Part shown: in pieces, positions 1 through 64,000 of the stretch
How the letters are laid out: each line of letters starts with the position of its first letter
How positions within the stretch are numbered: the first letter of the stretch is position 1
Assembly: GCA_000004695.1 (NCBI GenBank)
Contig: CM000154.2
Coordinates: 224,001-288,000 of the forward strand
DNA from: Dictyostelium discoideum
Taxonomy: Eukaryota
Reading direction: 5' to 3'
Length of the DNA stretch: 64,000 nt
Program-made: the position numbers and the translations under genes
Notes under the pieces: model-generated
What the model was told of the DNA's origin: nothing
Database searches by the model: none
Seen by the model: only the letters and a program-made list of their open reading frames with translations

Positions 1-3000
1 CATTAAATAATAATAATAATATTTCACCATCATTATCATCGTCATCATCATCATTATTAAATACACCAAATAAAAGAAATTCAATTCAACTTTCAAAATC
101 AACTTCATTTGAACAACAAAATCAACAACAACAACAACAAAATTTATTATCACCAAATAGTTATAGAAATTCAATATCATTTAGTAAATCACCATCATTT
201 GAAGGTAGTCAATCAACTGGATCATCAAGATCAATATCACCAATTTCATCACCAATTAAAAATAGTACTACTGGCAATAGTAATTTATCAAAATCAACAT
301 CTTTTGAAAAGATAGAAGCTAGTAATACTACTAATAATAATACTATTATTATTGCAGAAGAGAGTAGAGTTATTGAAAAAATAGTCGAAAAGATAATTGA
401 AGTTGAAAAGATAGTAGAAGTTGAAAAGATAGTAGAAGTTGAAAAGATAGTAGAAGTTGAAAAGATAGTAGAAGTTGAAAAGATTGTTAAAGTTGATGAT
501 ATCGAAAAGCTAACAAATTTACAAGATCAATTAACTGAACAACAACAACAATATCAAGAGAAATCATTGAAATTGGTAAACTTGGAATTGGAATTACAAG
601 AAAAGAGTAATCAACTTGTTGATAAATCTAATCAACTTTCAACAATGCAAGCAACCAATTCAGAGTTAATGGAAAAGATTGGCGGATTAATGAATGATCT
701 AACCGATATTCCAACTCAAGATATTAAAGAGAAAGATGAGATAATTGCAAATCTAAAGATTGAGAGTGAAAAGAATTTAAAATGCTTTCAAGATGATTTC
801 AATGCTTTACAATCTCGATACAGTCTTACCATTGAGCAAACTAGTCAATTGCAAGATAGAATTAAGCAATTAATAAATGAATTACAAGAGAGGGATGATA
901 AATTCATTGAGTTTACAAACTCATCAAATCAATCATTGGCTGATAACCAACGTGTAATCGACCAATTAACCAATGAGAAACAATCAATAACTCTACAATT
1001 ACAAGATCAACAAGATATAAAAGAAAAGGAATTTCAATTTGAAAAACAACAATTATTAAGTCAAATTGATTCAATCACAACAAACATTCAAGAATATCAA
1101 GATAAATTCAATAATTTACAACAAGAATTCAATACTCAACAAACTTTAAATCAACAAGAAACTCATAGATTAACTCAACAATTATATCAAATAAATACAG
1201 ATTATAATGAAAAACAAACTCAATTACAATCGGAAATTAAAGATAATCAAACTATAAATGAACAATTAAATAAACAATTATCAGAAAAAGATAAAGAAAT
1301 TGAAAAACTTTCAAATCAACAAGAACAACAACAAGATGAAAAAATTAATAATCTTTTATTAGAAATTAAAGAAAAAGATTGTTTAATTGAAAGAATTAAT
1401 CAACAACTTTTAGAAAATATTGATTTAAATTCAAAATATCAACAATTACTTTTAGAATTTGAAAATTTTAAATTAAATTCATCAAAAGAAAAAGAAAATC
1501 AATTAAATGAATTACAAAGTAAACAAGATGAAAGATTTAATCAATTAAATGATGAAAAACTTGAAAAAGAAAAACAATTACAATCAATTGAAGATGAATT
1601 CAATCAATATAAACAACAACAATTAAGCTCAAATTCAAATATTGATCAACAATTACAATCTACTATTATTGAATTATCAGAATTAAAAGAACAAAAAGAA
1701 TTAAATGATTCAAAATTAATTGAAAAAGAAAAACAATTACAACAATTACAACAAGAATTTGACCAACTAAATGAAAAAAATCAAAAAGATCACCAAGATC
1801 AATTAGAATTACTTGAAAAACAATTAAAACAATTACAACAAGAATATGATCAATTAAATGAAACTAATCAATCAATTGAAAATCAATTAAATCAACAAAA
1901 TTTAATTAATAAAGAGAATTTAAATGAAAAAGAGCAAGAATTACTAAAATTACAAAATCAATTAAATCAACAAATTGAAAAGATTCAATTTGATCAACAA
2001 GAATTTTCAAAACAAAATTCAATTAATATTGAATTAGTAAATGAAAAAAATGAAAAATTAATTCAATTACAACAAGATTATGATCAATTAAAACAACAAA
2101 ATAGATCAAATGATGAAAAAGATGAAAATGATTTAATTGAAAAAGAAAATCAACTAAAGTCAATTCAAAATGAATTAAATCAATTAATTGAAAAGAATGA
2201 ATCTGATCATAAAGAACAACAATTAAAACAACAATCAATTGAAAATGATTTAATTGAAAAAGAGAATCAAATTCAACAATTACAATCACAATTAAATGAA
2301 CAAAGACAACAACAATCAAATCAGTTATCTGAGAAAGATCAACAATTGAATCAGTTAATTGAAAAGAATCAATTTGATCAAAAAGAACAACAATTAAAAC
2401 AACAATCAATTGAAAATGATTTGTTTGAAAAAGAGAATCAAATTCAACAATTGCAATCACAATTAAATGAACAAAGACAACAACAATCAAATCAGTTGTC
2501 TGAAAAAGATCAACAATTGAATCAATTAATTGAAAAGAATGAATCTGATCAAAAAGAACAACAATTAAAACAACAATCAATTGAAAATGATTTAATTGAA
2601 AAAGAGAATCAAATTCAACAATTACAATTACAATTAAATGAACAAAGACAACTACAATCTGAAGTATCAATTGATAATGATAAAATTTTAGAATTAGAAA
2701 AACAATTAAAACAATGTCAATCGGATTTATTGAAATTAAATGATGAAAAACAACAACAAGATAAACAATTACAAGATAAACAAATTGAATTTGATCAATT
2801 ACAATTAACTTTTAATCAATTTAAAAATGATAAAGATTCACAATTCATTCAATTACAAGATGATCAAAAACAACAATTACAATCAATCCAACAAGATTTA
2901 AATCAATTAAAACAAGAAAATCAAGAAAAAGAAAAACAACTCTCTGAAAAGGATGAAAAATTACAATCAATTCAATTTGAGAATCAAGAAAAAGAAAAAC

Positions 3001-4533
3001 AACTCTCTGAAAAGGATGAAAAGTTACAATCAATTCAACAAAATTTAAATCAATTAAATGATGAAAATCAAGAAAAAGTAAAACAATTTTCTGAAAAAGA
3101 CGAAAAGCTACAATCAATTCAACAAGATTTAAATCAATTAAAACAAGAAAATCAAGAAAAAGAAAAACAACTCTCTGAAAAGGATGAAAAGTTACAATCA
3201 ATTCAACAAGATTTAAATCAATTAAATGATGATCAAATTAAAAAAAATGAAAAATTAAAAGAAAAAGAAGAACAATTATTAAAATTACAACAAGACTTTA
3301 ATGATCAACAATCTCAACAATTAAAACAATTGGAAGAGAAATTATCTGAAAAAGAAAATCAATTACAACAATTAAAACAAGAGAATGAAATCAATCAATT
3401 GAATCAACAACAACAATCAAATGAAATTATTCAACAATTAAAAGATCAACTTTTAAAACAACAACAACAAGAACAACAAGAAAATAATAATGAAAAAGAA
3501 ATTGAAAGATTAATACAAGAGATTGAACAATTGAAACAACAACAAGAGATTGACCAATCGGAACTTAGTAATAAAGAGATTAAAATCCAAACTACTCAAC
3601 AAGAATTTGATCAACTCTCTCATAATAGATCAAAGGATCAATTACATTTACAACAATTACAACAAGAGTTGGATCAGTTGAAACAAAGTTTTGATGATCA
3701 AGATCACCAATTTAAGAAAGTAATTGATGAACGTTACAATCTTCAATTACAATTGGAACAATCAACTCTTTCAAATAATCAATTAGATCAATTATTAAAG
3801 GAGAAATTAAAACCATTGGAATTGGACTCCAATGAAAAACAAAAAACAATTGATGATTTACTTTCAAACATTTCAAATCTCCAAATTTCACTTCAAAATG
3901 ATAAAGATTTAATCTCTGAAAGAAATAATTCAATTAAAACTTTAGAATCACGTATTACTCAACAATTATCATTATTAGATGAAAAAGATAATTTAATTAA
4001 AGATTTACAACAACAAAAACAACAACAACAACAACCTCCAACTGCTTCATCATCACCATCATCATCACCATCATTATTATCCTCAACACCAACACCAAAA
4101 CCACAACGTCCAAATCAAATTGAAATTGATAGACTTGTAAATGAAATTGTAAATAGAAATCAAGATTTAATAAGAAAAAATAAAACCAAATTCTATAAAT
4201 TAGAAAATGGTGATTACATTGTAAATTCAATCATTTATAGATTATCTTTAGATGATGATAATGATTCTGATTTAATTGGTAAATATTAATATATATACAC
4301 ACATTATTAATAAATTATTTATTAACTAAATCCTATTTTTAAAATTTAATTTAGCACAAGAATATGAAAATGGTAATAGTACAACATTTGAGAAATCATT
4401 AAGAATTTTCCCATCAAAGAATACACGTCCAATATTCGATTGGAGAGCATTGTTCTTTATTGGTGCTGCTGTTTTAGCTATCTCTACTCTCTTTTCTTCT
4501 TCAAGACCAATCAAATATGAAAAACCAACTTAA
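1..4533 (+). CDS. Giant coiled-coil protein, 5' partial (begins upstream of window); exons 1..4278 and 4355..4533 joined; C-terminal tail anchor
   Basis: Frame 3 is open from nt 3 (Ser/Asn-rich, then EKIVEV x5, then >1200 aa of heptad-like Q/E/K/L-rich coiled coil). The track ORF 567..4289 is only the part after an internal TTG. The GKY-stop at 4287 coincides with a GTAAAT donor at 4279. A 76-nt AT-rich intron (4279..4354, ...tttag) joins in phase to exon 4355..4533. That exon encodes ...RALFFIGAAVLAISTLFSS-RPIKYEKPT*, a single C-terminal hydrophobic segment typical of a tail-anchored protein. Confidence 0.7.
2150..3230 (+). repeat. In-frame coding tandem repeats inside the coiled-coil gene: 3 x 171 bp (57-aa unit LIEKNESDQKEQQLKQQSIENDLIEKENQIQQLQSQLNEQRQQQSNQLSEKDQQLNQ, 2150..2660) and about 5 x 90-120 bp units (QEKEKQLSEKDEKLQSIQQDLNQLK, 2880..3230)
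   Basis: Near-identical nucleotide repeats seen directly. Minus-strand ORFs 2023..2670 and 2845..3201 are their antisense shadows. Confidence 0.85.
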
Positions 4534-4852
4534 ACATTGGTATTTTTTTTCTTATTACTTTCTTTCCTTTTTTTTTTCAATTGTACCAAATGTATATAGA
4601 GTGAAATAATATAAAAATATAAATATAAATATAAACATATATAAAAATAATAAAATATAAAATAAAATAAAATAAAATATATAAAAAAAAAAAAAAAAAA
4701 ATGAATTTAATTTCAATAAATCTAGTTTTATTTTATTAATTATTTGTTTAGAAAAAAAAAAAAATATTATTTTTATTATTTAAATTGATTACTGAATGGA
4801 TTAATTAAAAATTATTTAAATTAATTTATAAAAATGATTATTATTATTCTTT

Positions 4853-5450
4853 TTAAAATGATATATAGCCTGAATCTTCACCAACTACAACAGTTTTATA
4901 TTCATGGTAAAATGAAATAAAAAACAAATAATATAATGTAACGCATGTAATTTCACTTAATGCACATAAATTATTATATTCTTTATAATTTGTACTTTGA
5001 ACTAAATAATTTAAATTTGATTAGATAAATAAAAAAAAATTAGTATTAATAAATTAATAATAATAATTATAATTATAAAAACTTACATATTAATATGGCA
5101 ACTGTATATAAAACTGATAGTATAATTCTAAAGATAAATAATTTTGGTGCTAAAATATTTAAATGTAAATTATAATCTAAAGTAGTTGAAATTATAATAT
5201 AAAATAAACCAAAGATGAAATAGATGGCACTGAAAACTAAATGAACATTTCTAATATAATGTTGTGGGAATGAAATTACTCCTAATAATCCAATTGATTG
5301 AATTAATGCAATCAATAGACAAACTACTGAAAATGTTGAAACTAATGAATGTGGACTACATTTTTTAATTTGTAATCTGTTATATTGAAATTTGACAATA
5401 TATAAACCAATTGAAAGTATACTTGAAATTGCTAATCCAAATGTTGCCAT
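4853..5450 (-). CDS. Hypothetical 4-TM membrane protein; exon 5087..5450 plus speculative 3' exon 4853..5001
   Basis: ORF 5073..5450 (MATFGLAISSILSIGLYIV..., four hydrophobic helices). A perfect GTAAGT donor (plus 5081..5086) overlaps the apparent stop. An acceptor ...tttag at 5002/5003 opens a 49-codon in-phase frame (FQSTNYKEYNNLCALSEITCVTLYYLFFISFYHEYKTVVVGEDSGYISF*), which is unusual in AT-rich DNA. A GA-rich (plus CT-rich) non-AT island at 5590..5700 lies 140-250 bp upstream of the ATG. Confidence 0.45.
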
Positions 5451-5540
5451 TGGTAAATATTCAATTGTATCTGAAATATATGGTACTGTATCTTGATTTT
5501 CCTTTTTATTTTATTTTTATTTCATTTTATTTTATTAGTA

Positions 5541-5573
<33 letters not shown>

Positions 5574-5760
5574 AAAAAATTGTTAAACTAATTCCTTCAC
5601 ACCTTCTCATACTCATACACTTCTCTCTCAATACAACTCATCCCTTCTCAAACTTATTCTCTCTCTCTCTAACCCCACAATCTCACTTCATCTCTCCCTC
5701 ATTATATTATTATTTTTTTTTTTTTTTGTATTTCAAAAACATACGTATGGGTTTTGTTTA

Positions 5761-5920
5761 AAGTATAATATATATGAAAGTATTAGTGTGAGTGGTGTAA
5801 TGGAGGCCAATAAAAAAAATAATATTTTTTTAATCATTTTGTAGTTTTAAATAAATTAAATTATTTGAATTATTTTTTGTGTGATTAAAAAGTGATGTGT
5901 GTTAGTGTGTGGTTCAAAAA
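5761..5920. promoter_or_regulatory. G/GT-rich islands (gtgtgagtggtgtaatggagg; gtgatgtgtgttagtgtgtggttc) in otherwise AT-rich intergenic DNA; G-box (GBF-type)-like elements 230-380 bp upstream of the mccA start
   Basis: The sequence composition departs strongly from its surroundings. The motif class matches Dictyostelium G-box/CAE elements. A functional role is inferred. Confidence 0.3.
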
Positions 5921-6045
5921 AAAAAAGAAAAAAAAAAAAAAAAAAGAAAGAAAAAAAAAAATATATTAAAAAGATAAAAAAAAAAAGGGGTAAGGTTAAT
6001 TAAACGATAAGAAATTTTATTTTATTTTTTTTTTTTTTTTTTATT

Positions 6046-6085
<40 letters not shown>

Positions 6086-6144
6086 AAATGAAATTTCTAA
6101 AAGTCATTTGATCAATTCACTTTTTTTTTTAATATTACCCAAAA

Positions 6145-8443
6145 ATGTTTAGTTTAGGAAAATTGGTTAAAAAAGATGCTTTTTTTTATAGGTAAAAAAA
6201 TCTTCTTTTTTTTTTTTTTTTTAAAAATAAAATAAATAATAATAATATTGTACTAACATATTAATAAAAAAAAAAAAAAAAAAAAAAAAATTTCAAAATA
6301 ACCAACACACATTAATGATGATAATAATAACAATAATGATAATTATAATAATTATAACAATTAATTAATCAAATAATTAATAATATCTAGATATATAACA
6401 AATGTTAATAAAGATTTAAAAATTAAACCAATTACAAAGATATTAATTGCAAATAGAGGTGAAATTGCATGTCGTGTAATGAGAACAGCAAAATCAAAAG
6501 GTGTAAAAACCGTAGCAGTTTATAGTGAAGCAGATAAGAATTCATTACATGTTTCAATGGCAGATGAGAGTTATTTAATTGGACCAGCAGCAGCCAAAGA
6601 GAGTTATTTATGTGGAAATAAGATCATAGATGTAGCAAAGAGATCTGGAGCACAAGCAATTCATCCAGGTTATGGTTTCTTATCAGAGAATTCAGATTTT
6701 GCTGATCTCTGTGAGAGAGAAGGTATCATTTTCATTGGACCACCATCAGATGCAATCAAAGCAATGGGTAGCAAAAGTGCCTCAAAGGATATTATGATCA
6801 AAGCTGGCGTACCAACCATCCCAGGTTACCACGGTGAAGATCAGTCAATGAGTGTGTTGAAGAGTGAGGCTGCAAAGATTGGCTATCCAGTATTGATTAA
6901 AGCTGTTATGGGTGGTGGTGGTAAAGGTATGAGAATCGTTGAGAGAGAGGAGGATTTAGAGGACGGTGTTGAGTCCTCAAAGAGAGAGGCCACCGCATCC
7001 TTTGGTGATTCTAGAGTTTTGGTAGAAAAGTATTTAGTTCATCCAAGACATGTGGAGATTCAAGTTTTCGCCGATAGACATGGTAATTGTGTTCACCTCT
7101 TTGAGAGAGATTGTAGTGTACAAAGACGTCATCAAAAGATTATCGAAGAGGCACCAGCTCCACATCTCTCTGAGGAGCTTAGAAAGAAAATGGGTGATGC
7201 TGCAGTTGCCGCCGCCAAGGCTGTAGGTTACGTTGGTGCTGGTACCGTAGAATTCATTTTATCCGCTGATAATAGCTTCTTCTTTATGGAGATGAATACC
7301 CGTCTTCAAGTGGAGCATCCAATCACTGAAATGATCACCAAACAAGATTTAGTAGAATGGCAATTGAAGGTAGCCGAATCCCAAACACTCCCAATGGAGC
7401 AAGAACAATTGAAGATTCATGGTCACTCTTTCGAAGCTCGTATCTACGCAGAGAATCCAGATAGTGATTTCTTACCAGGTACAGGTAAATTAGCACATCT
7501 TTCAACACCAACACCATCCGATACTTTACGTGTTGAAACTGGTGTACGTCAAGGCGATGAAGTTAGCGTTTACTATGATCCAATGATTGCCAAATTGGTG
7601 GTATGGGATCAAGATAGAGAGAAGGCATTAAGATATTTAAGAAATGCTCTCGACGAGTACCATATCATTGGTCTCAATACAAACATCTCTTTCCTTAAGA
7701 GATTATCAACTCATCCTTCATTTATGGCTGGTGAAGTTGAAACTGGTTTCATCCCAATTCACAGAGAATCCTTAATGGCCCCACAAGCTCCAATGTCTGA
7801 TGATTCATTAGCATTGGCTGCCACAAGTTTACTCTTAAAAGAGATCACTCAACAAAAATCAAAAGAAGATCCAAACTCACCTTGGTCAAGTTTAGGTGGT
7901 TTCCGTATTAATCATAATTTAAAAAAACAAGTTAAATTCAATCAAAAAGATAATAAAGTTGTTGTTAATGTTGAATTCATTGGTGGTGGTGGTGCTGCTG
8001 CTAATGGTAAACATAACTTTAAAGTAACTTTAGATAATGGTAATGTCGTTGAAGTTTTAGATGCAAAATTAAATCAAAATAATGAAACTATTAGTGCTCA
8101 TGTAAATGGTAGATTCTATAATAACATTAAATCCGTCATTGTAAAGGATACTTTAACAATCTTTAATGAAGGTCAACAATACCAATTGGATATTCCTCAA
8201 GATGTTAAACCAAAAGGTGCTGATGGTGTATTGGGTTCTTTAGTTTCACCAATGCCTGGAAAAATCACTAAAGTTATGGTAAATGTTGGTGACATGGTTA
8301 AAAAGGGTCAACCAATCTTACTCATGGAAGCAATGAAAATGGAACATACTATTCGTTCTCCAATCGATGGTAAAGTTGAATCATTACCTTATAATGTTAA
8401 TGAAATCGTTGAGGATAAGAAAACTTTGGCTGTTATTGTTTAA
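6145..8443 (+). CDS. mccA: 3-methylcrotonyl-CoA carboxylase alpha subunit (biotin carboxylase plus biotinyl domain), mitochondrial; exons 6145..6191 and 6391..8443
   Basis: ORF 6479..8443 aligns closely with human MCCC1 as recalled from memory (KILIANRGEIACRVMRTAK..., GYGFLSEN, IIFIGPP, YHGEDQS, MIKAV.GGGGKGMRIV, FERDCSVQRRHQKIIEEAPAP, EMNTRLQVEHPVTEMIT, biotinylation motif AMKMEH). The frame is open upstream to 6377 with no Met. A short exon ATG 6145 (MFSLGKLVKKDAFFY-, K-rich presequence-like) ends at a GTAAAA donor at 6192. The ...tctag acceptor at 6389/6390 is in phase 2 and restores ...R YITNVNKDLKIKPITKILIANRGE. The 5' exon is inference only. Confidence 0.85.
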
Positions 8444-8620
8444 AAAATAAAAAAGAAATTAAAAAAAAAAAATGAAAAAATGGGAAAGTGGAAAATAAAA
8501 TAAAAAATAAAAAATAAAAAAAAAAAATGTTTAAAAAAAAAAAATAATAAAAAAATAAAGTGAAATAAAATTTATTTGTATATGTGTAAATATTTACTTA
8601 TTTAAAAATATTATTGAGGT

Positions 8621-8660
8621 ATGTTGGAGGGGGTGGGTGTGTGTGGTGTTTCATTTTTTT
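8621..8660. promoter_or_regulatory. G-rich element ggtatgttggagggggtgggtgtgtgtggtg (G-box-like)
   Basis: Seen in sequence. The ORF 8621..8929 through it is low-complexity poly-F and was rejected. Confidence 0.25.
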
Positions 8661-9269
8661 CATTTTTTTTTTTTTTTTATTTCCTTTTTTTTTATTTCAT
8701 TTTTGTTTTTTTTTATTTCATTTTTATTTTTGTTTTTTTTTTTTTTTTTTTTTTTTTAATTTTTTCAAATAAAATATTAATTTTATATATCTCATTTTAT
8801 TTTCATTCTTTATTTATTTATTGCAAAAAAAAAAAAATAATAATAATAATTATAATTATAATAATAAAATTAAAATTAAAATTAAAATACAAAAAGATAA
8901 TTTTTATAGTATCTTTAAAGTTTGATTAATTTTTTCTTTTTTTTTTTTTTATTTTTTTTTTTTATTATTTTTTAAAAAAATTAGGTAAGTAAATATCTAA
9001 AAATTTTCAATTATTACTTTTACTAAAAAATAACAAACGTTGGAGAAAAAAAAACAAATAGTAATGATTAGAAAATTTGTAATAAAAGATCTTCCATAAT
9101 CAATAAAATGATGTGTGTGGTTATTATCACACAATCTTAATATAAAAAAGGAAATAAAAATAAATAAATAAATAAAAAATAATAATAAAAAAAAATAAAA
9201 AAAAAAAAATAATCAAATTAAAAAAATAAAAAAAATAAAAAAACAAATATAAAAAAAACAAAAAACAAA

Positions 9270-9304
<35 letters not shown>

Positions 9305-9611
9305 TAAAAAAATAAAAAAATTAAAATCAAATAAAAAAAAAAAAAAAAAAAAAATACATGATCATGGTCGTCATCAAAATATCTATATTTTTTTAATATT
9401 AATAATCAATATATTTAAATATAGTTTTTTTTTTATTTTTTATTTTTTTTTTTTATTTGATTTTTTTCCCAAAGAGTTTTTGGTTTATTTTTGTTTTTTT
9501 TTTTTATTTTTTTTAAATTTTTTTTTTTTTTTTTTTATTTTTTTTGAAATTTTTTTTTTTTTATAAAAAAATATAAACAAAATTGATATTATCTAACACA
9601 TAACAAATTCA

Positions 9612-9646
<35 letters not shown>

Positions 9647-9762
9647 GTATATAAAATATAAAATATAAATTTAAAATATAATAGAAATAAAAAAAAAAAA
9701 AAAAAAAAAAAATAGATAAAAAAAAAAAAAAAAAAAGAAATATATAGTTTAATTTAAAAGTA

Positions 9763-13274
<3,512 letters not shown>

Positions 13275-13353
13275 AAAACAAAATTTATATAAAAACAATT
13301 TTAAAAAAGTAATAATACTTTTTAGTAATATTAGTAATAGATAATAATAATTA

Positions 13354-13386
<33 letters not shown>

Positions 13387-13412
13387 TAAATATTAATTTA
13401 ATAAAATAGAAT

Positions 13413-13467
<55 letters not shown>

Positions 13468-13837
13468 CAACATGTAAAATAAAGAAATATTCTTGCTCCT
13501 TTTTTAAATTAATAGGAAAAAAAAAATTATTATTTCTATTACATTTTTTTTTTTTTTTAACAAGATTTTATTTAAGAAATTTTTGGATTTTTTTTTTTTT
13601 TCTAATAAAAAAAAAAAATCCAAATATAATTATTTTATAATAAATAAATTTTTAATCAAATATGTAAATATTAAAATATTAAAAAATTGTTTTTATTTTA
13701 TTTTATTTTATTTTATTTTATTTATTTTTTTATTATTTATTACATTTAAAAAAGTATAAAAAAAAAAAAAATATATAAAAAACAAAAAAAAAATAAAAAT
13801 AAAAAGAAGAAATAATAAGAATAAAATTTAAAAAAGT

Positions 13838-14680
13838 ATGAATTTTGAAATTATAAATGATTTTACTCGAAATAATATAGAATTTAATTTTAAAGAATAT
13901 TATCAATTATTAAAATTAAAAGAAGAAAATTGGAGAAATTATAATCAATTGTATCCATTTCCAAATGAAATAATAATTTCAATATTATTTTCATTAGCTA
14001 GAAAGTACAAAATATGTACAAAGAATGTTCATTATTCAATTTGTTTAATTCAAAGGTATTTGGGTTTATTTGAATTTAATAAAAAGAATCAATCACCTAA
14101 TAAATTATCTTCATCATCTTCATCTTCTACTTTATCATCCACTTCCTCTTCATCATCTTTAAAAGAATTAAATGAATTTCAAATTTCAATATGTGCATTA
14201 AATATATCATGTAAATTAAATCAAGTTTATTGGTGTAAAACATTTGAATTTAAATCAATAATAAATAGTTACTTTGAAAAAGATGATTATTTAAGAGTTG
14301 AAATTGAATTTTTAAGTATCATAAGATTTCATATTACTATTCCATTAATTAGTGATTTCGTTGGTATTATCATTGATGGTTTCTATCTCTCAAAGAATCA
14401 AGAAGATACATATAAGTCAATAATTGATTTCATTTATTTTAAACCAAATGAATTCCTTTGTAAACAATCTTTCACTCTATTGGCATTATCTGTTTTATGT
14501 ATTACATTTTCAATTCATGACCCAACTTCATTAAACTTTTATATAAAATGGGCTTCAAATATTTCAAATTATACATTTCAATCATTACAATTACAAATTA
14601 ATAATATTATTAAAATTGTATTTAATAATAAAATGACATTAAAAGTATTTAATGAACAAATTTGGGGAAATAAAAAATAA
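13838..14680 (+). CDS. Hypothetical protein (280 aa), Ser-rich linker; weak cyclin-box-like pattern in the N-terminal half
   Basis: Single ORF with ATG in A-rich context and moderate-complexity composition. No motif recognised with confidence. Confidence 0.5.
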   Translation: MNFEIINDFTRNNIEFNFKEYYQLLKLKEENWRNYNQLYPFPNEIIISILFSLARKYKICTKNVHYSICLIQRYLGLFEFNKKNQSPNKLSSSSSSSTLSSTSSSSSLKELNEFQISICALNISCKLNQVYWCKTFEFKSIINSYFEKDDYLRVEIEFLSIIRFHITIPLISDFVGIIIDGFYLSKNQEDTYKSIIDFIYFKPNEFLCKQSFTLLALSVLCITFSIHDPTSLNFYIKWASNISNYTFQSLQLQINNIIKIVFNNKMTLKVFNEQIWGNKK

Positions 14681-14970
14681 AAAATAAATAAAACTGAAAA
14701 AAAAGAAATTAATTAAAAAAAAAAAAATTTAAAAAATTTAAATATCTTTATTAAATTATTTTTTAAAAAAATTAAGAAATTAATAAATTTTATTATAAAT
14801 TAATAAAATTTAGCAAACTCTCTCATTTTTAAACTAATTAATTTAATCAATTTTTAATTAAAATTTTTCTCAAAATATGACAAAAACTTTTAAAAAATTT
14901 TATTTTTTTTCGTAAATTATTCTCAAAAATTTTTAAAATCAAAAAAAAAGTTCACAATGCCATTAGATTT

Positions 14971-15006
<36 letters not shown>

Positions 15007-15045
15007 TTTTAAAAAAATCAAACACATATACACAAAATAATTATA

Positions 15046-15555
15046 ATGAAAACCGAACTAAAACCAACACCAACTATTACAACAGTTCCAGATGAATGGT
15101 TCGAAAGTTTACTTAGACATGAAGGTATTTCAACATTAAATAATACTTCTGATACTCCATCATTTTTTATATTAATGGGTGAAATGAAAGATTTGAAAAT
15201 TCCATCTAGTGAAATAGTATTGTCAAAACATTATATTCTTAAAACGATTTTTTTAAAAGGTGGGGAGCTTCAAGTGAATTTTCCGTCACCAAAAGTTAAA
15301 GTTTTCGTTGGCTATTTTAAAGATCCCAATAATAGAGATGGTGAACTAACAGTTTTCTTACTCCGAGAATTAGAACAAACACACACATTCAATGTATTGC
15401 AAAGACATATAGAAAACCCTAACCCAATTAATGGTTTACAAACTGATTATGAATCATTTAACCATCTTTTACAATTTATTCAAGAGCATCATAATGAAGG
15501 TAAATCTTTGTGGGAAATTGATCCAACACATAAATATGATAAAGAAAAATTGTAA
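15046..15555 (+). CDS. Hypothetical protein (169 aa)
   Basis: ORF with non-repetitive composition, flanked by oligo(A/T) intergenic DNA. Confidence 0.5.
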   Translation: MKTELKPTPTITTVPDEWFESLLRHEGISTLNNTSDTPSFFILMGEMKDLKIPSSEIVLSKHYILKTIFLKGGELQVNFPSPKVKVFVGYFKDPNNRDGELTVFLLRELEQTHTFNVLQRHIENPNPINGLQTDYESFNHLLQFIQEHHNEGKSLWEIDPTHKYDKEKL

Positions 15556-15981
15556 ACAAATTATTCATCTATATCTAAATCCATTAAATTTAAAATAAAA
15601 TAGATATAAAAAAAAAAAAAAATTAAATCTTACTTTTTTTTATTTTGCATTATTATTTATTTTTTAAAAAAAAAAAATCAATATTGATAATATTTATTTT
15701 TTTTTTTTAATTGTCTAATAATGATTAATCAAGGAGGAAATTTAAAAAAAAAAAAAATATTAGTTAAAATGAAAATAAAATATCCAAAACCATTGTCGTC
15801 AAAAAAATATCAAATCATTTTTAAAAAATAAAAAAAAAAAAAAAAAAAAAATCAATCAAAATGTTTCAAATAAAATAAAATATCTTTTTTTTTTTTTTTT
15901 TTTTTTTTTTTCATTTTTATTTTTTTTAGTTTATTTAATTATTTTATTGTTTTTATAATTTCTATAAATTTTAAAATAAAA

Positions 15982-17528
15982 ATGAATAAAGTAGTAGTTA
16001 AAGCAAAAGATAATGATGACTTAAGAAGTTCAATTGAATTTGCAGAATTTTTTGGATTTAAAATTAATTATCCAGAATGTTTATATGGTGTAATACCACC
16101 AAAAGAATATATCGAAGCCATTGAATTTATAAATGCAAATTCAATAAGGTAAATTAAATTATTTAAAAAATAAATAATACAACTCTTTCTTTAAAATATA
16201 ATAATAAAAAAAATAAAAATTGACCAAAAAATAAAAAAATAAAAAAAAATAAAGAGATAAATTAGTATTAGGTGATTCATTTATAGTTTTAATATTATCA
16301 ATGCTTTTATTATTTATACCACATATTTTTATTTTATCATCAGATTATAGAAAAAGAACAAAATATTTAAAAGATGTAAGATTTTAAAAATAAAAATTAA
16401 AAAATTAAAAATTAAAAATTAAAAATTAAAATTAAAAATTAAAAATTAAAAATTAAAAATTAAAAATTAAAAATTAAAAATTAAAATTATTATTTAATTA
16501 TTAATTTAAAAAAATTTAAATAAGATTGAAGATGGTATAAAACCAGCTATTCAACAAATTAATAATACTCTTGGAGCAGCCAGAGGTGTAACATTTGCTT
16601 ATAAAATGGCAAGAAATGTAAAAAAAATTAAATTAATAATTTCATACCCACAAAGTCAAGCTGTACAACTACCAATTTCAAATTCATTACTTGCAACTGA
16701 TAATACACATATTTTATTATTAAATGATTTAGGTGTAAGTAAAATTAAACAATATAAAAATAAAAAAATAAAATATGTGTGTGTAAAATTAATTATTTTT
16801 TGATAAAAAAAAAAAGTATCAAAGATATCAATATTCTCAAACTTATCATTATTGGACAGAGAATTTTAATAATAATTCAATGAAACCAATTTATGTTAGA
16901 ACTGGTTGGATTAGTGATGGAAGTGTTTCAACCAAGAAATTTCAATATCCACCACAATTATATAATTATATTTCAAGTAATGAATTATTTGCAGTATTAA
17001 AAGAATATGAAGAATTTAGAGGACCAAAAGCACCAGATCATTCAACTTTAGAAAATATTGCAATTTTTACAGCTGCTTTTCTAGTTGGTATTTTCCTTTT
17101 AATTTATTTAAATTATGGATTTAAAGATGAAGAAGATCAATATTATCAAGATTATTTCAATTCAATCGAAGGTTTAATGAATCAATTTAATCAAAGATTT
17201 TCACAAAGAGGAATTATATTTAAAGCATACAGATTAAAACAACGTGGTGCACATAAACCAGATGTATGTTTTCATCTTTTTTTTTATTTATTTTATATCT
17301 ATTGATTATAATCAAAAATCACTAACTTTATAATAATTATTATTGTAGTTGGTTATTTATATTCCAAAAGAACAAAATGATATGGCACAATTAATAACTA
17401 CTCAACCAAGTAATTACCCAATGGTTGTTTCATCTTTAAATGGCAATTTCTTACCATTATTCCAAGTTAATCAACCAATACTTTTTAATGCATTACCACA
17501 ACCATCAGTTATTAAAATTTCAAACTAA
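15982..17528 (+). CDS. Hypothetical two-TM membrane protein, 5 exons: 15982..16148, 16255..16375, 16525..16734, 16817..17263, 17349..17528 (about 374 aa)
   Basis: GT-AG boundaries agree in phase: GTAAAT donor at 16149; acceptor ataaag at 16254; GTAAGA donor at 16376; acceptor aataag at 16524; GTAAGT donor at 16735; acceptor aaaaag at 16816; GTATGT donor at 17264; acceptor ttgtag at 17348. Exons 4-5 (track ORF 16880..17305 plus LVIYIPKEQNDMAQL...KISN*) are firm. Linkage of exons 1-3 (MNKVVVKAKDNDDLRSS...; a TM helix in exon 2) is inferred. Confidence 0.5.
16384..16487 (+). repeat. (AAAAATT)~14 heptanucleotide minisatellite within intron 2 of the 15982..17528 gene
   Basis: Seen directly. It has no spacer structure, so it is not a CRISPR-like array. 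Confidence 0.9.
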
Positions 17529-17596
17529 AAATAAAAAAAAAAAAGATTTAAACTAATTATATATATATATTTTATTTTTTTATTTTATTTTTTTTT

Positions 17597-18555
17597 TTAC
17601 AAATTTTCATCATCTAATAATGAATATTTATTATTATCTTTATTACCAATTAATTTATTATTATTATTATTATTTTTAAAGAAATTAATTTGATTTTTTA
17701 ATTTTTTTTTTTTTTTAATTTGTTTTAATTTATAATTAAATAAATAAAAAGCAACTATAATTAAAATTGAAGCGATCGTTGTTAAAATACAATTTATAAA
17801 TGTTAGGGTTATACCATTCTCTACGAATAAAGTTGAAGGATTTTCAATTGACTCTTTTTGAATTAATTTTGGAAATTGAAAAACGAATAAATAAGCAGAG
17901 ATATACATTAAAATCGTTCCACAAGTGTATAGAAATCGGAATATCATAATATATTTCCCAAATAGGATTTTTATATGAACTGTTTCATTTTCAATTGAAA
18001 TTAGTTCATTGAAATTACTAAAACTTTGAGTTACTTTAATTGTTCCAATTTCTGATTTTCTTGTGACAAATGTAAATAGTAAATAATTTAATTCAACTAT
18101 AAACATGATTAATAGAAATGTTATGAATGATAAATTTATATAATAAATGGTTGATACTATTTTCAAGGTTTTTTCATTATATGGTCCAGCACATTTTTCT
18201 TCATTCTCTGAATATGAACATTTACCTAAATAATATGATTTTTCATTTTCATTTTTATCCAATGCATATCCTGTAACATGAGTTAATGTATATTCAATCT
18301 TTAAATCATATTTATGAATAATATTTAAATTAAATTTTTCTAAAAATTTAAATTCATTTATTCTTTGATTTATCCATGGCATTTCACCTTTTTTTAATAT
18401 AAAAAAAAAAAAAAAAAAAAATATTAATAAAAAATAATAAAAATAATAATTTAAAATAAATATTTACTTTTTATTGCAAAAGTTGATAAAACCATTGACA
18501 TAGCGAAAAATAACACTGAAATAAATGATAATAATTTGTAAAATTCTACTTTCAT
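17597..18555 (-). CDS. Hypothetical signal-peptide / multi-pass membrane protein; exons 18468..18555 (signal peptide) and 17597..18387
   Basis: Track ORF 17597..18382 (MPWINQ...) has three or more TM helices. The upstream mini-exon ATG at 18555 encodes MKVEFYKLLSFISVLFFAMSMVLSTFAIK. It ends at a GTAAAT donor (plus 18462..18467). An 80-nt intron follows. The acceptor aaaaag joins in phase to ...S-E-MPWINQ. Confidence 0.6.
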
Positions 18556-18639
18556 AATTTATTATTTTTAATTTATTGATTAATTATTTTATTTTTTATT
18601 TAATTTAATTTAATTTAATTTAATAAATTTATTTCTGGT

Positions 18640-18730
18640 AAGGGTTGGAAAAAAAAAAAAAGAACCCCTTCACCTTTTTTTAAATTTTAAATATAAGGGG
18701 ACATTTATAAGGGTTTGGGGAGGGAATTTT
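18640..18730. promoter_or_regulatory. G-rich motifs (ggttggaaaaa...gaacccc...aagggg...gggtttggggaggg) 90-170 bp upstream of the minus-strand gene start at 18555
   Basis: Compositionally anomalous G runs in AT-rich DNA. Candidate promoter element by inference. Confidence 0.25.
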
Positions 18731-19539
18731 TTTTTTTTTTTTTTTTTTTTTTTGTATTAAATTTTTATATTTGGTGTGTATTGGACATTAATTGATTCAT
18801 TTGATCAATTTTTTGTATTTGTTACAAAAATAAAAAAATTAAAAAAAAACATTGTAAATTAAAAATTATAAATAAATTGTTTAGAAAAAAAAAAAAATTA
18901 ATAAAAAATTTAAAAAAAAAAAAAATAAAAAAAAAATTGAATTTACCAGGATTATGGAGTTTTTACTGGTATAAACCAATTTTTTTTTTTTTTTTGTTTA
19001 ATTTTAATTTTTTTTTTTTTTTCATTTTTTTTTTTAATGCAATCGTAGATCTGACATCATTGTATGGAAAAATATGAGAAATTATCGAAAACTAAAAATA
19101 AAATCCTAAAAAAAAAAAATTAAAATTACTAAAAAAAGTTTTTAAATAAATCAGTAATGATTAATTATTTTTAATCATTTTTTAAATGTCTACAACATTT
19201 AAATTATTTATAAATACTATGTTTTTACAAAACATTGTTTCACACATTTAAATGATTTTTTTTACATTCTCCACACATCATAACCCTCAAATCTGAAATT
19301 TGTAAAAAAAAAAAAAAAAATTTATAGATTAAATATTAAAAGATTTCCATTTTAAGTAATTCAGTTTTTTTTTTTTTATTTTAATAATAAAATTCCTAAA
19401 TAAGTCATACAATTATTATAATAGAAATTAATTTTTAAATATCTTTTTTTTAATTATTTTTTTTTTTTTGTTATTTTTTTTTTTTTTATTTATTTATTTA
19501 TTATTATTATTATACTATTTTATTATCAAATATTAAAAA

Positions 19540-19883
19540 ATGAATAAAGAAATAGAAAATTTGGAAAATTATAATTATTTAAAAAGTTGTTTAGAATTAA
19601 TTGAAACAAAATATTTTAACCAAAAAGAAGAATTTCTGAATCAATTAAAACTAGCAAATTTAGAAACAATTAATAAATTATTATATGCAATAATTAGAGA
19701 AAACATTTTTGAACAACAAAAAAAAGAAGAAAAAGAAGATTTCAAATTAATTGAAAATGAAAATTATTATTTTATTTTTAAAACTAAAAATCAATTAAAT
19801 CCAATAATGAAATTAAAAATACCAATAAACCAAGTTTATAGTTTAAATAGATTTTCAATTTCGGATTTTCCAAGTTTAATAAC

Positions 19884-19977
<94 letters not shown>

Positions 19978-21846
19978 AATAATAATCAAGAAATAATACT
20001 TGATAATTGTTTTAATTTAATTGAGTTATTTAAAGAATCAACTATGGATTATAATGAAGAATATATAAATGAATATAAAAATGAAATTGAAAATAGCATT
20101 GGTAATCAAGCATTAATAAATACAATTTCAAAATTAAATCATAATAATATTAAAAAACAATCAATAATGAATCAATATAATTCAGTAATAGATTATGTAA
20201 ATAATCAAGATCATAGTTTTGATTCAAATTTATTCTATGAACAATTATACACAAAGGGTCATTTAACTCATACATCTCCAAAAATGAGAAAAGGTTTCAC
20301 ACCAATTCAAGTTTTAAATTACTCTTCTGAATTATCAAATTTTGTTAATTTACATTTCATTGCAATTAAAAAACAATATTCATTATCATCCTCTTCATCA
20401 TTAAAAATACAAAATACTAATAATAATTCAAATTATTTAAAAGATGATGATGATGATGATAATGATGAATATTTATTCAAATATTATCCAAATTCAAAGA
20501 AATCAATAATTGAATATATGAATAAAGTTTCAATCAATTTTAATGATTATAACTATCATTTAATTCATCCATGGCAAATTGAAAATATTATCCCAACACT
20601 ATTTAAAAATGAATTATCTCAATCAATTGTAGTTTTAATTCCAATTGAAATTGCATCAGTTTGTTCAAAGCCATTAATATCTTTAAGAACTGCTGTTATT
20701 TTCCCTGAATTAAGTGATGATAAATTAATGCCACATATAAAAGTACCAATAAGTATTAATATAACATGTGCTCTTAGAACAATATCATCACAATCAGCAA
20801 ATAACGGTCCAATATTTAGTGAAATCATTAGAGATATCTATAAAAGAGAGTATCAATCATTCTTTGGTAATGAAATTAATTTTCTATCGGAAACTTATGG
20901 TTGTTGGTTCAATCCATTGGATATTAATGATAAATCTATTAAACATAAATCAATTACAAATATTTGGAGAGAAAATCCAAATATTTTACTTGAAAATATA
21001 AACAATAACAATAATAAGAATAATAACAATCTAAAATATAAAGATCATTATAAACAACAAGTAATAGTTTCATGTTCATTATATTCCATCTCTCCAATCA
21101 CTAATAAATTAATCTTGTTTGAATTAATTGATGGATTTATAGAAAATAAACAAAAAGAAAAACAATTTATTGTTCAAAACAATAGTAACAATAATATTAA
21201 TAATAATTATAATAATGATAACAACAATAGCAAAGAATTAGTATTCAATTGGTTCAATTCATATATAAGTAAACTATTGACAGTAACAATTGTATTAATG
21301 AGTAAATATGGTATTGGATTAGAAGCACATTTACAAAATACATTATGGATTATTGATAGTGAAACTTTTGAACCTGTAAAATTAATTTGTAAAGATTGGG
21401 CTGGTTCACGTTTAAATTTAAAGAGATTATCTTCTCAATCAATTCAATATAATTATAAAGAAGGTTCTATCACTATTTGTGGCGGTGGTGAAGTTGATGA
21501 ATCTATAGAAATGTATAATAAAGTACAACATTCTGTTTTTAATAGTAATATTGGTGAACTAATATTATCAATTTCTAAATATTACAATATTATGGAAATC
21601 GAAATGTGGAAATCTGTATCTTTGATTTGTAAATCCATTTTTAATAAATTAAAATTGCAACACCTACAACAAAAACAAGAACAACAACACGAAAAAGATG
21701 ATCACTTTTTAAAACAACTACAACATGATGAAAATGTATTATTTTCAAAAAATATTGATGTAAAATCATTAACAAAAATGCGTTTACAAACTGATAATAA
21801 AGAAAATATTACAACTTCAATTATTAATCCATTATACAATTTATAA
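19540..21846 (+). CDS. IucA/IucC-family (NRPS-independent siderophore synthetase-like) protein with C-terminal FhuF-like domain, 768 aa, containing a 29-residue poly-Asn insert
   Basis: Family motifs seen in the translation: EQLYTKGHLTHTSPKMRKGF (the conserved EQSL..GHP.HP.PK.R.GF region); HIKVPISINITCALRTIS (ATP-binding K...TSS.RT segment); and a C-terminal ...EAHLQNTLWIIDSETFEPVKLICKDWAGSRL segment (FhuF-like H.QN...RD..G.R signature). Single exon. The (AAT)29 tract at 19888..19975 is in frame. Confidence 0.7.
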
Positions 21847-22330
21847 ATATTAAATAATAATAATAAAAATTTAGAAAAAAAAAAAATAATAATAATAGTA
21901 AATAATTAAATAATTAATAATAAAATAATGAATTAATTAAATAACTAAATAAAAAAAACAAAATAATAATTAAATAGATAAAAAAAATAGTATTTCATTG
22001 CTCCGGGCTCGATACCCCAAAAATAATTAAAAAAAAAATAATAATCAAAAATAAATCAGTTCTCTGAAAATAAAAAATAATTAAATAAATAATTAAATAA
22101 TTAAATATTTAAATAATTAAATAAATAAATTTAAAAATAAATAAATAAATAAATGATAGATTTTCTAAAATTTGATTACTTTTTTTTAAAAATCATTTAA
22201 GAAAATTCAATAATGATTGTTTTTTTTTAAATGAAGTTCTGGTGGTTCGTCTAAAAAAAAAACATTTTAAAATAAAAAAAAATAAAAAAAAAATGATTTT
22301 TTATTTTTTTTAATTTTTTTTTTTTAAAAA

Positions 22331-22361
<31 letters not shown>

Positions 22362-22454
22362 CCCAAACTAATTTTTTTTTTTTCTTTTATTTTTAATTTA
22401 TTCCCTTAATTGTATTTATATCTTTTAAATTTTTTTTAAATAAAAAAATAAAAA

Positions 22455-23332
22455 ATGTCAGAAGTCGAAAAGAAAGAAGAAGAAACCACCACCACTACCA
22501 CTGTCGAAAAGACTGAGGAAAAGAAAGAAGAAACCTCTTCATTTGCCCCAGCCGCTGAAATAAAAGAATATGCTGCCGATGTTGAACCAAACGTTGAATA
22601 TGAAGCAACCCTTAAAAGAGATGTTGTTGAAGTTAAAACCAACGAAGAAAACGAAGATACTTTATTTGAAATGTAAATATCTAATAAACATTAAAAAAAA
22701 AATAAAAAAAAAAATAAAAATAAAAAAATAAAAAAAACACACACTTAACGTCAAAATACTAATATTAATTTTATTTTATTTTATATCATAACTATTATAG
22801 CCGTGCAAAATTATACAGATTTGATACAGACCCATCACCACAATGGAAAGAAAGAGGTACTGGTAATGTTAGATTCTTAGAAGATAAAGATTCAAAGAGA
22901 ATCAGAGTTGTCATGAGAAGAGACAAAACATTAAAAGTTTGTTTAAATCATCACATCTCACCAGCTTTATCATTAGGTGAAATGACTGGTAGTGATAAAT
23001 CATGGGTTTGGAAATGTCCAAAGGATTTCTCAGATGAAGAAAAACCAGAAGGTGTTGAAGAGTTATTTGCAATTAGATTCGCCACCCCAGAAAGTATGTT
23101 TTTTTTTTTTTTTCTTTTCAGTTCCTCATTTTGAAAATGTTCGCAACTCACTCACCTTGTACAATATTTTCTTTCGAAATTATCTTGATATAATTAAACA
23201 AATTGCTAATATTATATTTTTTTATTTTTTTTTTTATTTTTTTTTTTAATAATATTAGATGCTGGACTTTTCAAAACTGAATTCCAAAAATGTCAAGCCA
23301 AAAATGAAGCAATTGAAAAAAAAACTGAATAA
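22455..23332 (+). CDS. ranbp1: Ran-binding protein 1 (RanBD1 domain); exons 22455..22672, 22801..23093, 23259..23332
   Basis: Exon 2 encodes RAKLYRFDTDPSPQWKERGTGNVRFLEDKDSKRIRVVMRRDKTLKVCLNHHISPALSLGEMTGSDKSWVWKCPKDFSDEE...LFAIRFATPE, closely matching human RANBP1 (RAKLFRF...EWKERGTGDVKLL...RLLMRRDKTLKICANH...RAWVWN...LLAIRF). Exon 1 (acidic, ending ...EDTLFE) ends at a GTAAAT donor at 22673. The acceptor tattatag is at 22800. A GTATGT donor at 23094 and acceptor aatattag at 23258 give the C-terminal NAGLFKTEFQKCQAKNEAIEKKTE*. Confidence 0.85.
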
Positions 23333-23622
23333 ATAAATAATTAATCCCATCATATATCAAAACCACAAATATAAAACCAAAATTAAAACTGTCCAATCAA
23401 TAAACACAATATAAACCACACTACAAAAAAAAAAAAAAAAAATAATAATGAATTATCAAATTTATTTATTGATTCTTCAATTTTTATAAAAATTAATTTT
23501 TTGTTTTACACTTTGTGATTATTTATTTATTTTATTTTTTTTTTTTTAATTTATTTACAAAGATAGTTTTATTTATTTTTTTTTTTTTTAATTTATAATT
23601 ATTATTATTATTATTATTATTT

Positions 23623-26277
23623 TTAACATCTTTCAAAAACTTTATATAAATTATCAAGAGTTGTAATTTGTATTACAGATCCATCATTTGCAAATTTCTT
23701 TGGTGGTGATAATTTTCTAAAAGCTGGAAAAATTAAATGTTGAATAATCCATTCTTTACCATCTTTTTTAATGAAATTTATATTATTTGTTGTGGTGGTA
23801 GAATTTGTTTGTTGTTGATTATTTACTTGAGTGTCACGTAATTTTAAAAAAGAAGGTTCAATTTTGAAAAAGGAAGAGATTTCTTTAACTATACCAGCAA
23901 AACATTCTTTTTCAAATTCCCATTCAACTTCGGTAGCCAATTTTAATAAAAAGATTGGTAAGTTATCAGTACAAGGTACATAATGATCAAGTACTTGAGG
24001 AATACCAACAAGTTCACCATCTTCATTAATTTCAATTGAGAAATATTCATTTAGTAATTCTTTTTTTGAGATTAACAATTTGGTTAGATAGTCTGCAATC
24101 TTATCTTTTGGACCATCAGATTCCATCCAACCTGATAATGGTGAATCTAATGAAACCAATAACAATGAATAAATTGATAATGATTGACTAAATTTAATAC
24201 TATCGAAATCAGAGAATCTAAGTAATGATAATTGATAAAAAAGTTCCTTTGTTATATTCTCTAAATTGATTAAATAAAGTTTCTTTCCAAATTGTACCAA
24301 TGCATAGGAATGATCTAAACAACCAACAAAAACACAATCATTGAAAAATTCTTTTAACCCATCATGAACATTTGATTGAAATTCTGAGATCAAAGTTTTT
24401 ATACTTGTTAATTCAACTTGTTTATACTTTCTAGTTTTTCTTGGTGTTATAAATGTATGTTCTTGTAATTTTTTAATATCATTCTTTGATGCTGGACTAT
24501 TTGATTTTGTTGTTGCAGTTGTTGTTGTTGTAGTTGTAGTTGTAGTTGTAGATTGTTGTTGTCGTTGTTCTTTTGATTTAATTGGTGTAACACTTGATAA
24601 AGGATTATCAATATCACGTGGTGCTTCATTTTCACTATTATCATTAAAAATTAAATTATCATTAAATTTACCACCAGCACCAGCAGCTCCAGCACTACCA
24701 TCAACATCATCATATCTGCCAATTCCACTACCATCATTATCATCAATACTACTATCATTATTATTATTATAATCCATTGGATTTAAAAATGCATCTAAAG
24801 TTTGACTTTTCGAATCTGATCTAATTTTATCTTTTGCATATTCAATTGGTTCTTTTCTACTAGTTGGATTGTTATTATTATTGGTTGATTTCGTTTGAGT
24901 TGAAGAGGATTGTGAATTTTTTTGTTTCTTTTGTGATGATGAAACGTTATCTTGATCAAAACCAGGTAATAAAATTTGAGTTGAAAAAGTTTTTGAATTT
25001 GAAGAGATACTTAATTCTTGATCAACTTTTTGTTGAATGAATTCAATGATTTGTTCTTCATGTAAAATTTTAACTTCACTCTTTGTTGGATGAATATTAA
25101 CATCAATATTCTTTGGTGGTACTAATAGCCTAATAAACATGAATGGATGAGTTCCTTTTGGTAGATATTTACTATAAACTTGTTCTAGACCAGTTTTTAA
25201 ATTTTTTGAATCAACCAATCTACCATTAATAAATAGAATAAAATTAATTTTCTTTGAATTATAATTTGTACTTGAAAAAAAGCCTTTCATTGTAAAATCT
25301 AATCTATTTAAATTTGAATTTTTAATTTGACTACCACTAATATTATCATCATCATCGTTATTAGGATTGGGATTATTTGGATCAATTGTAATAATTTTTA
25401 ATTCTTTACTTAAATCAGTACCATATAATGAACCTATAACATCTTTTTCTAAAGAATTTTGACCACCACTTGTATGAACCTCAGGAGTTGGGTCGCCTTG
25501 TTTCTTTAGGATAAAAGATACTGTTGGATTATTGATTGCATATTTTTTCATTAATAAAACGATTCTTGAATGTTCATCGACTGTATTCTTTAAGACATTC
25601 TTACGAGAGGGTGTATTGAAAAATAAATCTTCAACAGTGATTTGGGTACCATTTACACCGGCACATGGTTTTGGATCTGATGATTGTTCATTTGGTGAAG
25701 GTGGTGTTAATTTACCATTAAGATAACATGCACGATAGGCACATGGTGAATCAGCGGTTTTAGTTAGAATTTTCAAGTGAGAAACGTGACTTATACTTGA
25801 TAATGCTTCACCACGAAATCCAAATGATTGAATACTTCTTAGATCTTCAAATTTAGTTAATTTACTTGTGGTGAAACGTTCACAAACAATGCCCATATCC
25901 TCCAATCTAATACCAGAACCATTGTCTTGAATTTGTAAGAATTTCATACCACCATCTTTAACTGTAACTGTAATAGTTGTTGATTTTGCATCTAAACAAT
26001 TCTCTAATAATTCTTTTAATGCATTACTTGGTCTTTGTATAACTTCACCTGCTGATATTTTATTTACAACTTCTTGAGTTAATCTATGAATCTTTTTTTT
26101 ACTTTCATTTATTAAATTATTTAAATTTGTTGTTGTTGTTGTTGTTGTTGTTGTTGCTGTATTTGTCGCTGTTGTTGTTGCTGTATTTGTCGCTGTTGTT
26201 GTTGTTGTATTTACTGCTGCTGTTGTCGAATTACTATCTGTTGTTTGTAAAGGTGGTAGCGATTTAAGAAAATCCAT
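23623..26277 (-). CDS. mlh1: DNA mismatch repair protein MLH1 (MutL homolog), 884 aa, single exon
   Basis: N-terminal GHKL ATPase block IHRLTQEVVNKISAGEVIQRPSNALKELLENCLDAKSTTITVTVKDGGMKFLQIQDNGSGIRLEDMGIVCERFTTSKL...FGFRGEALSSISHVSHL is near-identical to human MLH1. The C-terminus ends ...VFERC, as in MLH1. Confidence 0.9.
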   Translation of the reverse strand: MDFLKSLPPLQTTDSNSTTAAVNTTTTTATNTATTTATNTATTTTTTTTTNLNNLINESKKKIHRLTQEVVNKISAGEVIQRPSNALKELLENCLDAKSTTITVTVKDGGMKFLQIQDNGSGIRLEDMGIVCERFTTSKLTKFEDLRSIQSFGFRGEALSSISHVSHLKILTKTADSPCAYRACYLNGKLTPPSPNEQSSDPKPCAGVNGTQITVEDLFFNTPSRKNVLKNTVDEHSRIVLLMKKYAINNPTVSFILKKQGDPTPEVHTSGGQNSLEKDVIGSLYGTDLSKELKIITIDPNNPNPNNDDDDNISGSQIKNSNLNRLDFTMKGFFSSTNYNSKKINFILFINGRLVDSKNLKTGLEQVYSKYLPKGTHPFMFIRLLVPPKNIDVNIHPTKSEVKILHEEQIIEFIQQKVDQELSISSNSKTFSTQILLPGFDQDNVSSSQKKQKNSQSSSTQTKSTNNNNNPTSRKEPIEYAKDKIRSDSKSQTLDAFLNPMDYNNNNDSSIDDNDGSGIGRYDDVDGSAGAAGAGGKFNDNLIFNDNSENEAPRDIDNPLSSVTPIKSKEQRQQQSTTTTTTTTTTTATTKSNSPASKNDIKKLQEHTFITPRKTRKYKQVELTSIKTLISEFQSNVHDGLKEFFNDCVFVGCLDHSYALVQFGKKLYLINLENITKELFYQLSLLRFSDFDSIKFSQSLSIYSLLLVSLDSPLSGWMESDGPKDKIADYLTKLLISKKELLNEYFSIEINEDGELVGIPQVLDHYVPCTDNLPIFLLKLATEVEWEFEKECFAGIVKEISSFFKIEPSFLKLRDTQVNNQQQTNSTTTTNNINFIKKDGKEWIIQHLIFPAFRKLSPPKKFANDGSVIQITTLDNLYKVFERC

Positions 26278-26488
26278 ATTATATGTATTATGAAACTATA
26301 CGACTTGGATGAAAATTAAATTTTGAAAAAAAAACATTTTTAATTTTCACTTTTTTTTTTTTTTACTTTTTTTTTTTTTTTTATAAGAATTTGTTTTTTT
26401 TATGAAATAATGAAAATTGAATTTCCCAAACCAAAGAGAAATTAAAAATAAAAAAAAAAAAAATAATTTAAAAAAACAATTTCTTAAA

Positions 26489-26522
<34 letters not shown>

Positions 26523-26769
26523 TTAGTTGTGGAGTGTGTGTATATGTATAAATCGATTTATAAAAAATAAAATATAAAAAAATAAAATAAAAAAAAATAT
26601 AAAAAAAATAAAAATAAAAAAAAAAATAAAATATAAAACATTTTTTTTTTTTTTTTGTTTTTTAAAAAAATAAAATAAAATATAAAACTAATTTTTAAAA
26701 ATCCATTGGGTATTCATACATGGTTTATAAGCCATAAAAAAAAAAAAAAAAAGAAAAATAATAATAATA

Positions 26770-26957
26770 ATGTACACTTACGCAAATATAGTTAGGAGAG
26801 GTAAAAATAGTTCAAAACCTCATAAAGCTTTATCATTACTTGGTATTCTTTTATTTTCAATTGTTGCAATTATATCATTAATACCAATAGCAAGTAAGTA
26901 TAATATATATATTTAAATTTTTAAAACATATTTTTTAATTTTTTTCTTTTTTTCTTT

Positions 26958-26990
<33 letters not shown>

Positions 26991-27747
26991 TTTTATTTTT
27001 TTTTTATTTTAAATTATTAAAAAAATAGGTGACGAAAATTGGGTAACATTAAATTTAAAACAAGGTGATAATAAAATTTATAAAGATATACCAAATGTAA
27101 GAATTGAATATTCATTGAAAAGTTTTGTGTACAAGAGTGATAGTAATATTAGTGTTACAGTATATAATGATAATGATCAAGCAATTGAATATAAATTCCC
27201 AATAGAATGTGATTATAATCAAACTTTTAATGAAGAAAACTATAACATTTGTAGTGAAATTAATTTAAAAGAACCATTAAAAGTAATTGATACAGTGATA
27301 TTGATGAATTCAGCAGTCACAGTTTGTAGTATTGGATTTATAATGGTTCAATTGATAATAGAGTACAGAATTTTAAAACAATTAGAATTTCAACATAAAA
27401 AACATTTCAAACTTTGGGCTATAGCATTTAGATTATCATTCATTATACCAACTTTATTTTCAATCATTTCAATGGGTGTATTTTTATCATCATTTCCAAG
27501 TTCTGTCTCTTTAAAATATTCAAAGTTTAATCACGTTTTACAAAATAGTTTCTCCAATACCACCAATACCGGTGGTTGGTCTCATAATGATGGTCTAATT
27601 ACAAATCTATTCACAATGATAATCTCAATATTTGGTTCAATATTATTTTCATTAAGTTTTTATTTTTATTATAAAAAATTAAAAAGAAATTGTTATTATA
27701 ATAATATTGATGGTAATGTTGATGGTTATTCTTTATTATATGTTTAA
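26770..27747 (+). CDS. Hypothetical multi-pass membrane protein with N-terminal signal anchor; exons 26770..26893 and 27029..27747
   Basis: ATG exon MYTYANIVRRGKNSSKPHKALSLLGILLFSIVAIISLIPIA- ends at a GTAAGT donor at 26894. A 135-nt T-rich intron follows. The acceptor aaaaatag at 27028 is in phase and continues into track ORF 27115..27747 (four or more TM helices). Confidence 0.55.
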
Positions 27748-27847
27748 AAAAAAATAATTAAAAAAATAAAAATAAAATAAATAAAAAATAAAAAAATAAA
27801 ATAGTTATATTTAAAAATTAAATTTTATTTATTTATTTTATTTATGG

Positions 27848-29493
27848 CTAATTATCACTATCAGAATCATTATTATTATTATTATTTTCTTGTTCTTTTG
27901 TTATTGGTTTTTTAGCAGATTGAATTTTATTTCTATAGTTTGAAAGATTATTACGATTATCTTTTTTAACATTCTTTTTAGCAGATTTCTTTTTCTTTAA
28001 TTTTCCTAAACCATCTTCATCATCTTCATCATCTTCATCATCTTCTAAATTTAATAATGATAAATCCAATAATTTACCATTATCACCTAAATAGACAGTA
28101 TCGACTCTTGTTTTTAAAATTCTACAAGATTCACCAATCATTGAACTACATGAACATTTCTCACCTGTATGACTGTAGGAACCTAATTTATTGTCACAAT
28201 TTGGACAAACCACTTTGAAATTGTTTTTGGTGATATCAACTTTCATCCAATCCAAAGGTGGTAAAAAGAATGATTTACAACCGATGGAATGAGTTGCAGT
28301 TATATAACTATTGCCATTGTAAATACCTTCACCAATGTTACCAGTAGCTTGTTGCAATTCCTTATTCTTTTGTTTAATATAATTATGATCCAATACCTTT
28401 GATTTCTCTTCATGCGAAATGATCTCACCATGTGTAAATAATTTTGATCTACATTTTTTACATGAATAATGAATATTCTCTTGTTGATCCTTTGTTAATT
28501 TTGAAATATTTTTATTAATTTTTTTAATTGTTTTTGATTCTTCATCTTCATCACTCTCTTCTTCTTCTTCTTCTTCTTCATCACTCTCTTCATCATCATC
28601 ATCATTATCATCTGAATTAATTTCATCATCCATTAATAAATTTAATTCTTTTTGTTGTTGTTTAATTGATTTTTTATTAAGTTTTTCAATTTCTTTTGAT
28701 GATTTAGTAGTGGTAGTAGTAGTGGTAGTGGTAGTAGTTTCTAAATTATTATTATTATTATTCTTTCCTTTACCTTTTGATGCTTTTTTTTTATCAATTG
28801 ATTTTTCTTCATTCTTTTCTTCAGTTTTTTCTACACTATTTTCTACACTATTTTCTTCACTATTTTCTGTTGTTGTTGTTGTTGTTGAATCTAAAGAAAG
28901 TGAATAAAATCTTTTAGAATTTTCTTTAATTTGTTTTGATAAATCTTTAACAGACATATTTAAAGAAGTTGCAGCAATATCTAAAACAAATGGAAGATTT
29001 GAAGGTTCATTTCTTGATTCACGAACATGTTGATCTGGTATATTTTGTGGAGTATTATTTGGTGAATCAGATACCAATAAAATTCTATCCAATGGTACTT
29101 TAGTAATGAAATCTCTTAATTGGTCACCTTTATCCGATTGTTCACAAAGTAAACCATTGAAACTGATATAGAAATCCATATCGACGAATTTCTGTAAGAA
29201 ACTACTACTACTATTGAAACAATAGATCATACCACGAATAATATCTTTTTTACTATCTTTTAAAACTTCTAATAATCCATCACCACCTCCAAAATCTTGT
29301 AAAACAACTGGTAATCCCAATTCAGCTGCTAATGAAATTTGTGCTTTCATAAACTTTTCTTGTGGGAATTTTAATCCATAATCTCTTTCATAATCTAATC
29401 CTGTATAAATACCAACAACATTTTGATTAATTGAATGCTAAAAAATCATAAAAAAACAATAATAATAATAATAATAATAATAAAAGGTTAATA

Positions 29494-29534
<41 letters not shown>

Positions 29535-29973
29535 AAAATTATATACATACAGTTTTTAATTGATTAATTAATTGTAAAAATAATTTATCACTCATTTTTT
29601 TTGAACTAATATTTGATGGATGAATACCAACTACACTATAGATAGTACCAGGATTTGAAATTGAAGTTTTAATTGAATTTTCAGATTTTTCAAAATCATT
29701 GGTAATGATAACGATTGCATCTACATGTTGTTGTTTTGCTCTATGAATTACACGACCTAAATCATTCTCTAAATGTCTATTGACCAAGTTTGCACCTGAA
29801 TCAATGATTGAATTTTCGTGTCCTGAATCGTTGAATTCTGGTATTGGTTTGGTTCTACCAAGTGCCTCTTCTTGAACTTGTGATGAGCTTTGTTTCTTAT
29901 CTTTACCAGTTTTTCTTAAACTTGTTTTTTTACCTTCTCTATTACCTGCTCTATCAACTGTACCTCTAAACAT
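27848..29973 (-). CDS. TatD-family (TATDN1-like) metal-dependent nuclease with long acidic, zinc-ribbon-containing C-terminal extension; exons 29551..29973 and 27848..29437
   Basis: Exon 1 (track ORF 29539..29973) has IIDSGANL (TATDN1-type first motif) ...VVGIHPSN and ends at a GTATGT donor. The acceptor ttttttag is in phase to HSINQNVVGIYTGLDYERDYG...LPVVLQ...RGMIYCFNS...ISFNGLL...LLVSDSP...RNEPSNLPFV (TatD motifs). These are followed by poly-Thr, poly-Glu/Asp and CKKC...C..C / CPNCDNKLG...C.C cysteine clusters. Confidence 0.75.
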
Positions 29974-30294
29974 TTTTTATTATTATTCGTCGTATTTATT
30001 TTTGAACAACAAAAAAAAAAAAAATAAAAAATAAAAAATAAAAAATGAAAAAAAAAAAAAAAAAAATAAAAAAAAAAAAAAAATAAAAATAAAAATAAAT
30101 TTTTTTTGTGCTTTGAAAAAAAAAAAATAAATAAAAATAAAATGTTCCATTAAAGGCAATAAAACCTAATGAAATTGGGACAAATGTTTTTTAAAAATCT
30201 ATAAATTGATCGAATGAGATAATATATTTAAGAATTCTGAAAAAACAAAAAAAAACTTTTTTAATGGAAGGGATTTTTAATCAGTTTAAAAATG

Positions 30295-30326
<32 letters not shown>

Positions 30327-30685
30327 TACCCTGTTTTTAAATATTTTAGTATTTAAAATTAAATAAATAAAGAAAATAATAAAATTGTAATTGATTAGAT
30401 TATTTGGTCGAATGAGATTAGATTTGGAAGCTCTGATTCTGAGATACAATTAATATAATATTTATCCATTAAAGGAAATAAACAGTAATTATAATAAGAA
30501 AAATAATGATTAACAATTAAACAATAATTAATTTATTTAGTTTTATATATCTTAGAGTTTTCTTTCGAAACTTCTGGGTCGAAAATAACTATAACTCGAA
30601 GACTATAAAAAAATAAAAAAAAATTAAGTTTGTTTTGACACTCTTTACATTATTCATATAATATTAATTGTTCTTTTAAAGAACT

Positions 30686-30703
30686 GGAATCGAACCTACG
30701 TTC
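30686..30703 (-). promoter_or_regulatory. ex-B box (GAACGTAGGTTCGATTCC on minus strand) about 24 nt downstream of tRNA-Ala
   Basis: B-box-like GGTTCGATTCC copy just 3' of a tRNA gene and T-run, as is characteristic of Dictyostelium tRNA genes. The same motif follows the other three tRNAs in the window. Confidence 0.6.
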
Positions 30704-30726
30704 AATGAAAACCCGATCGGAAAAAA

Positions 30727-30799
30727 TGGAGAAGAAGGGTATCGATCCCTTTACCTCTCGCATGCTAAGCGAGCGCTCTACCATCTGAGCTACATCCCC
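30727..30799 (-). tRNA. tRNA-Ala (anticodon AGC), 73 nt, followed by a TTTTTT terminator
   Basis: Minus-strand sequence GGGGATGTAGCTCAGATGGTAGAGCGCTCGCTTAGCATGCGAGAGGTAAAGGGATCGATACCCTTCTTCTCCA folds as a cloverleaf: D-arm GCTC/GAGC, anticodon loop TTAGCAT, T-stem AAGGG/CCCTT. The acceptor stem has one T:T mismatch (positions 6:67) and one G:T pair. Confidence 0.7.
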
Positions 30800-30941
30800 T
30801 TTGTTGATATTTTAAGGAATTTAGCCTACATATATATTAAATTAAAAAAAGTATAATAATAATAATAATATAATAATAATAATATAATAATAATAATAAT
30901 ATAATAATAATAATATTAATAAAAAAAATAAGAATAACAAG

Positions 30942-30981
<40 letters not shown>

Positions 30982-30989
30982 AAACTCTC

Positions 30990-31670
30990 CTAGAACACAC
31001 TCAAATTGAGTGATGTTATTAAAAAAAAAAAATATATTAAATTTATATTATATGGGATTTTCCCTGTATAGCTTGTCGTTCGTTACAATAATAATTATTA
31101 TTACTATCAATTATCTCTAAAAATCAGTTATTAGAAAATTAAATATTTTTAAAATTAGTATAATATTTTAATTATTAAGTTTTAGCAAAATGCCAACCCA
31201 TTTTATATATACTATAAAATGCAAATTAAATATAAATAAATAAACAAATTAAACTAACAAATAAAATATAATTTATATAAGTCTTTCTAGTATACCACTT
31301 CCGTTACATCTCAAGAAGAAGCAACTAATTTGCTTGAGTTATTCCATTCAAAAATATATATAATTTCAATCTTATATAAAAAAAGGAGGACCAATAAAAT
31401 CCTCTTCATAGAATAAATAAATAAATACAAAGAAGACAAAAAAAATACAAATTCATAAAGAGCTAAAAAACTTTGTGATTTAGAAGAAAAATCTCACTTG
31501 TGAGGCGAAAAATATAGCCCAGAAAAATCAGATTGTCTAACACTCCACAAATTCATAAAGAGTTAATCTTCCAGGACACCTATCTATTTTTATAGATAAA
31601 ATGAAAACAAGAATCTTAGGAAAAGCAACTAACAATTGCATTATCCAATTCAACAACAAAAAAATAGTAA
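30990..31670 (+). mobile_element. Degenerate retroelement 3'-end remnants (two diverged copies of the TRE5-type tail ...AGCAACTAA..ATTGC.TTATCCAATTCAA(A)n at about 31316..31350 and 31615..31668; repeated caaattcataaagag) upstream of tRNA-Ala
   Basis: Similarity to the better-preserved tails at 47221..47267 and 57112..57169 in this same window. Confidence 0.35.
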
Positions 31671-31716
31671 ATAAATAAATGAATTGAAATTACAAATATT
31701 TTTTTTTATTATTATT

Positions 31717-33151
31717 TTAATCTTTAAGTAAAATACCGACGATACCACCAATATTATAACCCATACCCAAGTAATTTTGACTCTTGTAATCAGAGATTGT
31801 TAATTTGAATTCAGTGGTAAGTTGATTACCATTATGGAAAATGTTAATGGTTTCTTTGACAATTACTTCGAGGATACCAAGTTCACCACTTTCTATATTT
31901 GTAGCAAGTGCTTTAATTTCACTAGCGAGATTTTGAACATTACAAGTTTCAAAAGCAATAGCAACTTCGAGTAAACCACTACCTAAATCCATTAAACCTT
32001 GTTCAATTAATGGTTTTGAAAGTCTTGAAAAACCTGAATCAATTAATTGGAATGCATTTTCGAAATCAGTGATAGATGAACCAACACTTTGGAAACAAAG
32101 TTTAGTATTTGATGCAACAGTTGAAACTAAACCTTCTGCCAAACCCAAAAGGAATTGACCAACATCGGTCCAACCATTTGGGTGAGAACTACTACCACCA
32201 TGTGAACCACTACCACCACCACTACTACTGCTACTATATTCTGATGAACCAGTTAATGATGGATTACCTGAATAACTACCTGAACCAGTTGATGTACTAC
32301 CACCACTATTTCCACCTGTAAATGATGATCCACTCATTGAATCTGATCCACTCATTGAATCTGATCCACTCATTGAATCTGAACCACTCATTGAATCTAA
32401 ACGAGTTGATAATTATAATTATTATTATTATAGTGTTTCTTTTTTTTTTTTTTTTTTTTTTTTTGTTAAAAATTAAAAACTTACCTTGAGATGAACCACT
32501 TCCTGAACCAGTTGTTGTAAATGATGAAGAATCAGATTGTGATGATCCTGATGATCCTGATGATCCTTGAGAACCGGTAGTAGTGAAAGATGAGGAATCA
32601 GATTGTGAAGATCCTGAAGATGAAGTTGTTCCACTTGATGGACCAGATGAGGCACTACCAGATTGTGATGATTCAGATTGTGATGATTCAGATTGTGATG
32701 ATCCTGAAGATGAAGTTGTTCCACTTGATGGACCAGATGAAGCATTACCAGATTGTGATGATTCAGATTGTGATGATCCTGAAGATGAAGTTGTTCCACT
32801 TGATGGGCCTGATGAAGCATTACCAGATTGTGATGATCCACTTGATGATGATGATCCACTTGATGTACCTGATGATGCATTACCAGATTGTGAACCTGAT
32901 GATCCTGATGATGATGATCCTGATGATGCATTACCAGATTGTGAGCCTGATGATGATCCACTTGATGATCCACTTGATGATCCACTTGATGACCCACTTG
33001 ATGATCCTGATGATGCATTACCAGATTGTGAACCTGAACTAGTATTATTTGAAGCTGATCCACTTGATGAAACAGTTCCTTTTTTTTTTTATCCAAATCA
33101 ATATTTCATTTTTAAAAATAATAATGTAAGAATTAAATAAATCCAATATTT

Positions 33152-33196
<45 letters not shown>

Positions 33197-33558
33197 AAGT
33201 GTGGTTGAACATTTCCCCAAAAACTTATTTTGTGTTTTAAAAAAAAATATAAAAATAAAAAAATGAAAATGAAAAAAAATAAAAATTCTTACCTGAAGAT
33301 TGACCAGTTCCTGACCCACTTGATGATGATCCACCACCGCTACCACTACCACTTCCACTTCCTTTTTTTTTTTTTATTAATAAAGAAATATTAATAAATA
33401 TTTCAAAATAAAAAATAAAAAAATAAAAATAAAAACTCACCTGAATTATTATTATCAAATGGATTTACTCCACCATCATTTTTAATAGAAATAGCATTTG
33501 ATAAAACTGCAAAAGCTAAAATCAAACCAACAAATAATAAAATAATATTAATTTTCAT
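31717..33558 (-). CDS. Secreted Ser/Gly-rich protein with signal peptide and about 150-aa C-terminal globular domain; 4 exons: 33441..33558, 33293..33361, 32485..33078, 31717..32396
   Basis: Exon 1 encodes MKINIILLFVGLILAFAVLSNA (signal peptide) and ends at a GTGAGT donor. Exon 2 (GSGSGSGGGSSSSGSGTGQSS) ends at GTAAGA. Exon 3 is about 198 codons of SSSGSSQSGNAS repeats and ends at GTAAGT. Exon 4 (track ORF 31717..32391) gives DSMSGSDSM...GWTDVGQFLLGLAEGL...GIVGILLKD*. All acceptors are (a)n-ag and all phases (1,1,1) agree. Confidence 0.6.
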
Positions 33559-33832
33559 TTTATTTTATTATATTTATAATGTGATGAAATTGTTTAAAAA
33601 AAGAAAAGAAAAAAAAAAAAAAAAAATTTAAAAAAAAAAATATTCAATCAAAAAACATAACTTTTCGAAAAGATATTTATTTTTATACTCACAAAAAATA
33701 TTTTGAAACGCCAAAGTACAATTTTATTTTTTTTTTATTTTTTTATTTTTTTATTTTTTTATTTTAAAAGCCCAGGACCAAAGTTTAAAAATATAAAAAT
33801 TATTGTAAAATAAAATATGGTTTAAAATAACT

Positions 33833-33867
<35 letters not shown>

Positions 33868-33908
33868 TGATTTTTACAATAAATATAATTTTATTTTTTT
33901 ATTTTATT

Positions 33909-35024
33909 TTATTTTGATTTATTTTTAAGTAAAAAAGTTGATCTAATTTTTGAGCCAATTAAAATTACTAAACGACCAATTCCTAATGCGAGTATGAATA
34001 AAATAAAAGCAATACCAACTCTATAGGATTCTTGAGTTAAATAAGAAAATTCGCCTAATGGTGGTGGGAATAACATATAGTTGATATTTGTACCACTTAT
34101 GAAACAAAAGATTTCAAATACAAAGAAATGTGAAATACCAAATAAACCTTGAGAAATTAATGCATATGGTAATTCAAATTCAATATTATATCTATAGGCT
34201 TGTAATAAAAATGGTGCAATTAATAATGCATAATGTTGAATGAAAAAATTATAACATTCAAATGGTAATGTTAAATCTGCTAAATCTGGTGCTACTAATG
34301 CTGCAATTCTTTTTTTTTTTTTTTTTCAATAATAAAATTAATAATTTATTTATTAATTAATTAATCTTTTTTTTTTTTTTCATCATTATTTATTTATGAT
34401 TTTAAAAATACTTACGTTACTAATATATAATAAATTGAAATTTTAAAAACTTTTCTACCAAATTGATAATTATTTGTAAGTAAACAATAACAATAGATTG
34501 TGCTAACAATATGACATGGTTGAAGCATAAAAAATACAACTCTCCAACCACGAAGACATTTATAAATAAGATTTAAAAAAACATTGATTGCTAAAATAAT
34601 TGCTACAATTTTATTTAATAAACTTGGATAATCTTTTTCTGGAATTGGTTTTGGTTTTCTTTGATTTTCATATTCTCTTTTTTTATTTAAATTAATTCCA
34701 ACTGTTTAGAAAAAAAAAAAAAAAAAAATTAATTTCAACACAAACACACCATTTAAATTTGGTTATTAATTTTATTTTTATTTTTATTTTTATTTTTATT
34801 TTATATTTATATTTTTTTATTTATATTTTTTATTTATATATTTTTTTTATTTTTTTTTTTTTTTTTTATTTTGATTACTTACTAAATATAACTACTAAAT
34901 AAAATAAATTCATAAATATAAATTCATATGCATGTTGTTCTTTTGAAAGGAACCAATGACGATGATCGATTGGGTCTGATATACTGAGAAAAGTTTCACC
35001 GATTACTTCAATTAAGTATTTCAT
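33909..35024 (-). CDS. Hypothetical multi-pass membrane protein (about 300 aa), 3 exons: 34883..35024, 34416..34701, 33909..34308
   Basis: Exon 1 (MKYLIEVIGETFLSISDPIDHRHWFLSKEQHAYEFIFMNLFYLVVIF-) ends at a GTAAGT donor (plus 34877..34882). The acceptor aaacag is at 34702/34703. Exon 2 (...KCLRGWRVVFFMLQPCHIVSTIYCYCLL...) ends at a GTAAGT donor (34410..34415). The acceptor aaaaag is at 34309/34310. Exon 3 runs ...LIAPFLLQAYRYNIEFELPYALISQGLFG... to TAA at 33909. Phases 1 and 2 agree. Confidence 0.55.
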
Positions 35025-35199
35025 TTTTTATTACAATTGTATTATAAAAAAAAAGATTTTAAAAATAAAAAAAAATATAAAAAAATAAAAAAAAAAAAAA
35101 AAAAAAAATAAAAAAAATAAAAAAAAAAAAAAAAAAATTAAAAAAATTTTTTAGGAGAAAACGAATCCAAAAACGTTGGTATTCTTTGACATAAAATTG

Positions 35200-35230
<31 letters not shown>

Positions 35231-35376
35231 TAAATTCAATATCTAAATCTTTTTAATTTTTTATTTTTTTATTTTTTATTTTTTTTATTTTTATTTTTAT
35301 TTTATATTATTTTATTTTTAGATATTTGTTTTAAAATAAAAAAATAAAAAAAAAAATAACAATAATAAGAATATTT

Positions 35377-35921
35377 TTATAAAATTAAAAATGAAATTAA
35401 AATTGAAATTGCTAAAATTAAATATGAAAAAGTAAAAGAAGAAATGGCATTATTACAAATTACAAGAACTGTACAACTACCATCATTAAATTTGTGAAAT
35501 GAAGCATATGTACAATCTGGATTATCATAAGAATTATCTTGATCATTAATTGGGTATTGAATTGAATCTCCTTCAGTGAATGTACCAGATAATAAGAGCT
35601 CTTTTCCAGTTTCATTATATGACATATCAACTGTCCAAACTTGAATCTTTTCTGGATAATTTGGAATTGTATAATCATTGTAACTTGAACCAGATTTTCC
35701 ATAATCTTCAAAATATTTTGCACCACAATAACACTATAAATATAAATTAAAATAATTAATTTAAAAAAATCTTTTTTTATTTTTTCTACATCAATATTAA
35801 TTAATTTTAAAAAACTTACTTCATCACTGCAATAGCCAACCTTCAAATCAACTGATGCATTTACATTATATAAAAATACGGATAATATTAAAATAATTAC
35901 AAGTGAAAATGAATATTTCAT
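35377..35921 (-). CDS. Small (about 152 aa) Cys-containing secreted protein with N-terminal signal peptide and C-terminal hydrophobic GPI-anchor-like tail; exons 35820..35921 and 35377..35733
   Basis: MKYSFSLVIILILSVFLYNVNA signal peptide, then a GTAAGT donor (plus 35814..35819) and acceptor tatttatag (35734/35735). Exon 2 (CYCGAKYFEDYGKSGSSYNDYT...DNPDCTYASF...GSCTVLVICNNAISSFTFSYLILAISILISFLIL*) coincides with track ORF 35377..35625. Overall it is ponticulin-like in size and organisation; that part is speculative. Confidence 0.55.
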
Positions 35922-36566
35922 TTTTTTTTTTATTTTTTTTTATTTTATTTTTTTTTATTTGTTTTACAAGTTTTTATTTTTTATTTATTGTTTAAAATAA
36001 ATGAAATGAAAAATGGAAAAACGCCCCTTAAATAACAAAAAAATAAAAAAAAAAAGAAAACAAAATCAAAAACAAAAACAAAAAAAAAAAAAAAAAATTA
36101 TAATAAAAAAACAAAAGAAAAAAAACAAATTAAATATCTTCACCATTTTGTTTCTTTTTTTTTTTTTATTATAATAAAATAAAAAGATATTTTTTTTTTA
36201 TGACAGGTTAAAACAAGGTTTCATCAAAAATATCTTTTTTTATTTTTTTTTTAATTTTATTATTTTTTTTTTTTTTTGGATTCAAAAAAATATCCTAAAA
36301 AAAAAAAGTAATTTCAGAGAAAACTTAAAAGTAAATATTATTTGGCTTTAAATTTAACTAATGACACATAACATCAAATTACATCATCTGAGAATCATTT
36401 TTTCTGATACCAAAAAATTAATAATTTAAATTAAACACTTAAAAAAAAATAGTGAAAGTTTTTAAAAAAAAAAAAAACAAATTATATATTAATCTTTTAC
36501 AATTATTATAAAAAAAAAGTGTTTAAATTATTTATTTATTAATTTATTTTAAAAATTTTACTTCAA

Positions 36567-36598
<32 letters not shown>

Positions 36599-36618
36599 CC
36601 ATTATTATTTATTTATTT

Positions 36619-38444
36619 TTAAATCTCTTCTTCATCACTATCACCAGAATAACTTAAAGCAGCAGATGGTCTTCTTTTAAATATTGAAACAGCTAAACCT
36701 AAAATAAAAGTTGCAACAATTACCCAAGTACCATAATAAAATACAATACCAAAGAAAGAAATACCTAATTGAATACGTGAAGTTAAAAGACCAATTTCTG
36801 ACATAATACAAAGATCTGTTGGTGCATTAATTGTACATGGTATAACTGAAGTACCATTCAAATAGACTTGAGCACCATACATAACATATCTTGGTGCTAA
36901 ATTTACAATTTGCATATTTAAACATAAATTACTTAACATTAATAACACTGATGCAAGTAATAAACCTTGTGGGAAAGTTTTACGATATCCAAATTCAAAC
37001 ATCTTTAAATAAAATAAAGAGTTAATAAAGATTCCATTATTTTTAAAATTAAAACAAATAAATAAATAAACTTACATTAATCCATAAAAATCTAATACCA
37101 ATTCTAGTGATACCAGATAAAGTACAAGAATAAATGAAAAATATTAAACCACCAATAATGATATAATCCAATGGGAAATATGGGGCCAATTTGGTGAGAA
37201 TGATATCGAATGGATTTTTCAATTGTGGATAAGTTGAAAGGAAACCGCAAGCCGAACCACAGACACTACTTGAGATTTTATCGACCAACGATAAGACGAT
37301 GGAGATAATGATCAATAAAGAGACCAAGATAAAGATGAAACCAAAAATGAATGCAAATGGTCTAAAGATGACTAAAATCTTTCTAAATCCTTTGTTTGAA
37401 TTATCCAATCTTTCTGAACGTTTTGATAATGCTCTTTCCTTACCCCTCAACAATGAGAGGGTGCTTTGTTCTTTTTCTGATAATGATTTGCCCGATGCAT
37501 ACTTTGATGAATAGAAACTACTCTTTTCTTTAGCTTTCCAAAGATCCTTATTGATGTCGGATTTATCGTCATCGGTTCTCTTCTTACCTTTGATCAAACC
37601 AATTGGGAATGCTGATAACCCATAGGATGTGTAGACCGCAAACACCAAGAAACCCAATACTGTCAAACATGAAATAGCAAAAAGTACCGATGATTCAATA
37701 GCATTTTGATTGAGTACTTCATCATTGATCCAATCCTTTACATTTTGATCATCGATTGGTTTAGATCCTGGTCTAACAAATGCACCAACAACCAATAATA
37801 TAATTGTAAACAATATGAAAAATATTGTAAATTTACATCCTGCATAAACTCTTGAACATGTTGGAATATTTTCATCATATTCTTCATGATAAAAATATGC
37901 AAATGGTACTAAAATTAGTGAAACTCCTAAAATTGATCCATATAATACTATAAAAAAAATAAAAAATAAAAAAAAAAAAATTTATAAAAATAAATTAATA
38001 TTTTGTGTGTGGTGTATTTTTTTTTTTTTAATAACAATAAAACTTACTATAATATAACATTTTAACACCTTCAGTTCTTTGAGAGATTGAATATGGTGAA
38101 ATTTGTGTACCATCACTATGTGACATTGTTGAAACATTTAAAATATCAACTGGAATAAGCATAACACATAAAAGTGTTAATGTAAGTCCAATTACTGAAA
38201 TGATTGTTGTAATTTTTCCACTTTCATGTTTATCTGAGTAATATTTAACTATAAAATAATTTAATGCAATTAACGTCTTTTTTTTTTTTTTAATAAAAAA
38301 AAAAATTAATATATGTTATTATTGTTTTTTTTAATTTATATATTTTTATGGTAGCAGTATTTGTAAAGTGATGAATTAAAAAAAAAAGATATTTACGAGA
38401 AGAACACCTGCAAATGCTATCCACCCTACTGAAATGGGAAACAT
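36619..38444 (-). CDS. LMBR1-domain (LIMR/LMBR1-like) nine-TM membrane protein; 4 exons: 38397..38444, 38048..38276, 37076..37947, 36619..37002
   Basis: The exon chain MFPISVGWIAFAGVLL | TLIALNYFIVKYYSDKHE...LIPVDILNVSTMS... | ...(track ORF 37049..37813)...GIRFLWIN | MFEFGYRKTFPQGLLLASVLLMLSNLCL... uses donors GTAAAT, GTAAGT, GTAAGT. The acceptors aaaaag, ttatag and tttaaag are in consistent phase. The terminal exon matches the conserved C-terminal block of LMBR1/LIMR (R.T.PQ.LL....LLML). Confidence 0.65.
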
Positions 38445-39391
38445 TCTTTTTTTTACTTTTGTTTTATTTATATATAAATAAGAATTTTATATAGAGTTTT
38501 TTTTATTTTTTATTTTTTCTGTTTTTCTTATCTCTTTTATTTTTGTGGTGTGTGTAATTTTGGGAAACAATTGCAATAAAAAAATAAAAATAAAAAAAAT
38601 AAAAAATAAAATAAAATTTTTAAAAATTTTTTTGTTTTTTTTTTTTTCTTTTTTTTTTTTTTTCTTTTTTTTTTAATTTATAATTTTTTTTTATTTTTTT
38701 AATTTTTTTTTTTGGTAAAAACATAACAAATTTCCCATTTGAGCTTCAGATCGGAAATAAAATTTTTTTTTTTTTTTTTTTTTTACTAGGTTTTAATTTT
38801 ACCAATTTTTTTTTTTTGTATTTTTATTTTTACCTTTTTTTATATTCCAAAAAAGATATTTGTAAATATGGTAGATTTTTTTTTTTTTTTTTTTTTTTTA
38901 TATTAAAATTATTCATAAATTAAAAAGAAAAATAATGTAAAAACAATACAAATTCATAATAATAATAATGTTTGTTCAATATTATTATTTTTTTGGTAAA
39001 TACTCTGAATAAACCAATAAAGTGTAAGTGTTTTTTAATTCATTGAATATTTCCCAAAATTGATTTGAAAAAAGATTTTTTTTTTTTAAATTTTTTTTTT
39101 TTTAATTTAAATTATTTTTTTTTTTGATTTGTTTTTTAATCAAAAAAAAAAAAAAAAAGATTTTTATTAATTTAAAAACCTTTTTTTTTTTTCACATTAC
39201 TCAAAAAAAAAAAATATATATATATTAATAAATATATAAAAAAAAAAAAATAAACAAATAAAAAAATAAAAAAAATAAAAAAAAAATAAAAATAAAAAAA
39301 AAAAAAAAAATAAAAAAAAAAAATAAAAAAAAAAAAAAATATAAAACTTGCATTACAAAATAAAATAATATATTAAAAAAAATAAATAAAA

Positions 39392-39556
39392 ATGAAAAAC
39401 ATTTTTAAAGATAAAAATATTTATATTTTATCAGTTGAGAATGATCAAAGAGATAAATGTAAATCTTATTTAATTTCAAAAAAAGCTTTGGTTGAAAAAA
39501 GATTTTCAAAAAAGGTAAATAAAAATATTTTAATATTTAAAAAAACAATACATTTC

Positions 39557-39594
<38 letters not shown>

Positions 39595-42500
39595 AACATA
39601 TTTCCATTTTTTTATTTTTATTTTTTTAAAGGTGAATATTATAATAACAAGTGAAAAAACTATTTTGGAAAATAAATTTCCAGTTAATACTGCAACCAAA
39701 TTGGGTATAGAGATAATTGATTATGAAACTTTATCAAGAGATATTGAAAGATTTATTAGAAAAACTCAACCAACATCATCAAATGGTTCAACATCAACAA
39801 CAACAACAACAACAACAACAACACAAAAAGGTCAAATTGTATCATTTAAACCAACTTCATCAACCTCAACAACAACAAATGTAATTAATACAACAACAAC
39901 ATCAACAACATCAACAACAACAATTGTTGATCCAATTATATCATTAATAGTACCACCATCAGGTAGTAATAATGGATCATTTCAAATTGCAATATTTGGA
40001 ATTGGATTTTTAGCAGGAGCAGGATTTAGAATTAAAATTGGTAATGATAATGGTGGTGGTGGTGTTTTTGCAAGTAATTATGAATTTCATTCAAGTACAT
40101 CAGTTTTATGTACCATACCAAACTTAAATATTAAATGTGGTCAACAACCAATTTATGCAAGTAATGATGGTGGTAAAACTTTTGGATTTCCAATTCAATT
40201 TTTATTCTTTGACACATCAATCCATAGAATACCAACAGCAAGAGAACAAGATGGTATGGTATTAAAGAGTCAATTGGATAATTTAAAGAGAGCCATTTCA
40301 AATATTCAAACTATGGAATCAATTCTAATGAGACGTATTTCATTATTGAATGGTAATCATGATGATAGTAAATCAATTGAACAGATTTTCATTCAACAAC
40401 AAAATTTCATTGAAAGTGGTGCATCACAATTATTACTTGGTAATGGTGGTACCACCGATCAATTGTTACAAAGTCTTGAGGGTTCAGAATATTCAAGTAC
40501 AAACGATGATGGTGAAAACGATCAATCAGACGACGATGACGACAATGAAGATGATGATGATTTCGTTGAAAAGAATTCAAATCAAGTTAAAGAAGAATTT
40601 TCAGAGAGAGAAATTAAAATATTTATTTCATCACCATTTAAAGATATGCAATTGGATCGTGACCAAATTGTAAAGGTCGTAATACCAAGAATTAGAAAAC
40701 TTTGTATTGAAAGGGACATTGTATTGAGTTATGTCGATCTTAGATGGGGTGTAACAAGTAATCAATCTGAACAATCCACTGGTTTAAGTATGTGTTTGAA
40801 AGAATTGGAGAAATGTAATATTTTAATTGGTTTATTTGGTGAACGTTATGGTTGGTCATCGCAAGAGAAACAAGATCCAAAATCACAACAATTACTTCAA
40901 TCAACATTAGATCGTGCAATTCAAGATTTCCCATGGGTAAAGAATTATCGTGATTCAAGTATCACTGAAATTGAATTTCGTATGCTTTTGAACCAAAGAC
41001 AACAACAAAGAAATGGTTTCTTTTATTTCCGTGATCCATACTATCTCGAGGAGGTTAGTCAAATGGATAAAAATAATTTCGTTTCAGAAGGTCAAAGATC
41101 AAAAGAGAAACTTGAGAAACTTAAACAAGAAATCATTAAATCACCCTTTAAATCATCGGAATATCGTCGTCCAACCAATTTATCAGATGTACTCTATGAG
41201 GATTTAGAGAAATATATTGATAAAAAATATCCATCTGGTAATTGTGAATTAAAAGGTTTTGAAAAAGAACGTTTCTTACATTCAGTTTTCATTAAAAATT
41301 TAACAAAAATTTATATTACAAATGAAAATTATTTTATGGAAATTGATACTTATTTATCAGGAAGTGCTACTAGTAGTGGTAGTGGTAATAAAAGTATTTC
41401 AATTGGTTCAAGTATTAATAGTGGACTATTATCATCTTTAAAAAATAAACCAGTATTTTTAATTCAAGGTGAAAGTGGTTCAGGTAAATCATCATTAATT
41501 AGTAATTGGTTAAAACAACATAAAGAACAACATCCAGAAGATTTAGTTGTATCACATTGGATTGGTGCATCACCAAGTTCAAATAAATTTACATCAATTT
41601 TAATTAGAATTATGAATGAAATTAAAAATCAAATTGAAATTGATCAAAAGATTGCCAATGGTGGATCAAATTCCTCATCGTCATCGTCATCATCAATGTT
41701 TTCAACCACTTCAACATCTTCTGTATCATGGTTACCAGAAATACCAGATGAAACATTTGAAAGTGAAAAAATTGTTTCAGAATTCCCACAATTTTTACAA
41801 TATGTAATGTCACATCCATCATTGAATGGTAAGAGATTAGTATTGTTAATTGATGGTTTAGATAAATTAGATCCAAGAGAGAATAGTCAAGAGTTAATAT
41901 GGTTCCCAAGAAATTTCCCTCATAATGTAAAGGTTATTGTTTCATCGATTCAAGGTAGTAGACAAAGTGAGGTTCTAAAGAAGAGAGGATCTCATATTCT
42001 TTCGATTTTACCATTCACTGAAGCTGAAAGAAAATCAATGGTACGTTTATACCTTCAAAAATATGCAAAGAAATTATCAGATCAACAAGAGATTGCAATC
42101 GCTATTTCAAAATCAACAACAAATCCAAGATTCCTTCAATTACTTCTCGATGATATTTTGGTATTTGGTGATTACGAACGTTTAAATGACCGTATTAAAA
42201 CTTTACTTCGTGCAAAGAATACAAGTGAACTCTATGAAATCATTTTAGACCGTATTGAAAAAGATTATGATCCAAAAGCAAAGGGTTTAGTAAGTGAATT
42301 CTTAAAATACATTTGGGCCGGTAGAAGAGGTGTTGAAATGTCTATGCTTTCAACATTACTCTTGAAAAAGAATATCGATCCAGCTGAATGGGGTTCATTA
42401 TTGGTATTGATGGAAGCTTATATCACTTCTTCATCGGGTGTTATCTCTTTCCTTAATGATGATATTTCAAAAGCTGTCGAAAAGAAGTATATTACAACTC

Positions 42501-44500
42501 CAAAGATTGGTATTGAAATTCATACCAATTTAGCAGAGGCTTTCGAACAATCTGGTGACTTAAATGAAAGAAAGGTTGAGGAATATCCTTATCAATTATT
42601 AAAGAGTGAAAATTGGGAATCATTAAAAAATACCTTAACCAATCTTTACGTATTCGATAAACTCTATACACCAAATCATAAGGTTGATCTCATCAATTAT
42701 TGGAATGTATTGGAGAAACAAACTAAACCACCAAAGAATGCTGCAGAAAGAGATGATCCAATACCATACAATTGTTCAAATGAATTTAAGGCAATCATTT
42801 CACGTTCATTCATTCAAGCATCTGGTTTGGTAATTTCCGATGTTTGGTTTAGAGTTGCATCGTTCCTTGAAGAGTTATCTCAATTTGATGGTGCCGAAGT
42901 ACTCTACAATAAATGTCGTGAACTTTATATTAACAATTCTCAAAATATTGAAGCTGCAAAAGTTGATCGTGCAATGGGTAGAATGTATCTAACAATGGGC
43001 CAAAATGATAAATCCGATAGTAAATTCAGATTGGCACTTTCAATCTACACAAAAGAAAGAGGTCAAGAAGATATTGAAGTTGCAATCACTCTTAATCTCT
43101 TGGGTACTCTTGCCACTAATAGATGTAAATTCGATGAAGCTAAACAAATTCTCAATCAAGCTATGAACATTTGTGAATCCAAATATGAAAGCAACGTTTT
43201 ACTCATTGCTGATATTGCCTATAGTTTGGGTTCAGTTTGTTTCGTTGAACCAAATCGTAAATTAGAGGTTGCTGAAGCTTACTTTGCAAGATCATTAGAA
43301 TTAACTGAATCAAAAGTTGGTGATATGGATGTTGCTTATGCTCGTATTTTAACTCGTTTAGGTTCATTGAATATTGAAAAGGATACCTATGCCGATGCAG
43401 AGGCATTCTTTAAAGCTGCCCTTAAAATCTATGAAGCTAGATTGGGTATTGATCATTCTAGAGTTTCTCAAATTCTTAGACATATGATTTCCCTCTATGA
43501 GGTTCAAGAAAACTATAAAATGGCTGAACAATGTTGTATCAGAGCTTTGGCAATCACAAAGAAAATCTATGGTAACTCTCATAATCTTGTATCGGCCACT
43601 CAAATCCGTCAAGCTTTATTATATAATTCAATGAATAGAAAACAAGATTGTCTCAATCTATTGAATGAAGTTAAAGTTACAAGAGAGAAAGAATTTGGTC
43701 CTGATCATAAACAAGTTAAACATATTATTGATTTAATTAAAGAAATTGATAAACCAATCGTACCAAAAGCTCCACCTCCACCACCTCCATCATCATCATC
43801 GCCATCTGCTTCATCACTTTTAATGAAATCAATTACTTCATTACCAATTGTAAATGGTCAAGCAGTTCTATCTGTTCCAAAACCACCAGTTTCCAGAGGA
43901 CCAAATGGTATCCCAATCCCACCACCACCTCCACCAACAATTAAATTGTACACAAACATGGTATCACTTCAAAGTGTTATGAAACAAAATGTTGGAAGAA
44001 TTCCAGTTGCTCAACCAACTTCATTCAATTCTCCAGTTCAACCACCTTCACCTCGTACTCAACAAGCTATTCAACAAGGTCAACAACAACGTCAACAAGT
44101 TCAACAACAACAACAACAAGTTCAACAACAAATGTCTCAAAAAGTTTCATCACTACAACAACAACCACAACAACAACAACAACAACAACCATCACAAGGT
44201 TATGGTAATCGTCAAAATACTCCATTATTCCAACAACCAATTTTCCAACAACAGTTCCAACAAAATCGTATACAACAACCACAACAACAACCACAACAAC
44301 AAGCTTATGTTGGTGATATGTTGGCTCAATTTGATCAACAAAAACTTAAACGTGTTCAAAATGCAAATGATCGTAGTGGTGCTTCTCAAATCGTTGAAAA
44401 TTTAATTGGTAAAAAGAAATGTAGTAAACCAGTTTCACTTGTAAATAAAGGTTATATGGAAGAATCAAATCAAATAGATATGGGTGCTCTATTTGATTAA
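39392..44500 (+). CDS. Large STAND NTPase: BRCT-like N-terminus, IPT/TIG domain, TIR-like (DUF4062-type) domain, NACHT P-loop NTPase, kinesin-light-chain-type TPR repeats, Pro-rich / poly-Gln tail with WH2-like motif; exons 39392..39514 and 39632..44500
   Basis: Walker A GESGSGKSSL. Walker B LVLLIDGLDKLD. Downstream TNPRFLQLLLDD helix. TPR blocks (AEAYFARSLEL..., AEAFFKAALKIYEARLG..., AEQCCIRALAITKKIYG...). The N-terminal of the NACHT is EREIKIFISSPFKDMQLDRDQIV...RDIVLSYVDLRWGV...CLKELEKCNILIGLFGERYGWS (TIR/DUF4062-like). IPT/TIG-like segment PIISLIVPPSGSNNGSFQIAIFGIGF...IPNLNIKCGQQPIYASNDGGKTFGFPIQFLFF. BRCT-like NIYILSVEND...KCKSYLISKKALVEKRFSKK | VNIIITSEKT...KLGIEIIDYETL is split by a 117-nt in-frame A-rich intron (GTAAAT...tttaaag) that the track reads through as KKKKKKKKKK. 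C-terminal PPPPPPSSSS...IPIPPPPPPT, poly-Q, ...QQKLKRVQ. Confidence 0.75.
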
Positions 44501-44567
44501 TAAAAAAAAAACCTTTTCTAATTATTGTAAAATAAAATTTAAACTTAATTTTAAATTCATATTAGAG

Positions 44568-44579
44568 TTATTATTATTA

Positions 44580-44631
<52 letters not shown>

Positions 44632-44790
44632 TTATATCATTTGATTTATTACTACTAGTTACGCCATTTGACAAAGCATTTTCATAGATTGAACTTTTTG
44701 ATAGTTCCATCAAGGCCTGAAATAAAAGTTTTGTTTCATAACTCTACTATCCATAAAATATATATATGTTTATTATTTCAAATTTATTAC

Positions 44791-44884
<94 letters not shown>
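44568..44884. repeat. Two (TTA)n/(ATT)n microsatellites (about 44568..44630 and about 44790..44884) between the NACHT gene and tRNA-Met
   Basis: Perfect trinucleotide arrays. The poly-L/N/Y ORFs of the track across them are artefacts. Confidence 0.9.
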
Positions 44885-44970
44885 TTGTAATTTTGACCAT
44901 AGATGAACAAGATTCGAACCAATGACTCTGGATACGAAGTTCAGGAGTTTGAATTTCAGCAAAAAAAAAA

Positions 44971-45043
44971 TGTCAAGTCAGAGGATCGAACTCTGGACCT
45001 TAGGATTATGAGACCTACGCTCTACCAACTGAGCCAACCTGAC
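44971..45043 (-). tRNA. tRNA-Met (anticodon CAU, elongator-like), 73 nt, poly-T terminator; the nearest ex-B-like motif is about 100 nt downstream (about 44850)
   Basis: Minus strand GTCAGGTTGGCTCAGTTGGTAGAGCGTAGGTCTCATAATCCTAAGGTCCAGAGTTCGATCCTCTGACTTGACA. Acceptor GTCAGGT/ACTTGAC pairs with one G:T. T-arm CAGAG/TTCGATC/CTCTG. Anticodon loop CTCATAA. The A10 terminator is at 44961..44970. Confidence 0.8.
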
Positions 45044-45156
45044 ATGTTGATGTTTTTGAAAAAAATTTGCACGATAACATTTTACATCAGATCGAAAAAA
45101 ACAAACAACAACAACAATCTCTTTTTTTGATTATTTCATTTTTCATATAAAAAAGA

Positions 45157-45187
<31 letters not shown>

Positions 45188-45191
<4 letters not shown>

Positions 45192-46897
45192 GGAACCAAG
45201 TTAATTAGAAAATTTCCAGATTTTTAACTTTTTAAAGAAAAATAAAAAAGATAGAAAGAAAATAAAATGAAAATCACAAACAACACCACAAATATTAAGC
45301 AACACAAATGCCTACAAAAAATAAGCGAAATTGTGGATAAAACTCAATTAAAAAAAAAACAATTCAAATACGTCATAAACATCAATCACGAACCAGACGA
45401 TAAAATAAAAAAAGATTTAGAAAAAAGTTTGGACAAAAAAGATGTTTTAATCAAAAGTAATAATACATTCAAAATTCTCACAGACAGTATTAGTACAGTA
45501 ATCTATTTTGTAAATATGTTTGATGCAGAATTAAAAGGACAATTTATAACCACTATAAGACCAAAAAATATGTATACAGATTTTGATTGGTATAAATCAC
45601 TCACAGAAATAGAATGGGTAATAGAAAATGAAGGATGTAAACTAATTAAATCAGAAATTAAAGGCGAAACTCTAATTATCAAAACAGTGAAAAGAGTCGT
45701 AGAAGAATTTGACACTATCATTGAACTAGACAATCTAACATTAATTGGACACTCCAACAAAGGATGGAGAGATCAAACCTCATTACCAGAAAATCAAGAA
45801 GAAAACAAAAATAAAAAACAATCAGATGAACAACAACCACAATCTACATCAGAACAAATACCAAAACAAGGAAAAAGAACAATCATTATCCCACCAATCA
45901 CATCCTCATCTAATGATAAAACATTTATGGCCCTAGATGATACAGCTCAAAAGGTAATAGAAGCATCACTAGAAAACGTAGATGAACTAACAAGAATAGA
46001 GAATGAGATCAATACACAATCGATAAACAATCAAGAAATTAAAACAAAATCAGAAAAACCTATCGAACCACCATCTCCATACAATACACCAATAAAACAA
46101 CACGGCGAAACAAAGGGACTAACAACGGAAGAAAAACTTAGAGAGGCAAATGATATCTTCGACTTCACCAGCCCAAACACTGATGCAATAAGAAAAATAG
46201 AATTCCCACTTTCAATCCCTTCAAATCAATGGTTCTTCTCCTCTCCAATAAAACATATCATGAGTTTCAGCCCAACCTATGGTACACCATCGAAAATTAT
46301 CGATTCACCAAGTAAATTGTTAAACACACCAAAAAAGAAACAACAAGACAAAACAAACAAGACCAACAAAACACCAGTCAAACCAAAATTGGGTGAATAT
46401 GGACAAAAAAGCATAAAAACAAAAATGGATGAAGATATAGACAACTTCAACAAGGAAATTCTAAAACAAATCAATAAATCAAAAAACCCCACAAACACAC
46501 AAGACCAACAACACAACGAACAAAGTAAAGATCAGTTAGAAGACAAAATAAACCAGAAACTTCAAAAGGTAGATAAAAATCTACCCCAAATAAAACTATA
46601 AAGAAAAACACAATAAGAATAGGTGTTTGGAACGTCCAAGGATCCAACACCATCCAATCTGCCAGCATAATAAACACCGTTTTAGACAACAACAAGCTGG
46701 ACGCAGCACTTCTAACTGAAACAAATATAAAAACAAATAAAATTTACTCAATAAATCAACAATATAAAAACAAAATAACACACCACGCACCAATTGATAA
46801 AACAGGACAAGGGGTGTCACAAATCATCATCAACACCCGCAATAGAACTTCCTAAACATCTCAAAAAATACAATAATTCACTCAGTACTTTCTATAA

Positions 46898-46905
<8 letters not shown>
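45188..46905 (+). mobile_element. TRE5-A-like non-LTR retrotransposon, 3'-truncated copy: 5'UTR segment, complete ORF1 (45267..46601, 444 aa) and the start of ORF2 (AP-endonuclease beginning ...IRIGVWNVQGSN...), ending in the tail ...CAATAGAACTTCCTAAACATCTCAAAAAATACAATAATTCACTCAGTACTTTCTATAAAT(A)n
   Basis: The ORF1 and 5'UTR sequence is duplicated at 46938..47170 and degenerately at 55431..55700. The tail sequence is duplicated at 55321..55385 after an ORF2 C-terminus with a CCHC knuckle. The element sits head-to-head upstream of the minus-strand tRNA-Met, the characteristic TRE5 target position. The exact 5' boundary is unresolved (45090..45190). Confidence 0.65.
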
Positions 46906-46937
<32 letters not shown>

Positions 46938-46939
<2 letters not shown>

Positions 46940-47267
46940 CAAGTTAATCAGAAAAATAAAAAAGATAGAAAGAAAATAAAATGAAAATCACAAACAACAC
47001 CACAAATATTAAGCAACACAAATGCCTACAAAAAATAAGCGAAATTGTGGATAAAACTCAATTAAAAAAAAAACAATTCAAATACGTCATAAACATCAAT
47101 CACGAACCAGACGATAAAATAAAAAAAGATTTAGAAAAAAGTTTGGACAAAAAAGATGTTTTAATCAAAAAGACCCTGTAAAAAAAAAAAAAAAAATAAA
47201 ATGAGATCTAGCATCTCAAGGAGAAGCAAATAATAATTGCGTTATCCAATTCAAAAAAAAAAAAAAA
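46938..47267 (+). mobile_element. Internally deleted TRE5-A-like copy: first 63 codons of ORF1 (46981..47170) fused to 3'-terminal module ...GAGAAGCAAATAATAATTGCGTTATCCAATTC(A)15
   Basis: ORF1 5' sequence is identical to 45267..45455. The 3' tail motif is shared with 57112..57169. Confidence 0.6.
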
Positions 47268-47356
47268 CATTTTACATTAATAGGGATTTTTAAATGTGTT
47301 TACAATTTGTAATTATAATAGAACATTTTCGTTATAACCCAGATTTTTTCAAAGTT

Positions 47357-47406
47357 GGACCTAATGATCTTGAGGCTACGCTCTAACAACTGAGCCAATC
47401 TGACAT
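47357..47406 (-). pseudogene. tRNA-Met-like 5' fragment (acceptor, D-arm, mutated anticodon arm; T-arm lost) with the same upstream flank (CATGTTGATGTTTTTGAAA...) as the intact tRNA-Met at 44971..45043
   Basis: GTCAGATTGGCTCAGTTGTTAGAGCGTAGCCTCAAGATCATTAGGTCCA compared with the intact copy. Divergence begins in the anticodon loop and no T-arm is present. Confidence 0.5.
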
Positions 47407-47706
47407 GTTGATGTTTTTGAAAGAAAATTTGCAAAAAACCAGAGTCAAATAATCTTTTTTTTGGAAATGGATATTTATTTTTTATTATTATAAAAAATTT
47501 TCAAAAATTGACAGCTTTTTTTTATAAAAAGTCAAAATAAGGAAAAATAGTCATTTGTTTTTTTTTTTATTGAATTAAAAAAAGTTGATAATTTTAAATA
47601 AATGTTTAAAATATGTTTAAAATCATTTATGTGATATTATTAGAAAGGATTTTTAAAAATAAAAATGAAAAATTAAATTAATAGTTATTCGGTCAAATAA
47701 TCTTTT

Positions 47707-50055
47707 TTATTGTGTGGTTGAAATTTTTTTAAATAATTTTTTATCAACTATTGGAAAAATGTGGTAGGGGTAAATATCGTTTTCATAAATTTCAGTCCTT
47801 TTTAAATTATTATCTGAAAAAATTCTAATCATTTCTAAATAATTTGGGTGTTTTAAAAGGGTTTTTTCATTGTTTTCAAAAAATTGGTAATTTGTACTAT
47901 GAGTAAATATTAATAACTCTTTTTCTTTTTGTTCTTGTTGTTCTCCCTTTTCTTTTTCGTTTTCATTTTCATTTTCATTTTCATTTTGATTTTTATTTTC
48001 ATTTTCATTTTCATTTTCATTTTCATTTTCATTTTCATTTTCATTTTCATTTTCATTTTTATTTTTATTTTCATTTTCATTTTCATTTTCATTTTTATTT
48101 TTATTTTTATTTTTATTTTTATTTTTATTTTTATTTTCTTGTAATAATGGAGGATAATTCTTTTCAAAAGTTGGTAAACCACGAATAATTAAAAATTTAA
48201 TTGAATCTGGTAATGATTGAGAATATATTTTTTGAGTATATTTTCCACCCAACTCTAAAAGAGTTAAAGATTGTGGAAAGTAATCTTTTTTTAATATCTT
48301 ATTAAAAGAAACACCAAAATATAATGATTTTAAATTATTTGGTAAAATTATAATTGGTTTTCTATATAAAATACTTGATTTTCGAGGATATAAAGCTTGA
48401 ATATATTCTTTTTGTCTTTCAATTAATAAAGAACTATCGATTGAATTTGTTAAAGATGTTGAAAAATCACCACTAATATTATCAATTAATAAAATTTCAA
48501 CAGTTGATGGTAATAATAAATCATTTGAAAGCATTCCATTAAATTCAACTTTTTTTAATTTTTTACAACAATCATCATCAGTTATAATCAAAGGTTTTGA
48601 AAAATTTTTACCAAATGATAAATTTGTTAAATTTGGTGGTAATTGGTCTTGGTAAACTATATCATTGAAATGTTCAACAAATTTTAATTTTTCAACTGAT
48701 GATGGTAAATATTGTAATTGTTGAGTACTAAAACTATGAAATGATTTTAAACCAAATGAAATTGAACCTTCTTTAATAATAAATTTTGGTGAAAGTCTTA
48801 ATGTTTTTAAACTACTTGGTAGCACACCTGGTTCAATGATTTGTGTTGATTCTCTATTATAATTTGAATCCAAATGACCAACTACAAAATAAAGTTTAAC
48901 TAAATTTTTTGAAAATACACCAACTGATAATTTTTGGTTCCAAAGAAAATCAAATTTTAAAATTTTAACACTATCTGGAATCAATGGTTCACCAGTGTTG
49001 TCATCTAAAAGTTTTTGATTAAAAATATTTTTAAAAACTAATTTATTTAAAGATGATGGAATTGAACCAACTTTTAAAGGTAAATTAAAAGCTGGGTTCA
49101 TTCTTAGTAAAGTTAATGAATTTGGTAATACATTTGGTTCAATTGATTGTTTAAATGTATGCCATTCACATGACTTTGTAAATTTTAAAGATTTCAATGA
49201 AGATGGTAATTGTTTTAATCCAATTGGTTTTGAAAAACATTCAGGTAATGTTAATTCTGTAATACTCGATGGTAAATCGCCAACTTTAAATTCTTGATCG
49301 AAATACCCATCATCATGAAATGATAATTTCGTTAGAGATTTTGGTAAACAGCCATTGCCATCGGTATTGCTTAATGGCGAATTAAATTGTTTATTAATTA
49401 ATAATACCTCCAATGAGATTGTATTTGATAATAGAAATAAATCACCAGTTGGTTCTGAAATATTAACTCTACCACCACTACCTAAATAAAGTCTTTTCAA
49501 AGTTGATGGTAAACTACCAACTTTTAACTCTGAACATCCATTATGATGTAGTTCCTCCAATCCCATTGGTAATAAACCAATTGTAATCTCATTTAAATTT
49601 TTTTTACCCCAATCTAAAATTTTCAAACCATTTGGTAATTTATTGATTTTAAATTGAAATAAATTATCAAATTTTAAACTTGTTATTGAATTTGGTATTT
49701 TAATTAAACCATTTGTAAACATTGATTGTAACTCTAATTGATTATCGATATAAAATCTCTCACTATCATTTCTAATTAATAATTCATTAATATTATTTGG
49801 TAAATAATTAATTTGGTTAAATAATTTCATCATTTTTTCATAATCTTTTTCTTTTTTTTTAAATAAAATTTCAATTGATTTTTGATTTTTAAATCCATTA
49901 TTACTTTTATTTAATAATTTAATATTATTATTACATGTTATAGTTTTTGTAAAATAATGTATTTTAATTATTTGAATAAATTTAATAATTTTTTTTTTTA
50001 AAAAAATATTTCTCCAAATTAAAAAAAACAATTTACTATTATCATTTTCATTCAT
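47707..50055 (-). CDS. FNIP-repeat (Dictyostelium LRR-like) protein, 782 aa, with internal (NE/NK)n tract
   Basis: More than 15 iterations of the about 22-aa FNIP unit (FNSPL/FNLPL/FNQKL/FSKPL...LP.SL..L.FG..FNQ). The hexanucleotide (TTCATT)n at about 47940..48130 encodes the NKNKNENENE tract in frame. Confidence 0.75.
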   Translation of the reverse strand: MNENDNSKLFFLIWRNIFLKKKIIKFIQIIKIHYFTKTITCNNNIKLLNKSNNGFKNQKSIEILFKKKEKDYEKMMKLFNQINYLPNNINELLIRNDSERFYIDNQLELQSMFTNGLIKIPNSITSLKFDNLFQFKINKLPNGLKILDWGKKNLNEITIGLLPMGLEELHHNGCSELKVGSLPSTLKRLYLGSGGRVNISEPTGDLFLLSNTISLEVLLINKQFNSPLSNTDGNGCLPKSLTKLSFHDDGYFDQEFKVGDLPSSITELTLPECFSKPIGLKQLPSSLKSLKFTKSCEWHTFKQSIEPNVLPNSLTLLRMNPAFNLPLKVGSIPSSLNKLVFKNIFNQKLLDDNTGEPLIPDSVKILKFDFLWNQKLSVGVFSKNLVKLYFVVGHLDSNYNRESTQIIEPGVLPSSLKTLRLSPKFIIKEGSISFGLKSFHSFSTQQLQYLPSSVEKLKFVEHFNDIVYQDQLPPNLTNLSFGKNFSKPLIITDDDCCKKLKKVEFNGMLSNDLLLPSTVEILLIDNISGDFSTSLTNSIDSSLLIERQKEYIQALYPRKSSILYRKPIIILPNNLKSLYFGVSFNKILKKDYFPQSLTLLELGGKYTQKIYSQSLPDSIKFLIIRGLPTFEKNYPPLLQENKNKNKNKNKNKNKNENENENENKNKNENENENENENENENENENENKNQNENENENENEKEKGEQQEQKEKELLIFTHSTNYQFFENNEKTLLKHPNYLEMIRIFSDNNLKRTEIYENDIYPYHIFPIVDKKLFKKISTTQ

Positions 50056-50138
50056 TATTTCTATTTTTTAATTTTATTTTTATTTTAGTAGTGGGTGGTA
50101 TGTGGGTTAAAAAATAAATAATTAAAAATAATTTTTCG

Positions 50139-50173
<35 letters not shown>

Positions 50174-50269
50174 TATTTTACTTTCACAAAAAAAAAACAA
50201 AAAAATTTCACACATTTTTTCTTTTATTTTATTTTTCAACTTATTACCAAACAAATTAAAAAAAAAAAA

Positions 50270-50270
50270 A

Positions 50271-50352
<82 letters not shown>

Positions 50353-50935
50353 AGAAATTAAATTTAATTTAAATATAAATGAAGAAAAAGATGATGAGAT
50401 TAAAGATTTATATAAAGTTATTGAATCATTAAAAAAAGAATTATTTGAAAAATATAAAGAAAATTTATTATTAAAAGAGAATTTAGACCAGGAAATAGAA
50501 TTTAATAAAGTATTAAAATTTGGAATGTTTGAAAAAAATAAAGAATTTGAAATATTAGCTACTCAATTAGGAATTTTAAAATCTAAATATGGAAATAAAA
50601 AATGTGATATTGAAGTTATAATCATTAGTAGTGATGATGAAGATGATGATAATAAAAATAAAAACCAATTAAAAGATATAACCACTACCACTACCTCCTC
50701 CACCACCACCACCACTACTACTACCTCTACCACCACTACTAATAATAGCTCTTCTGAAAATAATTTCGATGATCAAAATAAAGAAGAAGTTGTTTTTTGT
50801 AAACCTTATAACCAAAGTGATAATGATGAAGATTCTAAAAATAATTCAAAAGATTTAGGTTATAATGAAAATAATATTGGTGGTGATGCAACAGTAGGAG
50901 AATATAACTCTTATGTTGTTAAAAAAGAAATGTAA
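50270..50935 (+). CDS. Hypothetical protein (221 aa) with N-terminal poly-Asn, coiled-coil-like middle, poly-Thr and acidic C-terminal region
   Basis: ORF with ATG after an A-run. Composition is typical of Dictyostelium low-complexity proteins. No domain recognised. Confidence 0.45.
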
Positions 50936-51302
50936 AAATAAAAGGGTTCTAAGGTTGTGTGATCAAAAATTTTAATAAAAACAATTGTTTTTTTTTTTTT
51001 TTATTTTTATTTTATTTTTATTTTTTTTTATGGTTTGCAAACTCCCAAATATTCGAATTTTTGATATTTTTTATTTTTTTTTATTTTTTTTTTATTTTTT
51101 ATTTTTTTTTGACCATACACATCAAACACCCCTACTGTTTTTTTTTTTTTTTTTTAATTTTTTAATTTTTACTTTTTTCTCTTTCTACCTTTCTCTTTTT
51201 AATTTTTTAATTTATTTATTAGTATTATAAATATATTTATATTTATATTGTATTTTTTTTTTTTTTTTAAAAATTTAATTTTTTTTTTTTTTTTAATTTA
51301 AA

Positions 51303-54300
51303 ATGGGTAATAATAATGAAGATGGTTTAAATAATAACAATAACAATAACAATAATATTGAAAATAGAAAAGTTAAATTAAATAATACAGGTGATGAAAT
51401 CCCATTTTCGATGGGTAATGCATCATCATCACCATCTGCACCTCCACCATACCAACCTTCAATACAACCACTATATCAACCACCAACACAAAATCAATTC
51501 TTACCACAATATCAACAACAACAACAACAACAGCAACAACATTACCAACCACAATATCAACCAATAAACAATATGAGTTATCAACCAATACAACAACAAC
51601 AGCAACAACAAAGTAATTTCCCACCAACACAATATCAACCAAATAATATGAATTATATGGCATCACCACAACCATTATTACAACCTCAAATTATGACTAT
51701 ACAACCAACAACATTTTCAAATTCTCAAACTACAACTACAACAACTTTATCAAATCAACCACTTCAAACTTTATATATTCCAATTGATTCAGAATTTTAT
51801 CCATCTTATACACCACAATTGTAAGTTTTTTATTATTTTTTTTTTAATTTTTTTTTTTTTAATTCTTTTTTTTTTATTTTTTTTTATTCCAAAATTATTT
51901 ATTAATTAATTAATTTTAAAATAGTTTATATAAAAAAGATGATGAAAGAACTTATGGTATTGGTACATCATTAAAAGATTCATCATTTAATGAAATGATA
52001 AATAATAAAATTACAAATATATTTATAAAAACAAGAATGATACCACAAGTTAATGATGATTTATTGAATACAATTGTTAATTGTAAAAATTTAGAACATT
52101 TAAATTTATCAGGATGTGTTCAATTTAGTTCAACATTATTCTCTAAACAAATTTCAAGATTGAATCAATTGAAATCATTGAATTTAAATGGTTGTCAACA
52201 AATTACCAATGATAATCTTTGCAAGATATCAAATTCGTGTAAACATTTAGAAGAGATTCATTTGAATGGTTGTAATAGAGTCGATGATCAGGGTATAGTA
52301 GATTTGGTTAGTAAATGTAAAAAGATTAAAATCCTATCAATGAGTGGTTTAAATCTTTTAACCGATAGATCAATGACAATGATTTGTCAAAAATTACAAG
52401 ATCTTCAATCACTTTGTATCAACCATATTCAATGGTTCACTGAGAAGTCTCTAATGTTGATTGGTAAAAAGTTTAAGAATTCCCTACGTTGTTTCTACGC
52501 TTATAATACATTGATCACTGATAGCGTACTCTCGGATATAGCAATCAATTGTTCATCACAATTATCGGTGATTAATGTCTCCAAATGTAAAAATATTACA
52601 AACACTTCAATAGCCACCATTGCGATCAATTGTGGTAAAATGCTAACTAAATTGTTTTTACAAAATATTGAATGTCTTTCAATTCATAGTATTTCATTGT
52701 TGGGTAAATACTGCACACAACTTACAACACTACGTTTGGATGGTTGCTTAAATCTAATGGATGATTCAATTCAATCATTACAACCATTGGAAAGGCTAAA
52801 GATTTTAAACCTTTCAAATCTACCAAAGATTAATGAAATCTCATTGATAAGAATTTTACCATCATTAAAAGACTTGGAGGAATTATATCTCTATGAGAAT
52901 CCACGTTTCTCTGATTTAACCATTAAACAATTATCAATTAGCAATCCAAGAATCACTTCATTACGTGTTGATAAAACAGTGTTCGTATCAGATGCTTCAA
53001 TTATACCATTTACCAATAGTGTCAGCTATTTAAGAGTTTTGAATCTATCTGGTTTACAATCGATTCATGACTCTAGTATTATGGCATTGGCTACCTCTCA
53101 AAAATTCATTCAAAAACTTTATCTATCAGGTTGTAAATCCATTGGCAATGATTCATTGTTTGCAATTACTGGTCATATGTCATCCTCTTTGGAAGTATTG
53201 AAAATTGATGATTCTCATCAATTCACAGAGGAGGCTCTATCATCAATTAGTCTATTAAAAGGTTTAAAAATTTTATCAATTTCTCATTGTGTCCATACAA
53301 CTAATAATACCATTGATTTGATTGGCTATAATTGTAGAGAGTTGGAACAATTGTACATGTGTAAATTACCAATGGTCAATGATGCAGTACTACCAGCATT
53401 ATTATCAAATCTTTGTAAATTAAAAATCCTTAGAATCGATGGTTGTGTAAATATGACCGATCGTTCATTGACTGGCATTCGTTTCCTCAATCGTTTATGT
53501 TTGGAAGTTTTCAATTGTTCCGATAGTAGAATTGGTTGTGGTGGTTTGTTAACAATTCTTCAACAATCTTCAATTCGTGAACTTTATGCATGGAATTGTG
53601 ATTATATTACTGATGATATCTTAAAAACCATTGCAAACGATGCTTCATCCATTCAAATCCTACGTTTGGATGGTTGTAAAAATATTAGTGACAAAGGTGT
53701 ACGTACATTAATTCAAAGATGTCCACTTTTACGTATTCTAAACATTTCCAATACAAAGAGTTCCGATGAAACCTTGCAAACCGTCGCTGGCTATTGCAAA
53801 CGTTTAAAGAAACTCTATGCAAATAATTGTACTAAAATCACCTCGTCCGGTATTTCAGCGATCGCCTATCAATGTAATGAATTGACCATTTTGAATGCTT
53901 CACGTTGTGCAAATATTACCGATAATGCAATCATTGATATCTCTTTGAAATGTAAACTTTTGAAACGTTTAATACTAAACTATTGTCCAAAGATTACCAG
54001 TCAAGCAATCATCAGAGTATCAGTCGGTTGTCAAATGTTAAAAGAGATCTCTTTGAAAGGTTGTACCAATTTGGATGAAATGGGTGTTCTCTCACTTTCT
54101 ACCTATTGCAAACGTTTACAATATATCGATTTCACTGATTGTCACTTGGTAACCGATCTATCGATACTTGGTATTGGTAGAGAATGTTTACTTTTGAAAT
54201 CAGTCATTCTCACTGGTACCGCTGCTCAAGATAATGGTGTCATTGAAATTTGTGTACGTTCAAATGTAAATATTTTAACTTTAGATCTGGAAAGAACTAG

Positions 54301-54445
54301 AATTTCTGATCGTGCTGTTCAAATCATTGCTCAAATGTGTCCTGCTATTAAAAATTTAAATCTTTTAAATACCCAAATTACTCCTCAATCAATTGATTCT
54401 GTAAAACATACTTGTTTCCTTTTAACAAATTTACAATCTAAATAA
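51303..54445 (+). CDS. Cysteine-containing leucine-rich-repeat (FBXL-type LRR_cc) protein with Q/P-rich N-terminus; exons 51303..51820 and 51925..54445
   Basis: Track ORFs 51303..51824 and 51995..54445 are joined by a GTAAGT donor at 51821 and acceptor ttttaaaatag at 51923/51924, in phase (..PQ-F-LYKKDDERTYGIGTSLKDSSFNEMINNK..). Exon 2 has about 25 repeats of the ...C..L..L.L.GC..ITD.... pattern of FBXL2/GRR1-type LRRs. Confidence 0.7.
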
Positions 54446-54468
54446 AATTAAATTATTATTTTTTGAAT

Positions 54469-54512
<44 letters not shown>

Positions 54513-54563
54513 AATATTTTGAGGTAATATCTTTCGCAACAAAAAATAAACATATTACCTGTC

Positions 54564-54577
54564 CTGGGATTCGAACA
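54564..54577 (-). promoter_or_regulatory. ex-B box (GTTCGAATCCCAGG on minus strand) about 34 nt downstream of tRNA-Ile
   Basis: B-box-like motif immediately 3' of the tRNA. Confidence 0.55.
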
Positions 54578-54610
54578 TGCGATCATTAATATTTTTCTTT
54601 TAAAAAGACT

Positions 54611-54684
54611 TGCTCGATGCAGGGATCGAACCTGCGACCGTGGCGTTATTAGCACCACGCTCTGCCGACTGAGCTAATCGAGCC
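54611..54684 (-). tRNA. tRNA-Ile (anticodon AAU), 74 nt
   Basis: Minus strand GGCTCGATTAGCTCAGTCGGCAGAGCGTGGTGCTAATAACGCCACGGTCGCAGGTTCGATCCCTGCATCGAGCA. Acceptor GGCTCGA/TCGAGCC. Anticodon stem TGGTG/CGCCA with loop CTAATAA. T-arm GCAGG/TTCGATC/CCTGC. Near-identical in anticodon and T arms to metazoan tRNA-Ile-AAT. Confidence 0.85.
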
Positions 54685-54699
54685 TTTTATATTTTTTGA

Positions 54700-55389
54700 T
54701 TAAAATTGGAAGATCAAGTTTTAAAAAAATATACAAATTCATACCAACTCCTGGCCAAAAAGAAATAATGACCAAAATTAATAGCAAACACCTTCCATTT
54801 AAAGAAATCAAAAAAATAATAAACATGAAAGGTAGAGATCTATTATGGAGATACACACTGAAAGCACTACCAAAAATATACAACATGCCATGCCAACAGT
54901 GTGGGGAAGATGAGACTTCAGAACATATATTCTTCAACTGCAAAGCCCACATCAAAAACACACAAGAAATCTTCAACTACACCCTAACTAAGTGTGGACA
55001 CACCACTCACACCTGGAATGTGAAGATTTTAAACCATCTACAAATTGCACTAGTAGCCAATTTAATAGCTATTATATTCGAAAAAATCTGGCACAAAAGA
55101 AATAAACTCATTCACGATGAAAAAGAAATAATAATTCACAGACAACAAGTAATACGTGAACTAATTAAAACACAAATAGCTGCATGGGACAGGACACAAG
55201 CGGTTATAAACAAAACATTAAGAATCAAATCAAAGCAACGGCCAGAAGAACAAAATAAATTAGACTCACTAATCTCGCTAAAGCTATTACAATTTAGCAG
55301 ACAATGGAACTCACCTCTTCACGCAATAGAACTTCCTAAACATCTCAAAAAATACAATAATTCACTCAGTACTTTCTATAAATAAATAA

Positions 55390-55430
<41 letters not shown>
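54700..55430 (+). mobile_element. TRE5-A-like 5'-truncated copy: ORF2 C-terminus (Cys-His knuckle CQQCGEDETSEHIFFNCKAH) plus 3' tail ...TTTCTATAAATAAATAAAT(A)40, inserted at the tRNA-Ile 5' end
   Basis: Track ORF 54696..55385. The last about 65 nt before the A-tail are identical to 46832..46898. Confidence 0.6.
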
Positions 55431-55435
<5 letters not shown>

Positions 55436-55729
55436 GGAACCCAAGTTAATCAAAAAATTTCCAGATTTTTAACTTTTTAAAGAAAATTAAAAAAATTAGA
55501 AGGAAATTAAATTGAAATTCACAACCACCCCCACAAATATTAAGCACCACAAATGCCTACAAAAAATAAGCGAAATTGGGGATAAAACTCAATTAAAAAA
55601 AAAACAATTCAAATACGTCATAAACATCAATTCCGGACCCAGACGATAAAAAAAAAAAAAATTTTAAAAAAAGTTGGGACAAAAAAAATGTTTTTATCAA
55701 AAGGAAAAAACCCATTTAAAATTTGGCCC

Positions 55730-55784
<55 letters not shown>

Positions 55785-56010
55785 TTAACCAACCCCTCTT
55801 TTAGAGACCCTGTAAAAAAAAAAAAAAAAAACTCATTTAAGATTTTAATTTCAAAAAAAAAAAAATAAAAAATAAAAAAATGAAGATCAAGGCAATGAAA
55901 AAGCGACAAAAAAAAAAAACGATAAAAAAAAAAACTACAAAAACATTTAGCATCTATAAGTCATTTAAAAAAAAAAAAAAAAAAAACTCATTTAAGATTT
56001 TATTAAAATT
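55431..56010 (+). mobile_element. Degenerate tandem TRE5-like 5'UTR/ORF1-start fragments (diverged copy of 45188..45430) plus two AGACCCTGTAAAA(A)n / ACTCATTTAAGATTTTA tail motifs (55807..55845, 55975..56010)
   Basis: Alignable but mutated copy (..cacaaccacccccacaaatattaagcaccacaaatgcctacaaaaaataagcgaaattgggg..) of the ORF1 start region. The ORF is not preserved. Confidence 0.5.
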
Positions 56011-56784
56011 TAATATCTGTTTCTTCCAACTCTGTGAAATTTTTTTTATCTTTAAATATTTTTCTATAATTAAAATATTTTTTCTGGAAAATTTTGGATT
56101 TTGAGCATCCTCCTTATTTTCACCATTAATATCATTGCCACTACTATTACTACTACTATTACTACTACTAATACTACCATTATTAATACACACGCTAACA
56201 CCATCTAAAGGTGTTGGATTATAAAATCCACTCCAATGAACATTGTTTTGAACAACTGATAATTCCAGATTATTATTATTATATTGGTCACAATAGATGT
56301 CTGATGGATAACATTCGACCATATAGTCAGAATCTGCAACAATGTCACATTCTATTTGATTTACTTTAATAGTTAGATCATTTCGAAAAATTTCACTACC
56401 AAACCAACCATTTAGTATAAATAGATTACCAAGAGCACCTCATTTAATTTCTTGTGAGGTAACCATAGTATTAGGTATCTTACAATTTGAAGCAGTCCAT
56501 TGAATAGTACAATTACATTGACCAAATAAATAATCACAAATTCCACCATTACTACAACCTAATCCTTCATTACATAGTCTACCACTACAATCATCGAATA
56601 TTCTATTTTCATTACATTCGCATTTACCATTAATATTATTACAAATACCACCATCATTATTACTACAATCTGATGAGCATTTCAATGGTTTTTGTTCACA
56701 TTGATAACCTCTCCTTTCATTTGAAAAACAACCACAAACTCCACTCTCTTTATTATATACACCTCCATTTTTTATATTACACAC
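55954..56784 (-). pseudogene. EGF-like / Cys-rich repeat gene remnant with a single in-frame TGA (plus 56440..56442). Its 3' end runs into TRE5 tail debris
   Basis: Track ORFs 56440..56784 (CxxxxGxC...C.C repeats: CEQKPLKCSSDCSNNDGGICNNINGKCECNENRIFDDCSGRLCNEGLGCSNGGICDYLFGQCNC) and 55954..56322 are in the same frame, separated only by TGA. The last about 40 codons are antisense of the retroelement tail at 55975..56010. Confidence 0.4.
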
Positions 56785-57111
56785 TGGAACTGGACAATTA
56801 AAATTTCATTCAATTTGAAATTAAAACTATTTGAATGGGATAGAACATTTAAGAAGAATGGAAATAAAAAATTCTCAAATAGATCTTACGTGGAAGATAA
56901 TGAATAAGTTGGAAAAGTTTATCCACGAATTCACAACTGATGAAAACTTATGTACTGAACATTTAACCCTTTATTGCTCTTTCAATACTAATTGTTTAAA
57001 TTCAAACAATACATATATATATAATACTTAAATAAAAATAAATGTAAATAGGACACATCTTAGCTTGGGATGAGTCATTAAAAAAAAAAAAAACTTTTAA
57101 AATACAAAAAT

Positions 57112-57285
57112 CTCAAAGAGAAGCAACTAATAATTGCGTTATCCAATTCAAAAAAAAAAAAAAAAAAAAGCATTTTAAAATACAAATTGAGATCCAATTC
57201 AAATAAAAAGGTTTTAAAATACTAAATGGATCAAGAGAAACAGATCAGCTGAGTTATCCAATTCGAAAAAAAAAGTTAAAAAATA
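57112..57285 (+). mobile_element. Two more TRE5-type 3'-terminal tail copies (57112..57169 CTCAAAGAGAAGCAACTAATAATTGCGTTATCCAATTC(A)20; 57241..57275 diverged). A third lies inverted at 57961..58010
   Basis: The same motif as at 47221..47267. Confidence 0.5.
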
Positions 57286-58087
57286 CTTTTTTTTTAATGA
57301 TTTTGTTAGGGCAATGTTTAATTCCAACAGGTAAAGTTAAAGCAGAAGCATTAAGAAGGTAAATCTAAAGGATCAAAAAATTTTTTTTTGGTATTTTTGG
57401 TGACAAAAGATTTAAACCATTGTGATAATATTGGTTGTGCATTTAGTTTTGGAATGATTGTTAAGATCGCAGCCATGAATCAAATTATCACCAAAATTCA
57501 CCTAACTATAGAACGTATTGATAACTTAAATGAAAATAATGGAGGTCTTTTAAAATGTATTTAGAGTTGAAACCATTGGTGAGAGGTCCTCTTGAAAATA
57601 TGACAACCACTCATGCAACATAAAGTTCCAAATGTTAAATAAGAAAAATCCGGTCATATTTAAATACAATCAAGTTATGGCTGTCCGCAATGCAAAAAAA
57701 TCAAAATATTGGAAAATAGTTTCCACTACCGGCGAAATAAGAGTTTGAGACTTACTTCGAGGTTTCATTCACCTTCTCAAGCCCGGTTGTGATGCTAAAA
57801 ATGCTTCTTTGTCCAACGCTGGTCATTTTGGATTAAAATTTTATTATGTACTTCAAAGGAAACACCGGAAAAAAGTATATTCTAATTGTAGATAAAATTT
57901 AAAAATAAATATGAATTCATTTTAATTAATTTTTTTTTTGAATGGATAAATAAAAATCTTTTTTTTTTTTTGAATTGGATAACGCAATAATTTTTTTTTT
58001 TTTTTTTTTTTTTTGGTTTTTTTTTTTTTTTTTTTTGGTTACGTAAAATGATAAATAAAAATCTAGATTCCGTTATTTTTGAAAAAA

Positions 58088-58350
58088 TGTAATAAAGCTT
58101 GTTAGCTTTATAAATATATAATTAATAATTATATAATTGAATAATACTTTGTTATCTTTATTTAATATTAGTTTATATTTATAATATTCAATATTGTTTA
58201 TAAAATTATTCTTTAGTATTTATATTATTTATAATGAGTTGACAGTATTATTATTATTATTATTATATTATTTAAATGTGTGTCAACTATAATTAGTAAT
58301 GTAATATGCATATTTAATATCTATTAATTTTATAGAGTAACTTTATTACA
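58088..58350 (-). mobile_element. Long terminal repeat (3' LTR relative to the minus-strand element), 263 bp, bounded by inverted termini TGTAATAAAG...CTTTATTACA. A polypurine tract AAAAGGGGGGG (plus 58353..58363) is immediately internal
   Basis: 5'-TG...CA-3' ends with a 10-bp terminal inverted repeat. The PPT abuts the LTR edge exactly as in Ty3/gypsy and retroviral elements. Confidence 0.6.
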
Positions 58351-58947
58351 TATCCCCCCCTTTTAGTTGAAAAAAATTTTTCAATCTTTTAATATAAAAC
58401 ACATCATGATTTTTAATATTATCCAATACTAATTTGAATTTTAAATCGCTAACTCTCTCGTGTACTTTGAAAAGACCTTCCCAAGATTTATTGAGCTTTA
58501 CTGGACCAACAGTGGATTGTAAATAGACATAATCTCCTACTTGAATATTTGAACGAGAAACTTTTTTATTAATTTGTGATAATTGGTCTTTACCAAGATT
58601 ATCCTTAATGAGACAAGGACGTTTGAGGTTATTATTTACAATTTGGGCGAAATTATGAGCAAAATCTAATCTTGATAAATTTGTACATGGATTTCTTATT
58701 AATGGTTGAATTGAGGTTATTTGTGATTTAATTATTGAATTCTCTGTTTGATTTAATGATATTGATTTTAATGGTAAATTCGATGTTATTGGTGAATCTA
58801 TTGGTTCTTGGAATAAGAATTCTGGAATATCGTAATCTATTGGTAGTTGTTCTTCAATAGTTGGATACGATTTGATTGATAGTATATGATGAGAATTAAA
58901 ATTTTCAATTAAATGATCAGTATCTGTTAATAATTCTGATTTTGATG

Positions 58948-58978
<31 letters not shown>

Positions 58979-60010
58979 TGAATAATCAGATACTGTTTTA
59001 AATATAGTTTGTATACATGGTTGGGTTTCTTTAGATATTAATTTGGTACCAACATTGAATTCAAGATTCTTAATGATCATTTCTTTAAAATCAATGACTA
59101 AATTTAATCCAATTATTGTATCAATGCCAAATATACAATCAATTGATGTATCATTATCTTTAACAACATTAACTTTAACTCTAGCGAATGCTTTACCTAA
59201 TTTAATTGTTGTGTTACTTATTCCAATGATTTTGATTTGATTATTTGATGCTGATTTAACAGAATATTGTTCATTTTCAATCTTTAATTTTAACTTTTTA
59301 GCAATACTTTCCCAAACAATAGTAAGTGATGAACCAGTATCAATCAAACCTCTAACATTTTTATTATTTATTAATAAAGCTGCATTCATACTATCTATTC
59401 CAATTGAATTAATTGTACTATTATTGACCATTGTAATTGAATTAGTTCTATTATTGTAATTGTTATTATTATTTTTATCTTTTGACCAACACTCTTGAAT
59501 TACATGACCTTTCTTTTTGCAATATTTACAAAATTTTGTGATTGAATTTACTTGATTTTGTGGTGCTTTATAAGGGGATGATTGTGGTGACATTTGTGGT
59601 GATCGATTATAATATTGATTTTTAAAAATTGGTGTTGAAATTTCTTCAGATTCAATTGATTGTTGTTCGTTTTGAGATGTAACATATTGAGGGGATGTTG
59701 CAGAATAACCAGAACCCGAACCTAGATATCTTTGATTACCAAATTCTTGCAACGTCTTTGCAACTAATTGACCAGTGTACATTGATCTACCTTTGATACG
59801 AATTGAACCATCTTCACAAGACTTTGCAATATCTATTGCTCTTTTTAATGATTTTGGTGCACATTTTGTAATTTTAATACCCAATTCAGTACCAACAGCT
59901 GAATAAAACAATTGTATTTTAAACTTTTCTGAAATATCAACTGCTGAACATTTTGATAGAAATTTACCAATTAATATATCTAATGTATTGTATTTATATT
60001 CTCCCAACTT
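58346..60010 (-). mobile_element. Internal region of an internally deleted Ty3/gypsy-type LTR retrotransposon (DGLT-A-like, tRNA-associated): Gag (retrotransposon-gag fold, CCHC knuckle CKYCKKKGHVIQECW), aspartic protease (LIDTGSSLTIV), then directly an integrase C-terminal segment (GDYVYLQ...WEGLFKV...HDVFYIKRLK). RT/RNaseH/IN core absent
   Basis: Track ORF 58346..60238. No YxDD/RT motifs occur anywhere in 630 aa. The N-terminal 42 codons (60112..60238) are antisense of tRNA-Gly and beyond the gap, so they are spurious. The ORF terminates inside the PPT/LTR start. Confidence 0.6.
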
Positions 60011-60111
60011 GNNNNNNNNNNNNNNNNNNNNNNNNNNNNNNNNNNNNNNNNNNNNNNNNNNNNNNNNNNNNNNNNNNNNNNNNNNNNNNNNNNNNNNNNN
60101 NNNNNNNNNNN
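60011..60111. other. Assembly gap (101 N)
   Basis: Run of n. Presumably hides the 5' LTR and the target junction with tRNA-Gly. Confidence 0.95.
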
Positions 60112-60120
60112 ATATAAAAA

Positions 60121-60191
60121 GCGTATGTGGTCTAGTGGTATGATGCATCCCTGCCACGGATGCGAACTGGGTTCGATTCCCAGCATACGCA
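60121..60191 (+). tRNA. tRNA-Gly (anticodon GCC), 71 nt; ex-B box GAACGTAGGTTCAATTCCC at 60225..60243
   Basis: GCGTATGTGGTCTAGTGGTATGATGCATCCCTGCCACGGATGCGAACTGGGTTCGATTCCCAGCATACGCA. Acceptor GCGTATG/CATACGC. Anticodon stem CATCC/GGATG with loop CTGCCAC. T-arm CTGGG/TTCGATT/CCCAG. The same layout as metazoan tRNA-Gly-GCC. Confidence 0.85.
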
Positions 60192-60598
60192 TAATTTTCC
60201 ATTTGTTCAATTTGTTCGATTATAGAACGTAGGTTCAATTCCCTAAAAAATCATGAGTCTGTATTTATATACAGAGTTGCACATCTCTAGAAAAACAATT
60301 TTATTTTTAATAATATAAAAAAACCTCTCAAACAAAGTCAAACCAGTAAAAAAAAAACCAAAAACAATCAAACAACCCAAACACTATTCAAAAATCAATT
60401 AAAAAAACAAATAATCAACAAACCATAATAAATGGAAACAATGTGGGTAGTTCAAACATTCCACTACAAAAATCCAGCCAAATTCCAATTTAAAAAAAAA
60501 AAATTTAAGAAAAAAGATACAATCGAGTTTTTTTTTTTTTTTTTTTAGTAATAAATTAAATAATTTTATTTTATTTTTATTTTATTTTTTTTTATTTT

Positions 60599-63500
60599 TT
60601 ATCTTTTCATATGATTAATAAATCTTAAAGCTAAATAACCAAGAAAAGTGTAAGCGCAGAAATAACCACCAAGGATTATTAAATTATAAAATTGACGATC
60701 GTAAGCGTCGTTCATACCATATTGCAAAAGCATAGTATCACCACTTTGAATGGCACAATATTTTTTAGTGAAATTTGTTCCGGCAATAGGAATTATACTA
60801 TATTGATCTTCTTCACAAAAAAAAGGTTCACCTTTAAGTTCAGTGATACTTAGAGTTTCCAAGCCATATTTAGAAAAGACCAAATAATGCATCCAAATCC
60901 AACCTCTTGGAATATTGTTTACTGGAATGAAGAAACCACCGAAAAGACCCAAGAAATTCAAGCCAACACCAGAGACCAAAATCGCAATTGGAATGGTAGG
61001 TAGAGTGAGTGCGAATAAAGTTGCCAAACTATCGTAACACATGATAACCAAAAGATAAACACTGAGAGAGAAGAAAAACTTCCAACCATGATCGCCCAAT
61101 GTTAATCCAGTTAAAAAGAACATTGGTATCCAATAGGAGAAAGCAGTTAAAACCATCATTGGTAAATCAGTGATAACACTTGCCAAAATATAAAGATGGG
61201 CTGGATAAGTACCAGCTGATGATTCTCTGTAATAGACTGAACGATCTTCGACGATGGTTGGTACTTTACCAATGGAAGCCATACCACCAAAGAGGAAACC
61301 CAAGAAAACCAAAGCGATTCTATTACGTGCACCAGTTTGATCATTATCCAATCTAAGAAAGAGAGTACCAATTACAATTGCAGGAATGAATGAACGTAAG
61401 AATCTAAGTAGAATAGTTTGTGGACGACGAACATGATTTAACCAACCTCTTTTAACCAAACTATGAAGTTGAGCTGTTGCAGGAGCAGAGTATTTACCTT
61501 TATATTTTGGAACGTCAACACCCTCTGGTACGATAGTTTTTGATTCCAATCTTTGAATTGAATTTGAATAATGAATGGATGATTTAAAGTAATCACTTGC
61601 ACTTTGACCTGTTGATGGTGGATGTTCAGCGATTTCCAAAATGAAATCAGCTGGATTTCTACCATGTTCATATTGATAACCTGCACTTGTGAAATGTTGA
61701 ATAACGGTTGAACTATTGTCACCAGTATCACCAAAATAAATTACTTTACCCTTGTCCAAGAGTAAAAGTTGATCGAATTTCTCAAAGATTTCTTGTGATG
61801 GTTGATGAATTGTACAAACTACAGTTCTACCAGATTCTGCAATCTTTTTAACACAATTCATAACTTTTAAAGCGGCTGAAGAATCTAAACCAGAGGTAGG
61901 TTCATCAAGGAAAATCAAATGAGGATCTGAAGCCAACTCAATACCAATACTAACTTTTTTACGATTTGCCAATGAAATACCCAATGTTGGATTTGGACCA
62001 ATGGTTGTATTTTGCATTTTAGTTAGAGAGAGAACTGATAAAATCTCATCGATTAATTTAACTCTATCCTTTTGAAGATAAGATGATGGTAAACGACAAT
62101 TTGCACTAAATTCAATTGCTTCACGAACTGTTAAATTTGCAGAAAGAATATCTTGTTGTTCAACATAACCAGTGAAACGAGTGATATTCATATCCTTTAC
62201 CAACTGACCATTGATTCTAATGTCACCAGTGATTGTACCAACATTTTTTCTCTTTGCCAATACATCCATTAATGTTGATTTACCAGCACCTGAAGGACCC
62301 ATTAAAGCGCACATACCTGGAACAATGAAACCATTTACATCCTTTAGTAACTCTAAGGTTACTTTTTCCTTTTTACCAGTTTCTTTATTATCTTTAACAG
62401 AGGGTACAACATAATTTAAATTTTGAAAAGTCATATAACAACCATTCCATTTATGTTTAACCTCTTTATCCTTTTTATCTTTTTTCTCTTTCTTTTTCTT
62501 TAATTTAATTTGTCTTGGTGGTTTTTTATTTTCAAATCTAATATATTTAACNCCTAAAAAGAAGATGAAAAAGAATGTACAAACGAAACCTAAAATGATT
62601 ACAATATCAACCCAACGCATATAAGAATTATCAGAGAAACCAAATTGATTTAAAAAATCACTACCAGTACTATATTGACAAATTTGATTACCTTGATAAC
62701 CACCATCGGCATACGATACATTTAATAGAGGATAATTTGATGGTGGAATCTTTTCCATTGGTGAACAATGAAATTCCAAACCATACAATTCATTCGATGA
62801 TACCATATCGATTACATATCTCAATGGTGATAATGCATTTAACCAAATCCACCAACCTGGAATTTGTAAACGACTAATCATATAACCTGACATAATCATA
62901 AATAATACAACTATCGCTGGACAAATTAAACTTGCCAATAATTGAGCCGATGTGAAAGCTGATGTAACTTGAAAAATACCTTGAGCAATTAAATTGGTCA
63001 ATGCCATACCCAATATGAAAACTATGAAATTATCAACACGTGCTTGAAAACCTGCAATCCAATAACAACAACTTGAAAATAATATTGCCTCTATCAATGA
63101 GATTGGAATTTTAGTGATTACCAATGATAAAAAGTATGGGAAATTTCTATAATACTTTGAGTCCTTTTGGTCATCGAAAATGCCTCTTAATGTGAAAAAC
63201 TCTTCAACACTACCAATCGTTGTCCAAATATGTAATACCATTGCAAAGTAAACTAATCCAAATCTATTTCTAGCATCAGCTTGTGTGAACCCCATCTTAA
63301 CAAATAATGATCCGATTACACAACCCATAAAAATGGCTTGAAAGAAACGTACTGCATATTGCATTTTCATAATTTTCATAACTTTAATATGACGTGCCAA
63401 TAAATGTTTTAATTCATAACGTACTGATGATTTACCATTATCACCAGTTTCTAATTTCTTTATTAAATGATCTGAAACTTTAATATCACTTGGTATTAAT

Positions 63501-64000
63501 TGTTGCATTGATTGTATTGTTTTTTGATTTAATTCAGATTCTTTAAATAATTTAACCAAATCCATCTTTTCAACATTTCCACTATCTGCACCACCTAATA
63601 ATAAACTTTTGCTTTCGTCATCACCACCATCTTTTGATGATAATTCAATTTTATCAGTTATCATATATTTTGAAGGTTCAACTGAAACCTCTTGCATAAA
63701 TTCTGCCAATGGTTGGTTTGGTAATGGTGCTAATCCAATCGATGAGAAATAAGGTAATAAATTATTTAATTCTCCAAAGTAAATTAAATTACCACCTTCA
63801 CCTAAAATTAAAATGTCATCGAATAAATTGGTTAATTCAACCGATGGTTGTAATAATGATACCATAACCGATGCTTTTGCCTCTTTGGCAATGGTTTTAA
63901 CTTTTGATATTACATTATAGGATGTTGCTGAATCCAAGCCTGTCGAAGGTTCATCCATTAATATTAAATTTGGTGATCTTTTTGTAAATTCATTAGCAAT
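60599..64000 (-). CDS. Full-size ABC transporter, G subfamily (PDR-type, NBD-TMD-NBD-TMD), 5' partial (continues beyond window end)
   Basis: The window holds the end of NBD1 ([16 protein letters not shown]..., Q/H loop), TMD1 (six helices), NBD2 ([24 protein letters not shown]; ABC signature [31 protein letters not shown]) and TMD2, with stop at 60599. The frame is open to nt 64000. One n at 62552 gives X. Confidence 0.85.
   Translation of the reverse strand: [1133 protein letters not shown]

Follow-up and report, generated by a model that had tools for sequence, protein, structure and literature searches.

Identification of the 3' part of abpD, encoding membrane-anchored interaptin, in a 64-kb stretch of Dictyostelium discoideum DNA

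Introduction

Tail-anchored golgins, such as giantin, golgin-84, and CASP, combine a long cytosolic coiled coil with a single C-terminal transmembrane (TM) helix. Nesprins also carry a C-terminal TM segment but are found at the nuclear envelope and have an N-terminal CH-CH domain, a very long rod built of spectrin repeats, and a short luminal tail with the PPPX motif. That tail is characteristic of KASH proteins, in which a TM helix is followed, at the extreme C terminus, by a short segment in the perinuclear lumen that ends in PPPX (animals) or in a hydrophobic residue followed by VPT (plants). In the WIPs, for which SUN dependence has been shown, a coiled coil and a TM segment precede a luminal tail of approximately 9 to 13 residues with a penultimate proline and a terminal threonine or serine. 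Finally, the cytolinkers of the GAS2 family and the spectraplakins combine CH domains and a rod with a GAR domain.

In D. discoideum, the actin-binding coiled-coil protein interaptin, encoded by abpD (GenBank accession number AF057019), obtains its membrane anchor from a short, spliced last exon (Rivero et al. 1998, J Cell Biol 142:735; PMC2148174). Its N terminus, a cytosolic CH-CH actin-binding domain of the alpha-actinin type (Met-1 to Leu-255), binds actin, and the first intron of the gene measures 417 bp (PMC2148174). [quoted passage not shown] Later literature uses interaptin as an ER marker and treats it as an outer-nuclear-membrane protein.

Here, we analyze a 64-kb stretch of D. discoideum DNA (the window), a preliminary description of which had reported a giant, tail-anchored coiled-coil protein at its start. 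We conclude, with a probability of approximately 0.97, that positions 3 to 4533 represent the 3' part (four-fifths) of abpD, which is the best explanation for the region as a whole. The structure of this gene, including the spliced anchor exon, was already published in 1998 and is not new (PMC2148174).

Results

The open reading frame matches the published interaptin landmarks. Since the reading frame is already open at window position 3, the start of abpD must lie outside the window, which contains 1484 codons of the frame; the 1240-aa ORF described previously turned out to be an artifact of starting at the first TTG. The coding capacity of the large middle exon (Table 1) extends from approximately Leu-255, where the actin-binding domain ends, into the Ala-1679 codon, of which it contains the first base. 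The window opens at the leucine that closes this domain, and the remainder of the domain and the first intron precede position 1. The match was judged against the text of the original report (PMC2148174) and not by alignment with AF057019. Gln-1597, Asn-1624, the split GCA codon of Ala-1679, and Thr-1737 are all in register with the published numbering, while Leu-255, Lys-417, and Glu-1441 are each offset from these C-terminal landmarks by one residue, and the window allele therefore contains one additional codon between residues 1441 and 1624. Besides the C-terminal numbering, the likeness to AF057019 comprises the intron site, the split codon, the rod composition, both repeat families, a run of nonpolar residues, the distance to the polyadenylation signal, and the downstream carboxylase gene. 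Set against this are a printed length of 82 bp for the second intron and the extra codon in the window, mismatches that may reflect strain polymorphism in simple-sequence tracts or, for the intron, a count to a second AG acceptor.

Table 1. Features of the abpD region, in window coordinates
Feature	Position	Strand	Details
abpD large middle exon	3..4278	+	5' end cut by window edge; based on open frame and landmark residues
VEKIVE 18-bp tandem array	384..491	+	~6 copies; TRF, 6.3 copies at 93%
Coiled-coil rod (published Lys-417 to Gln-1597)	489..4034	+	Based on composition and hydrophobic periodicity
171-bp (57-aa) repeats	2166..2678	+	Three in tandem; given in codon register
84-bp (28-aa) repeat family	2871..3233	+	Partial unit, one 63-bp short unit, three full units
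Membrane-association domain (MAD; Asn-1624 to Thr-1737)	4113..4530	+	Split by intron 2; landmarks in register; defined, and shown by GFP fusion to target membranes, in PMC2148174
abpD intron 2	4279..4354	+	76 nt, phase 1, GTAAAT...TTTAG, 10.5% GC
62-aa ORF	4326..4514	-	TTG start; in-register antisense frame of terminal exon
abpD terminal exon	4355..4533	+	Last two bases of Ala-1679, 58 codons, stop TAA at 4531-4533
TM helix ALFFIGAAVLAISTLF	4447..4494	+	Residues 1710-1725; Arg on either side
12-residue luminal tail SSSRPIKYEKPT	4495..4530	+	Last five residues, YEKPT, at 4516-4530
AATAAA polyadenylation signal	4649..4654	+	116 nt past stop
Downstream ORF	6479-8443		Biotin-carboxylase Pfam domains

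The 3' flank agrees with the published locus as well, in which an AATAAA signal is located approximately 115 bp past the stop codon and a carboxylase-like ORF lies downstream of abpD (PMC2148174). As an aside, the ORF list that accompanied the sequence misses coding parts in two neighboring genes: the true start of the carboxylase gene is found in a 16-codon mini-exon, and a gene of the Frag1/DRAM family is split into exons.

Database searches contributed little. A search for homologs of the spliced C-terminal 204 aa yielded no match, the source organism's own proteins apparently not being part of the collections, and Pfam reported no domain, neither in the whole window product nor in the tail separately. 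Neighboring ORFs, looked up by exact match, gave a read-assembly contig of 2.2 kb and nothing else. A tblastn search of the 64-kb window for a second copy of the tail domain was negative. The sole match to the tail in a PDB sequence search, CodY, had an E value of 1 and was discarded as noise.

The rod contains two families of internal repeats. With Q, L, E, K, and N accounting for 22.5, 14.3, 12.7, 10.8, and 9.7% of its residues, respectively, the rod is nearly indistinguishable from that of published interaptin (22.5, 14.3, 12.7, 10.9, and 9.7%; PMC2148174). Its 1181 residues include only 2 prolines and 2 glycines and are enriched for a 3.5-residue hydrophobic periodicity. The three in-frame 171-bp repeats reported earlier were recovered, with 88 to 94% identity between copies and a third copy that diverges in its final ~9 codons. 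The units of the second family, previously put at 90 to 120 bp, actually measure 84 bp, with one shortened to 63 bp; those at 2982 and 3150 are identical at 82 of 84 nucleotides. Both families have their counterparts in the original report, as 57-residue repeats over 179 residues and 28-residue repeats over 117 residues, and their proposed origin by intragenic duplication had already been published, as probable internal duplications (PMC2148174); we regard the duplications as recent. In total length, the window allele is only one codon away from the published sequence, so that the repeat copy number does not differ between the two. A further array, of 18-bp units encoding VEKIVE, was absent from the preliminary account; it has four identical central copies and sits in the linker just ahead of the rod.

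A short terminal exon is joined to the rod by splicing. The middle exon runs into the codons GGT AAA TAT TAA (positions 4278 to 4289), with the donor GT of GTAAAT at 4279 and 4280. The apparent stop, which had been placed inside the donor hexamer, does lie in the intron, 8 nt from its start, but is situated 3 nt past the hexamer. A junction of 4278 with 4355 preserves the frame (phase 1), re-creates an alanine codon (G|CA), and produces exactly the tail that was quoted previously, ending at the TAA listed in Table 1. The split codon followed by 58 codons up to a threonine equals the published layout from Ala-1679 to Thr-1737, and cDNA clone C5 confirms the boundaries of interaptin intron 2 within the GCA codon of residue 1679 (PMC2148174). 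The earlier proposal of a 59-codon terminal exon carrying the anchor is thus borne out by the splice arithmetic presented here together with the published cDNA and GFP experiments (PMC2148174). While the intron is 76 nt long in the window, unlike the published 82 bp, use of another in-frame AG located 6 nt past the acceptor would give exactly 82 nt, but with a glutamate codon at the junction. We attribute the discrepancy to polymorphism or to a difference in counting and do not take it as evidence against the identity of the gene.

In base composition, the terminal exon (31.8% GC) stands apart from both the intron (10.5%) and the spacer downstream (12.3%). An open frame of 58 codons was obtained in 1.1% of composition-matched shuffles; since approximately 6% of positions within the local poly-A/T-rich spacers are equally open, the sequence alone is only suggestive of a terminal exon here, and not decisive. 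The 62-aa minus-strand ORF covering the same DNA does exist, but the notion that the exon had been assigned to the wrong strand holds only in a mechanical sense: this ORF is an antisense shadow frame of the terminal exon and no gene, with a codon-usage score of 13.4 bits versus 26.7 bits for the plus frame, and cDNA proves that the plus strand is the coding one (PMC2148174).

A single helix anchors the C terminus. Splicing removes the in-frame stop and appends 58 codons that are predicted to complete a small cytosolic domain, followed by the TM helix and the luminal tail. As described previously, there is a single hydrophobic helix near the C terminus: ALFFIGAAVLAISTLF is the sole hydrophobic segment among the 1484 residues (19-mer Kyte-Doolittle score, 1.89; P = 0.0007 in residue shuffles), no other 15-mer of the window product exceeds a Kyte-Doolittle score of 1.6, and only 12 residues, SSSRPIKYEKPT, remain beyond it. 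It includes the published interaptin run of 12 nonpolar residues, and such a run occurs only once. The features expected of a type IV protein are therefore present, with one TM helix fewer than approximately 30 residues from the C terminus and neither a signal peptide nor any other hydrophobic segment in the 1484 residues. Given this lone helix, we infer that interaptin is a tail-anchored (type IV) protein and would be inserted posttranslationally, as such proteins are by the GET/TRC40, EMC, or SND route. Tail anchoring would leave the entire rod and the actin-binding domain facing the cytosol, so that interaptin would join the surfaces of the ER and the outer nuclear membrane to F-actin.

One relative shares the luminal terminus. 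A sensitive search of representative sequences gave four matches, three of which were rejected: an axolotl mucin-5AC-like protein (15 stretches), a bacterial repeat protein, and a low-complexity translation, in each of which weak matches had been summed over internal repeats. A 125-aa protein of D. purpureum, an unpublished lead, is the only detectable relative. It shares with interaptin the tail domain, in which the residues of the TM and juxtamembrane parts have diverged, and the identical terminal pentapeptide YEKPT. Four frame shifts precede its ORF on D. purpureum scaffold GL871506.1; they may be assembly errors, in which case the ORF would belong to a short, tail-anchored coiled-coil protein, or signs of decay, which would make it a stand-alone cassette. 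Used as a profile, the alignment of the two tails recovered the D. purpureum protein alone, and no similarity between the two loci was found upstream of the tail domain.

Discussion

Could the gene simply end where the middle exon runs into its stop codon? The mRNA would then encode a soluble protein ending in DLIGKY and be polyadenylated via the AATAAA at 4309, which indeed lies within intron 2 together with the read-through codons K-Y-stop, and the DNA beyond would belong to a minus-strand gene, in line with the presence of the 62-aa ORF. That ORF, however, starts with TTG, mirrors the terminal exon in antisense, and has the lower codon-usage score, while splicing has been confirmed by the cDNA clone, interaptin shows the behavior of an integral membrane protein, and its C-terminal fragment is directed to membranes (PMC2148174). 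In addition, the predicted cytosolic domain requires residues of both exons. We therefore regard an unspliced main product as refuted and exceedingly improbable, although a minor intron-retained isoform may exist. Hardly better is the prospect of a golgin-like protein or vesicle tether anchored in Golgi membranes, as the preliminary description had suggested. Interaptin resembles giantin, golgin-84, and CASP in its long coiled coil and single C-terminal TM helix, and a "Golgi-like" component was seen in both antibody and GFP-MAD staining; unlike these golgins, it has an actin-binding domain, and it colocalizes with PDI, a marker of the ER, and with the nuclear envelope (PMC2148174). As no golgin, GRIP, or GRAB signature or any other match was found with Pfam and as the later literature describes an ER and outer-nuclear-membrane protein of nesprin-like character, the golgin assignment is largely refuted and very unlikely to be correct. 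With nesprins, in turn, the spliced, membrane-anchored interaptin shares the N-terminal CH-CH domain, the very long rod, the C-terminal TM segment, the short luminal tail, and residence at the nuclear envelope, while its rod is a coiled coil instead of a series of spectrin repeats.

This nesprin-like layout raises the question of whether the C terminus serves as a KASH-like docking tail. It does consist of a TM helix followed, at the extreme C terminus, by a tail of 12 residues, a length comparable to that of WIP1, ZYG-12B, and KDP-1; as in the WIPs, the penultimate residue is a proline and the terminal one a threonine, and YEKPT is identical in the only detectable relative. On the other hand, interaptin ends in neither PPPX nor a hydrophobic residue plus VPT, with a lysine preceding the proline (EKPT), and the conservation of YEKPT derives from two sequences only. 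Moreover, three reviews report no recognizable KASH domain in interaptin, no binding to Sun1, and a staining unlike the Sun1 pattern, SUN dependence having been shown for the WIPs and not for interaptin, and GFP-MAD covers the whole ER (PMC2148174). On balance, we consider a docking function of this kind quite unlikely.

A broader, likewise doubtful proposal would make the MAD more than a hydrophobic anchor by combining both of its ends: encoded by the two exons together, its cytosolic part might adopt a degenerate GAR/Gas2-like fold, with YEKPT as a lineage-specific KASH-like docking motif, and the resulting cassette (GAR-like module, TM helix, and YEKPT) would, as we read it, also be present as the stand-alone 125-aa ORF of D. 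purpureum. Every test for GAR homology at the sequence level failed: a search of interaptin with Pfam GAS2 (PF02187) gave no match at an E value of ≤10, an HMM built from 23 GAR sequences scored the module at -0.5 bits, inside the range of shuffles, and hhalign returned a probability of 0.1 for the module against GAR. Foldseek, used with a good model of the module, did not recover GAR either. The module contains neither cysteine nor tryptophan and thus lacks the zinc-binding cysteines of the GAS2 family and spectraplakins; in place of the VRVGGGW G-hairpin, the equivalent position reads AQEYENGNS. Microtubule-contact residues R252, G255, W257, and K266 of GAR are not conserved, the net charges differ (+5 for GAS2-GAR versus -4 for the interaptin module), and, unlike in any GAR protein compared, the module precedes a TM helix. 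The conserved luminal terminus and the cytolinker-type domain are both to be taken as weakly supported leads.

In summary, our analysis of abpD amounts to a correct rederivation of the gene structure of 1998, and its practical worth is that of a check: a reading from sequence alone recovers a terminal micro-exon, verified by cDNA, which is overlooked in an ORF list of the bacterial type. The two side leads bear on the role of interaptin at the nuclear envelope, in an organism whose genome contains no recognizable KASH protein. Were the GAR-like fold to be real, the CH, rod, and GAR cytolinkers would gain a membrane-anchored relative in interaptin, and a conserved luminal terminus, together with a possible membrane-adjacent domain of the cytolinker type, would offer concrete and cheap mutants.

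Identity of the gene with abpD

For this region, Pfam, an initial homology search and lookups of exact matches were uninformative. Interaptin itself was returned by no protein search despite an identical query; since D. discoideum annotated proteins are apparently absent from the collections, "no homolog" results for the window need to be read with caution. The layout was, however, reminiscent of interaptin, and was therefore compared with the abpD description by Rivero et al. (1998; PMC2148174).

This comparison established that the gene is abpD, because residue landmarks, rod composition, nonpolar run, polyadenylation signal and downstream gene agree. Counted back from the C terminus, Gln-1597 (end of the published rod), Asn-1624 and Thr-1737 (limits of the membrane-association domain [MAD]) and Ala-1679, whose GCA codon is split by the second intron (cDNA clone C5 confirmed the intron boundaries), all fall at their published numbers. 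The rod contains 22.5% Q, 14.3% L, 12.7% E, 10.8% K and 9.7% N (published: 22.5, 14.3, 12.7, 10.9 and 9.7%), and the sole nonpolar run, ALFFIGAAVLAI, corresponds to the one published stretch of 12 consecutive nonpolar residues. The distance from the stop codon to an AATAAA is 116 nt (115 bp in the paper), and the reported carboxylase-like ORF is found downstream as a biotin-carboxylase-type gene. The structural interpretation in the preliminary description, a coiled-coil protein whose membrane anchor comes from a short spliced terminal exon, is thus correct but was already published in 1998, as were the splice-junction and GFP-localization checks that it proposed (PMC2148174).

Intron 2 and the terminal exon

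The window is AT rich, with poly-Q and poly-N coding tracts, as is typical of Dictyostelium. The 1,240-amino-acid ORF described earlier is present in the ORF list as a TTG-initiated frame (567-4289), but the frame is actually open from window position 3, so that the window holds 1,428 codons and the 5' end of the gene lies outside. The frame ends in GGT AAA TAT TAA (4278-4289), in which a GTAAAT donor begins with the GT at 4279-4280. As proposed, splicing from 4278 to 4355, after the acceptor TTTAG, stays in frame: a split codon G/CA (Ala) is followed by 58 codons and a TAA at 4531-4533. The intron (76 nt) has a GC content of 10.5%, compared with 31.8% for the terminal exon and 12.3% for the DNA past it. 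Among composition-matched shuffles, 1.1% had a frame open over the length of the exon, but in local homopolymer-rich spacers the share of positions with an equally long open frame is about 6%, so the sequence alone is suggestive of the exon, not decisive. The minus-strand ORF (4326-4514) does exist as a string, but it has a TTG start and runs antisense to the exon in register with its frame; local codon usage scored 26.7 bits for the plus frame versus 13.4 bits for the minus-strand ORF. Another AATAAA is located within the intron (4309-4314).

Two mismatches with the published sequence were observed. The length of intron 2 is 76 nt in the window versus a printed "82 bp" (PMC2148174). The first acceptor is followed after 6 nt by another in-frame AG (4353-4360, TTTAG/CACAAG/); use of this second AG yields exactly 82 nt, turns the split codon into GAA (Glu) and removes Ala-Gln, whereas the first AG yields 76 nt and Ala. 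The printed length may run to the second AG, strains may differ by 6 nt in this TA/CA-rich intron, or both acceptors may be used. In addition, the positions of Leu-255, Lys-417 and Glu-1441 are shifted by one residue relative to the C-terminal landmarks. Hence the window allele carries an additional codon between residues 1441 and 1624, giving 1,738 residues versus the published 1,737. That interval (window ~3560-4112) holds triplet tracts of the CAA/ACA and Ser/Pro types (TRF arrays at 4007-4035 and 4047-4074).

Internal repeats and neighboring genes

In the published protein, two stretches are built of near-identical repeats, with units of 57 residues in one and 28 in the other (PMC2148174). 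Three 171-bp (57-residue) units are present as the preliminary description claimed, with 151 to 156 of 171 nt identical in codon register (90 to 94% in the best nucleotide register); its "90-120 bp" repeats actually have a unit of 84 bp (28 residues), with units 2982 and 3150 identical at 82 of 84 nt. A VEKIVE-encoding array went unmentioned there, and no mention of it was found in the accessible part of PMC2148174; of the repeats, it is the one whose copy number is most likely to vary.

A TM-rich ORF that sits between abpD and the carboxylase gene ends at a GTAAGT donor and is therefore one exon of a spliced gene, which probably extends to ~4860 and ~5760; the 1998 paper names just the carboxylase as downstream neighbor (PMC2148174). 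For the 3-methylcrotonyl-CoA-carboxylase-like ORF, the listed ATG encodes an internal Met (...ANRGEIACRV-M-RTAK), and the true start is likely in a 16-codon mini-exon (6146-6192), after which comes an AT-rich intron (~200 nt) with its end near 6390. This mis-start is the same kind of ORF-list artifact as that at abpD. Four tRNA genes are dispersed among the protein-coding genes.

Features located in the window
Feature	Position	Strand	Detail
VEKIVE-encoding 18-bp tandem array	384-491		~six copies, four central ones identical
171-bp repeat units	2166-2678		three units
84-bp repeat family	2871-3233		partial unit, one 63-bp short unit, three full units
TM-rich 125-aa ORF	5073-5450	minus	Pfam Frag1/DRAM/Sfk1, E = 1.7e-11
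Carboxylase ORF	6479-8443		start as listed
Ankyrin-repeat protein ORF	9763-11265
RabGAP-TBC protein ORF	11506-13245
tRNA Ala-AGC	30727-30799
tRNA Met-CAT	44970-45044
tRNA Ile-AAT	54611-54683
tRNA Gly-GCC	60121-60191

A D. purpureum relative and the modeled fold of the cytosolic module

When 1.84 billion representatives were scanned in full by HMMER with the 120-residue interaptin tail, one genuine match was obtained. This was XP_003294493.1 of D. purpureum, a 125-aa protein annotated as hypothetical, which aligns end to end at 34 to 37% identity (BLASTP E = 9e-20). Conserved blocks are the cytosolic K.YKL..GDYI.NSI.Y and the extreme C-terminal YEKPT (window 4516-4530), while TM and juxtamembrane residues have diverged. 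Its ORF (10001-10378 in L002, the sequence from scaffold GL871506.1) is continuous, the intron being absent at the homologous Ala codon, and lies 730 nt past an unrelated TIG/EGF-like secreted-protein gene. Upstream of it, ~600 nt (L002 9398-10000; 26% GC), starting just 130 nt past the stop of that gene, are coding-like and coiled-coil-like with four frame changes, which could be due either to errors in the draft of a small scaffold or to truncation and decay of an interaptin-like gene. A profile search for more members of this family found none further, and we give the lead offered by the shared terminus a low probability.

The KFYKLENGDYIV stretch is reminiscent of the hairpin of the Gas2/GAR domain. 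Nothing was found by Pfam, by searching PDB sequences or by Foldseek with an initial model of poor quality. Modeling the 87 cytosolic residues on the basis of the two-sequence alignment gave a much better result (pLDDT 80.8, pTM 0.71), in which five strands and two helices, one long and one short, are predicted, with residues from both exons. Structural comparison gave 6.4, 2.6 A, 65/74 and 11% for ACF7 (5ve9_C), 6.2, 2.5 A, 65/72 and 22% for microtubule-bound GAS2 (9kbw_A), and 6.0, 3.3 A, 70/97 and 19% for the Gas2 NMR structure (1v5r_A); GAR chains were absent among the best 50 listed by Foldseek for this model. CH+GAS2 proteins are present in Amoebozoa. At the sequence level, Pfam GAS2 did not match the module at E <= 10, hhalign gave a probability of 0.1, BLASTP found nothing, an unfiltered 23-sequence GAR HMM scored -0.5 bits with shuffles no worse, and Smith-Waterman alignment with GAS2 reached only P = 0.03, though in the expected register. 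Unlike GAS2, the net acidic interaptin module has neither the zinc cysteines nor the VRVGGGW G-hairpin, and it also lacks the mapped microtubule contacts R252, G255, W257 and K266 (PMC12084551). No literature connecting interaptin with GAR was found in searchable papers. The modeled module may resemble GAR at the level of fold, with homology unproven, and we give this lead a low probability as well; the module is unlikely to bind microtubules in the canonical way.

Membrane anchor and predicted topology

The golgin-like label of the preliminary description is wrong, given the actin-binding domain, the residence at ER and nuclear envelope, and the lack of a golgin signature (Pfam; PMC2148174). 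In overall layout, interaptin resembles nesprins; according to three reviews, it has no recognizable KASH domain and does not bind Sun1. An alignment of short tails in a plant KASH paper highlighted a conserved penultimate proline and terminal Ser/Thr. The interaptin tail ends in EKPT and thus has neither a PPPX nor a hydrophobic-VPT terminus.

As described earlier, ALFFIGAAVLAISTLF is the only hydrophobic segment in the spliced 1,484-residue product, and the 12 residues SSSRPIKYEKPT come after it; equally strong hydrophobic clustering occurred in 0.07% of shuffles of the tail residues. [quoted passage not shown] A single helix 12 residues from the C terminus and no other hydrophobic segment suggest a tail-anchored topology. 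The rod and actin-binding domain would then face the cytosol and would link the surfaces of the ER and outer nuclear membrane to actin. An intron-retained abpD transcript would give a soluble protein that ends in ...DLIGKY and lacks both the anchor and part of the cytosolic module.

Follow-up and report, generated by a model that had tools for sequence, protein, structure and literature searches.

Within the 64-kb stretch of Dictyostelium discoideum DNA analyzed here (the window), a single uninterrupted reading frame of 768 codons, running from ATG to stop on the forward strand, encodes a homolog of the IucA/IucC-type NRPS-independent siderophore (NIS) synthetases (Table 1). Bacterial homologs can be aligned with the protein from approximately residue 5 through residue 768, and the entire enzyme therefore sits in one exon; this reading frame and its Pfam matches bear out a preliminary description of the DNA, which had called the gene intronless and assigned it to this family. 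An identical protein is recorded in chromosome CM142511.1 of assembly GCA_054883475.1. The neighboring genes in the window are of other kinds (MCCase alpha, ankyrin, RabGAP, cyclin, Erf4-like, RanBP1, Mlh1 and TatD), consistent with the earlier remark that no partner hydroxylase or decarboxylase lies nearby. Searching across the 64-kb window, we found no NIS paralog or pathway-partner gene, and within the window no exporter or ferric-siderophore uptake gene accompanies the NIS gene.

The overwhelmingly bacterial distribution of the NIS family raises the question of bacterial contamination or mis-assembly, an explanation effectively refuted by the setting of the gene. Eukaryotic housekeeping genes lie on both sides of it on a 5.3-Mb chromosome, and gene order around the locus is the same in a second, independent assembly. 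Its base composition (20% GC; GC3 of 0.104) is that of the neighboring host genes, and it carries an (AAT)30 tract typical of Dictyostelium. Eukaryotic flanks, synteny in two assemblies and host-level GC3 together indicate a gene integrated in the amoeba genome.

Table 1. Features of the NIS synthetase gene (positions in the window; aa, residues of the encoded protein)
Feature	Position	Strand	Evidence
Complete single-exon gene, 768-aa NIS (IucA/IucC-family) synthetase, stop included	19540..21846	+	ORF, Pfam, AF2, Foldseek
N-terminal domain, helices then beta-sheet, aa 1-115	19540..19884	+	87% homolog occupancy; confident AF2
(AAT)30 microsatellite encoding 30 Asn, aa 116-145, lineage-specific loop insertion	19885..19974	+	Homolog occupancy 0.12; pLDDT <50
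Pfam IucA_IucC (PF04183) domain, aa 231-484	20230..20991	+	2.8e-41, 142 bits, cutoff 25
EQ..GH..H(P/T)..K.R.GF motif, aa 234-253	20239..20298	+	Residue table, 324 NIS units
Ser/Asn/Asp low-complexity insert, aa 283-311	20386..20472	+	Occupancy ~0.5; pLDDT <50 at aa 289-306
Nucleotide/acid-binding segment S381-x-R383-T384...K401...T409-x-x-x-R413-T414, aa 381-416	20680..20787	+	324-unit table; alignment to SbnC 7cbb, AsbB 3to3
Asn-rich insert, aa 485-500	20992..21039	+	Occupancy 0.13; pLDDT <50 at aa 490-501
Asn-rich insert, aa 546-566	21175..21237	+	Occupancy 0.31; 13 residues absent from ortholog
Pfam "FhuF" (PF06276) region, NIS C-terminal catalytic half, aa 571-754	21250..21801	+	2.3e-17, 64 bits, cutoff 25.2
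Catalytic E595-x-H597-x-Q599-N600...K618-D619, aa 595-619	21322..21396	+	phmmer alignment, AcsD 2w02

A Pfam scan matched both superfamily domains, IucA_IucC and FhuF, above their gathering thresholds and far beyond chance; the same pair is common to every NIS homolog we inspected. The preliminary description had read the C-terminus as ferric-reductase-like. Its FhuF match stands, but the reductase meaning does not, as this region is the normal catalytic half of NIS synthetases. We rejected a separate ferric-reductase module on the grounds that PF04183 and PF06276 are the sole matches at E ≤ 1 and that the FhuF region carries the H-x-Q-N/D residues; FhuF_C, the Pfam family with the 2Fe-2S cysteine motif, was not matched in the 768-aa protein at this threshold.

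Structure prediction yielded a full-length NIS fold. The AF2 model has a pLDDT of 84.4 and a pTM of 0.87, with disorder confined to the low-complexity inserts, and Foldseek aligned it over its full length to AsbB, DesD, DfoC, AlcC, SbnC, IucA, IucC and AcsD (target-normalized TM 0.75–0.81, E 1e-21 to 3e-31). Solved NIS synthetases (AsbB 3to3, SbnC 7cbb, DesD, AlcC, AcsD, IucA and IucC) share with the model both the fold and the E-x-H-x-Q-N...D constellation, yet they belong to other functional types, and when structurally aligned they are only 11–16% identical to it. The solved structures that Foldseek returned included no FslA-like (type A-prime) enzyme.

The catalytic apparatus of the family is retained. 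Each of the motifs quoted in the preliminary description is present: EQLYTKGHLTHTSPKMRKGF at aa 234-253, KVPISINITCALRTIS at aa 401-416, and HLQN...KDWAGSRL at aa 597-626. We judged conservation in an alignment of 324 NIS units, in which every residue invariant across the family is kept in the amoeba protein (Q346, R383, K401, R413, G591, H597, N600 and D619, each 324/324), as are the near-invariant Q599 (323/324), T409 (321/324), E595 (320/324) and S381 (311/324). The retained set spans the superfamily signature of S-x-R-T, K, T-x3-R, E-x-H-x-Q-N and D, and E595, H597, Q599, N600 and D619 align by phmmer with E442, H444, Q446, N447 and D464 of AcsD (2w02). In the first motif, E234, Q235, G240, H241, H244, K248 and G252 are conserved, and the two histidines and the lysine are thus likewise in place. 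Since the profile matches are strong and the catalytic residues conserved, neither of the two outcomes that the preliminary description had set against its own assignment, a missing IucA_IucC/FhuF match or a loss of motif residues in a proper alignment, was observed.

Several features might nonetheless point to a relic of some old transfer, decaying or without catalytic function and kept by chance or for a non-enzymatic role. Two strongly conserved sites are altered (P245T, with P in 318/324 units, and R618K, with R in 309/324), and the frame contains at least three low-complexity insertions, among them a run of 30 asparagines (not 29, as first counted), all encoded by AAT. In addition, the syntenic ortholog in the second assembly (P0001) differs by 1 bp within a run of A close to codon 15, which breaks its frame, and strain AX4 has a shortened, 78-aa copy (DDB_G0280231). 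We consider a relic highly unlikely. The inserts fall in loops that are gapped in homologs while the rest of the protein folds confidently, and the poly-Asn run, situated in a loop without counterpart in homologs, arose by recent expansion of (AAT)n; 26 of its 30 residues are missing from the ortholog. The 1-bp difference may be an assembly error, given its position in a homopolymer. With its 768-codon frame unbroken, all invariant catalytic residues kept, and dN/dS of 0.255 at a dS of 0.10 relative to the ortholog, the gene is intact and maintained by purifying selection.

The preliminary description spoke of a single-exon copy; the locus belongs to a family of several genes that extends across Dictyostelia. 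These amoebae carry several divergent NIS paralogs, often clustered, which fall into at least three lineages sharing 25–37% identity and whose clustering differs from species to species. Some occur as adjacent pairs; the window gene is an unpaired singleton. One amoeba paralog adjoins a GNAT acetyltransferase gene and another paralog pair adjoins a lipocalin gene.

Relatives outside the amoebae were sought by exhaustive HMMER search, with sequences named through cluster look-ups. The best matches came from Bacillaceae, Actinomycetota and metagenomic bacteria. The amoeba protein shares only ~27–35% identity with any bacterial relative. A word-indexed protein search queried with the full protein or an alignment profile returned only the ortholog P0001, with poly-Asn words dominating, and gave no match for the catalytic core. 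No viral carriers that might have served as a transfer vector were found. In a neighbor-joining tree with 270+ bacterial units, all 11 named amoeba sequences group together in a single clade, with one extra sequence among them (bootstrap 82); after Dayhoff-6 recoding, the clade is exclusive to the amoebae (81/100). The amoeba clade thus nests within bacterial diversity, a placement to be read as that of a neighbor-joining tree alone and with a compositional caveat. As paralogs from across Dictyostelia belong to one clade, the gene was presumably acquired before Cavenderia and Dictyostelium split.

The identity of the nearest bacterial relatives depends on the measure used. By raw distance they are a Bacillaceae clade with a single NIS gene (Mesobacillus, Halalkalibacter, Alkalihalobacterium); by tree position they are uncultured bacteria of low GC content (28–35%), comprising a Silvanigrella MAG, a Patescibacteria MAG and metagenome contigs. 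We name no donor because support for the sister relationship is weak (24–32%) and compositional attraction is possible. Among the tree-nearest sequences, L054, P0009 and P0104 are bacterial by gene context and P0110 is a Patescibacteria MAG by its source name; P0027 and P0081 fell outside this check.

An alternative history, which we regard as very unlikely, is that the gene is an old eukaryotic one or was exchanged with fungi. The amoeba clade is indeed old and deeply divergent, and type A-prime NIS enzymes exist in fungi, namely Rfs in Mucorales and enzymes in Physalacriaceae (PMC10700112); our tree includes no fungal sequences, and FslA, LbtA and Rfs, along with SfaB and SfaD, likewise lie outside it. 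Against this history, the checked tree-nearest sequences and the top matches of the exhaustive search are bacterial, and an earlier analysis found the gene embedded in a bacterial clade and not recognized in those genomes of plants, animals or fungi that have been characterized (PMC3188802). The bacterial origin and subsequent amelioration proposed in the preliminary description are supported by the nested clade, the host-like GC3 and the recent (AAT)n expansion, and the gene appears to be bacterial in ancestry and now host-like.

Comparison with NCBIfam models suggests which branch of the family the protein resembles. The top model for the query is FslA (NF041038; 8.5e-41), which scores 140 bits versus 57 for SbnF and about 2.5 times as high as SbnF or SbnC; it is also the top model for all amoeba paralogs and bacterial relatives. 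Identity with the FslA equivalog itself was rejected, the curated cutoff being 1000 bits. The amoeba protein is therefore described as FslA-like and as a putative type A-prime enzyme, and its substrate is assigned by subfamily resemblance only, because the FslA score is far under the cutoff and identity to bacterial homologs is low. One close bacterial relative is named a D-ornithine–citrate ligase by its source.

Gene content around the bacterial relatives makes the partnerless state of the window gene unremarkable: the tree-nearest operons pair a single NIS gene with export and uptake genes only (an MFS_3 exporter, Peripla_BP_2, two FecCD and an ABC ATPase) and lack a tailoring enzyme. Bacterial loci with two NIS genes are arranged as NIS, NIS, an MFS_3 exporter and a gene of the PLP ornithine/DAP decarboxylase/racemase fold, a layout resembling that of sfa/fsl loci. 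Such staphyloferrin A-like loci of the SfaB/SfaD type, whose members are relatives at 27–30% identity, hold adjacent, non-redundant pairs together with the exporter and the PLP-fold enzyme; this pairing resembles that of the amoeba paralog pairs but not the unpaired window gene, in a comparison that leaves the S. aureus reference sequences aside. The Francisella rhizoferrin synthetase FslA has the same two-domain architecture as the amoeba protein, although it works with the PLP decarboxylase FslC (PMC10700112) and the window gene has no such partner nearby. Rhizoferrin synthesis in Rhizopus requires Rfs alone (PMC10700112). Rfs of Rhizopus delemar is described as a stand-alone eukaryotic NIS synthetase making a citrate-diamine siderophore (Carroll 2017, as cited in PMC10700112 and PMC9226013), and this fungal enzyme, likened here by description and lying outside our tree, offers the nearest functional parallel for a NIS gene standing alone amid housekeeping genes.

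We favor, with a probability of roughly 0.7, the reading that the gene encodes a working FslA-like, citrate-using (type A-prime) NIS synthetase, derived from a bacterial ancestor acquired before the Cavenderia/Dictyostelium split and then duplicated into paralogs, this copy having become fully host-like. NIS synthetases join citrate-like acids to amines. By the established chemistry of the family, the enzyme would bind ATP-Mg and adenylate a small acid, most probably citrate, at one of its carboxyl groups; an amine, either a diamine (for instance putrescine) or an amino acid (for instance ornithine), would then attack the acyl-adenylate, giving a polycarboxylate with amide linkages of the kind seen in rhizoferrin or staphyloferrin A. 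As the two substrates would be primary metabolites, neighboring tailoring genes would not be required. We infer that the enzyme is catalytically active, that it uses citrate and that it serves in iron chelation.

A different possibility is an active ligase whose product does something other than chelate iron. The enzyme would then have been co-opted to make another amide, for example a signal in development or chemotaxis, a conjugate of polyamines or an antibacterial compound directed at prey. At least three divergent, variably clustered paralog lineages exceed the need of a single siderophore, and the GNAT and lipocalin neighbors of some paralogs, together with the lack of linked uptake or export genes in the window, would fit such a role. 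In the literature that we searched, moreover, no Dictyostelium-made siderophore, rhizoferrin or functional NIS work is reported. We nevertheless judge co-option improbable, since every bacterial relative inspected lies in a locus of siderophore type, marked by an MFS_3 exporter, by uptake genes (FecCD/Peripla_BP_2) or by an FhuF-like protein, since no invariant active-site position has changed, and since we found no non-siderophore role for the FslA-like subfamily.

The presence of a bacterial-type IucA_IucC gene in Dictyostelium is not new. DDB_G0294004 is tabulated as a bacterial HGT candidate of the IucA_IucC family with function "Unknown" (PMC3188802 Table 2), in a listing that, according to that paper, was carried over from the Eichinger 2005 genome paper into Sucgang 2011 (PMC3188802). 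Compared by description rather than by sequence, it is very probably the AX4 counterpart of the window gene, with which it shares organism group, Pfam family and the reading of bacterial siderophore synthesis. As a Dictyostelium candidate of this kind has been published since 2005/2011, the core claim was already known, and the observation is a correct rediscovery, not a discovery. The published table has a single IucA_IucC entry and places the transfer no more precisely than "before the radiation of group 4" (PMC3188802), whereas the family described here has several copies and dates back to the divergence from Cavenderia. What emerges is not one stray gene but an old family, maintained by selection and clustered in part, whose active sites are intact and whose closest resemblance is to rhizoferrin-type systems with a single enzyme.

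More tentatively, we speculate that social amoebae use an expanded and partly clustered set of bacterial-derived citrate-amine ligases to make a secreted polycarboxylate amide of their own, either a siderophore or a signal. The intact active sites, purifying selection, and paralog clusters beside lipocalin or GNAT genes may be compatible with this proposal, under which the window singleton would provide one step or one variant of the chemistry. Glorin and similar dictyostelid acrasins are amides of glutamate and ornithine, and we know of no described route for their biosynthesis. If the product is a true siderophore, the amoebae could use it to compete with or starve bacterial prey, and it would represent, to our knowledge, the first biosynthetic siderophore pathway in Amoebozoa. 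Whether social amoebae make a siderophore-like metabolite of their own is a directly testable question in a genetically tractable organism, with relevance for how a phagocyte competes over iron with the bacteria that it eats or that infect it.

The three motifs from which the preliminary description recognized an IucA/IucC-family gene all lie within one continuous frame (see table), and profile searches agree with that assignment. Pfam detects IucA_IucC (2.8e-41, 142 bits, aa 231-484) and FhuF (2.3e-17, 64 bits, aa 571-754), and no other family at E ≤ 1. Bacterial homologs align from approximately residue 5 to residue 768, indicating that the entire enzyme is encoded in one exon. Foldseek matches in the PDB are exclusively NRPS-independent siderophore (NIS) synthetases, all full length (AsbB, DfoC, DesD, AlcC, NcdF, SbnC, IucC, AcsD, and IucA; target-normalized TM scores 0.75–0.81, E values down to 3e-31). 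The C terminus had been described as FhuF-like and akin to ferric reductases. The former stands by the Pfam match; we dropped the latter, as this region is the catalytic half of NIS synthetases, the PF04183 and PF06276 pair is recorded in all homologs whose gene records were consulted, and Pfam finds no Fe-S FhuF_C module in the query.

The active site is intact. In an alignment of 324 NIS units (single complete synthetases) to one HMM, eight positions are invariant throughout (Q346, R383, K401, R413, G591, H597, N600, and D619), and the query retains all eight, as it does the near-invariant E595, Q599, H241, H244, K248, S381, T409, and R477. Just two strongly conserved positions are altered (P245T and R618K). 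Using phmmer, query residues E595/H597/Q599/N600/D619 align with E442/H444/Q446/N447/D464 of AcsD, which we take from structural work on AcsD to be the catalytic histidine and Mg/ATP ligands.

Coordinates of the NIS gene, other window features, and loci of relatives
Locus	Feature	Position	Strand	Remark
Window	NIS gene	19540-21846	+	single ATG-to-stop frame, 768 codons
Window	Quoted motifs	aa 234-253, 401-416, 597-626
Window	ORF	39392-44497	+	1702 aa; DUF4062, weak NACHT/AAA_16 match, TPR repeats
Window	ORF	58349-60238	-	gag-type aspartyl protease domain; probably retroelement
Window	ABCG-type transporter gene	60602-63958	-	adjoins protease ORF
L082, D. citrinum	NIS	1944-4004	-
L082, D. citrinum	NIS	4318-6462	+
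L082, D. citrinum	Lipocalin	8030-8753	-
L084, D. citrinum	NIS	7013-9688	-
L084, D. citrinum	NIS	10001-12049	+
L084, D. citrinum	Lipocalin	5861-6577	+
L083, Cavenderia fasciculata GL883029.1	Three IucA/IucC genes in 12 kb	1-12091		722 aa; 1576 aa (DFA_12326); 696 aa (DFA_12327)
L085, D. purpureum	DICPUDRAFT_50166	10001-11974
L085, D. purpureum	Small GNAT acetyltransferase	12218-12791		same strand, ~250 bp downstream
L086, uncultured low-GC bacterium	Compact operon	3996-10595		MFS_3 exporter, Peripla_BP_2, two FecCD, ABC ATPase, single NIS
L087, uncultured low-GC bacterium	Compact operon	2050-9869		as L086
L054, uncultured low-GC bacterium	Compact operon	153-6572		as L086

The gene is integrated into the host genome. 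Local DNA has the typical Dictyostelium value of ~20% GC, the GC3 of the gene (0.104) equals that of neighboring host genes, and these neighbors encode methylcrotonyl-CoA carboxylase alpha, an ankyrin protein, RabGAP, a cyclin, an Erf4-like protein, RanBP1, Mlh1, and TatD. An identical protein is recorded on a 5.29-Mb chromosome (CM142511.1, GCA_054883475.1), and gene order is unchanged around the ortholog P0001 (NCBI label D. discoideum) in a second assembly. On these grounds contamination was rejected as virtually impossible. Elsewhere in the window, the 1702-aa ORF has an architecture reminiscent of STAND/NLR proteins; the protease ORF and ABCG gene, ~37–42 kb downstream, show no evident link to the NIS gene.

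Comparison with the syntenic ortholog (717 aligned codons, 94% amino-acid identity) yields dS 0.10, dN 0.025, and dN/dS 0.255; the gene is both intact and selectively maintained. That it is a relic or pseudo-enzyme is very improbable, since both dN/dS and active-site conservation speak against it. The poly-Asn insertion reported earlier exists but comprises 30 residues, not 29 (aa 116-145, encoded by pure (AAT)30). Differences from the ortholog, which lacks 26 of these 30 residues and one 13-residue Asn-rich stretch, are mostly indels in low-complexity tracts. The same tracts coincide with gaps in 24 homologs (occupancy 0.12–0.31), and low confidence in the AlphaFold model (pLDDT 84.4, pTM 0.87) is confined to them, bearing out the view that they are recent microsatellite expansions, located in surface loops. 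In the ortholog (GCA_054859385.1), an A-run just after codon 15 is one base shorter, breaking the frame (L081 ~10190-10240 versus window 19540-19590), and annotators instead modeled an upstream exon and intron; this may reflect a true lesion or an assembly error in the homopolymer.

Word-indexed protein searches were defeated by Dictyostelium poly-Asn tracts and also found no match from a clean 168-aa catalytic core. The family was recovered by exhaustive HMMER search only, which screened 1.8 billion representatives and found just 480 relatives at E ≤ 1e-3, the best at 29–36% identity. FslA (rhizoferrin synthetase) is by far the best NCBIfam model (140 bits, versus 57 for SbnF and 56 for SbnC), yet the query falls far under its 1000-bit equivalog cutoff; the amoeba paralogs and bacterial relatives that were tested all give the same FslA-first ranking. 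Named bacterial matches include Alkalihalophilus/Alkalihalobacterium, Amycolatopsis, compost metagenomes, and JGI proteins called 'D-ornithine--citrate ligase'; best reference-genome matches are from Bacillaceae, Rubrobacter, Planctomycetota, and others.

These relatives occur in siderophore contexts. The majority of bacterial loci carry two adjacent NIS genes, each from a different clade. At one (L006), an MFS_3 exporter gene and a gene for a PLP-dependent enzyme of the Orn/DAP decarboxylase/racemase fold come after the pair, as in the staphyloferrin A (sfa) locus and the Francisella fsl locus. Five proteins of 1200–1320 aa (P0002, P0003, P0006, P0007, and P0025; bacterial where a source is named) are tandem NIS-NIS fusions with two complete units per polypeptide, presumably fused versions of such pairs. 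Loci with a single NIS gene make up separate clades. The bacterial sequences that the tree puts closest to the amoeba clade come from compact operons (L086 and L087, and similarly L054), and these operons contain no tailoring enzyme; L086 encodes its ABC ATPase and synthetase as one fused protein of 864 aa. In Rhizopus, Rfs alone suffices for rhizoferrin synthesis (PMC10700112). The neighbor list bears out the earlier statement that no hydroxylase or decarboxylase partner lies near the amoeba gene; this absence is therefore what the subfamily predicts rather than an anomaly.

No second NIS copy lies within the window, but the gene is not alone: the exhaustive search found a multi-gene family across Dictyostelia. 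Its proteins, 25–37% identical to the query and among themselves, include two types from D. citrinum (P0026; P0041, with the 93% identical P0174 from a second assembly), one from D. purpureum, DFA_12326 and DFA_12327 from Cavenderia fasciculata, and three further EukProt relatives. In both D. citrinum assemblies, divergent paralogs (~36% mutual identity) lie head-to-head ~300 bp apart, suggesting a shared bidirectional promoter, with a lipocalin gene at most ~1.5 kb away. Mammalian lipocalin-2 binds siderophores, so the proximity may be meaningful or fortuitous. The GNAT neighbor in D. purpureum may have a tailoring role or be there by chance. An NIS gene cluster is also present in the early-branching C. 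fasciculata, where DFA_12326 is probably a fused gene model. Separately, a 78-aa AX4 protein, DDB_G0280231 (P0069), is annotated on a contig of 6.36 Mb. It shares 79% identity with the last 80 residues of the query (window 21604-21843, aa 689-768) and resembles a shortened duplicate, or a pseudogene fragment, of the NIS gene elsewhere in the genome.

Neighbor-joining on 286 units unites the 11 named amoeba sequences and one further AT-rich sequence in a single clade (82% bootstrap support). Dayhoff-6 recoding, used to damp AT-driven amino-acid bias, groups the 11 to the exclusion of all other sequences in 81 of 100 replicates. Since the dictyostelid root separates Cavenderia (group 1) from Dictyostelium (group 4), the simplest reading is a single acquisition before the radiation of Dictyostelia, with duplication afterwards. 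The sister group has only 24–32% support and contigs of 28–35% GC, making compositional attraction possible; by raw distance, a single-NIS Bacillaceae clade is closest. A search for a viral carrier found none. The proposal of bacterial acquisition followed by host amelioration is supported by the amoeba clade, nested among bacterial sequences, and by the host-equal GC3; a non-bacterial origin is highly doubtful. Sucgang et al. (PMC3188802) describe each of their candidates as embedded in a bacterial clade and as having a D. purpureum ortholog.

A bacterial-origin NIS gene in Dictyostelium is thus already known, and we have rediscovered a published HGT candidate. The D. purpureum ortholog of the IucA_IucC candidate is marked 'no model' in that study (PMC3188802). 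Its entry DDB_G0294004 is probably the AX4 counterpart of our gene, though it could instead correspond to a paralog. A 2026 preprint on D. giganteum mentions siderophore-related HGT candidates; the literature searched yielded no report of a product, phenotype, or expression study.

We favor, at a probability of about 0.7, a functional FslA-like NIS ligase of ancient bacterial origin. Such an enzyme would use ATP-Mg to adenylate a carboxyl of citrate, its presumed substrate, and transfer the activated carboxyl to an amine such as putrescine or ornithine. The product would be a rhizoferrin- or staphyloferrin-like polycarboxylate, made from primary metabolites alone and predicted to chelate iron. 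That an active ligase instead makes a non-siderophore amide is unlikely. What remains of value is unexplored biology: what the dictyostelid NIS family makes has apparently never been asked, and this old family persists in multiple, partly clustered copies that keep their active sites intact.

Follow-up and report, generated by a model that had tools for sequence, protein, structure and literature searches.

What kind of protein is encoded by the long open reading frame at positions 39392..44500 (+) of the window, that is, of the whole 64,000-nt stretch of Dictyostelium discoideum DNA that was analysed, and is it an immune receptor, as the first-pass annotation had proposed? The frame comprises 1702 codons before splicing. 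Removal of an in-frame intron of 117 nt (39515..39631, +; GTAAAT...AAAG, with a long A run inside), which had been predicted from the outset, joins exon 1 (39392..39514, +; aa 1-41, the first half of the BRCT domain) to exon 2 (39632..44500, +; aa 42-1663 and the stop codon). The product, which has 1663 aa rather than the 1.7k aa first estimated, is identical from end to end to XP_637293.1 / UniProt Q54KD0, the "TPR repeat-containing protein DDB_G0287407" of D. discoideum AX4, annotated and uncharacterised. Both this exact match and an above-threshold BRCT domain depend on removal of the intron; in the unspliced frame, BRCT reaches an E-value of only 0.76, and it passes the Pfam cut-off only once the frame is spliced. 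As the annotated protein is identical, the N-terminal modules and the intron form one gene with the rest. All residue numbers given here are those of the spliced product. The domain order is BRCT, IPT/TIG, DUF4062/TeTIR, NACHT, KLC/NPHP3-type TPR, and a Pro-rich tail with a WH2-like motif. Each domain named in the first-pass annotation was recovered by Pfam, structure or fold matches, with above-cut-off Pfam matches for BRCT, TIG, DUF4062, NACHT and TPR_NPHP3, and we regard the assignments as close to certain.

The central module is a NACHT P-loop NTPase (41426..42058, +; aa 640-850; Pfam NACHT 35.6 bits vs 26.7, AAA_16 36.4 vs 32.6), with the Walker A motif GESGSGKS (41468-41491, +; beginning at aa 654) and the Walker B motif LVLLIDGLD (41837-41863, +; beginning at aa 777). 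It is followed by helical and winged-helix modules (42059..42778, +; aa 851-1090), which are helical in the AF2 model with pLDDT mostly >85 and in which the orthologues match Pfam NPHP3_hel and NPHP3_N, and by a TPR sensor arm of the KLC/NPHP3 type (42779..43753, +; aa 1091-1415; TPR_NPHP3 108.7 bits vs 100), where TPR_12 reaches 93.9 bits in five stretches and TPR_10 is also matched. The best structural matches of the modelled STAND core (pLDDT 82.9, pTM 0.79) are Avs3, the archaeal Walker-type/AAA+ ATPases 2qen and 2fna, MalT, CED-4, Dark, Apaf-1, NRC4 and NLRP3. With Avs3, MalT, CED-4, Apaf-1 and NLRP3 among the closest folds, the alternative of a non-STAND AAA family can be set aside. DDB_G0287407 is thus a STAND NTPase in which NACHT lies between an effector and a repeat sensor, a molecular switch of the TeTIR(DUF4062)-NACHT-TPR class. 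Such a fusion had been considered unusual, but the class, TeTIR/DUF4062-NACHT-WD40/TPR, was already described in 2026 in two preprints (10.64898/2026.05.01.722283; 10.64898/2026.09.21.753143), and its members include TEP1, NWD1/2, TTC41, NPHP3 and the bacterial Swarozyc.

The effector position is occupied by a TeTIR/DUF4062 TIR-like NADase domain (40598..41233, +; aa 364-575; Pfam DUF4062 57.3 bits vs 24.7), for which the AF2 model has five beta strands with helices in alternation. A phmmer search matches it to the TIR-like crystal chain of human TEP1, 11gz_A (E=1.8e-24), so that the block upstream of NACHT, initially described as TIR-like, is genuinely so and specifically DUF4062/TeTIR. The predicted catalytic Glu, E489 (codon 40973..40975, +, within SITEIEF), is by alignment the equivalent of TEP1 E1008, the catalytic Glu of that protein (10.64898/2026.05.01.722283; 10.64898/2026.09.21.753143), and is present in each of the 15 homologues, from eukaryotes and bacteria, in alignment A2. 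Mutagenesis has shown that TEP1 requires F902, R914, R942, C959, R976 and E1008; the alignment maps these residues to F372, R384, R412, C429, R446 and E489, and S905 and W943 of TEP1 are likewise retained. Besides the catalytic Glu, seven of the eight mutagenised positions are kept, R908 alone being changed, to Lys, and TEP1 R908A retained considerable activity. By these comparisons, the predicted NADase active site of DDB_G0287407 is intact. NADase activity that requires the catalytic Glu has been shown for human TEP1 and for the D. discoideum TeTIR "ddTEP1", and the specific activity of TEP1 increases with concentration. [quoted passage not shown] Judged by its residues, the TeTIR of DDB_G0287407 is likely to be catalytically active. 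[quoted passage not shown] However, DDB_G0287407 lacks the TROVE/VWA N-terminus, carries TPR where TEP1 has WD40, and shares only 26-28% TeTIR-NACHT identity with TEP1s. A separate TEP1 orthologue, Q54CB5, exists in D. discoideum (PMC13100048).

Upstream of TeTIR lies a head that is lineage-specific. Its BRCT domain (39392..39772, +; aa 1-88, interrupted by the intron; Pfam BRCT 28.5 bits vs a cut-off of 21.3) is modelled with block-mean pLDDT values of 84-94 over aa 1-80 in a beta-alpha-beta-beta-alpha-alpha-beta-alpha layout, matches the Dbf4 BRCT in Foldseek and is conserved in orthologues. A Thr/Ser-rich disordered linker (39773..39925, +; aa 89-139; pLDDT <50 over aa 89-137), which is length-polymorphic, with 11 variable sites and 20 indel columns in five strains, connects it to an immunoglobulin-like IPT/TIG domain (39926..40213, +; aa 140-235; Pfam TIG 22.4 bits vs a cut-off of 20.9). 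The latter is all-beta with a pLDDT of ~90, and its best Foldseek match is the IPT/TIG of EBF1 (TM 0.81, rmsd 2.0 A); further fold matches are the EBF3 IPT/TIG, the NF-kB/NFAT dimerisation domains and the BCAP DBB domain. The long helix that follows in the AF2 model (40238..40351, +; aa 244-281) is conserved in sequence in orthologues. Together, TIG and helix have EBF3 "IPT/TIG and HLHLH" as their top fold match, and by analogy the helix is probably a dimerisation or coiled-coil element. BRCT, TIG and the helix are all confidently modelled; the acidic low-complexity linker before TeTIR (40352..40588, +; aa 282-360), recognised from its composition, varies among strains. The BRCT-TIG clade is monophyletic in 100/100 bootstraps. 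The BRCT-TIG head and the WH2 tail distinguish DDB_G0287407 from the TEP1/TeTIR family, and neither "BRCT" nor "actin" (as a protein) occurs in the text of the two family-defining preprints (10.64898/2026.05.01.722283; 10.64898/2026.09.21.753143).

The nearest TeTIR-NACHT relatives are bacterial DUF4062-NACHT-TPR proteins, with 35-40% identity in the TeTIR-NACHT module and 30-36% to a 660-aa TeTIR-NACHT-helical query covered at 100%, and they group with the eukaryotic clade in 100/100 bootstraps; no metazoan NPHP3 or TTC41 sequence was among those retrieved. The tripartite layout is common to both, whereas the bacterial proteins begin at TeTIR (motif residues 14-21), without BRCT, TIG or helix; Swarozyc and Evangelion differ in combining DUF4062 with other auxiliary regions, not with NACHT-TPR. 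This kinship, the effector - NACHT - repeat architecture, the best structural match to antiphage Avs3 and the function of bacterial DUF4062 proteins as antiphage NADase effectors would all fit an NLR-like immune receptor, whose TPR arm would bind a pathogen molecule and whose oligomerised TIR-like NADase would bring about the death or arrest of the infected cell, a logic familiar from abortive infection, plant TNLs, bacterial Avs and Swarozyc. In its functional logic, a TIR-type NAD+-cleaving effector activated by proximity in an oligomer, the protein may indeed resemble plant TNLs and SARM1. However, unlike the TNLs, it has a TeTIR-subfamily effector, NACHT instead of NB-ARC and TPR instead of LRR. 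Thus, from the original proposal of an NLR/STAND immune receptor, the STAND core and the TIR-like effector stand, whereas a canonical NLR, with LRR and CARD or PYD, does not. Conservation also argues against a pathogen receptor. The homologue search retrieved no close paralogue, hence no lineage-specific expansion, and the gene is conserved not only in Dictyostelia but also in other Amoebozoa and in Diphylleia, its architecture unchanged across this range. Across five isolates of D. discoideum or D. cf. discoideum, only 1 of 240 sites varies in TeTIR and 6 of 325 in the TPR arm, and nothing here indicates that the sensor is under diversifying selection; such near-invariance of the folded domains is the opposite of what a diversifying, arms-race receptor would display. 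Moreover, PADLOC models yielded nothing specific, and we know of no eukaryotic member of the class, be it TEP1, NWD1 or NPHP3, that is established as a pathogen receptor. With no close paralogue, broad conservation and near-invariant domains, "immune receptor" is an analogy and not a finding, and we consider this function unlikely. The genes around DDB_G0287407 are housekeeping genes, and the nearby tRNAs and retroelements, once taken for an accessory region, are ordinary features of Dictyostelium chromosomes that show no link to the gene.

Downstream of the TPR arm, a Pro-rich segment (43766..43936, +) with PPPPPP runs at aa 1422-1427 and aa 1471-1476 is followed by a Gln-rich low-complexity spacer (44051..44308, +), also recognised by composition and variable in length among strains, and by a predicted WH2-like actin-monomer-binding motif, AYVGDMLAQFDQQKLKRVQNANDRSGAS (44300..44386, +; aa 1598-1626). 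The protein closes with an acidic/hydrophobic motif conserved in Dictyostelia (44441..44497, +; ...YMEESNQIDMGALFD), and similar ends are found in the orthologues of D. purpureum, Tieghemostelium, Cavenderia, Polysphondylium and Synstelium. The WH2-like motif is the sole conserved island in the fast-evolving Q/P-rich tails of many genera, and poly-Pro lies upstream of it in most orthologues with a complete tail. The D. discoideum motif has no Pfam WH2 match, two orthologues remain sub-threshold (14.7 and 16.8 bits vs a gathering score of 23.1), and the tails, searched against PDB one sequence at a time, gave no relevant match. However, the two best matches of a profile built from 12 orthologues, run against 177,635 PDB sequences, were WH2 peptides from co-crystals with actin, MIM 2d1k_C (E=0.013) and WIP 2a41_C (E=0.045), which bears out, if marginally, the WH2-like motif of the first-pass annotation. 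The profile aligns to "DMLNAIRRGVKLKKTTTNDRSAP" of MIM and "NALLSDISKGKKLKKTVTNDRS" of WIP, with an amphipathic stretch, then LK(K/R)(V/T), then ...DRS in common, and poly-Pro precedes the motif as in WIP and WASP; unlike the WH2 of WIP and MIM, the family motif falls below the Pfam threshold, and its helix part is poorly conserved in Dictyostelia. The combination of poly-Pro and a predicted WH2-like motif, newly found here, recurs in most complete tails of Amoebozoa and Diphylleia; the Pyxidicula orthologue lacks the tail entirely. No mention of WH2 in the C-terminal tail of a STAND ATPase was found in the literature searched.

In Balamuthia (P0015) and Diphylleia (P0021), a complete C-terminal actin domain (Pfam Actin, 449 and 436 bits) replaces or extends the poly-Pro/WH2-like tail. 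In the Balamuthia genome, the exon for actin lacks its own ATG and is linked in frame across a GT..AG intron; in Diphylleia, the fusion lies within one ORF of one Trinity transcript. Both actins are diverged paralogues with changed hydrolysis-site residues, not housekeeping actin. A host-target-like domain at the sensor end is reminiscent of the integrated decoys of plant NLRs, whereas DDB_G0287407 itself lacks an actin domain and has only the WH2 motif. Elsewhere in the family, the gene models P0011 and P0012 are doubtful at their N-termini, where they are fused to a GTPase and to WD40 repeats, respectively. From its motifs, we are inclined to predict that the tail of DDB_G0287407 binds G-actin.

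Alternatively, the protein might be a non-enzymatic scaffold like NPHP3, a NACHT-TPR platform whose tail would recruit profilin-actin and G-actin for actin assembly, with TeTIR merely an interaction or nucleotide-sensing module. NPHP3 and TTC41 share the overall TeTIR-NACHT-helical-TPR layout; the NPHP3-built Pfam models match, TPR_NPHP3 above threshold here and NPHP3_N and NPHP3_hel in orthologues, although NPHP3_N is sub-threshold in DDB_G0287407 (16.4 vs 24.8); the gene is conserved like a housekeeping gene; and poly-Pro followed by WH2 is typical of the actin-assembly factors WASP, WIP and VASP. The inactivity of purified NPHP3, NWD1 and NWD2 points in the same direction. However, inactive NPHP3 has lost the catalytic Glu, whereas DDB_G0287407 and all orthologues keep it together with every other TEP1-essential residue, which is hard to explain without catalysis, and the Arp2/3-binding C/A region and tandem WH2 repeats that a nucleator needs were not seen in the tail. 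NPHP3 is targeted to cilia by N-myristoylation at Gly2; DDB_G0287407 begins MKNIF, so that Gly2 is absent, and Dictyostelium, to our knowledge, has no cilia. We consider a scaffold of this kind improbable. It is also hardly probable that the WH2 likeness is a fortuitous product of low complexity and the actin fusions are artefacts, leaving a TeTIR-NACHT-TPR STAND protein with a disordered tail, as the weak Pfam scores, the fruitless single-sequence searches and the dubious fusions in P0011 and P0012 might suggest, because the motif is one conserved island across many genera, two WH2-actin co-crystal peptides lead the PDB matches, and fusions to diverged actins have two independent sources, a genome annotation, where a canonical intron keeps the frame and the actin part lacks a start codon, and the transcriptome of a distant species.

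The reading that we prefer, and hold at about even chances, is that of an NADase switch, activated by oligomerisation and coupled to actin at its sensor end. In the resting state, NACHT would be kept closed by the TPR arm, in the manner of Apaf-1, NLRs and MalT, and TIG and the helix may pre-dimerise the protein, by analogy with EBF and NF-kB. The sensor end, TPR and tail, would be coupled to monomeric actin or profilin-actin via the WH2 and poly-Pro motifs, and a change there, in bound actin or in a TPR ligand, would permit nucleotide exchange and NACHT oligomerisation. As output, NAD+ would be depleted locally or globally, or an ADP-ribose signal would arise, either of which may serve cell death, arrest, or control of the cytoskeleton or metabolism. 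That the state of actin is the sensed input, rather than actin serving as a localisation device or output, is a tentative and somewhat doubtful conjecture. The conserved actin link suggests what TeTIR-NACHT switches may sense.

The open reading frame proposed for a STAND protein in the AT-rich, amoebozoan DNA of the window (39392..44500, plus strand) is present and comprises 1702 codons before splicing. The intron predicted at 39515..39631 was also recovered: it is 117 nt long, in frame, begins with GTAAAT and ends with AAAG. The spliced product of 1663 aa is identical over its full length to XP_637293.1/UniProt Q54KD0 of D. discoideum AX4, which carries the name 'TPR repeat-containing protein DDB_G0287407'. 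Therefore, the gene and its intron had already been annotated; the function is not annotated, and the only paper found to name the locus DDB_G0287407 is unrelated. In the numbering of the spliced protein, which is used throughout, Pfam recovered above threshold five of the domains named in the first-pass annotation: BRCT (aa 1-88; PF00533, 28.5 bits versus a cut-off of 21.3), IPT/TIG (aa 140-235; PF01833, 22.4 versus 20.9), the TIR-like TeTIR/DUF4062 domain (aa 364-575; PF13271, 57.3 versus 24.7), NACHT (aa 640-850; PF05729, 35.6 versus 26.7, and AAA_16, 36.4 versus 32.6) and TPR (aa 1091-1415; TPR_12 in five stretches, TPR_10, and TPR_NPHP3 at 108.7 versus 100). The BRCT match exceeds its threshold only in the spliced protein (E=0.76 unspliced), which is evidence for the intron. 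PADLOC and NCBIfam searches returned nothing specific, only a weak mad8 P-loop match and generic TPR models.

The nucleotide-binding core contains a Walker A motif (GESGSGKS, aa 654-661) and a Walker B motif (LVLLIDGLD, aa 777-785). An AF2 model of aa 363-1095 (pLDDT 82.9, pTM 0.79) was compared with known structures using Foldseek, and ranks 1-10 comprised Avs3, the archaeal Walker-type/AAA+ ATPases 2qen and 2fna, MalT, CED-4, Dark and Apaf-1. NRC4 and NLRP3 were also among the nearest folds, and ORC/Cdc6 and RFC ranked lower. Judged by its sequence and its modelled fold, DDB_G0287407 is a NACHT-clade STAND NTPase. The proposed NACHT P-loop NTPase is thus borne out, both by the PF05729 match and by a fold nearer to STAND proteins than to classical AAA+ ATPases. 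None of the outcomes that the first-pass annotation had named as speaking against it was observed, since profile matches were found and the nearest folds were those of STAND ATPases.

[quoted passage not shown] The TeTIR-NACHT layout is common to human NWD1, NWD2, TTC41 and NPHP3, of which NPHP3 has lost the catalytic glutamate and is inactive (10.64898/2026.05.01.722283; 10.64898/2026.09.21.753143). The segment aa 364-575 matches the crystallised TIR-like chain of human TEP1 (11gz_A) with E=1.8e-24 over 176 residues, and an offset of 893 converts the PDB chain numbering to TEP1 numbering consistently with every cited residue. Five residues required in TEP1, F902, R914, R942, C959 and R976, correspond to the identical residues F372, R384, R412, C429 and R446, with R412 located in the RWG loop (R412-W413-G414). 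The pocket-lining S905 corresponds to S375 and W943, whose effect in TEP1 is modest, to W413; R908 is represented by K378, and the TEP1 variant R908A kept considerable activity. The catalytic E1008 corresponds to E489, and each of the 15 eukaryotic and bacterial sequences in the alignment has this glutamate. Because E489 and the residues required in TEP1 are present, the predicted active site of DDB_G0287407 is intact, unlike that of NPHP3. By all sequence and structural criteria, DDB_G0287407 is a member of the TeTIR/DUF4062 family.

An active TeTIR of D. discoideum has been reported under the name 'ddTEP1' (10.64898/2026.09.21.753143), and the TEP1 orthologue of this species is the vault-associated Q54CB5, a second protein of the TeTIR class (PMC13100048). 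Most likely, 'ddTEP1' is Q54CB5 and is separate from DDB_G0287407. DDB_G0287407 itself is not a TEP1 orthologue: the N-terminal TROVE and VWA domains and the C-terminal WD40 repeats of TEP1 are all absent from it in Pfam searches, and it falls into a separate clade. Thus, D. discoideum possesses two or more NACHT proteins that carry a TIR-like NADase domain, the activity being a prediction in the case of DDB_G0287407. To our knowledge, D. discoideum is commonly stated to be without NLR-like proteins, and at least two TeTIR-NACHT proteins run contrary to this statement.

The full arrangement of BRCT, TIG, helix, TeTIR, NACHT, TPR and tail was found in Dictyostelia (D. citrinum, D. firmibasis, D. 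purpureum, Tieghemostelium, Polysphondylium, Cavenderia and Synstelium), in other Amoebozoa (Pelomyxa, Balamuthia, Cavostelium, Rhizamoeba and Pyxidicula), and in the CRuMs flagellate Diphylleia as well as several environmental contigs. A second close paralogue in D. discoideum was not retrieved by the homologue search. Two dictyostelid EukProt models differ at the N-terminus, where a Rab/Ras-like GTPase (P0011) or a Cdc20-like WD40 region (P0012) replaces or precedes the BRCT domain; these additions are probably neighbouring genes fused by automatic annotation. In a neighbour-joining tree of 510 TeTIR-NACHT columns (Kimura distances, 100 bootstraps; NPHP3, TTC41 and Q54CB5 not included), the proteins with a BRCT-TIG head were monophyletic in 100/100 bootstraps and grouped with bacterial DUF4062-NACHT-TPR proteins, again in 100/100. 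The D. discoideum TeTIR-NACHT region is 35-40% identical to the bacterial proteins and more distant from TEP1s and an NWD1-like protein (23-28%). The bacterial relatives start at the TeTIR domain, and therefore the BRCT-TIG head is a eukaryotic accretion.

This head was modelled with AF2 (aa 1-300, from an alignment of 14 orthologues). It begins with a BRCT-like alpha/beta domain (block-mean pLDDT of 84-94 over aa 1-80), with the Dbf4 BRCT among its Foldseek matches in the PDB. Residues 89-137 form a Thr/Ser-rich linker modelled as disordered (pLDDT <50), and aa 140-235 an all-beta domain that leads into a long helix (aa 244-281). The top fold match of the beta domain in the PDB was annotated 'IPT/TIG and HLHLH'; the IPT/TIG domains of EBF1 and EBF3 were matched, EBF1 with a TM-score of 0.81 and an rmsd of 2.0 Å. 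NF-kB and NFAT dimerisation domains were matched as well, as was the DBB domain of BCAP, a TIR adaptor. The TIG and helix module probably dimerises, as the analogy to EBF and NF-kB suggests. The BCAP DBB was among the best fold matches of the TIG domain (head model m7c239189fe38, window 39926-40351). It is a TIG-like dimerisation module adjoining the TIR domain of BCAP, so that the pairing of TIG with TIR is seen again in an innate-immune adaptor of animals. For the single BRCT domain, a phospho- or ADP-ribose-type ligand may be envisaged, which is speculative. An exhaustive search with the profile of the head alignment was swamped by giant multi-TIG proteins, and about ten single-stretch family members were among the best 150 matches, so that the size of the family could not be read from it.

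DDB_G0287407 had been proposed to resemble immune receptors of the NLR type. Its likeness to TEP1 and plant TNLs consists in a TIR-type NADase (predicted here) on a STAND scaffold. Pfam detected no LRR, CARD or PYD, the features of canonical metazoan NLRs; the repeats are TPRs and the effector is a TeTIR domain. Because these features are lacking, DDB_G0287407 is not a canonical NLR, a class defined by NACHT-LRR together with CARD, PYD or BIR. Five isolates assigned to D. discoideum or D. cf. discoideum were compared, and their sequence variation was the opposite of that of a diversifying sensor. Variable sites were rare in the TeTIR domain (1/240), the helical domains (4/240) and the TPR arm (6/325), and most substitutions and indels were located in the low-complexity linkers and the tail. 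Both effector and sensor are thus under purifying selection, unlike an arms-race receptor, and the homologue search retrieved no close paralogue. We therefore regard a receptor that senses pathogens directly as unlikely.

The immune proposal had also tied the gene to an adjacent retroelement and a tRNA-rich 'accessory region'. A tRNA-Met gene (44970-45044, minus strand) is indeed located 470 bp downstream of the stop codon, and about 220 bp beyond its 5' side lies a 444-aa ORF without a Pfam match (45267-46601, plus strand), which may be ORF1 of a tRNA-targeted non-LTR retroelement, as had been assumed. Farther downstream are an FNIP-repeat gene (47707-50055, minus strand), an 816-aa LRR gene (51995-54445, plus strand) and, beyond the latter, an ABCG transporter. 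A retroviral-type gag-aspartyl-protease ORF (58346-60238, minus strand) overlaps or abuts a tRNA-Gly(GCC) gene (60121-60191, plus strand) and is consistent with a fragment of a tRNA-targeted LTR retroelement. The upstream genes encode methylcrotonyl-CoA carboxylase (MCCase), ankyrin, RabGAP, IucA/IucC-like, Mlh1, TatD and LMBR1-like proteins. tRNA-targeted retroelements are a normal feature of Dictyostelium, and nothing ties them or the tRNA genes to DDB_G0287407. A functional 'system' with these elements was therefore rejected in favour of an ordinary stretch of chromosome with ordinary neighbours (FNIP, LRR, Mlh1, TatD, MCCase, RabGAP, ABCG). Two neighbours deserve a separate remark. The repeats of the 816-aa protein show a weak resemblance to LRRs of the plant RPS2 type; this protein does not contain an NTPase domain, and nothing evident connects it with the STAND gene. 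A 768-aa ORF (19540-21846, plus strand) combines IucA/IucC siderophore-synthetase and FhuF-like domains, which are bacterial-type and unusual in a eukaryote, so that it may stem from an old horizontal transfer.

The TPR arm raises the question of a relationship to NPHP3, since DDB_G0287407 reaches the TPR_NPHP3 model (108.7 versus 100 bits). A non-enzymatic scaffold or actin organiser resembling NPHP3 would account for this arm. However, the NPHP3_N model stays below its threshold (16.4 versus 24.8), the catalytic glutamate that NPHP3 lacks is retained, and the protein starts with MKNIF and does not have the Gly2 that is myristoylated in NPHP3. On these profile and sequence comparisons, DDB_G0287407 is not demonstrably an NPHP3 orthologue. 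We consider a scaffold of this kind quite improbable.

Downstream of the TPRs, the D. discoideum protein has PPPPPP twice and then a Q-rich spacer; the motif AYVGDMLAQFDQQKLKRVQNANDRSGAS comes next, and a short acidic/hydrophobic segment closes the chain. The motif had been described as WH2-like, and it is the sole conserved island amid fast-changing tails across the family. The curated Pfam WH2 model (PF02205, cut-off 23.1 bits) did not match the D. discoideum motif, and in a scan of 15 tail segments it scored only D. purpureum (14.7 bits) and an environmental member, P0020 (16.8 bits), both below the cut-off. Single-sequence phmmer searches of the PDB with the Diphylleia and D. discoideum tails yielded only spurious poly-P/poly-Q matches. 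By contrast, a profile of 12 orthologous motifs, searched against 177,635 distinct PDB sequences, had only two matches below E=0.1, the WH2 peptides of MIM (2d1k_C, E=0.013) and WIP (2a41_C, E=0.045), at marginal significance. Both peptides were crystallised on actin, and both align through DMLxxI..LKK...DRS. The WH2-like assignment is thus retained at family level, at marginal significance, and is not reproduced by the curated model. The extreme C-termini fall into two kinds: a 'GWWKQNY'-type motif is conserved C-terminal to the WH2-like segment in non-dictyostelid members, from Cavostelium and environmental sequences (P0016, P0017, P0018, P0020, P0024, P0025), and the dictyostelid orthologues end instead in a conserved acidic/hydrophobic motif, ...YMEESNQIDMGALFD (window 44441-44497). 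No identifiable match was found for either.

In two species, the family members end in a complete actin. The Balamuthia mandrillaris protein (P0015) carries it at aa 1440-1809 (Pfam Actin, 449 bits; 83.6% identity to Acanthamoeba actin; contig JAVKOQ020000593.1, 8589-10303) and the Diphylleia rotans protein (P0021) at aa 1493-1862 (436 bits; 68.6% identity), where poly-Pro and a WH2-type motif that strongly resembles WASP, NILSELQDGIRLNKQVNIADRS, precede it. Both fusions look real in the available sequences. In Diphylleia, TPRs and actin are encoded by one transcript ORF. In the Balamuthia genome, a canonical, frame-preserving GT..AG intron connects the last TPR exon with that of the actin. 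An artificial joining of neighbouring genes is unlikely in the latter case, because the actin exon lacks an initiation codon of its own, the GT..AG intron is in frame, and the actin is a diverged paralogue. The fused actins are near-canonical, with the substitutions Q137T, H161Y and R177G in Balamuthia and N111S and H161T in Diphylleia. The diverged positions are residues with an established role in ATP hydrolysis and phosphate release by actin. The concentration of substitutions there suggests specialised actins with an impaired ATPase. DDB_G0287407 itself has no actin domain, only the WH2-like motif, and it does not contain an embedded host-target domain as do NLR integrated decoys. We infer that its tail would bind actin, either as the monomer or in complex with profilin; the actin domains fused at the same end in two orthologues support this indirectly. 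If the tail motif were fortuitous, DDB_G0287407 would be a plain TeTIR-NACHT-TPR protein; this reading would fit the missing PF02205 match, and is made very doubtful by the conservation of the motif and the recurrence of actin.

In STAND proteins, the sensor side is the C-terminal side of the NTPase. WH2 and poly-Pro elements, and twice a whole actin, are appended at this side, and we therefore consider actin the likeliest partner to be monitored. Going by the homology to STAND proteins and to TIR and TeTIR enzymes, DDB_G0287407 would be autoinhibited at rest, with the TPR arm packed on the NACHT domain, a signal at the sensor end would allow nucleotide exchange and oligomerisation, and the clustered TeTIR domains would then hydrolyse NAD+. 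An oligomerisation-activated NADase STAND switch whose sensor end is coupled to actin is the reading that we favour, and we give it about an even chance of being correct.

A more specific version, which we regard as a rather improbable extension, is a decoy-style death or alarm switch that guards actin. Bait actin at the sensor end would be a monomer held non-covalently by the WH2 and poly-Pro tail in Dictyostelium, and the covalently fused actin with altered hydrolysis-site residues in Balamuthia and Diphylleia. Bacterial actin-targeting toxins or effectors might modify, cross-link, sequester or strip the bait, or the monomer pool might collapse; in each case, the disturbed bait would lead to oligomerisation of the NACHT domain and cleavage of NAD+ by TeTIR. 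If true, this would represent effector-triggered, 'integrated-decoy'-style immunity in protists, and no TeTIR-NACHT STAND protein would have had a ligand proposed for it before.

The TeTIR-NACHT class is already known from the 2026 preprints, and the gene DDB_G0287407 is annotated. The words 'BRCT' and 'actin' (as the protein) are absent from the text of both family-defining preprints (10.64898/2026.05.01.722283; 10.64898/2026.09.21.753143), and a literature search on NACHT with actin and 'integrated decoy' gave no relevant paper. Measured against this literature, four features appear to be undescribed: the BRCT-TIG head, the tail in which WH2 and poly-Pro recur, the fusions to actin that occur naturally, and the affinity to bacterial DUF4062-NACHT-TPR proteins.

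It was not until 2026 that TEP1, NWD1/2, TTC41 and NPHP3 came to be recognised as STANDs of the TIR-like NADase kind, and we know of no TeTIR-NACHT protein for which the sensed input is known. The amoebozoan and CRuMs lineage combines a complete active site with a recurrent poly-Pro/WH2-like tail at the sensor end, and with a whole actin in two species; the actin fusion is a natural 'Rosetta stone' that points to actin as partner or input. Even if the actin hypothesis fails, DDB_G0287407 remains a clearly defined member of a class described only recently, and one for which catalysis is plausible. In D. discoideum, knockouts are routine, actin can be imaged live and models of bacterial infection exist, and therefore the proposal that the state of actin controls an NAD+-cleaving switch is directly testable. 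Should it hold, surveillance of the cytoskeleton would be connected with NAD+ metabolism in organisms other than animals and plants, and the result could guide work on the human paralogues.

Follow-up and report, generated by a model that had tools for sequence, protein, structure and literature searches.

The partial gene DDB_G0287455, annotated on the minus strand of the window (the whole 64,000-nucleotide stretch analysed here, from Dictyostelium discoideum AX4 chromosome 5), very probably (roughly 85%) marks one insertion of an approximately 2.6-kb non-autonomous derivative of the Ty3/gypsy retrotransposon DGLT-A that would be mobilised in trans. The parts retained are LTR, primer-binding site (PBS), leader, one open frame, polypurine tract (PPT) and LTR, and the open frame encodes, in order, Gag, a CCHC knuckle, a protease, a linker of about 110 residues and an integrase C-terminal domain. 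The best protein matches of the window ORF were D. discoideum proteins. Its Gag-protease part is 79% identical over 405 amino acids to a 1423-residue DGLT-A polyprotein (P0199), and a profile including full-length relatives matched Ty3 Gag-Pol (7q5b, E 1e-73). In the gap-closed copy of the locus, the PBS TGGCGACATCGTCTTTC lies 2 nucleotides after the left LTR (L003, 5829-5845). It matches exactly the PBS given for DGLT-A (PMC5006619) and is also found in all AX4 sister copies. Because of these three observations, the element was assigned to DGLT-A, in agreement with the type proposed in the initial annotation. The features of the window copy are as follows.

58084..58087, minus strand: TTTT (element strand) directly outside the LTR, probably the 3′ copy of a 4-bp target-site duplication
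58088..58350, minus strand: 3′ LTR, 263 bp, TG...CA, starting TGTAATAAAG and ending CTTTATTACA, read from the sequence
58346..60010, minus strand: genuine coding sequence of the ORF (554 codons and a stop); 5′ end cut by the gap; stop TAA at LTR nucleotides 3-5
58349..58681, minus strand: integrase C-terminal domain, SH3-like, GPY/F-type (GDYVYLQ...GLFKV...VFYIKRLK)
58351..58364, minus strand: PPT AAAAGGGGGGG followed by ATA, adjoining the LTR, read from the sequence
58682..58771, minus strand: remaining linker, of low complexity; resembles the 'TIQP' spacer repeat at the motif level only and may be a diverged form of it
58772..58906, minus strand: C-terminal end of RNase H and start of the RNase H-integrase spacer; ENFNSHHILSIKSYPTIEEQLPIDYDIPEFLFQEPIDSPITSNLP resembles ENFLADALSRYPDRNQQPIDCDIPEKIFTITQYPVASPSTSVLP
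58904..58945, minus strand: left over from the RT N-terminal leader; SKSELLTDTDHLIE here corresponds to SKPGSLIDIEHSIK in full-length elements
59120..59374, minus strand: retropepsin-type aspartic protease (Pfam Asp_protease_2, E 9e-11; gag-asp_proteas, E 9e-10)
59327-59347, minus strand: protease active site LIDTGSS
59489..59530, minus strand: CCHC zinc knuckle CKYCKKKGHVIQEC, CX2CX4HX4C, weak zf-CCHC matches
59531..60010, minus strand: Gag region, 79% identical to the N-terminal part of P0199
60012..60111, no strand: assembly gap, 100 N (placeholder size)
60121..60191, plus strand: tRNA-Gly(GCC), found with ARAGORN; probable original integration target

The minus-strand frame was initially listed as 630 codons (58346-60238). 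This length is a mechanical artefact, 75 of the codons being translated Ns, tRNA gene and flank. Only 554 codons are real in the window, and the complete ORF, read in a gap-free assembly, has 636 uninterrupted codons (P0008 in L003). The N-terminal 82 Gag residues are missing from the window, where they fall inside the gap. The Gag, CCHC knuckle and DTGS protease that had been read in this frame were all recovered. Pfam gave no Gag match in the ORF. The Gag assignment was made because the region stands upstream of the CCHC knuckle, is homologous to DGLT-A and corresponds to the literature description of DGLT-A (PMC5006619), with whose signature the knuckle pattern agrees. An AlphaFold2 model of P0001, for which eight sequences were aligned, had a mean pLDDT of 30.7, too low to be of use.

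The module at the other end of the frame had rightly been taken for an integrase C-terminal domain. It starts just past the end of the catalytic core, shows 46% amino-acid identity to residues 1309-1422 of P0199, and is 75-78% identical at the nucleotide level to the integrase 3′ end of the RT-bearing copies L004 and L011. The SH3_Tf2-1 match at this tail is weak (18.9-19.1 bits), and the sister protein P0011 reaches the Integrase_p58_C cut-off. No Pfam match to a Chromo domain was found, and the ORF ends a few residues past the GPY/F-type module. The frame had been described as ending precisely at the PPT; it actually reads through this tract and stops within the LTR. The description of a 263-bp LTR with inverted ends beside a PPT held when read directly from the sequence, the ends forming a 10-bp terminal inverted repeat (TGTAATAAAG/CTTTATTACA). 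The same PPT was observed in all sister copies, and LTR lengths in these copies range from 256 to 268 bp. No match to a primer complementary to the PBS was found within the window.

The absence of RT, RNase H and integrase core, already remarked upon, was borne out: none of these Pfam domains was detected in the ORF, and both regions are deleted in alignments. The protease was however not joined directly to the integrase tail, as had been thought, since about 110 residues (58682-59017) separate them. Breakpoints were mapped against RT-bearing DGLT-A copies, as the initial annotation had suggested. Positions 1-1692 of the short element align to 1-1655 of L004, and positions 2006-2594 to 3631-4244. 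The same deletion pattern was observed against the full-length L011. In P0199, the protease (290-374) is followed by RT (475-632), RNase H (695-818) and then the integrase domains, namely a zinc domain (1062-1121), the core (1138-1234) and a C-terminal domain extending to 1420. Overall, relative to a full-length element with its polyprotein of ~1420-1440 amino acids, the alignments show two internal deletions with some spacer sequence retained. One has taken out RT and RNase H; the other has taken out most of the RNase H-integrase spacer together with the N-terminal domains and catalytic core of the integrase.

The retained linker is itself composite. The RT-leader remnant was detected by nucleotide alignment to L004 and L009 (79% over 48 bp) and by tblastx; no other match was obtained when the linker was compared with RT-bearing copies at the nucleotide level. 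The spacer origin of the adjoining segment (58772..58906) is visible at the protein level only, against the full-length polyprotein retrieved by an exhaustive HMMER search. There, BLASTP gave 59% identity over 29 amino acids (E 1e-4), and the Smith-Waterman score was 76 as compared to 41.4 ± 7.0 for shuffled sequences, none of 1000 shuffles reaching 76. No similarity of this segment to the rest of Pol was found. The remaining 58682..58771 had no significant match beyond short elements among 1.84 billion representative proteins. In the wild-isolate subfamily described below, the linker is tied to the spacer by composition only, 454 of 1000 shuffles scoring as high. Over its 104 codons the window linker contains no stop, a property shared by 1 in 20000 shuffles. 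Deletion by splicing was considered and rejected, as the junctions lack AG/GT and the spacer sequence that was kept is not contiguous.

We then considered the gap, which had been given as 101 N (60011..60111) and consists of 100 N at 60012-60111. On the AX4 scaffold, the 5′ end of the element faces the 5′ end of tRNA-Gly. The 5′ LTR and the target junction had been expected in the gap, right beside this tRNA gene, and closing the gap had been proposed as a check. For this purpose we used an independent gap-free assembly (GCA_054883475.1, contig CM142511.1), in which positions 6247-13911 of the locus copy L003 correspond to window 60010-52302 with 99% identity over 7.7 kb. At the gap site, L003 has the 5′ part of the element (678 bp) together with other retroelements that span at least 5.5 kb. 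The 5′ LTR is indeed present, minus its first ~19 nucleotides (the first ~19-24 nucleotides of the LTR read TGTAATAAAGTTACTCTATAA), and immediately follows the poly(A) end of a non-LTR element of TRE5 type, itself preceded by a Skipper-like fragment. Thus, the 5′ LTR was where it had been predicted, but simple adjacency to the tRNA gene did not hold. No tRNA was found within 5.5 kb upstream of the element in this assembly. The linkage to tRNA-Gly is that of the AX4 scaffold. In a protein search aimed at the tRNA-Gly flank of the gap-free assembly, the neighbouring ABC-transporter ORF matched no D. discoideum protein. As the gap-free assembly shows, a TRE5-type element inserted later into the first ~20 nucleotides of the 5′ LTR, and this is why the AX4 assembly breaks at this site. 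The gap in AX4 chromosome 5 conceals a nest of elements rather than 100 bases. tRNA-Gly is the likely original target of the window copy. The 5′ copy of its target duplication falls inside the gap.

The initial annotation had named a chimera created by mis-assembly at the gap as a reason to abandon its interpretation, and a run of N does touch the ORF and is crossed by the listed 630-residue frame. We checked this and consider it extremely unlikely: the protease-linker-integrase junctions lie 1.0-1.3 kb from the gap, and the independent assembly has identical junctions, with the 99% identity and the uninterrupted 636-codon frame described above. The window 3′ LTR is also 100% identical to the L003 3′ LTR and to the L003 5′ LTR (244/244 retained bases).

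A genome search for other copies with the same junction, also suggested initially, showed that the 2.6-kb architecture is present at five AX4 loci (DDB_G0279931, DDB_G0271456, DDB_G0287455, DDB_G0276009 and DDB_G0277283) and at two wild-isolate loci. A second copy elsewhere in the genome matches the DNA of the window element at 98.9% identity over 1.9 kb, so chance is no issue. The short elements measure 2586-2628 bp. Their LTR pairs are mismatch-free within a copy and 95-98% identical between copies, the range also found for the window 3′ LTR against those of its sisters. Five sister copies lie 12-28 bp upstream of different tRNA genes: in AX4, with duplications TTTC (tRNA-Ile, 14 bp), CTAA (tRNA-Leu, 14 bp) and ACGG (tRNA-Val, 28 bp), and in the wild isolate, with TCCG (tRNA-Leu, 12 bp) and CATA (tRNA-Leu, 14 bp). 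Perfect 4-bp duplications were present in all six complete copies, at the position equivalent to TTTT in the window. The wild-isolate subfamily is 75% identical, carries TGGCGACATCGACTC at the PBS position and shares the integrase-side junction. The RT-side deletion endpoint differs between the AX4 and wild-isolate subfamilies; therefore, the architecture need not have arisen only once.

These data bear on the possibility that the window copy is a one-off dead relic, namely a full-length DGLT-A at tRNA-Gly which lost its middle by local deletion. According to the literature, no D. discoideum copy of DGLT-A is complete and the copies may be inactive, and the window copy is damaged at its 5′ LTR. 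However, four further AX4 loci, each with flanks of its own and mismatch-free LTR pairs, share these junctions and this linker. Spread of such a relic by segmental duplication is also disfavoured by the unique flanks and by the separate 4-bp duplications wherever both ends are intact. Shared junctions at separately flanked loci imply that the deletions predate these insertions, and we regard the relic as very unlikely. The initial suggestion of a recurrent structured variant rather than random decay is thus well supported, at least five of roughly nine non-solo DGLT-A copies forming a coherent, frame-preserving short family. The five AX4 genes, annotated as "hypothetical protein", are copies of one non-autonomous retrotransposon. 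The literature searched contained none of the five gene identifiers and no deleted DGLT-A form; an earlier mention of a short form, for instance in the primary description of DGLT-A (Glöckner et al. 2001), is possible.

The coding state of the copies was then compared. Frames are intact (632-642 codons) in 6 of the 7 short copies, the AX4 ones being 98-99% identical and hence not independent observations. The other two reading frames contain 48-101 stops. None of the three RT-bearing copies examined has an intact frame: L004 and L011 contain a frame break, and L009 an in-frame stop. In the Gag-protease region, dN/dS was 0.14-0.24 in all comparisons and stayed near 0.2 when the two short subfamilies, whose synonymous divergence there is about 0.6-0.8, were compared with each other. 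This region is under purifying selection. For the integrase C-terminal domain, dN/dS was 0.38-0.54 when a short-lineage version (window or wild-isolate type) was compared, as against 0.10-0.28 among full-length-type versions. Some copies are mosaic: L002 agrees with L001 at 99-100% outside two patches, which are nearer to the RT-bearing L004, and L005 has one such patch. Short and RT-bearing lineages thus recombine, and the mosaics might result from co-packaging. The low Gag-protease dN/dS may then derive in part from selection exerted while the segments sat in autonomous elements.

The intact frames, the purifying selection on Gag-protease and a linker kept open despite sequence drift could also mean that selection maintains the product itself, as a supplier of excess Gag, a dominant-negative regulator of copy number or a host-domesticated gene. 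This seems improbable to us. Multi-copy LTR elements at tRNA genes, with subfamilies differing by strain, behave as transposons; recombination can pass on signals of selection that arose in autonomous ancestors; and the near-identity of the AX4 copies reduces the weight of their frames. A bolder proposal, which we find rather doubtful, is that the short form is a long-lived DGLT-A satellite lineage that predates the subfamily split, needs its own protein and is the only form to have transposed recently in AX4/AX2. If so, the protein might provide an excess of Gag that the single-ORF Gag-Pol cannot make or might recruit helper enzymes via the integrase tail, and the recent transposition would contrast with the published view of DGLT-A as extinct in AX4/AX2. 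The mutation rate of D. discoideum is very low, so zero differences in LTRs of ~260 bp give weak dating. The identity of the LTRs may also reflect gene conversion between the LTRs of one element.

Returning to the non-autonomous derivative, the multi-copy family and the conserved cis signals support the mobilisation in trans initially proposed. From this genome structure we infer such mobilisation, the helper identity and the tRNA-Gly target. Transcription would start from the 5′ LTR and yield an RNA keeping R/U5, PBS, PPT and U3. The short element would make its own Gag-protease product, while reverse transcription, integration and tRNA targeting would be carried out by RT, RNase H and integrase supplied by RT-bearing DGLT-A copies. 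In such elements, RNase H and the integrase N-terminal extension (IN-NED) reportedly bind the TFIIIC subunit Tfc4 (Kling et al. 2018; PMC6101501); the window copy lacks both. AX4 is reported to have no full-length DGLT-A, and the family is possibly inactive (PMC5006619, PMC5633606, PMC5911963). The only integrase-bearing DGLT-A protein found in AX4 was P0080 (DDB_G0286503). A recently copied short family suggests that DGLT-A enzymes were available until recently. With all cis signals in 2.6 kb, the short element could be a compact natural substrate for trans-complementation assays of tRNA targeting.

As compared to full-length DGLT-A, the short element has the same LTR termini and length, the same PBS TGGCGACATCGTCTTTC, a PPT beside the right LTR, a CX2CX4HX4C Gag in frame with the protease and no chromodomain. 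DGLT-A is described as integrating upstream of tRNA genes at a distance of 13-33 bp and in both orientations; the sister copies of the short element, likewise in both orientations, are 12-28 bp upstream. The short element differs in size (2.6 kb and 636 amino acids versus about 5 kb and 1423-1437 amino acids) and lacks RT, RNase H, most of the spacer and the integrase N-terminal extension, zinc domain and core, all of which full-length DGLT-A has. An autonomous DGLT-A carries RT, RNase H and a complete integrase in a single ORF, which the window element does not. Moreover, the window-type ORF runs through the PPT into the LTR, unlike that of full-length DGLT-A.

Among non-autonomous elements, LARD and TRIM are bounded by LTRs, keep PBS and PPT, depend on helpers and have no protein-coding capacity. 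The short DGLT-A shares these boundaries, signals and helper dependence but has a conserved 636-codon frame. Plant TR-GAG elements are closer, being non-autonomous LTR elements of <4 kb with a Gag-only ORF and signs of recent activity (Chaparro et al. 2015, PMC4350172). Shared with them are the size (2.59-2.63 kb), LTRs, PBS, PPT, duplications, a single ORF and the lack of mobility enzymes. In contrast, the short DGLT-A ORF adds a protease (E 9e-11) and an integrase C-terminal domain, and the element is amoebozoan, targets tRNA genes and stems from a named autonomous family. The element is ordinary in kind and does not overturn current understanding; the idea of a Gag-retaining non-autonomous LTR element, familiar from plants, is extended by it to Amoebozoa and to a form that also retains a protease and an integrase tail.

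Ty3 belongs to the same superfamily, as the profile match to 7q5b indicates. Its target duplication is 5 bp, whereas that of the short DGLT-A is 4 bp in six complete copies, and DGLT-A has Gag and Pol in one frame. Ty3 insertions also lie upstream of tRNA genes, about 15 bp from the mature tRNA sequence, and are targeted via integrase binding to TFIIIB, as compared to the RNase H/IN-NED binding to Tfc4 reported for DGLT-A (PMC6101501). Skipper, the D. discoideum chromovirus, is related and likewise belongs to Ty3/gypsy. It is found in centromeric clusters, has separate ORFs, carries a chromodomain in the integrase C-terminal extension and shows a polypyrimidine tract in place of a PBS (PMC5006619). 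None of these traits was seen in the window element, and the gap-closed copy, unlike Skipper, has a canonical TGG-type PBS.

The closest protein matches of the minus-strand ORF were D. discoideum proteins; its 58349-60010 part encodes 554 residues that agree completely with the AX4 entry "DDB_G0287455, partial", which places the window on AX4 chromosome 5. All the parts named in the initial annotation (LTR, polypurine tract (PPT), CCHC knuckle, DTGS protease, integrase tail motifs, tRNA-Gly) were present on inspection and Pfam analysis.

Parts of the window copy and its surroundings
58088-58350, minus strand: LTR of 263 bp, starting with TGTAATAAAG and ending with CTTTATTACA
58351-58364, minus strand: polypurine tract AAAAGGGGGGG followed by ATA, read in the sequence
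58346-60010, minus strand: ORF with CKYCKKKGHVIQEC, LIDTGSS, GDYVYLQ, GLFKV and VFYIKRLK
60012-60111: run of 100 N
60121-60191, plus strand: tRNA-Gly(GCC)

In Pfam searches, the ORF matched a retropepsin-type protease (E 9e-11), with weak matches to CCHC and, at the C-terminus, to SH3_Tf2-1; RT, RNase H and integrase core gave no match in the window ORF. The observation of an internally deleted Ty3/gypsy-like element is thus real and its interpretation essentially right, with some corrections. The 630-codon ORF first proposed (58346-60238) crosses the gap, the tRNA and flanking DNA, 554 codons being real in the window. The gap holds 100 N, not 101. The frame does not end at the PPT; it continues through the tract to a TAA stop within the LTR. 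Finally, the protease and the integrase tail, described as directly joined, are separated by about 110 residues. A lone N at window 62552 also lies in an ABC-G-type transporter ORF (60599-63958, minus strand), giving an X in its translation.

The same locus was found in the gap-free assembly GCA_054883475.1 (locus L003), with proteins identical to those of AX4; this is probably the assembly of the AX2 lab strain described in bioRxiv 10.1101/2025.08.01.668227. Window 60010-52302 aligned at 99% with L003 6247-13911, where the ORF has 636 codons and no interruption. Two nt after the left LTR stands TGGCGACATCGTCTTTC, exactly the published DGLT-A primer-binding site (PMC5006619). The Gag-protease region (Gag-PR) is 79% identical to P0199, a 1423-aa polyprotein of D. 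cf. discoideum with the domain order protease, RT, RNase H, integrase zinc domain, integrase core, C-terminal domain. A profile including full-length relatives matched Ty3 Gag-Pol (7q5b) at E 1e-73.

P0199 is the gene model of a full-length DGLT-A at L011 2489-6867 (GCA_054859235.1). Its Gag-PR (2489-3763) and Pol (3688-6867) do not share a frame; they overlap by 76 nt, and an intron in the gene model spans the break. The frame change may have arisen by mutation, or the element may truly use a frameshift; DGLT-A as published has a single ORF (PMC5006619). In AX4, DGLT-A integrase domains were found in a single protein, P0080 (DDB_G0286503, chromosome 4, partial), which begins at an assembly gap, inside the low-complexity RNase H-integrase spacer.

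Alignment with an RT-bearing copy, L004, paired positions 1-1692 of the short element with L004 1-1655 (LTR to protease end) and 2006-2594 with L004 3631-4244 (integrase C-terminal domain to LTR); full-length L011 gave the same pattern. On the integrase side, the junction lies just behind the last residues of the catalytic core (...FNRQPTLPLDTTLNVNFYS followed by NSLRLDF). Between the two blocks, the linker starts with the RT N-terminal leader (SKSELLTDTDHLIE). Its middle, ENFNSHHILSIKSYPTIEEQLPIDYDIPEFLFQEPIDSPITSNLP, matches the full-length protein where RNase H ends and the RNase H-integrase spacer begins: by BLASTP, 29 aa align at 59% identity (E 1e-4). In Smith-Waterman alignment it scored 76 as compared to 41 ± 7 for shuffles, none of 1000 scoring as high, and the rest of Pol showed no similarity to the linker middle. 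Searched against 1.84 billion representative proteins, the final ~30 linker residues matched nothing beyond short elements. The linker is not foreign. The element therefore carries two deletions: the first takes out RT and RNase H, the second what is left of the spacer and, from integrase, the N-terminal extension, zinc domain and core.

The L004 element itself (4602-8845, D. discoideum wild isolate) is a 4244-bp DGLT-A lying 13 bp upstream of tRNA-Ala, with an ATTT duplication and identical LTRs. A deletion with clean ends has removed 781 bp (L011 4712-5492: RNase H and spacer start), and a frameshift is present as well; this copy is a separate deletion derivative, likewise transposed. In D. 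dimigraforme, L010 4595-6460 holds a DGLT-A-related 414-aa Gag-protease-only ORF (~64% nucleotide identity) between tRNA-Phe and tRNA-Met. Its LTR-like flanking repeats are just 82% identical, and it is possibly an older derivative with a different truncation.

The short element exists as a family and is more than a one-off at this locus. A 90% protein cluster contains the AX4 genes DDB_G0279931, DDB_G0271456, DDB_G0287455 and DDB_G0276009, with DDB_G0277283 in an adjacent cluster. At the fetched AX4 loci, every element measures 2586-2628 bp and has the junctions and linker in common.

Sister short copies in AX4
L001, DDB_G0279931: tRNA-Ile, 14 bp; target duplication TTTC
L002, DDB_G0277283: tRNA-Leu, 14 bp; target duplication CTAA
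L005, DDB_G0271456: tRNA-Val, 28 bp; target duplication ACGG
L006, DDB_G0276009: no tRNA found; 3′ LTR cut by another poly(A) element

LTR pairs are 100% identical within each AX4 element and differ by 2-5% between copies. The wild isolate GCA_054859385.1 carries a subfamily of ~75% nucleotide identity (2667-2671 bp), whose paired LTRs differ by a single short indel and no mismatches; its copies are inserted upstream of tRNA-Leu genes, at 12 and 14 bp, with duplications TCCG and CATA. The integrase-side junction is the same as in AX4, and ~10 extra RT-leader residues are kept, so that the RT-side endpoint differs. By the count of Spaller et al., AX4 has nine DGLT-A copies that are not solo LTRs, none of them full-length (PMC5006619); the short form accounts for at least five of the nine.

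Frames of 632-642 codons are intact in 6 of 7 short copies, though those from AX4 share 98-99% identity and hence do not count as independent observations. All three RT-bearing copies examined are broken, by a frame break (L004, L011) or an in-frame stop (L009). The other two frames of the ORF contain 48-101 stops. In the 104-codon linker, stops number 0 in frame and 11 and 15 out of frame; 1 of 20000 shuffles was stop-free. Gag-PR dN/dS (Nei-Gojobori) was 0.14-0.24 in every comparison, short versus short subfamily included. For the integrase C-terminal domain, values reached 0.38-0.54 where a short-lineage version (window or wild-isolate type) was compared, as against 0.10-0.28 among full-length-type versions. 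The tail is therefore relaxed, not freely drifting. However, L002 resembles L001 at 99-100% save for two patches nearer L004 (Gag C-terminal part, integrase tail), and L005 has one such patch. These mosaics are consistent with template switching between short and long RNAs that were packaged together. Because the lineages recombine, the signs of selection may go back to autonomous elements.

The short element retains all cis signals for LTR-retrotransposon replication and a Gag-protease product; the RT, RNase H and integrase catalytic domains are missing. RNase H and the integrase N-terminal extension have been reported to bind the TFIIIC subunit Tfc4 (PMC6101501), and both regions are absent. 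To land correctly upstream of tRNA genes and leave 4-bp duplications, the element therefore needs helper proteins, which RT-bearing DGLT-A copies would supply; according to the literature, no DGLT-A copy is intact in AX4 (PMC5006619). Several possible reasons may account for the retained integrase tail and open frame: the RNA near the PPT may act in cis, an open frame may spare the transcript nonsense-mediated decay, packaging may be cis-preferential, or the tail may serve as a protein. Internally deleted, non-autonomous LTR retrotransposons mobilised in trans are a known kind. LARD and TRIM elements have no coding capacity. The nearest named class, plant TR-GAG, retains Gag only (PMC4350172), whereas the short DGLT-A also retains protease and integrase tail and so falls outside that definition. 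No description of the short form was found in the literature searched, a scope outside which the original DGLT-A paper lay.

In L003, the 5′ LTR is shortened by ~19 nt at its start and directly follows the A-tail of a non-LTR element with an 809-aa ORF containing an RT domain (RVT_1, E 3e-37). The 3′-terminal ~190 bp of this element recur in the window, 47 bp upstream of tRNA-Ala; TRE5 usually lies 40-54 bp upstream of a tRNA (PMC5911963). Further upstream, L003 shows part of a Skipper-like pol that includes RNase H and integrase and weakly matches a chromodomain; the 5.5 kb upstream contain no tRNA gene. The 100-N run therefore stands in for at least 6 kb. This would fit integration of the short DGLT-A first, ~15-28 bp upstream of tRNA-Gly; a TRE5-type element directed to the same tRNA, at ~48 bp upstream, would then have hit the first ~20 nt of the DGLT-A LTR. 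The AX4 scaffold and the absence of a tRNA on the 3′ LTR side point to tRNA-Gly as the probable target of the window copy.

The three other tRNA genes of the window, all on the minus strand, each have a TRE5-type insertion. At 30846-31030, a TRE5-type 3′ end (module and A-tail) starts 47 bp upstream of tRNA-Ala (30727-30799); the same 3′ end also abuts the shortened 5′ LTR in L003 (5388-5582). At 45086-47266, another TRE5-type element, carrying an ORF of 444 aa, starts 42 bp upstream of tRNA-Met (44970-45044) and is 99.6% identical to L002 953-3136. At 54731-55750, a non-LTR retrotransposon 3′ part with two A-runs lies 48 bp upstream of tRNA-Ile (54611-54683). Finally, window 57930-58040 contains GAATGGATAAATAAAAATC and GAATTGGATAACGCAATAA between long T-runs, and GAATTGGATAACGCAATAA with a T-run also cuts short the 3′ LTR of the L006 copy (5146 onward). 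These motifs look like minimal 3′ ends, on the minus strand, of another poly(A) retroelement; those in the window would have lain ~60-160 bp upstream of tRNA-Gly before the DGLT-A insertion.
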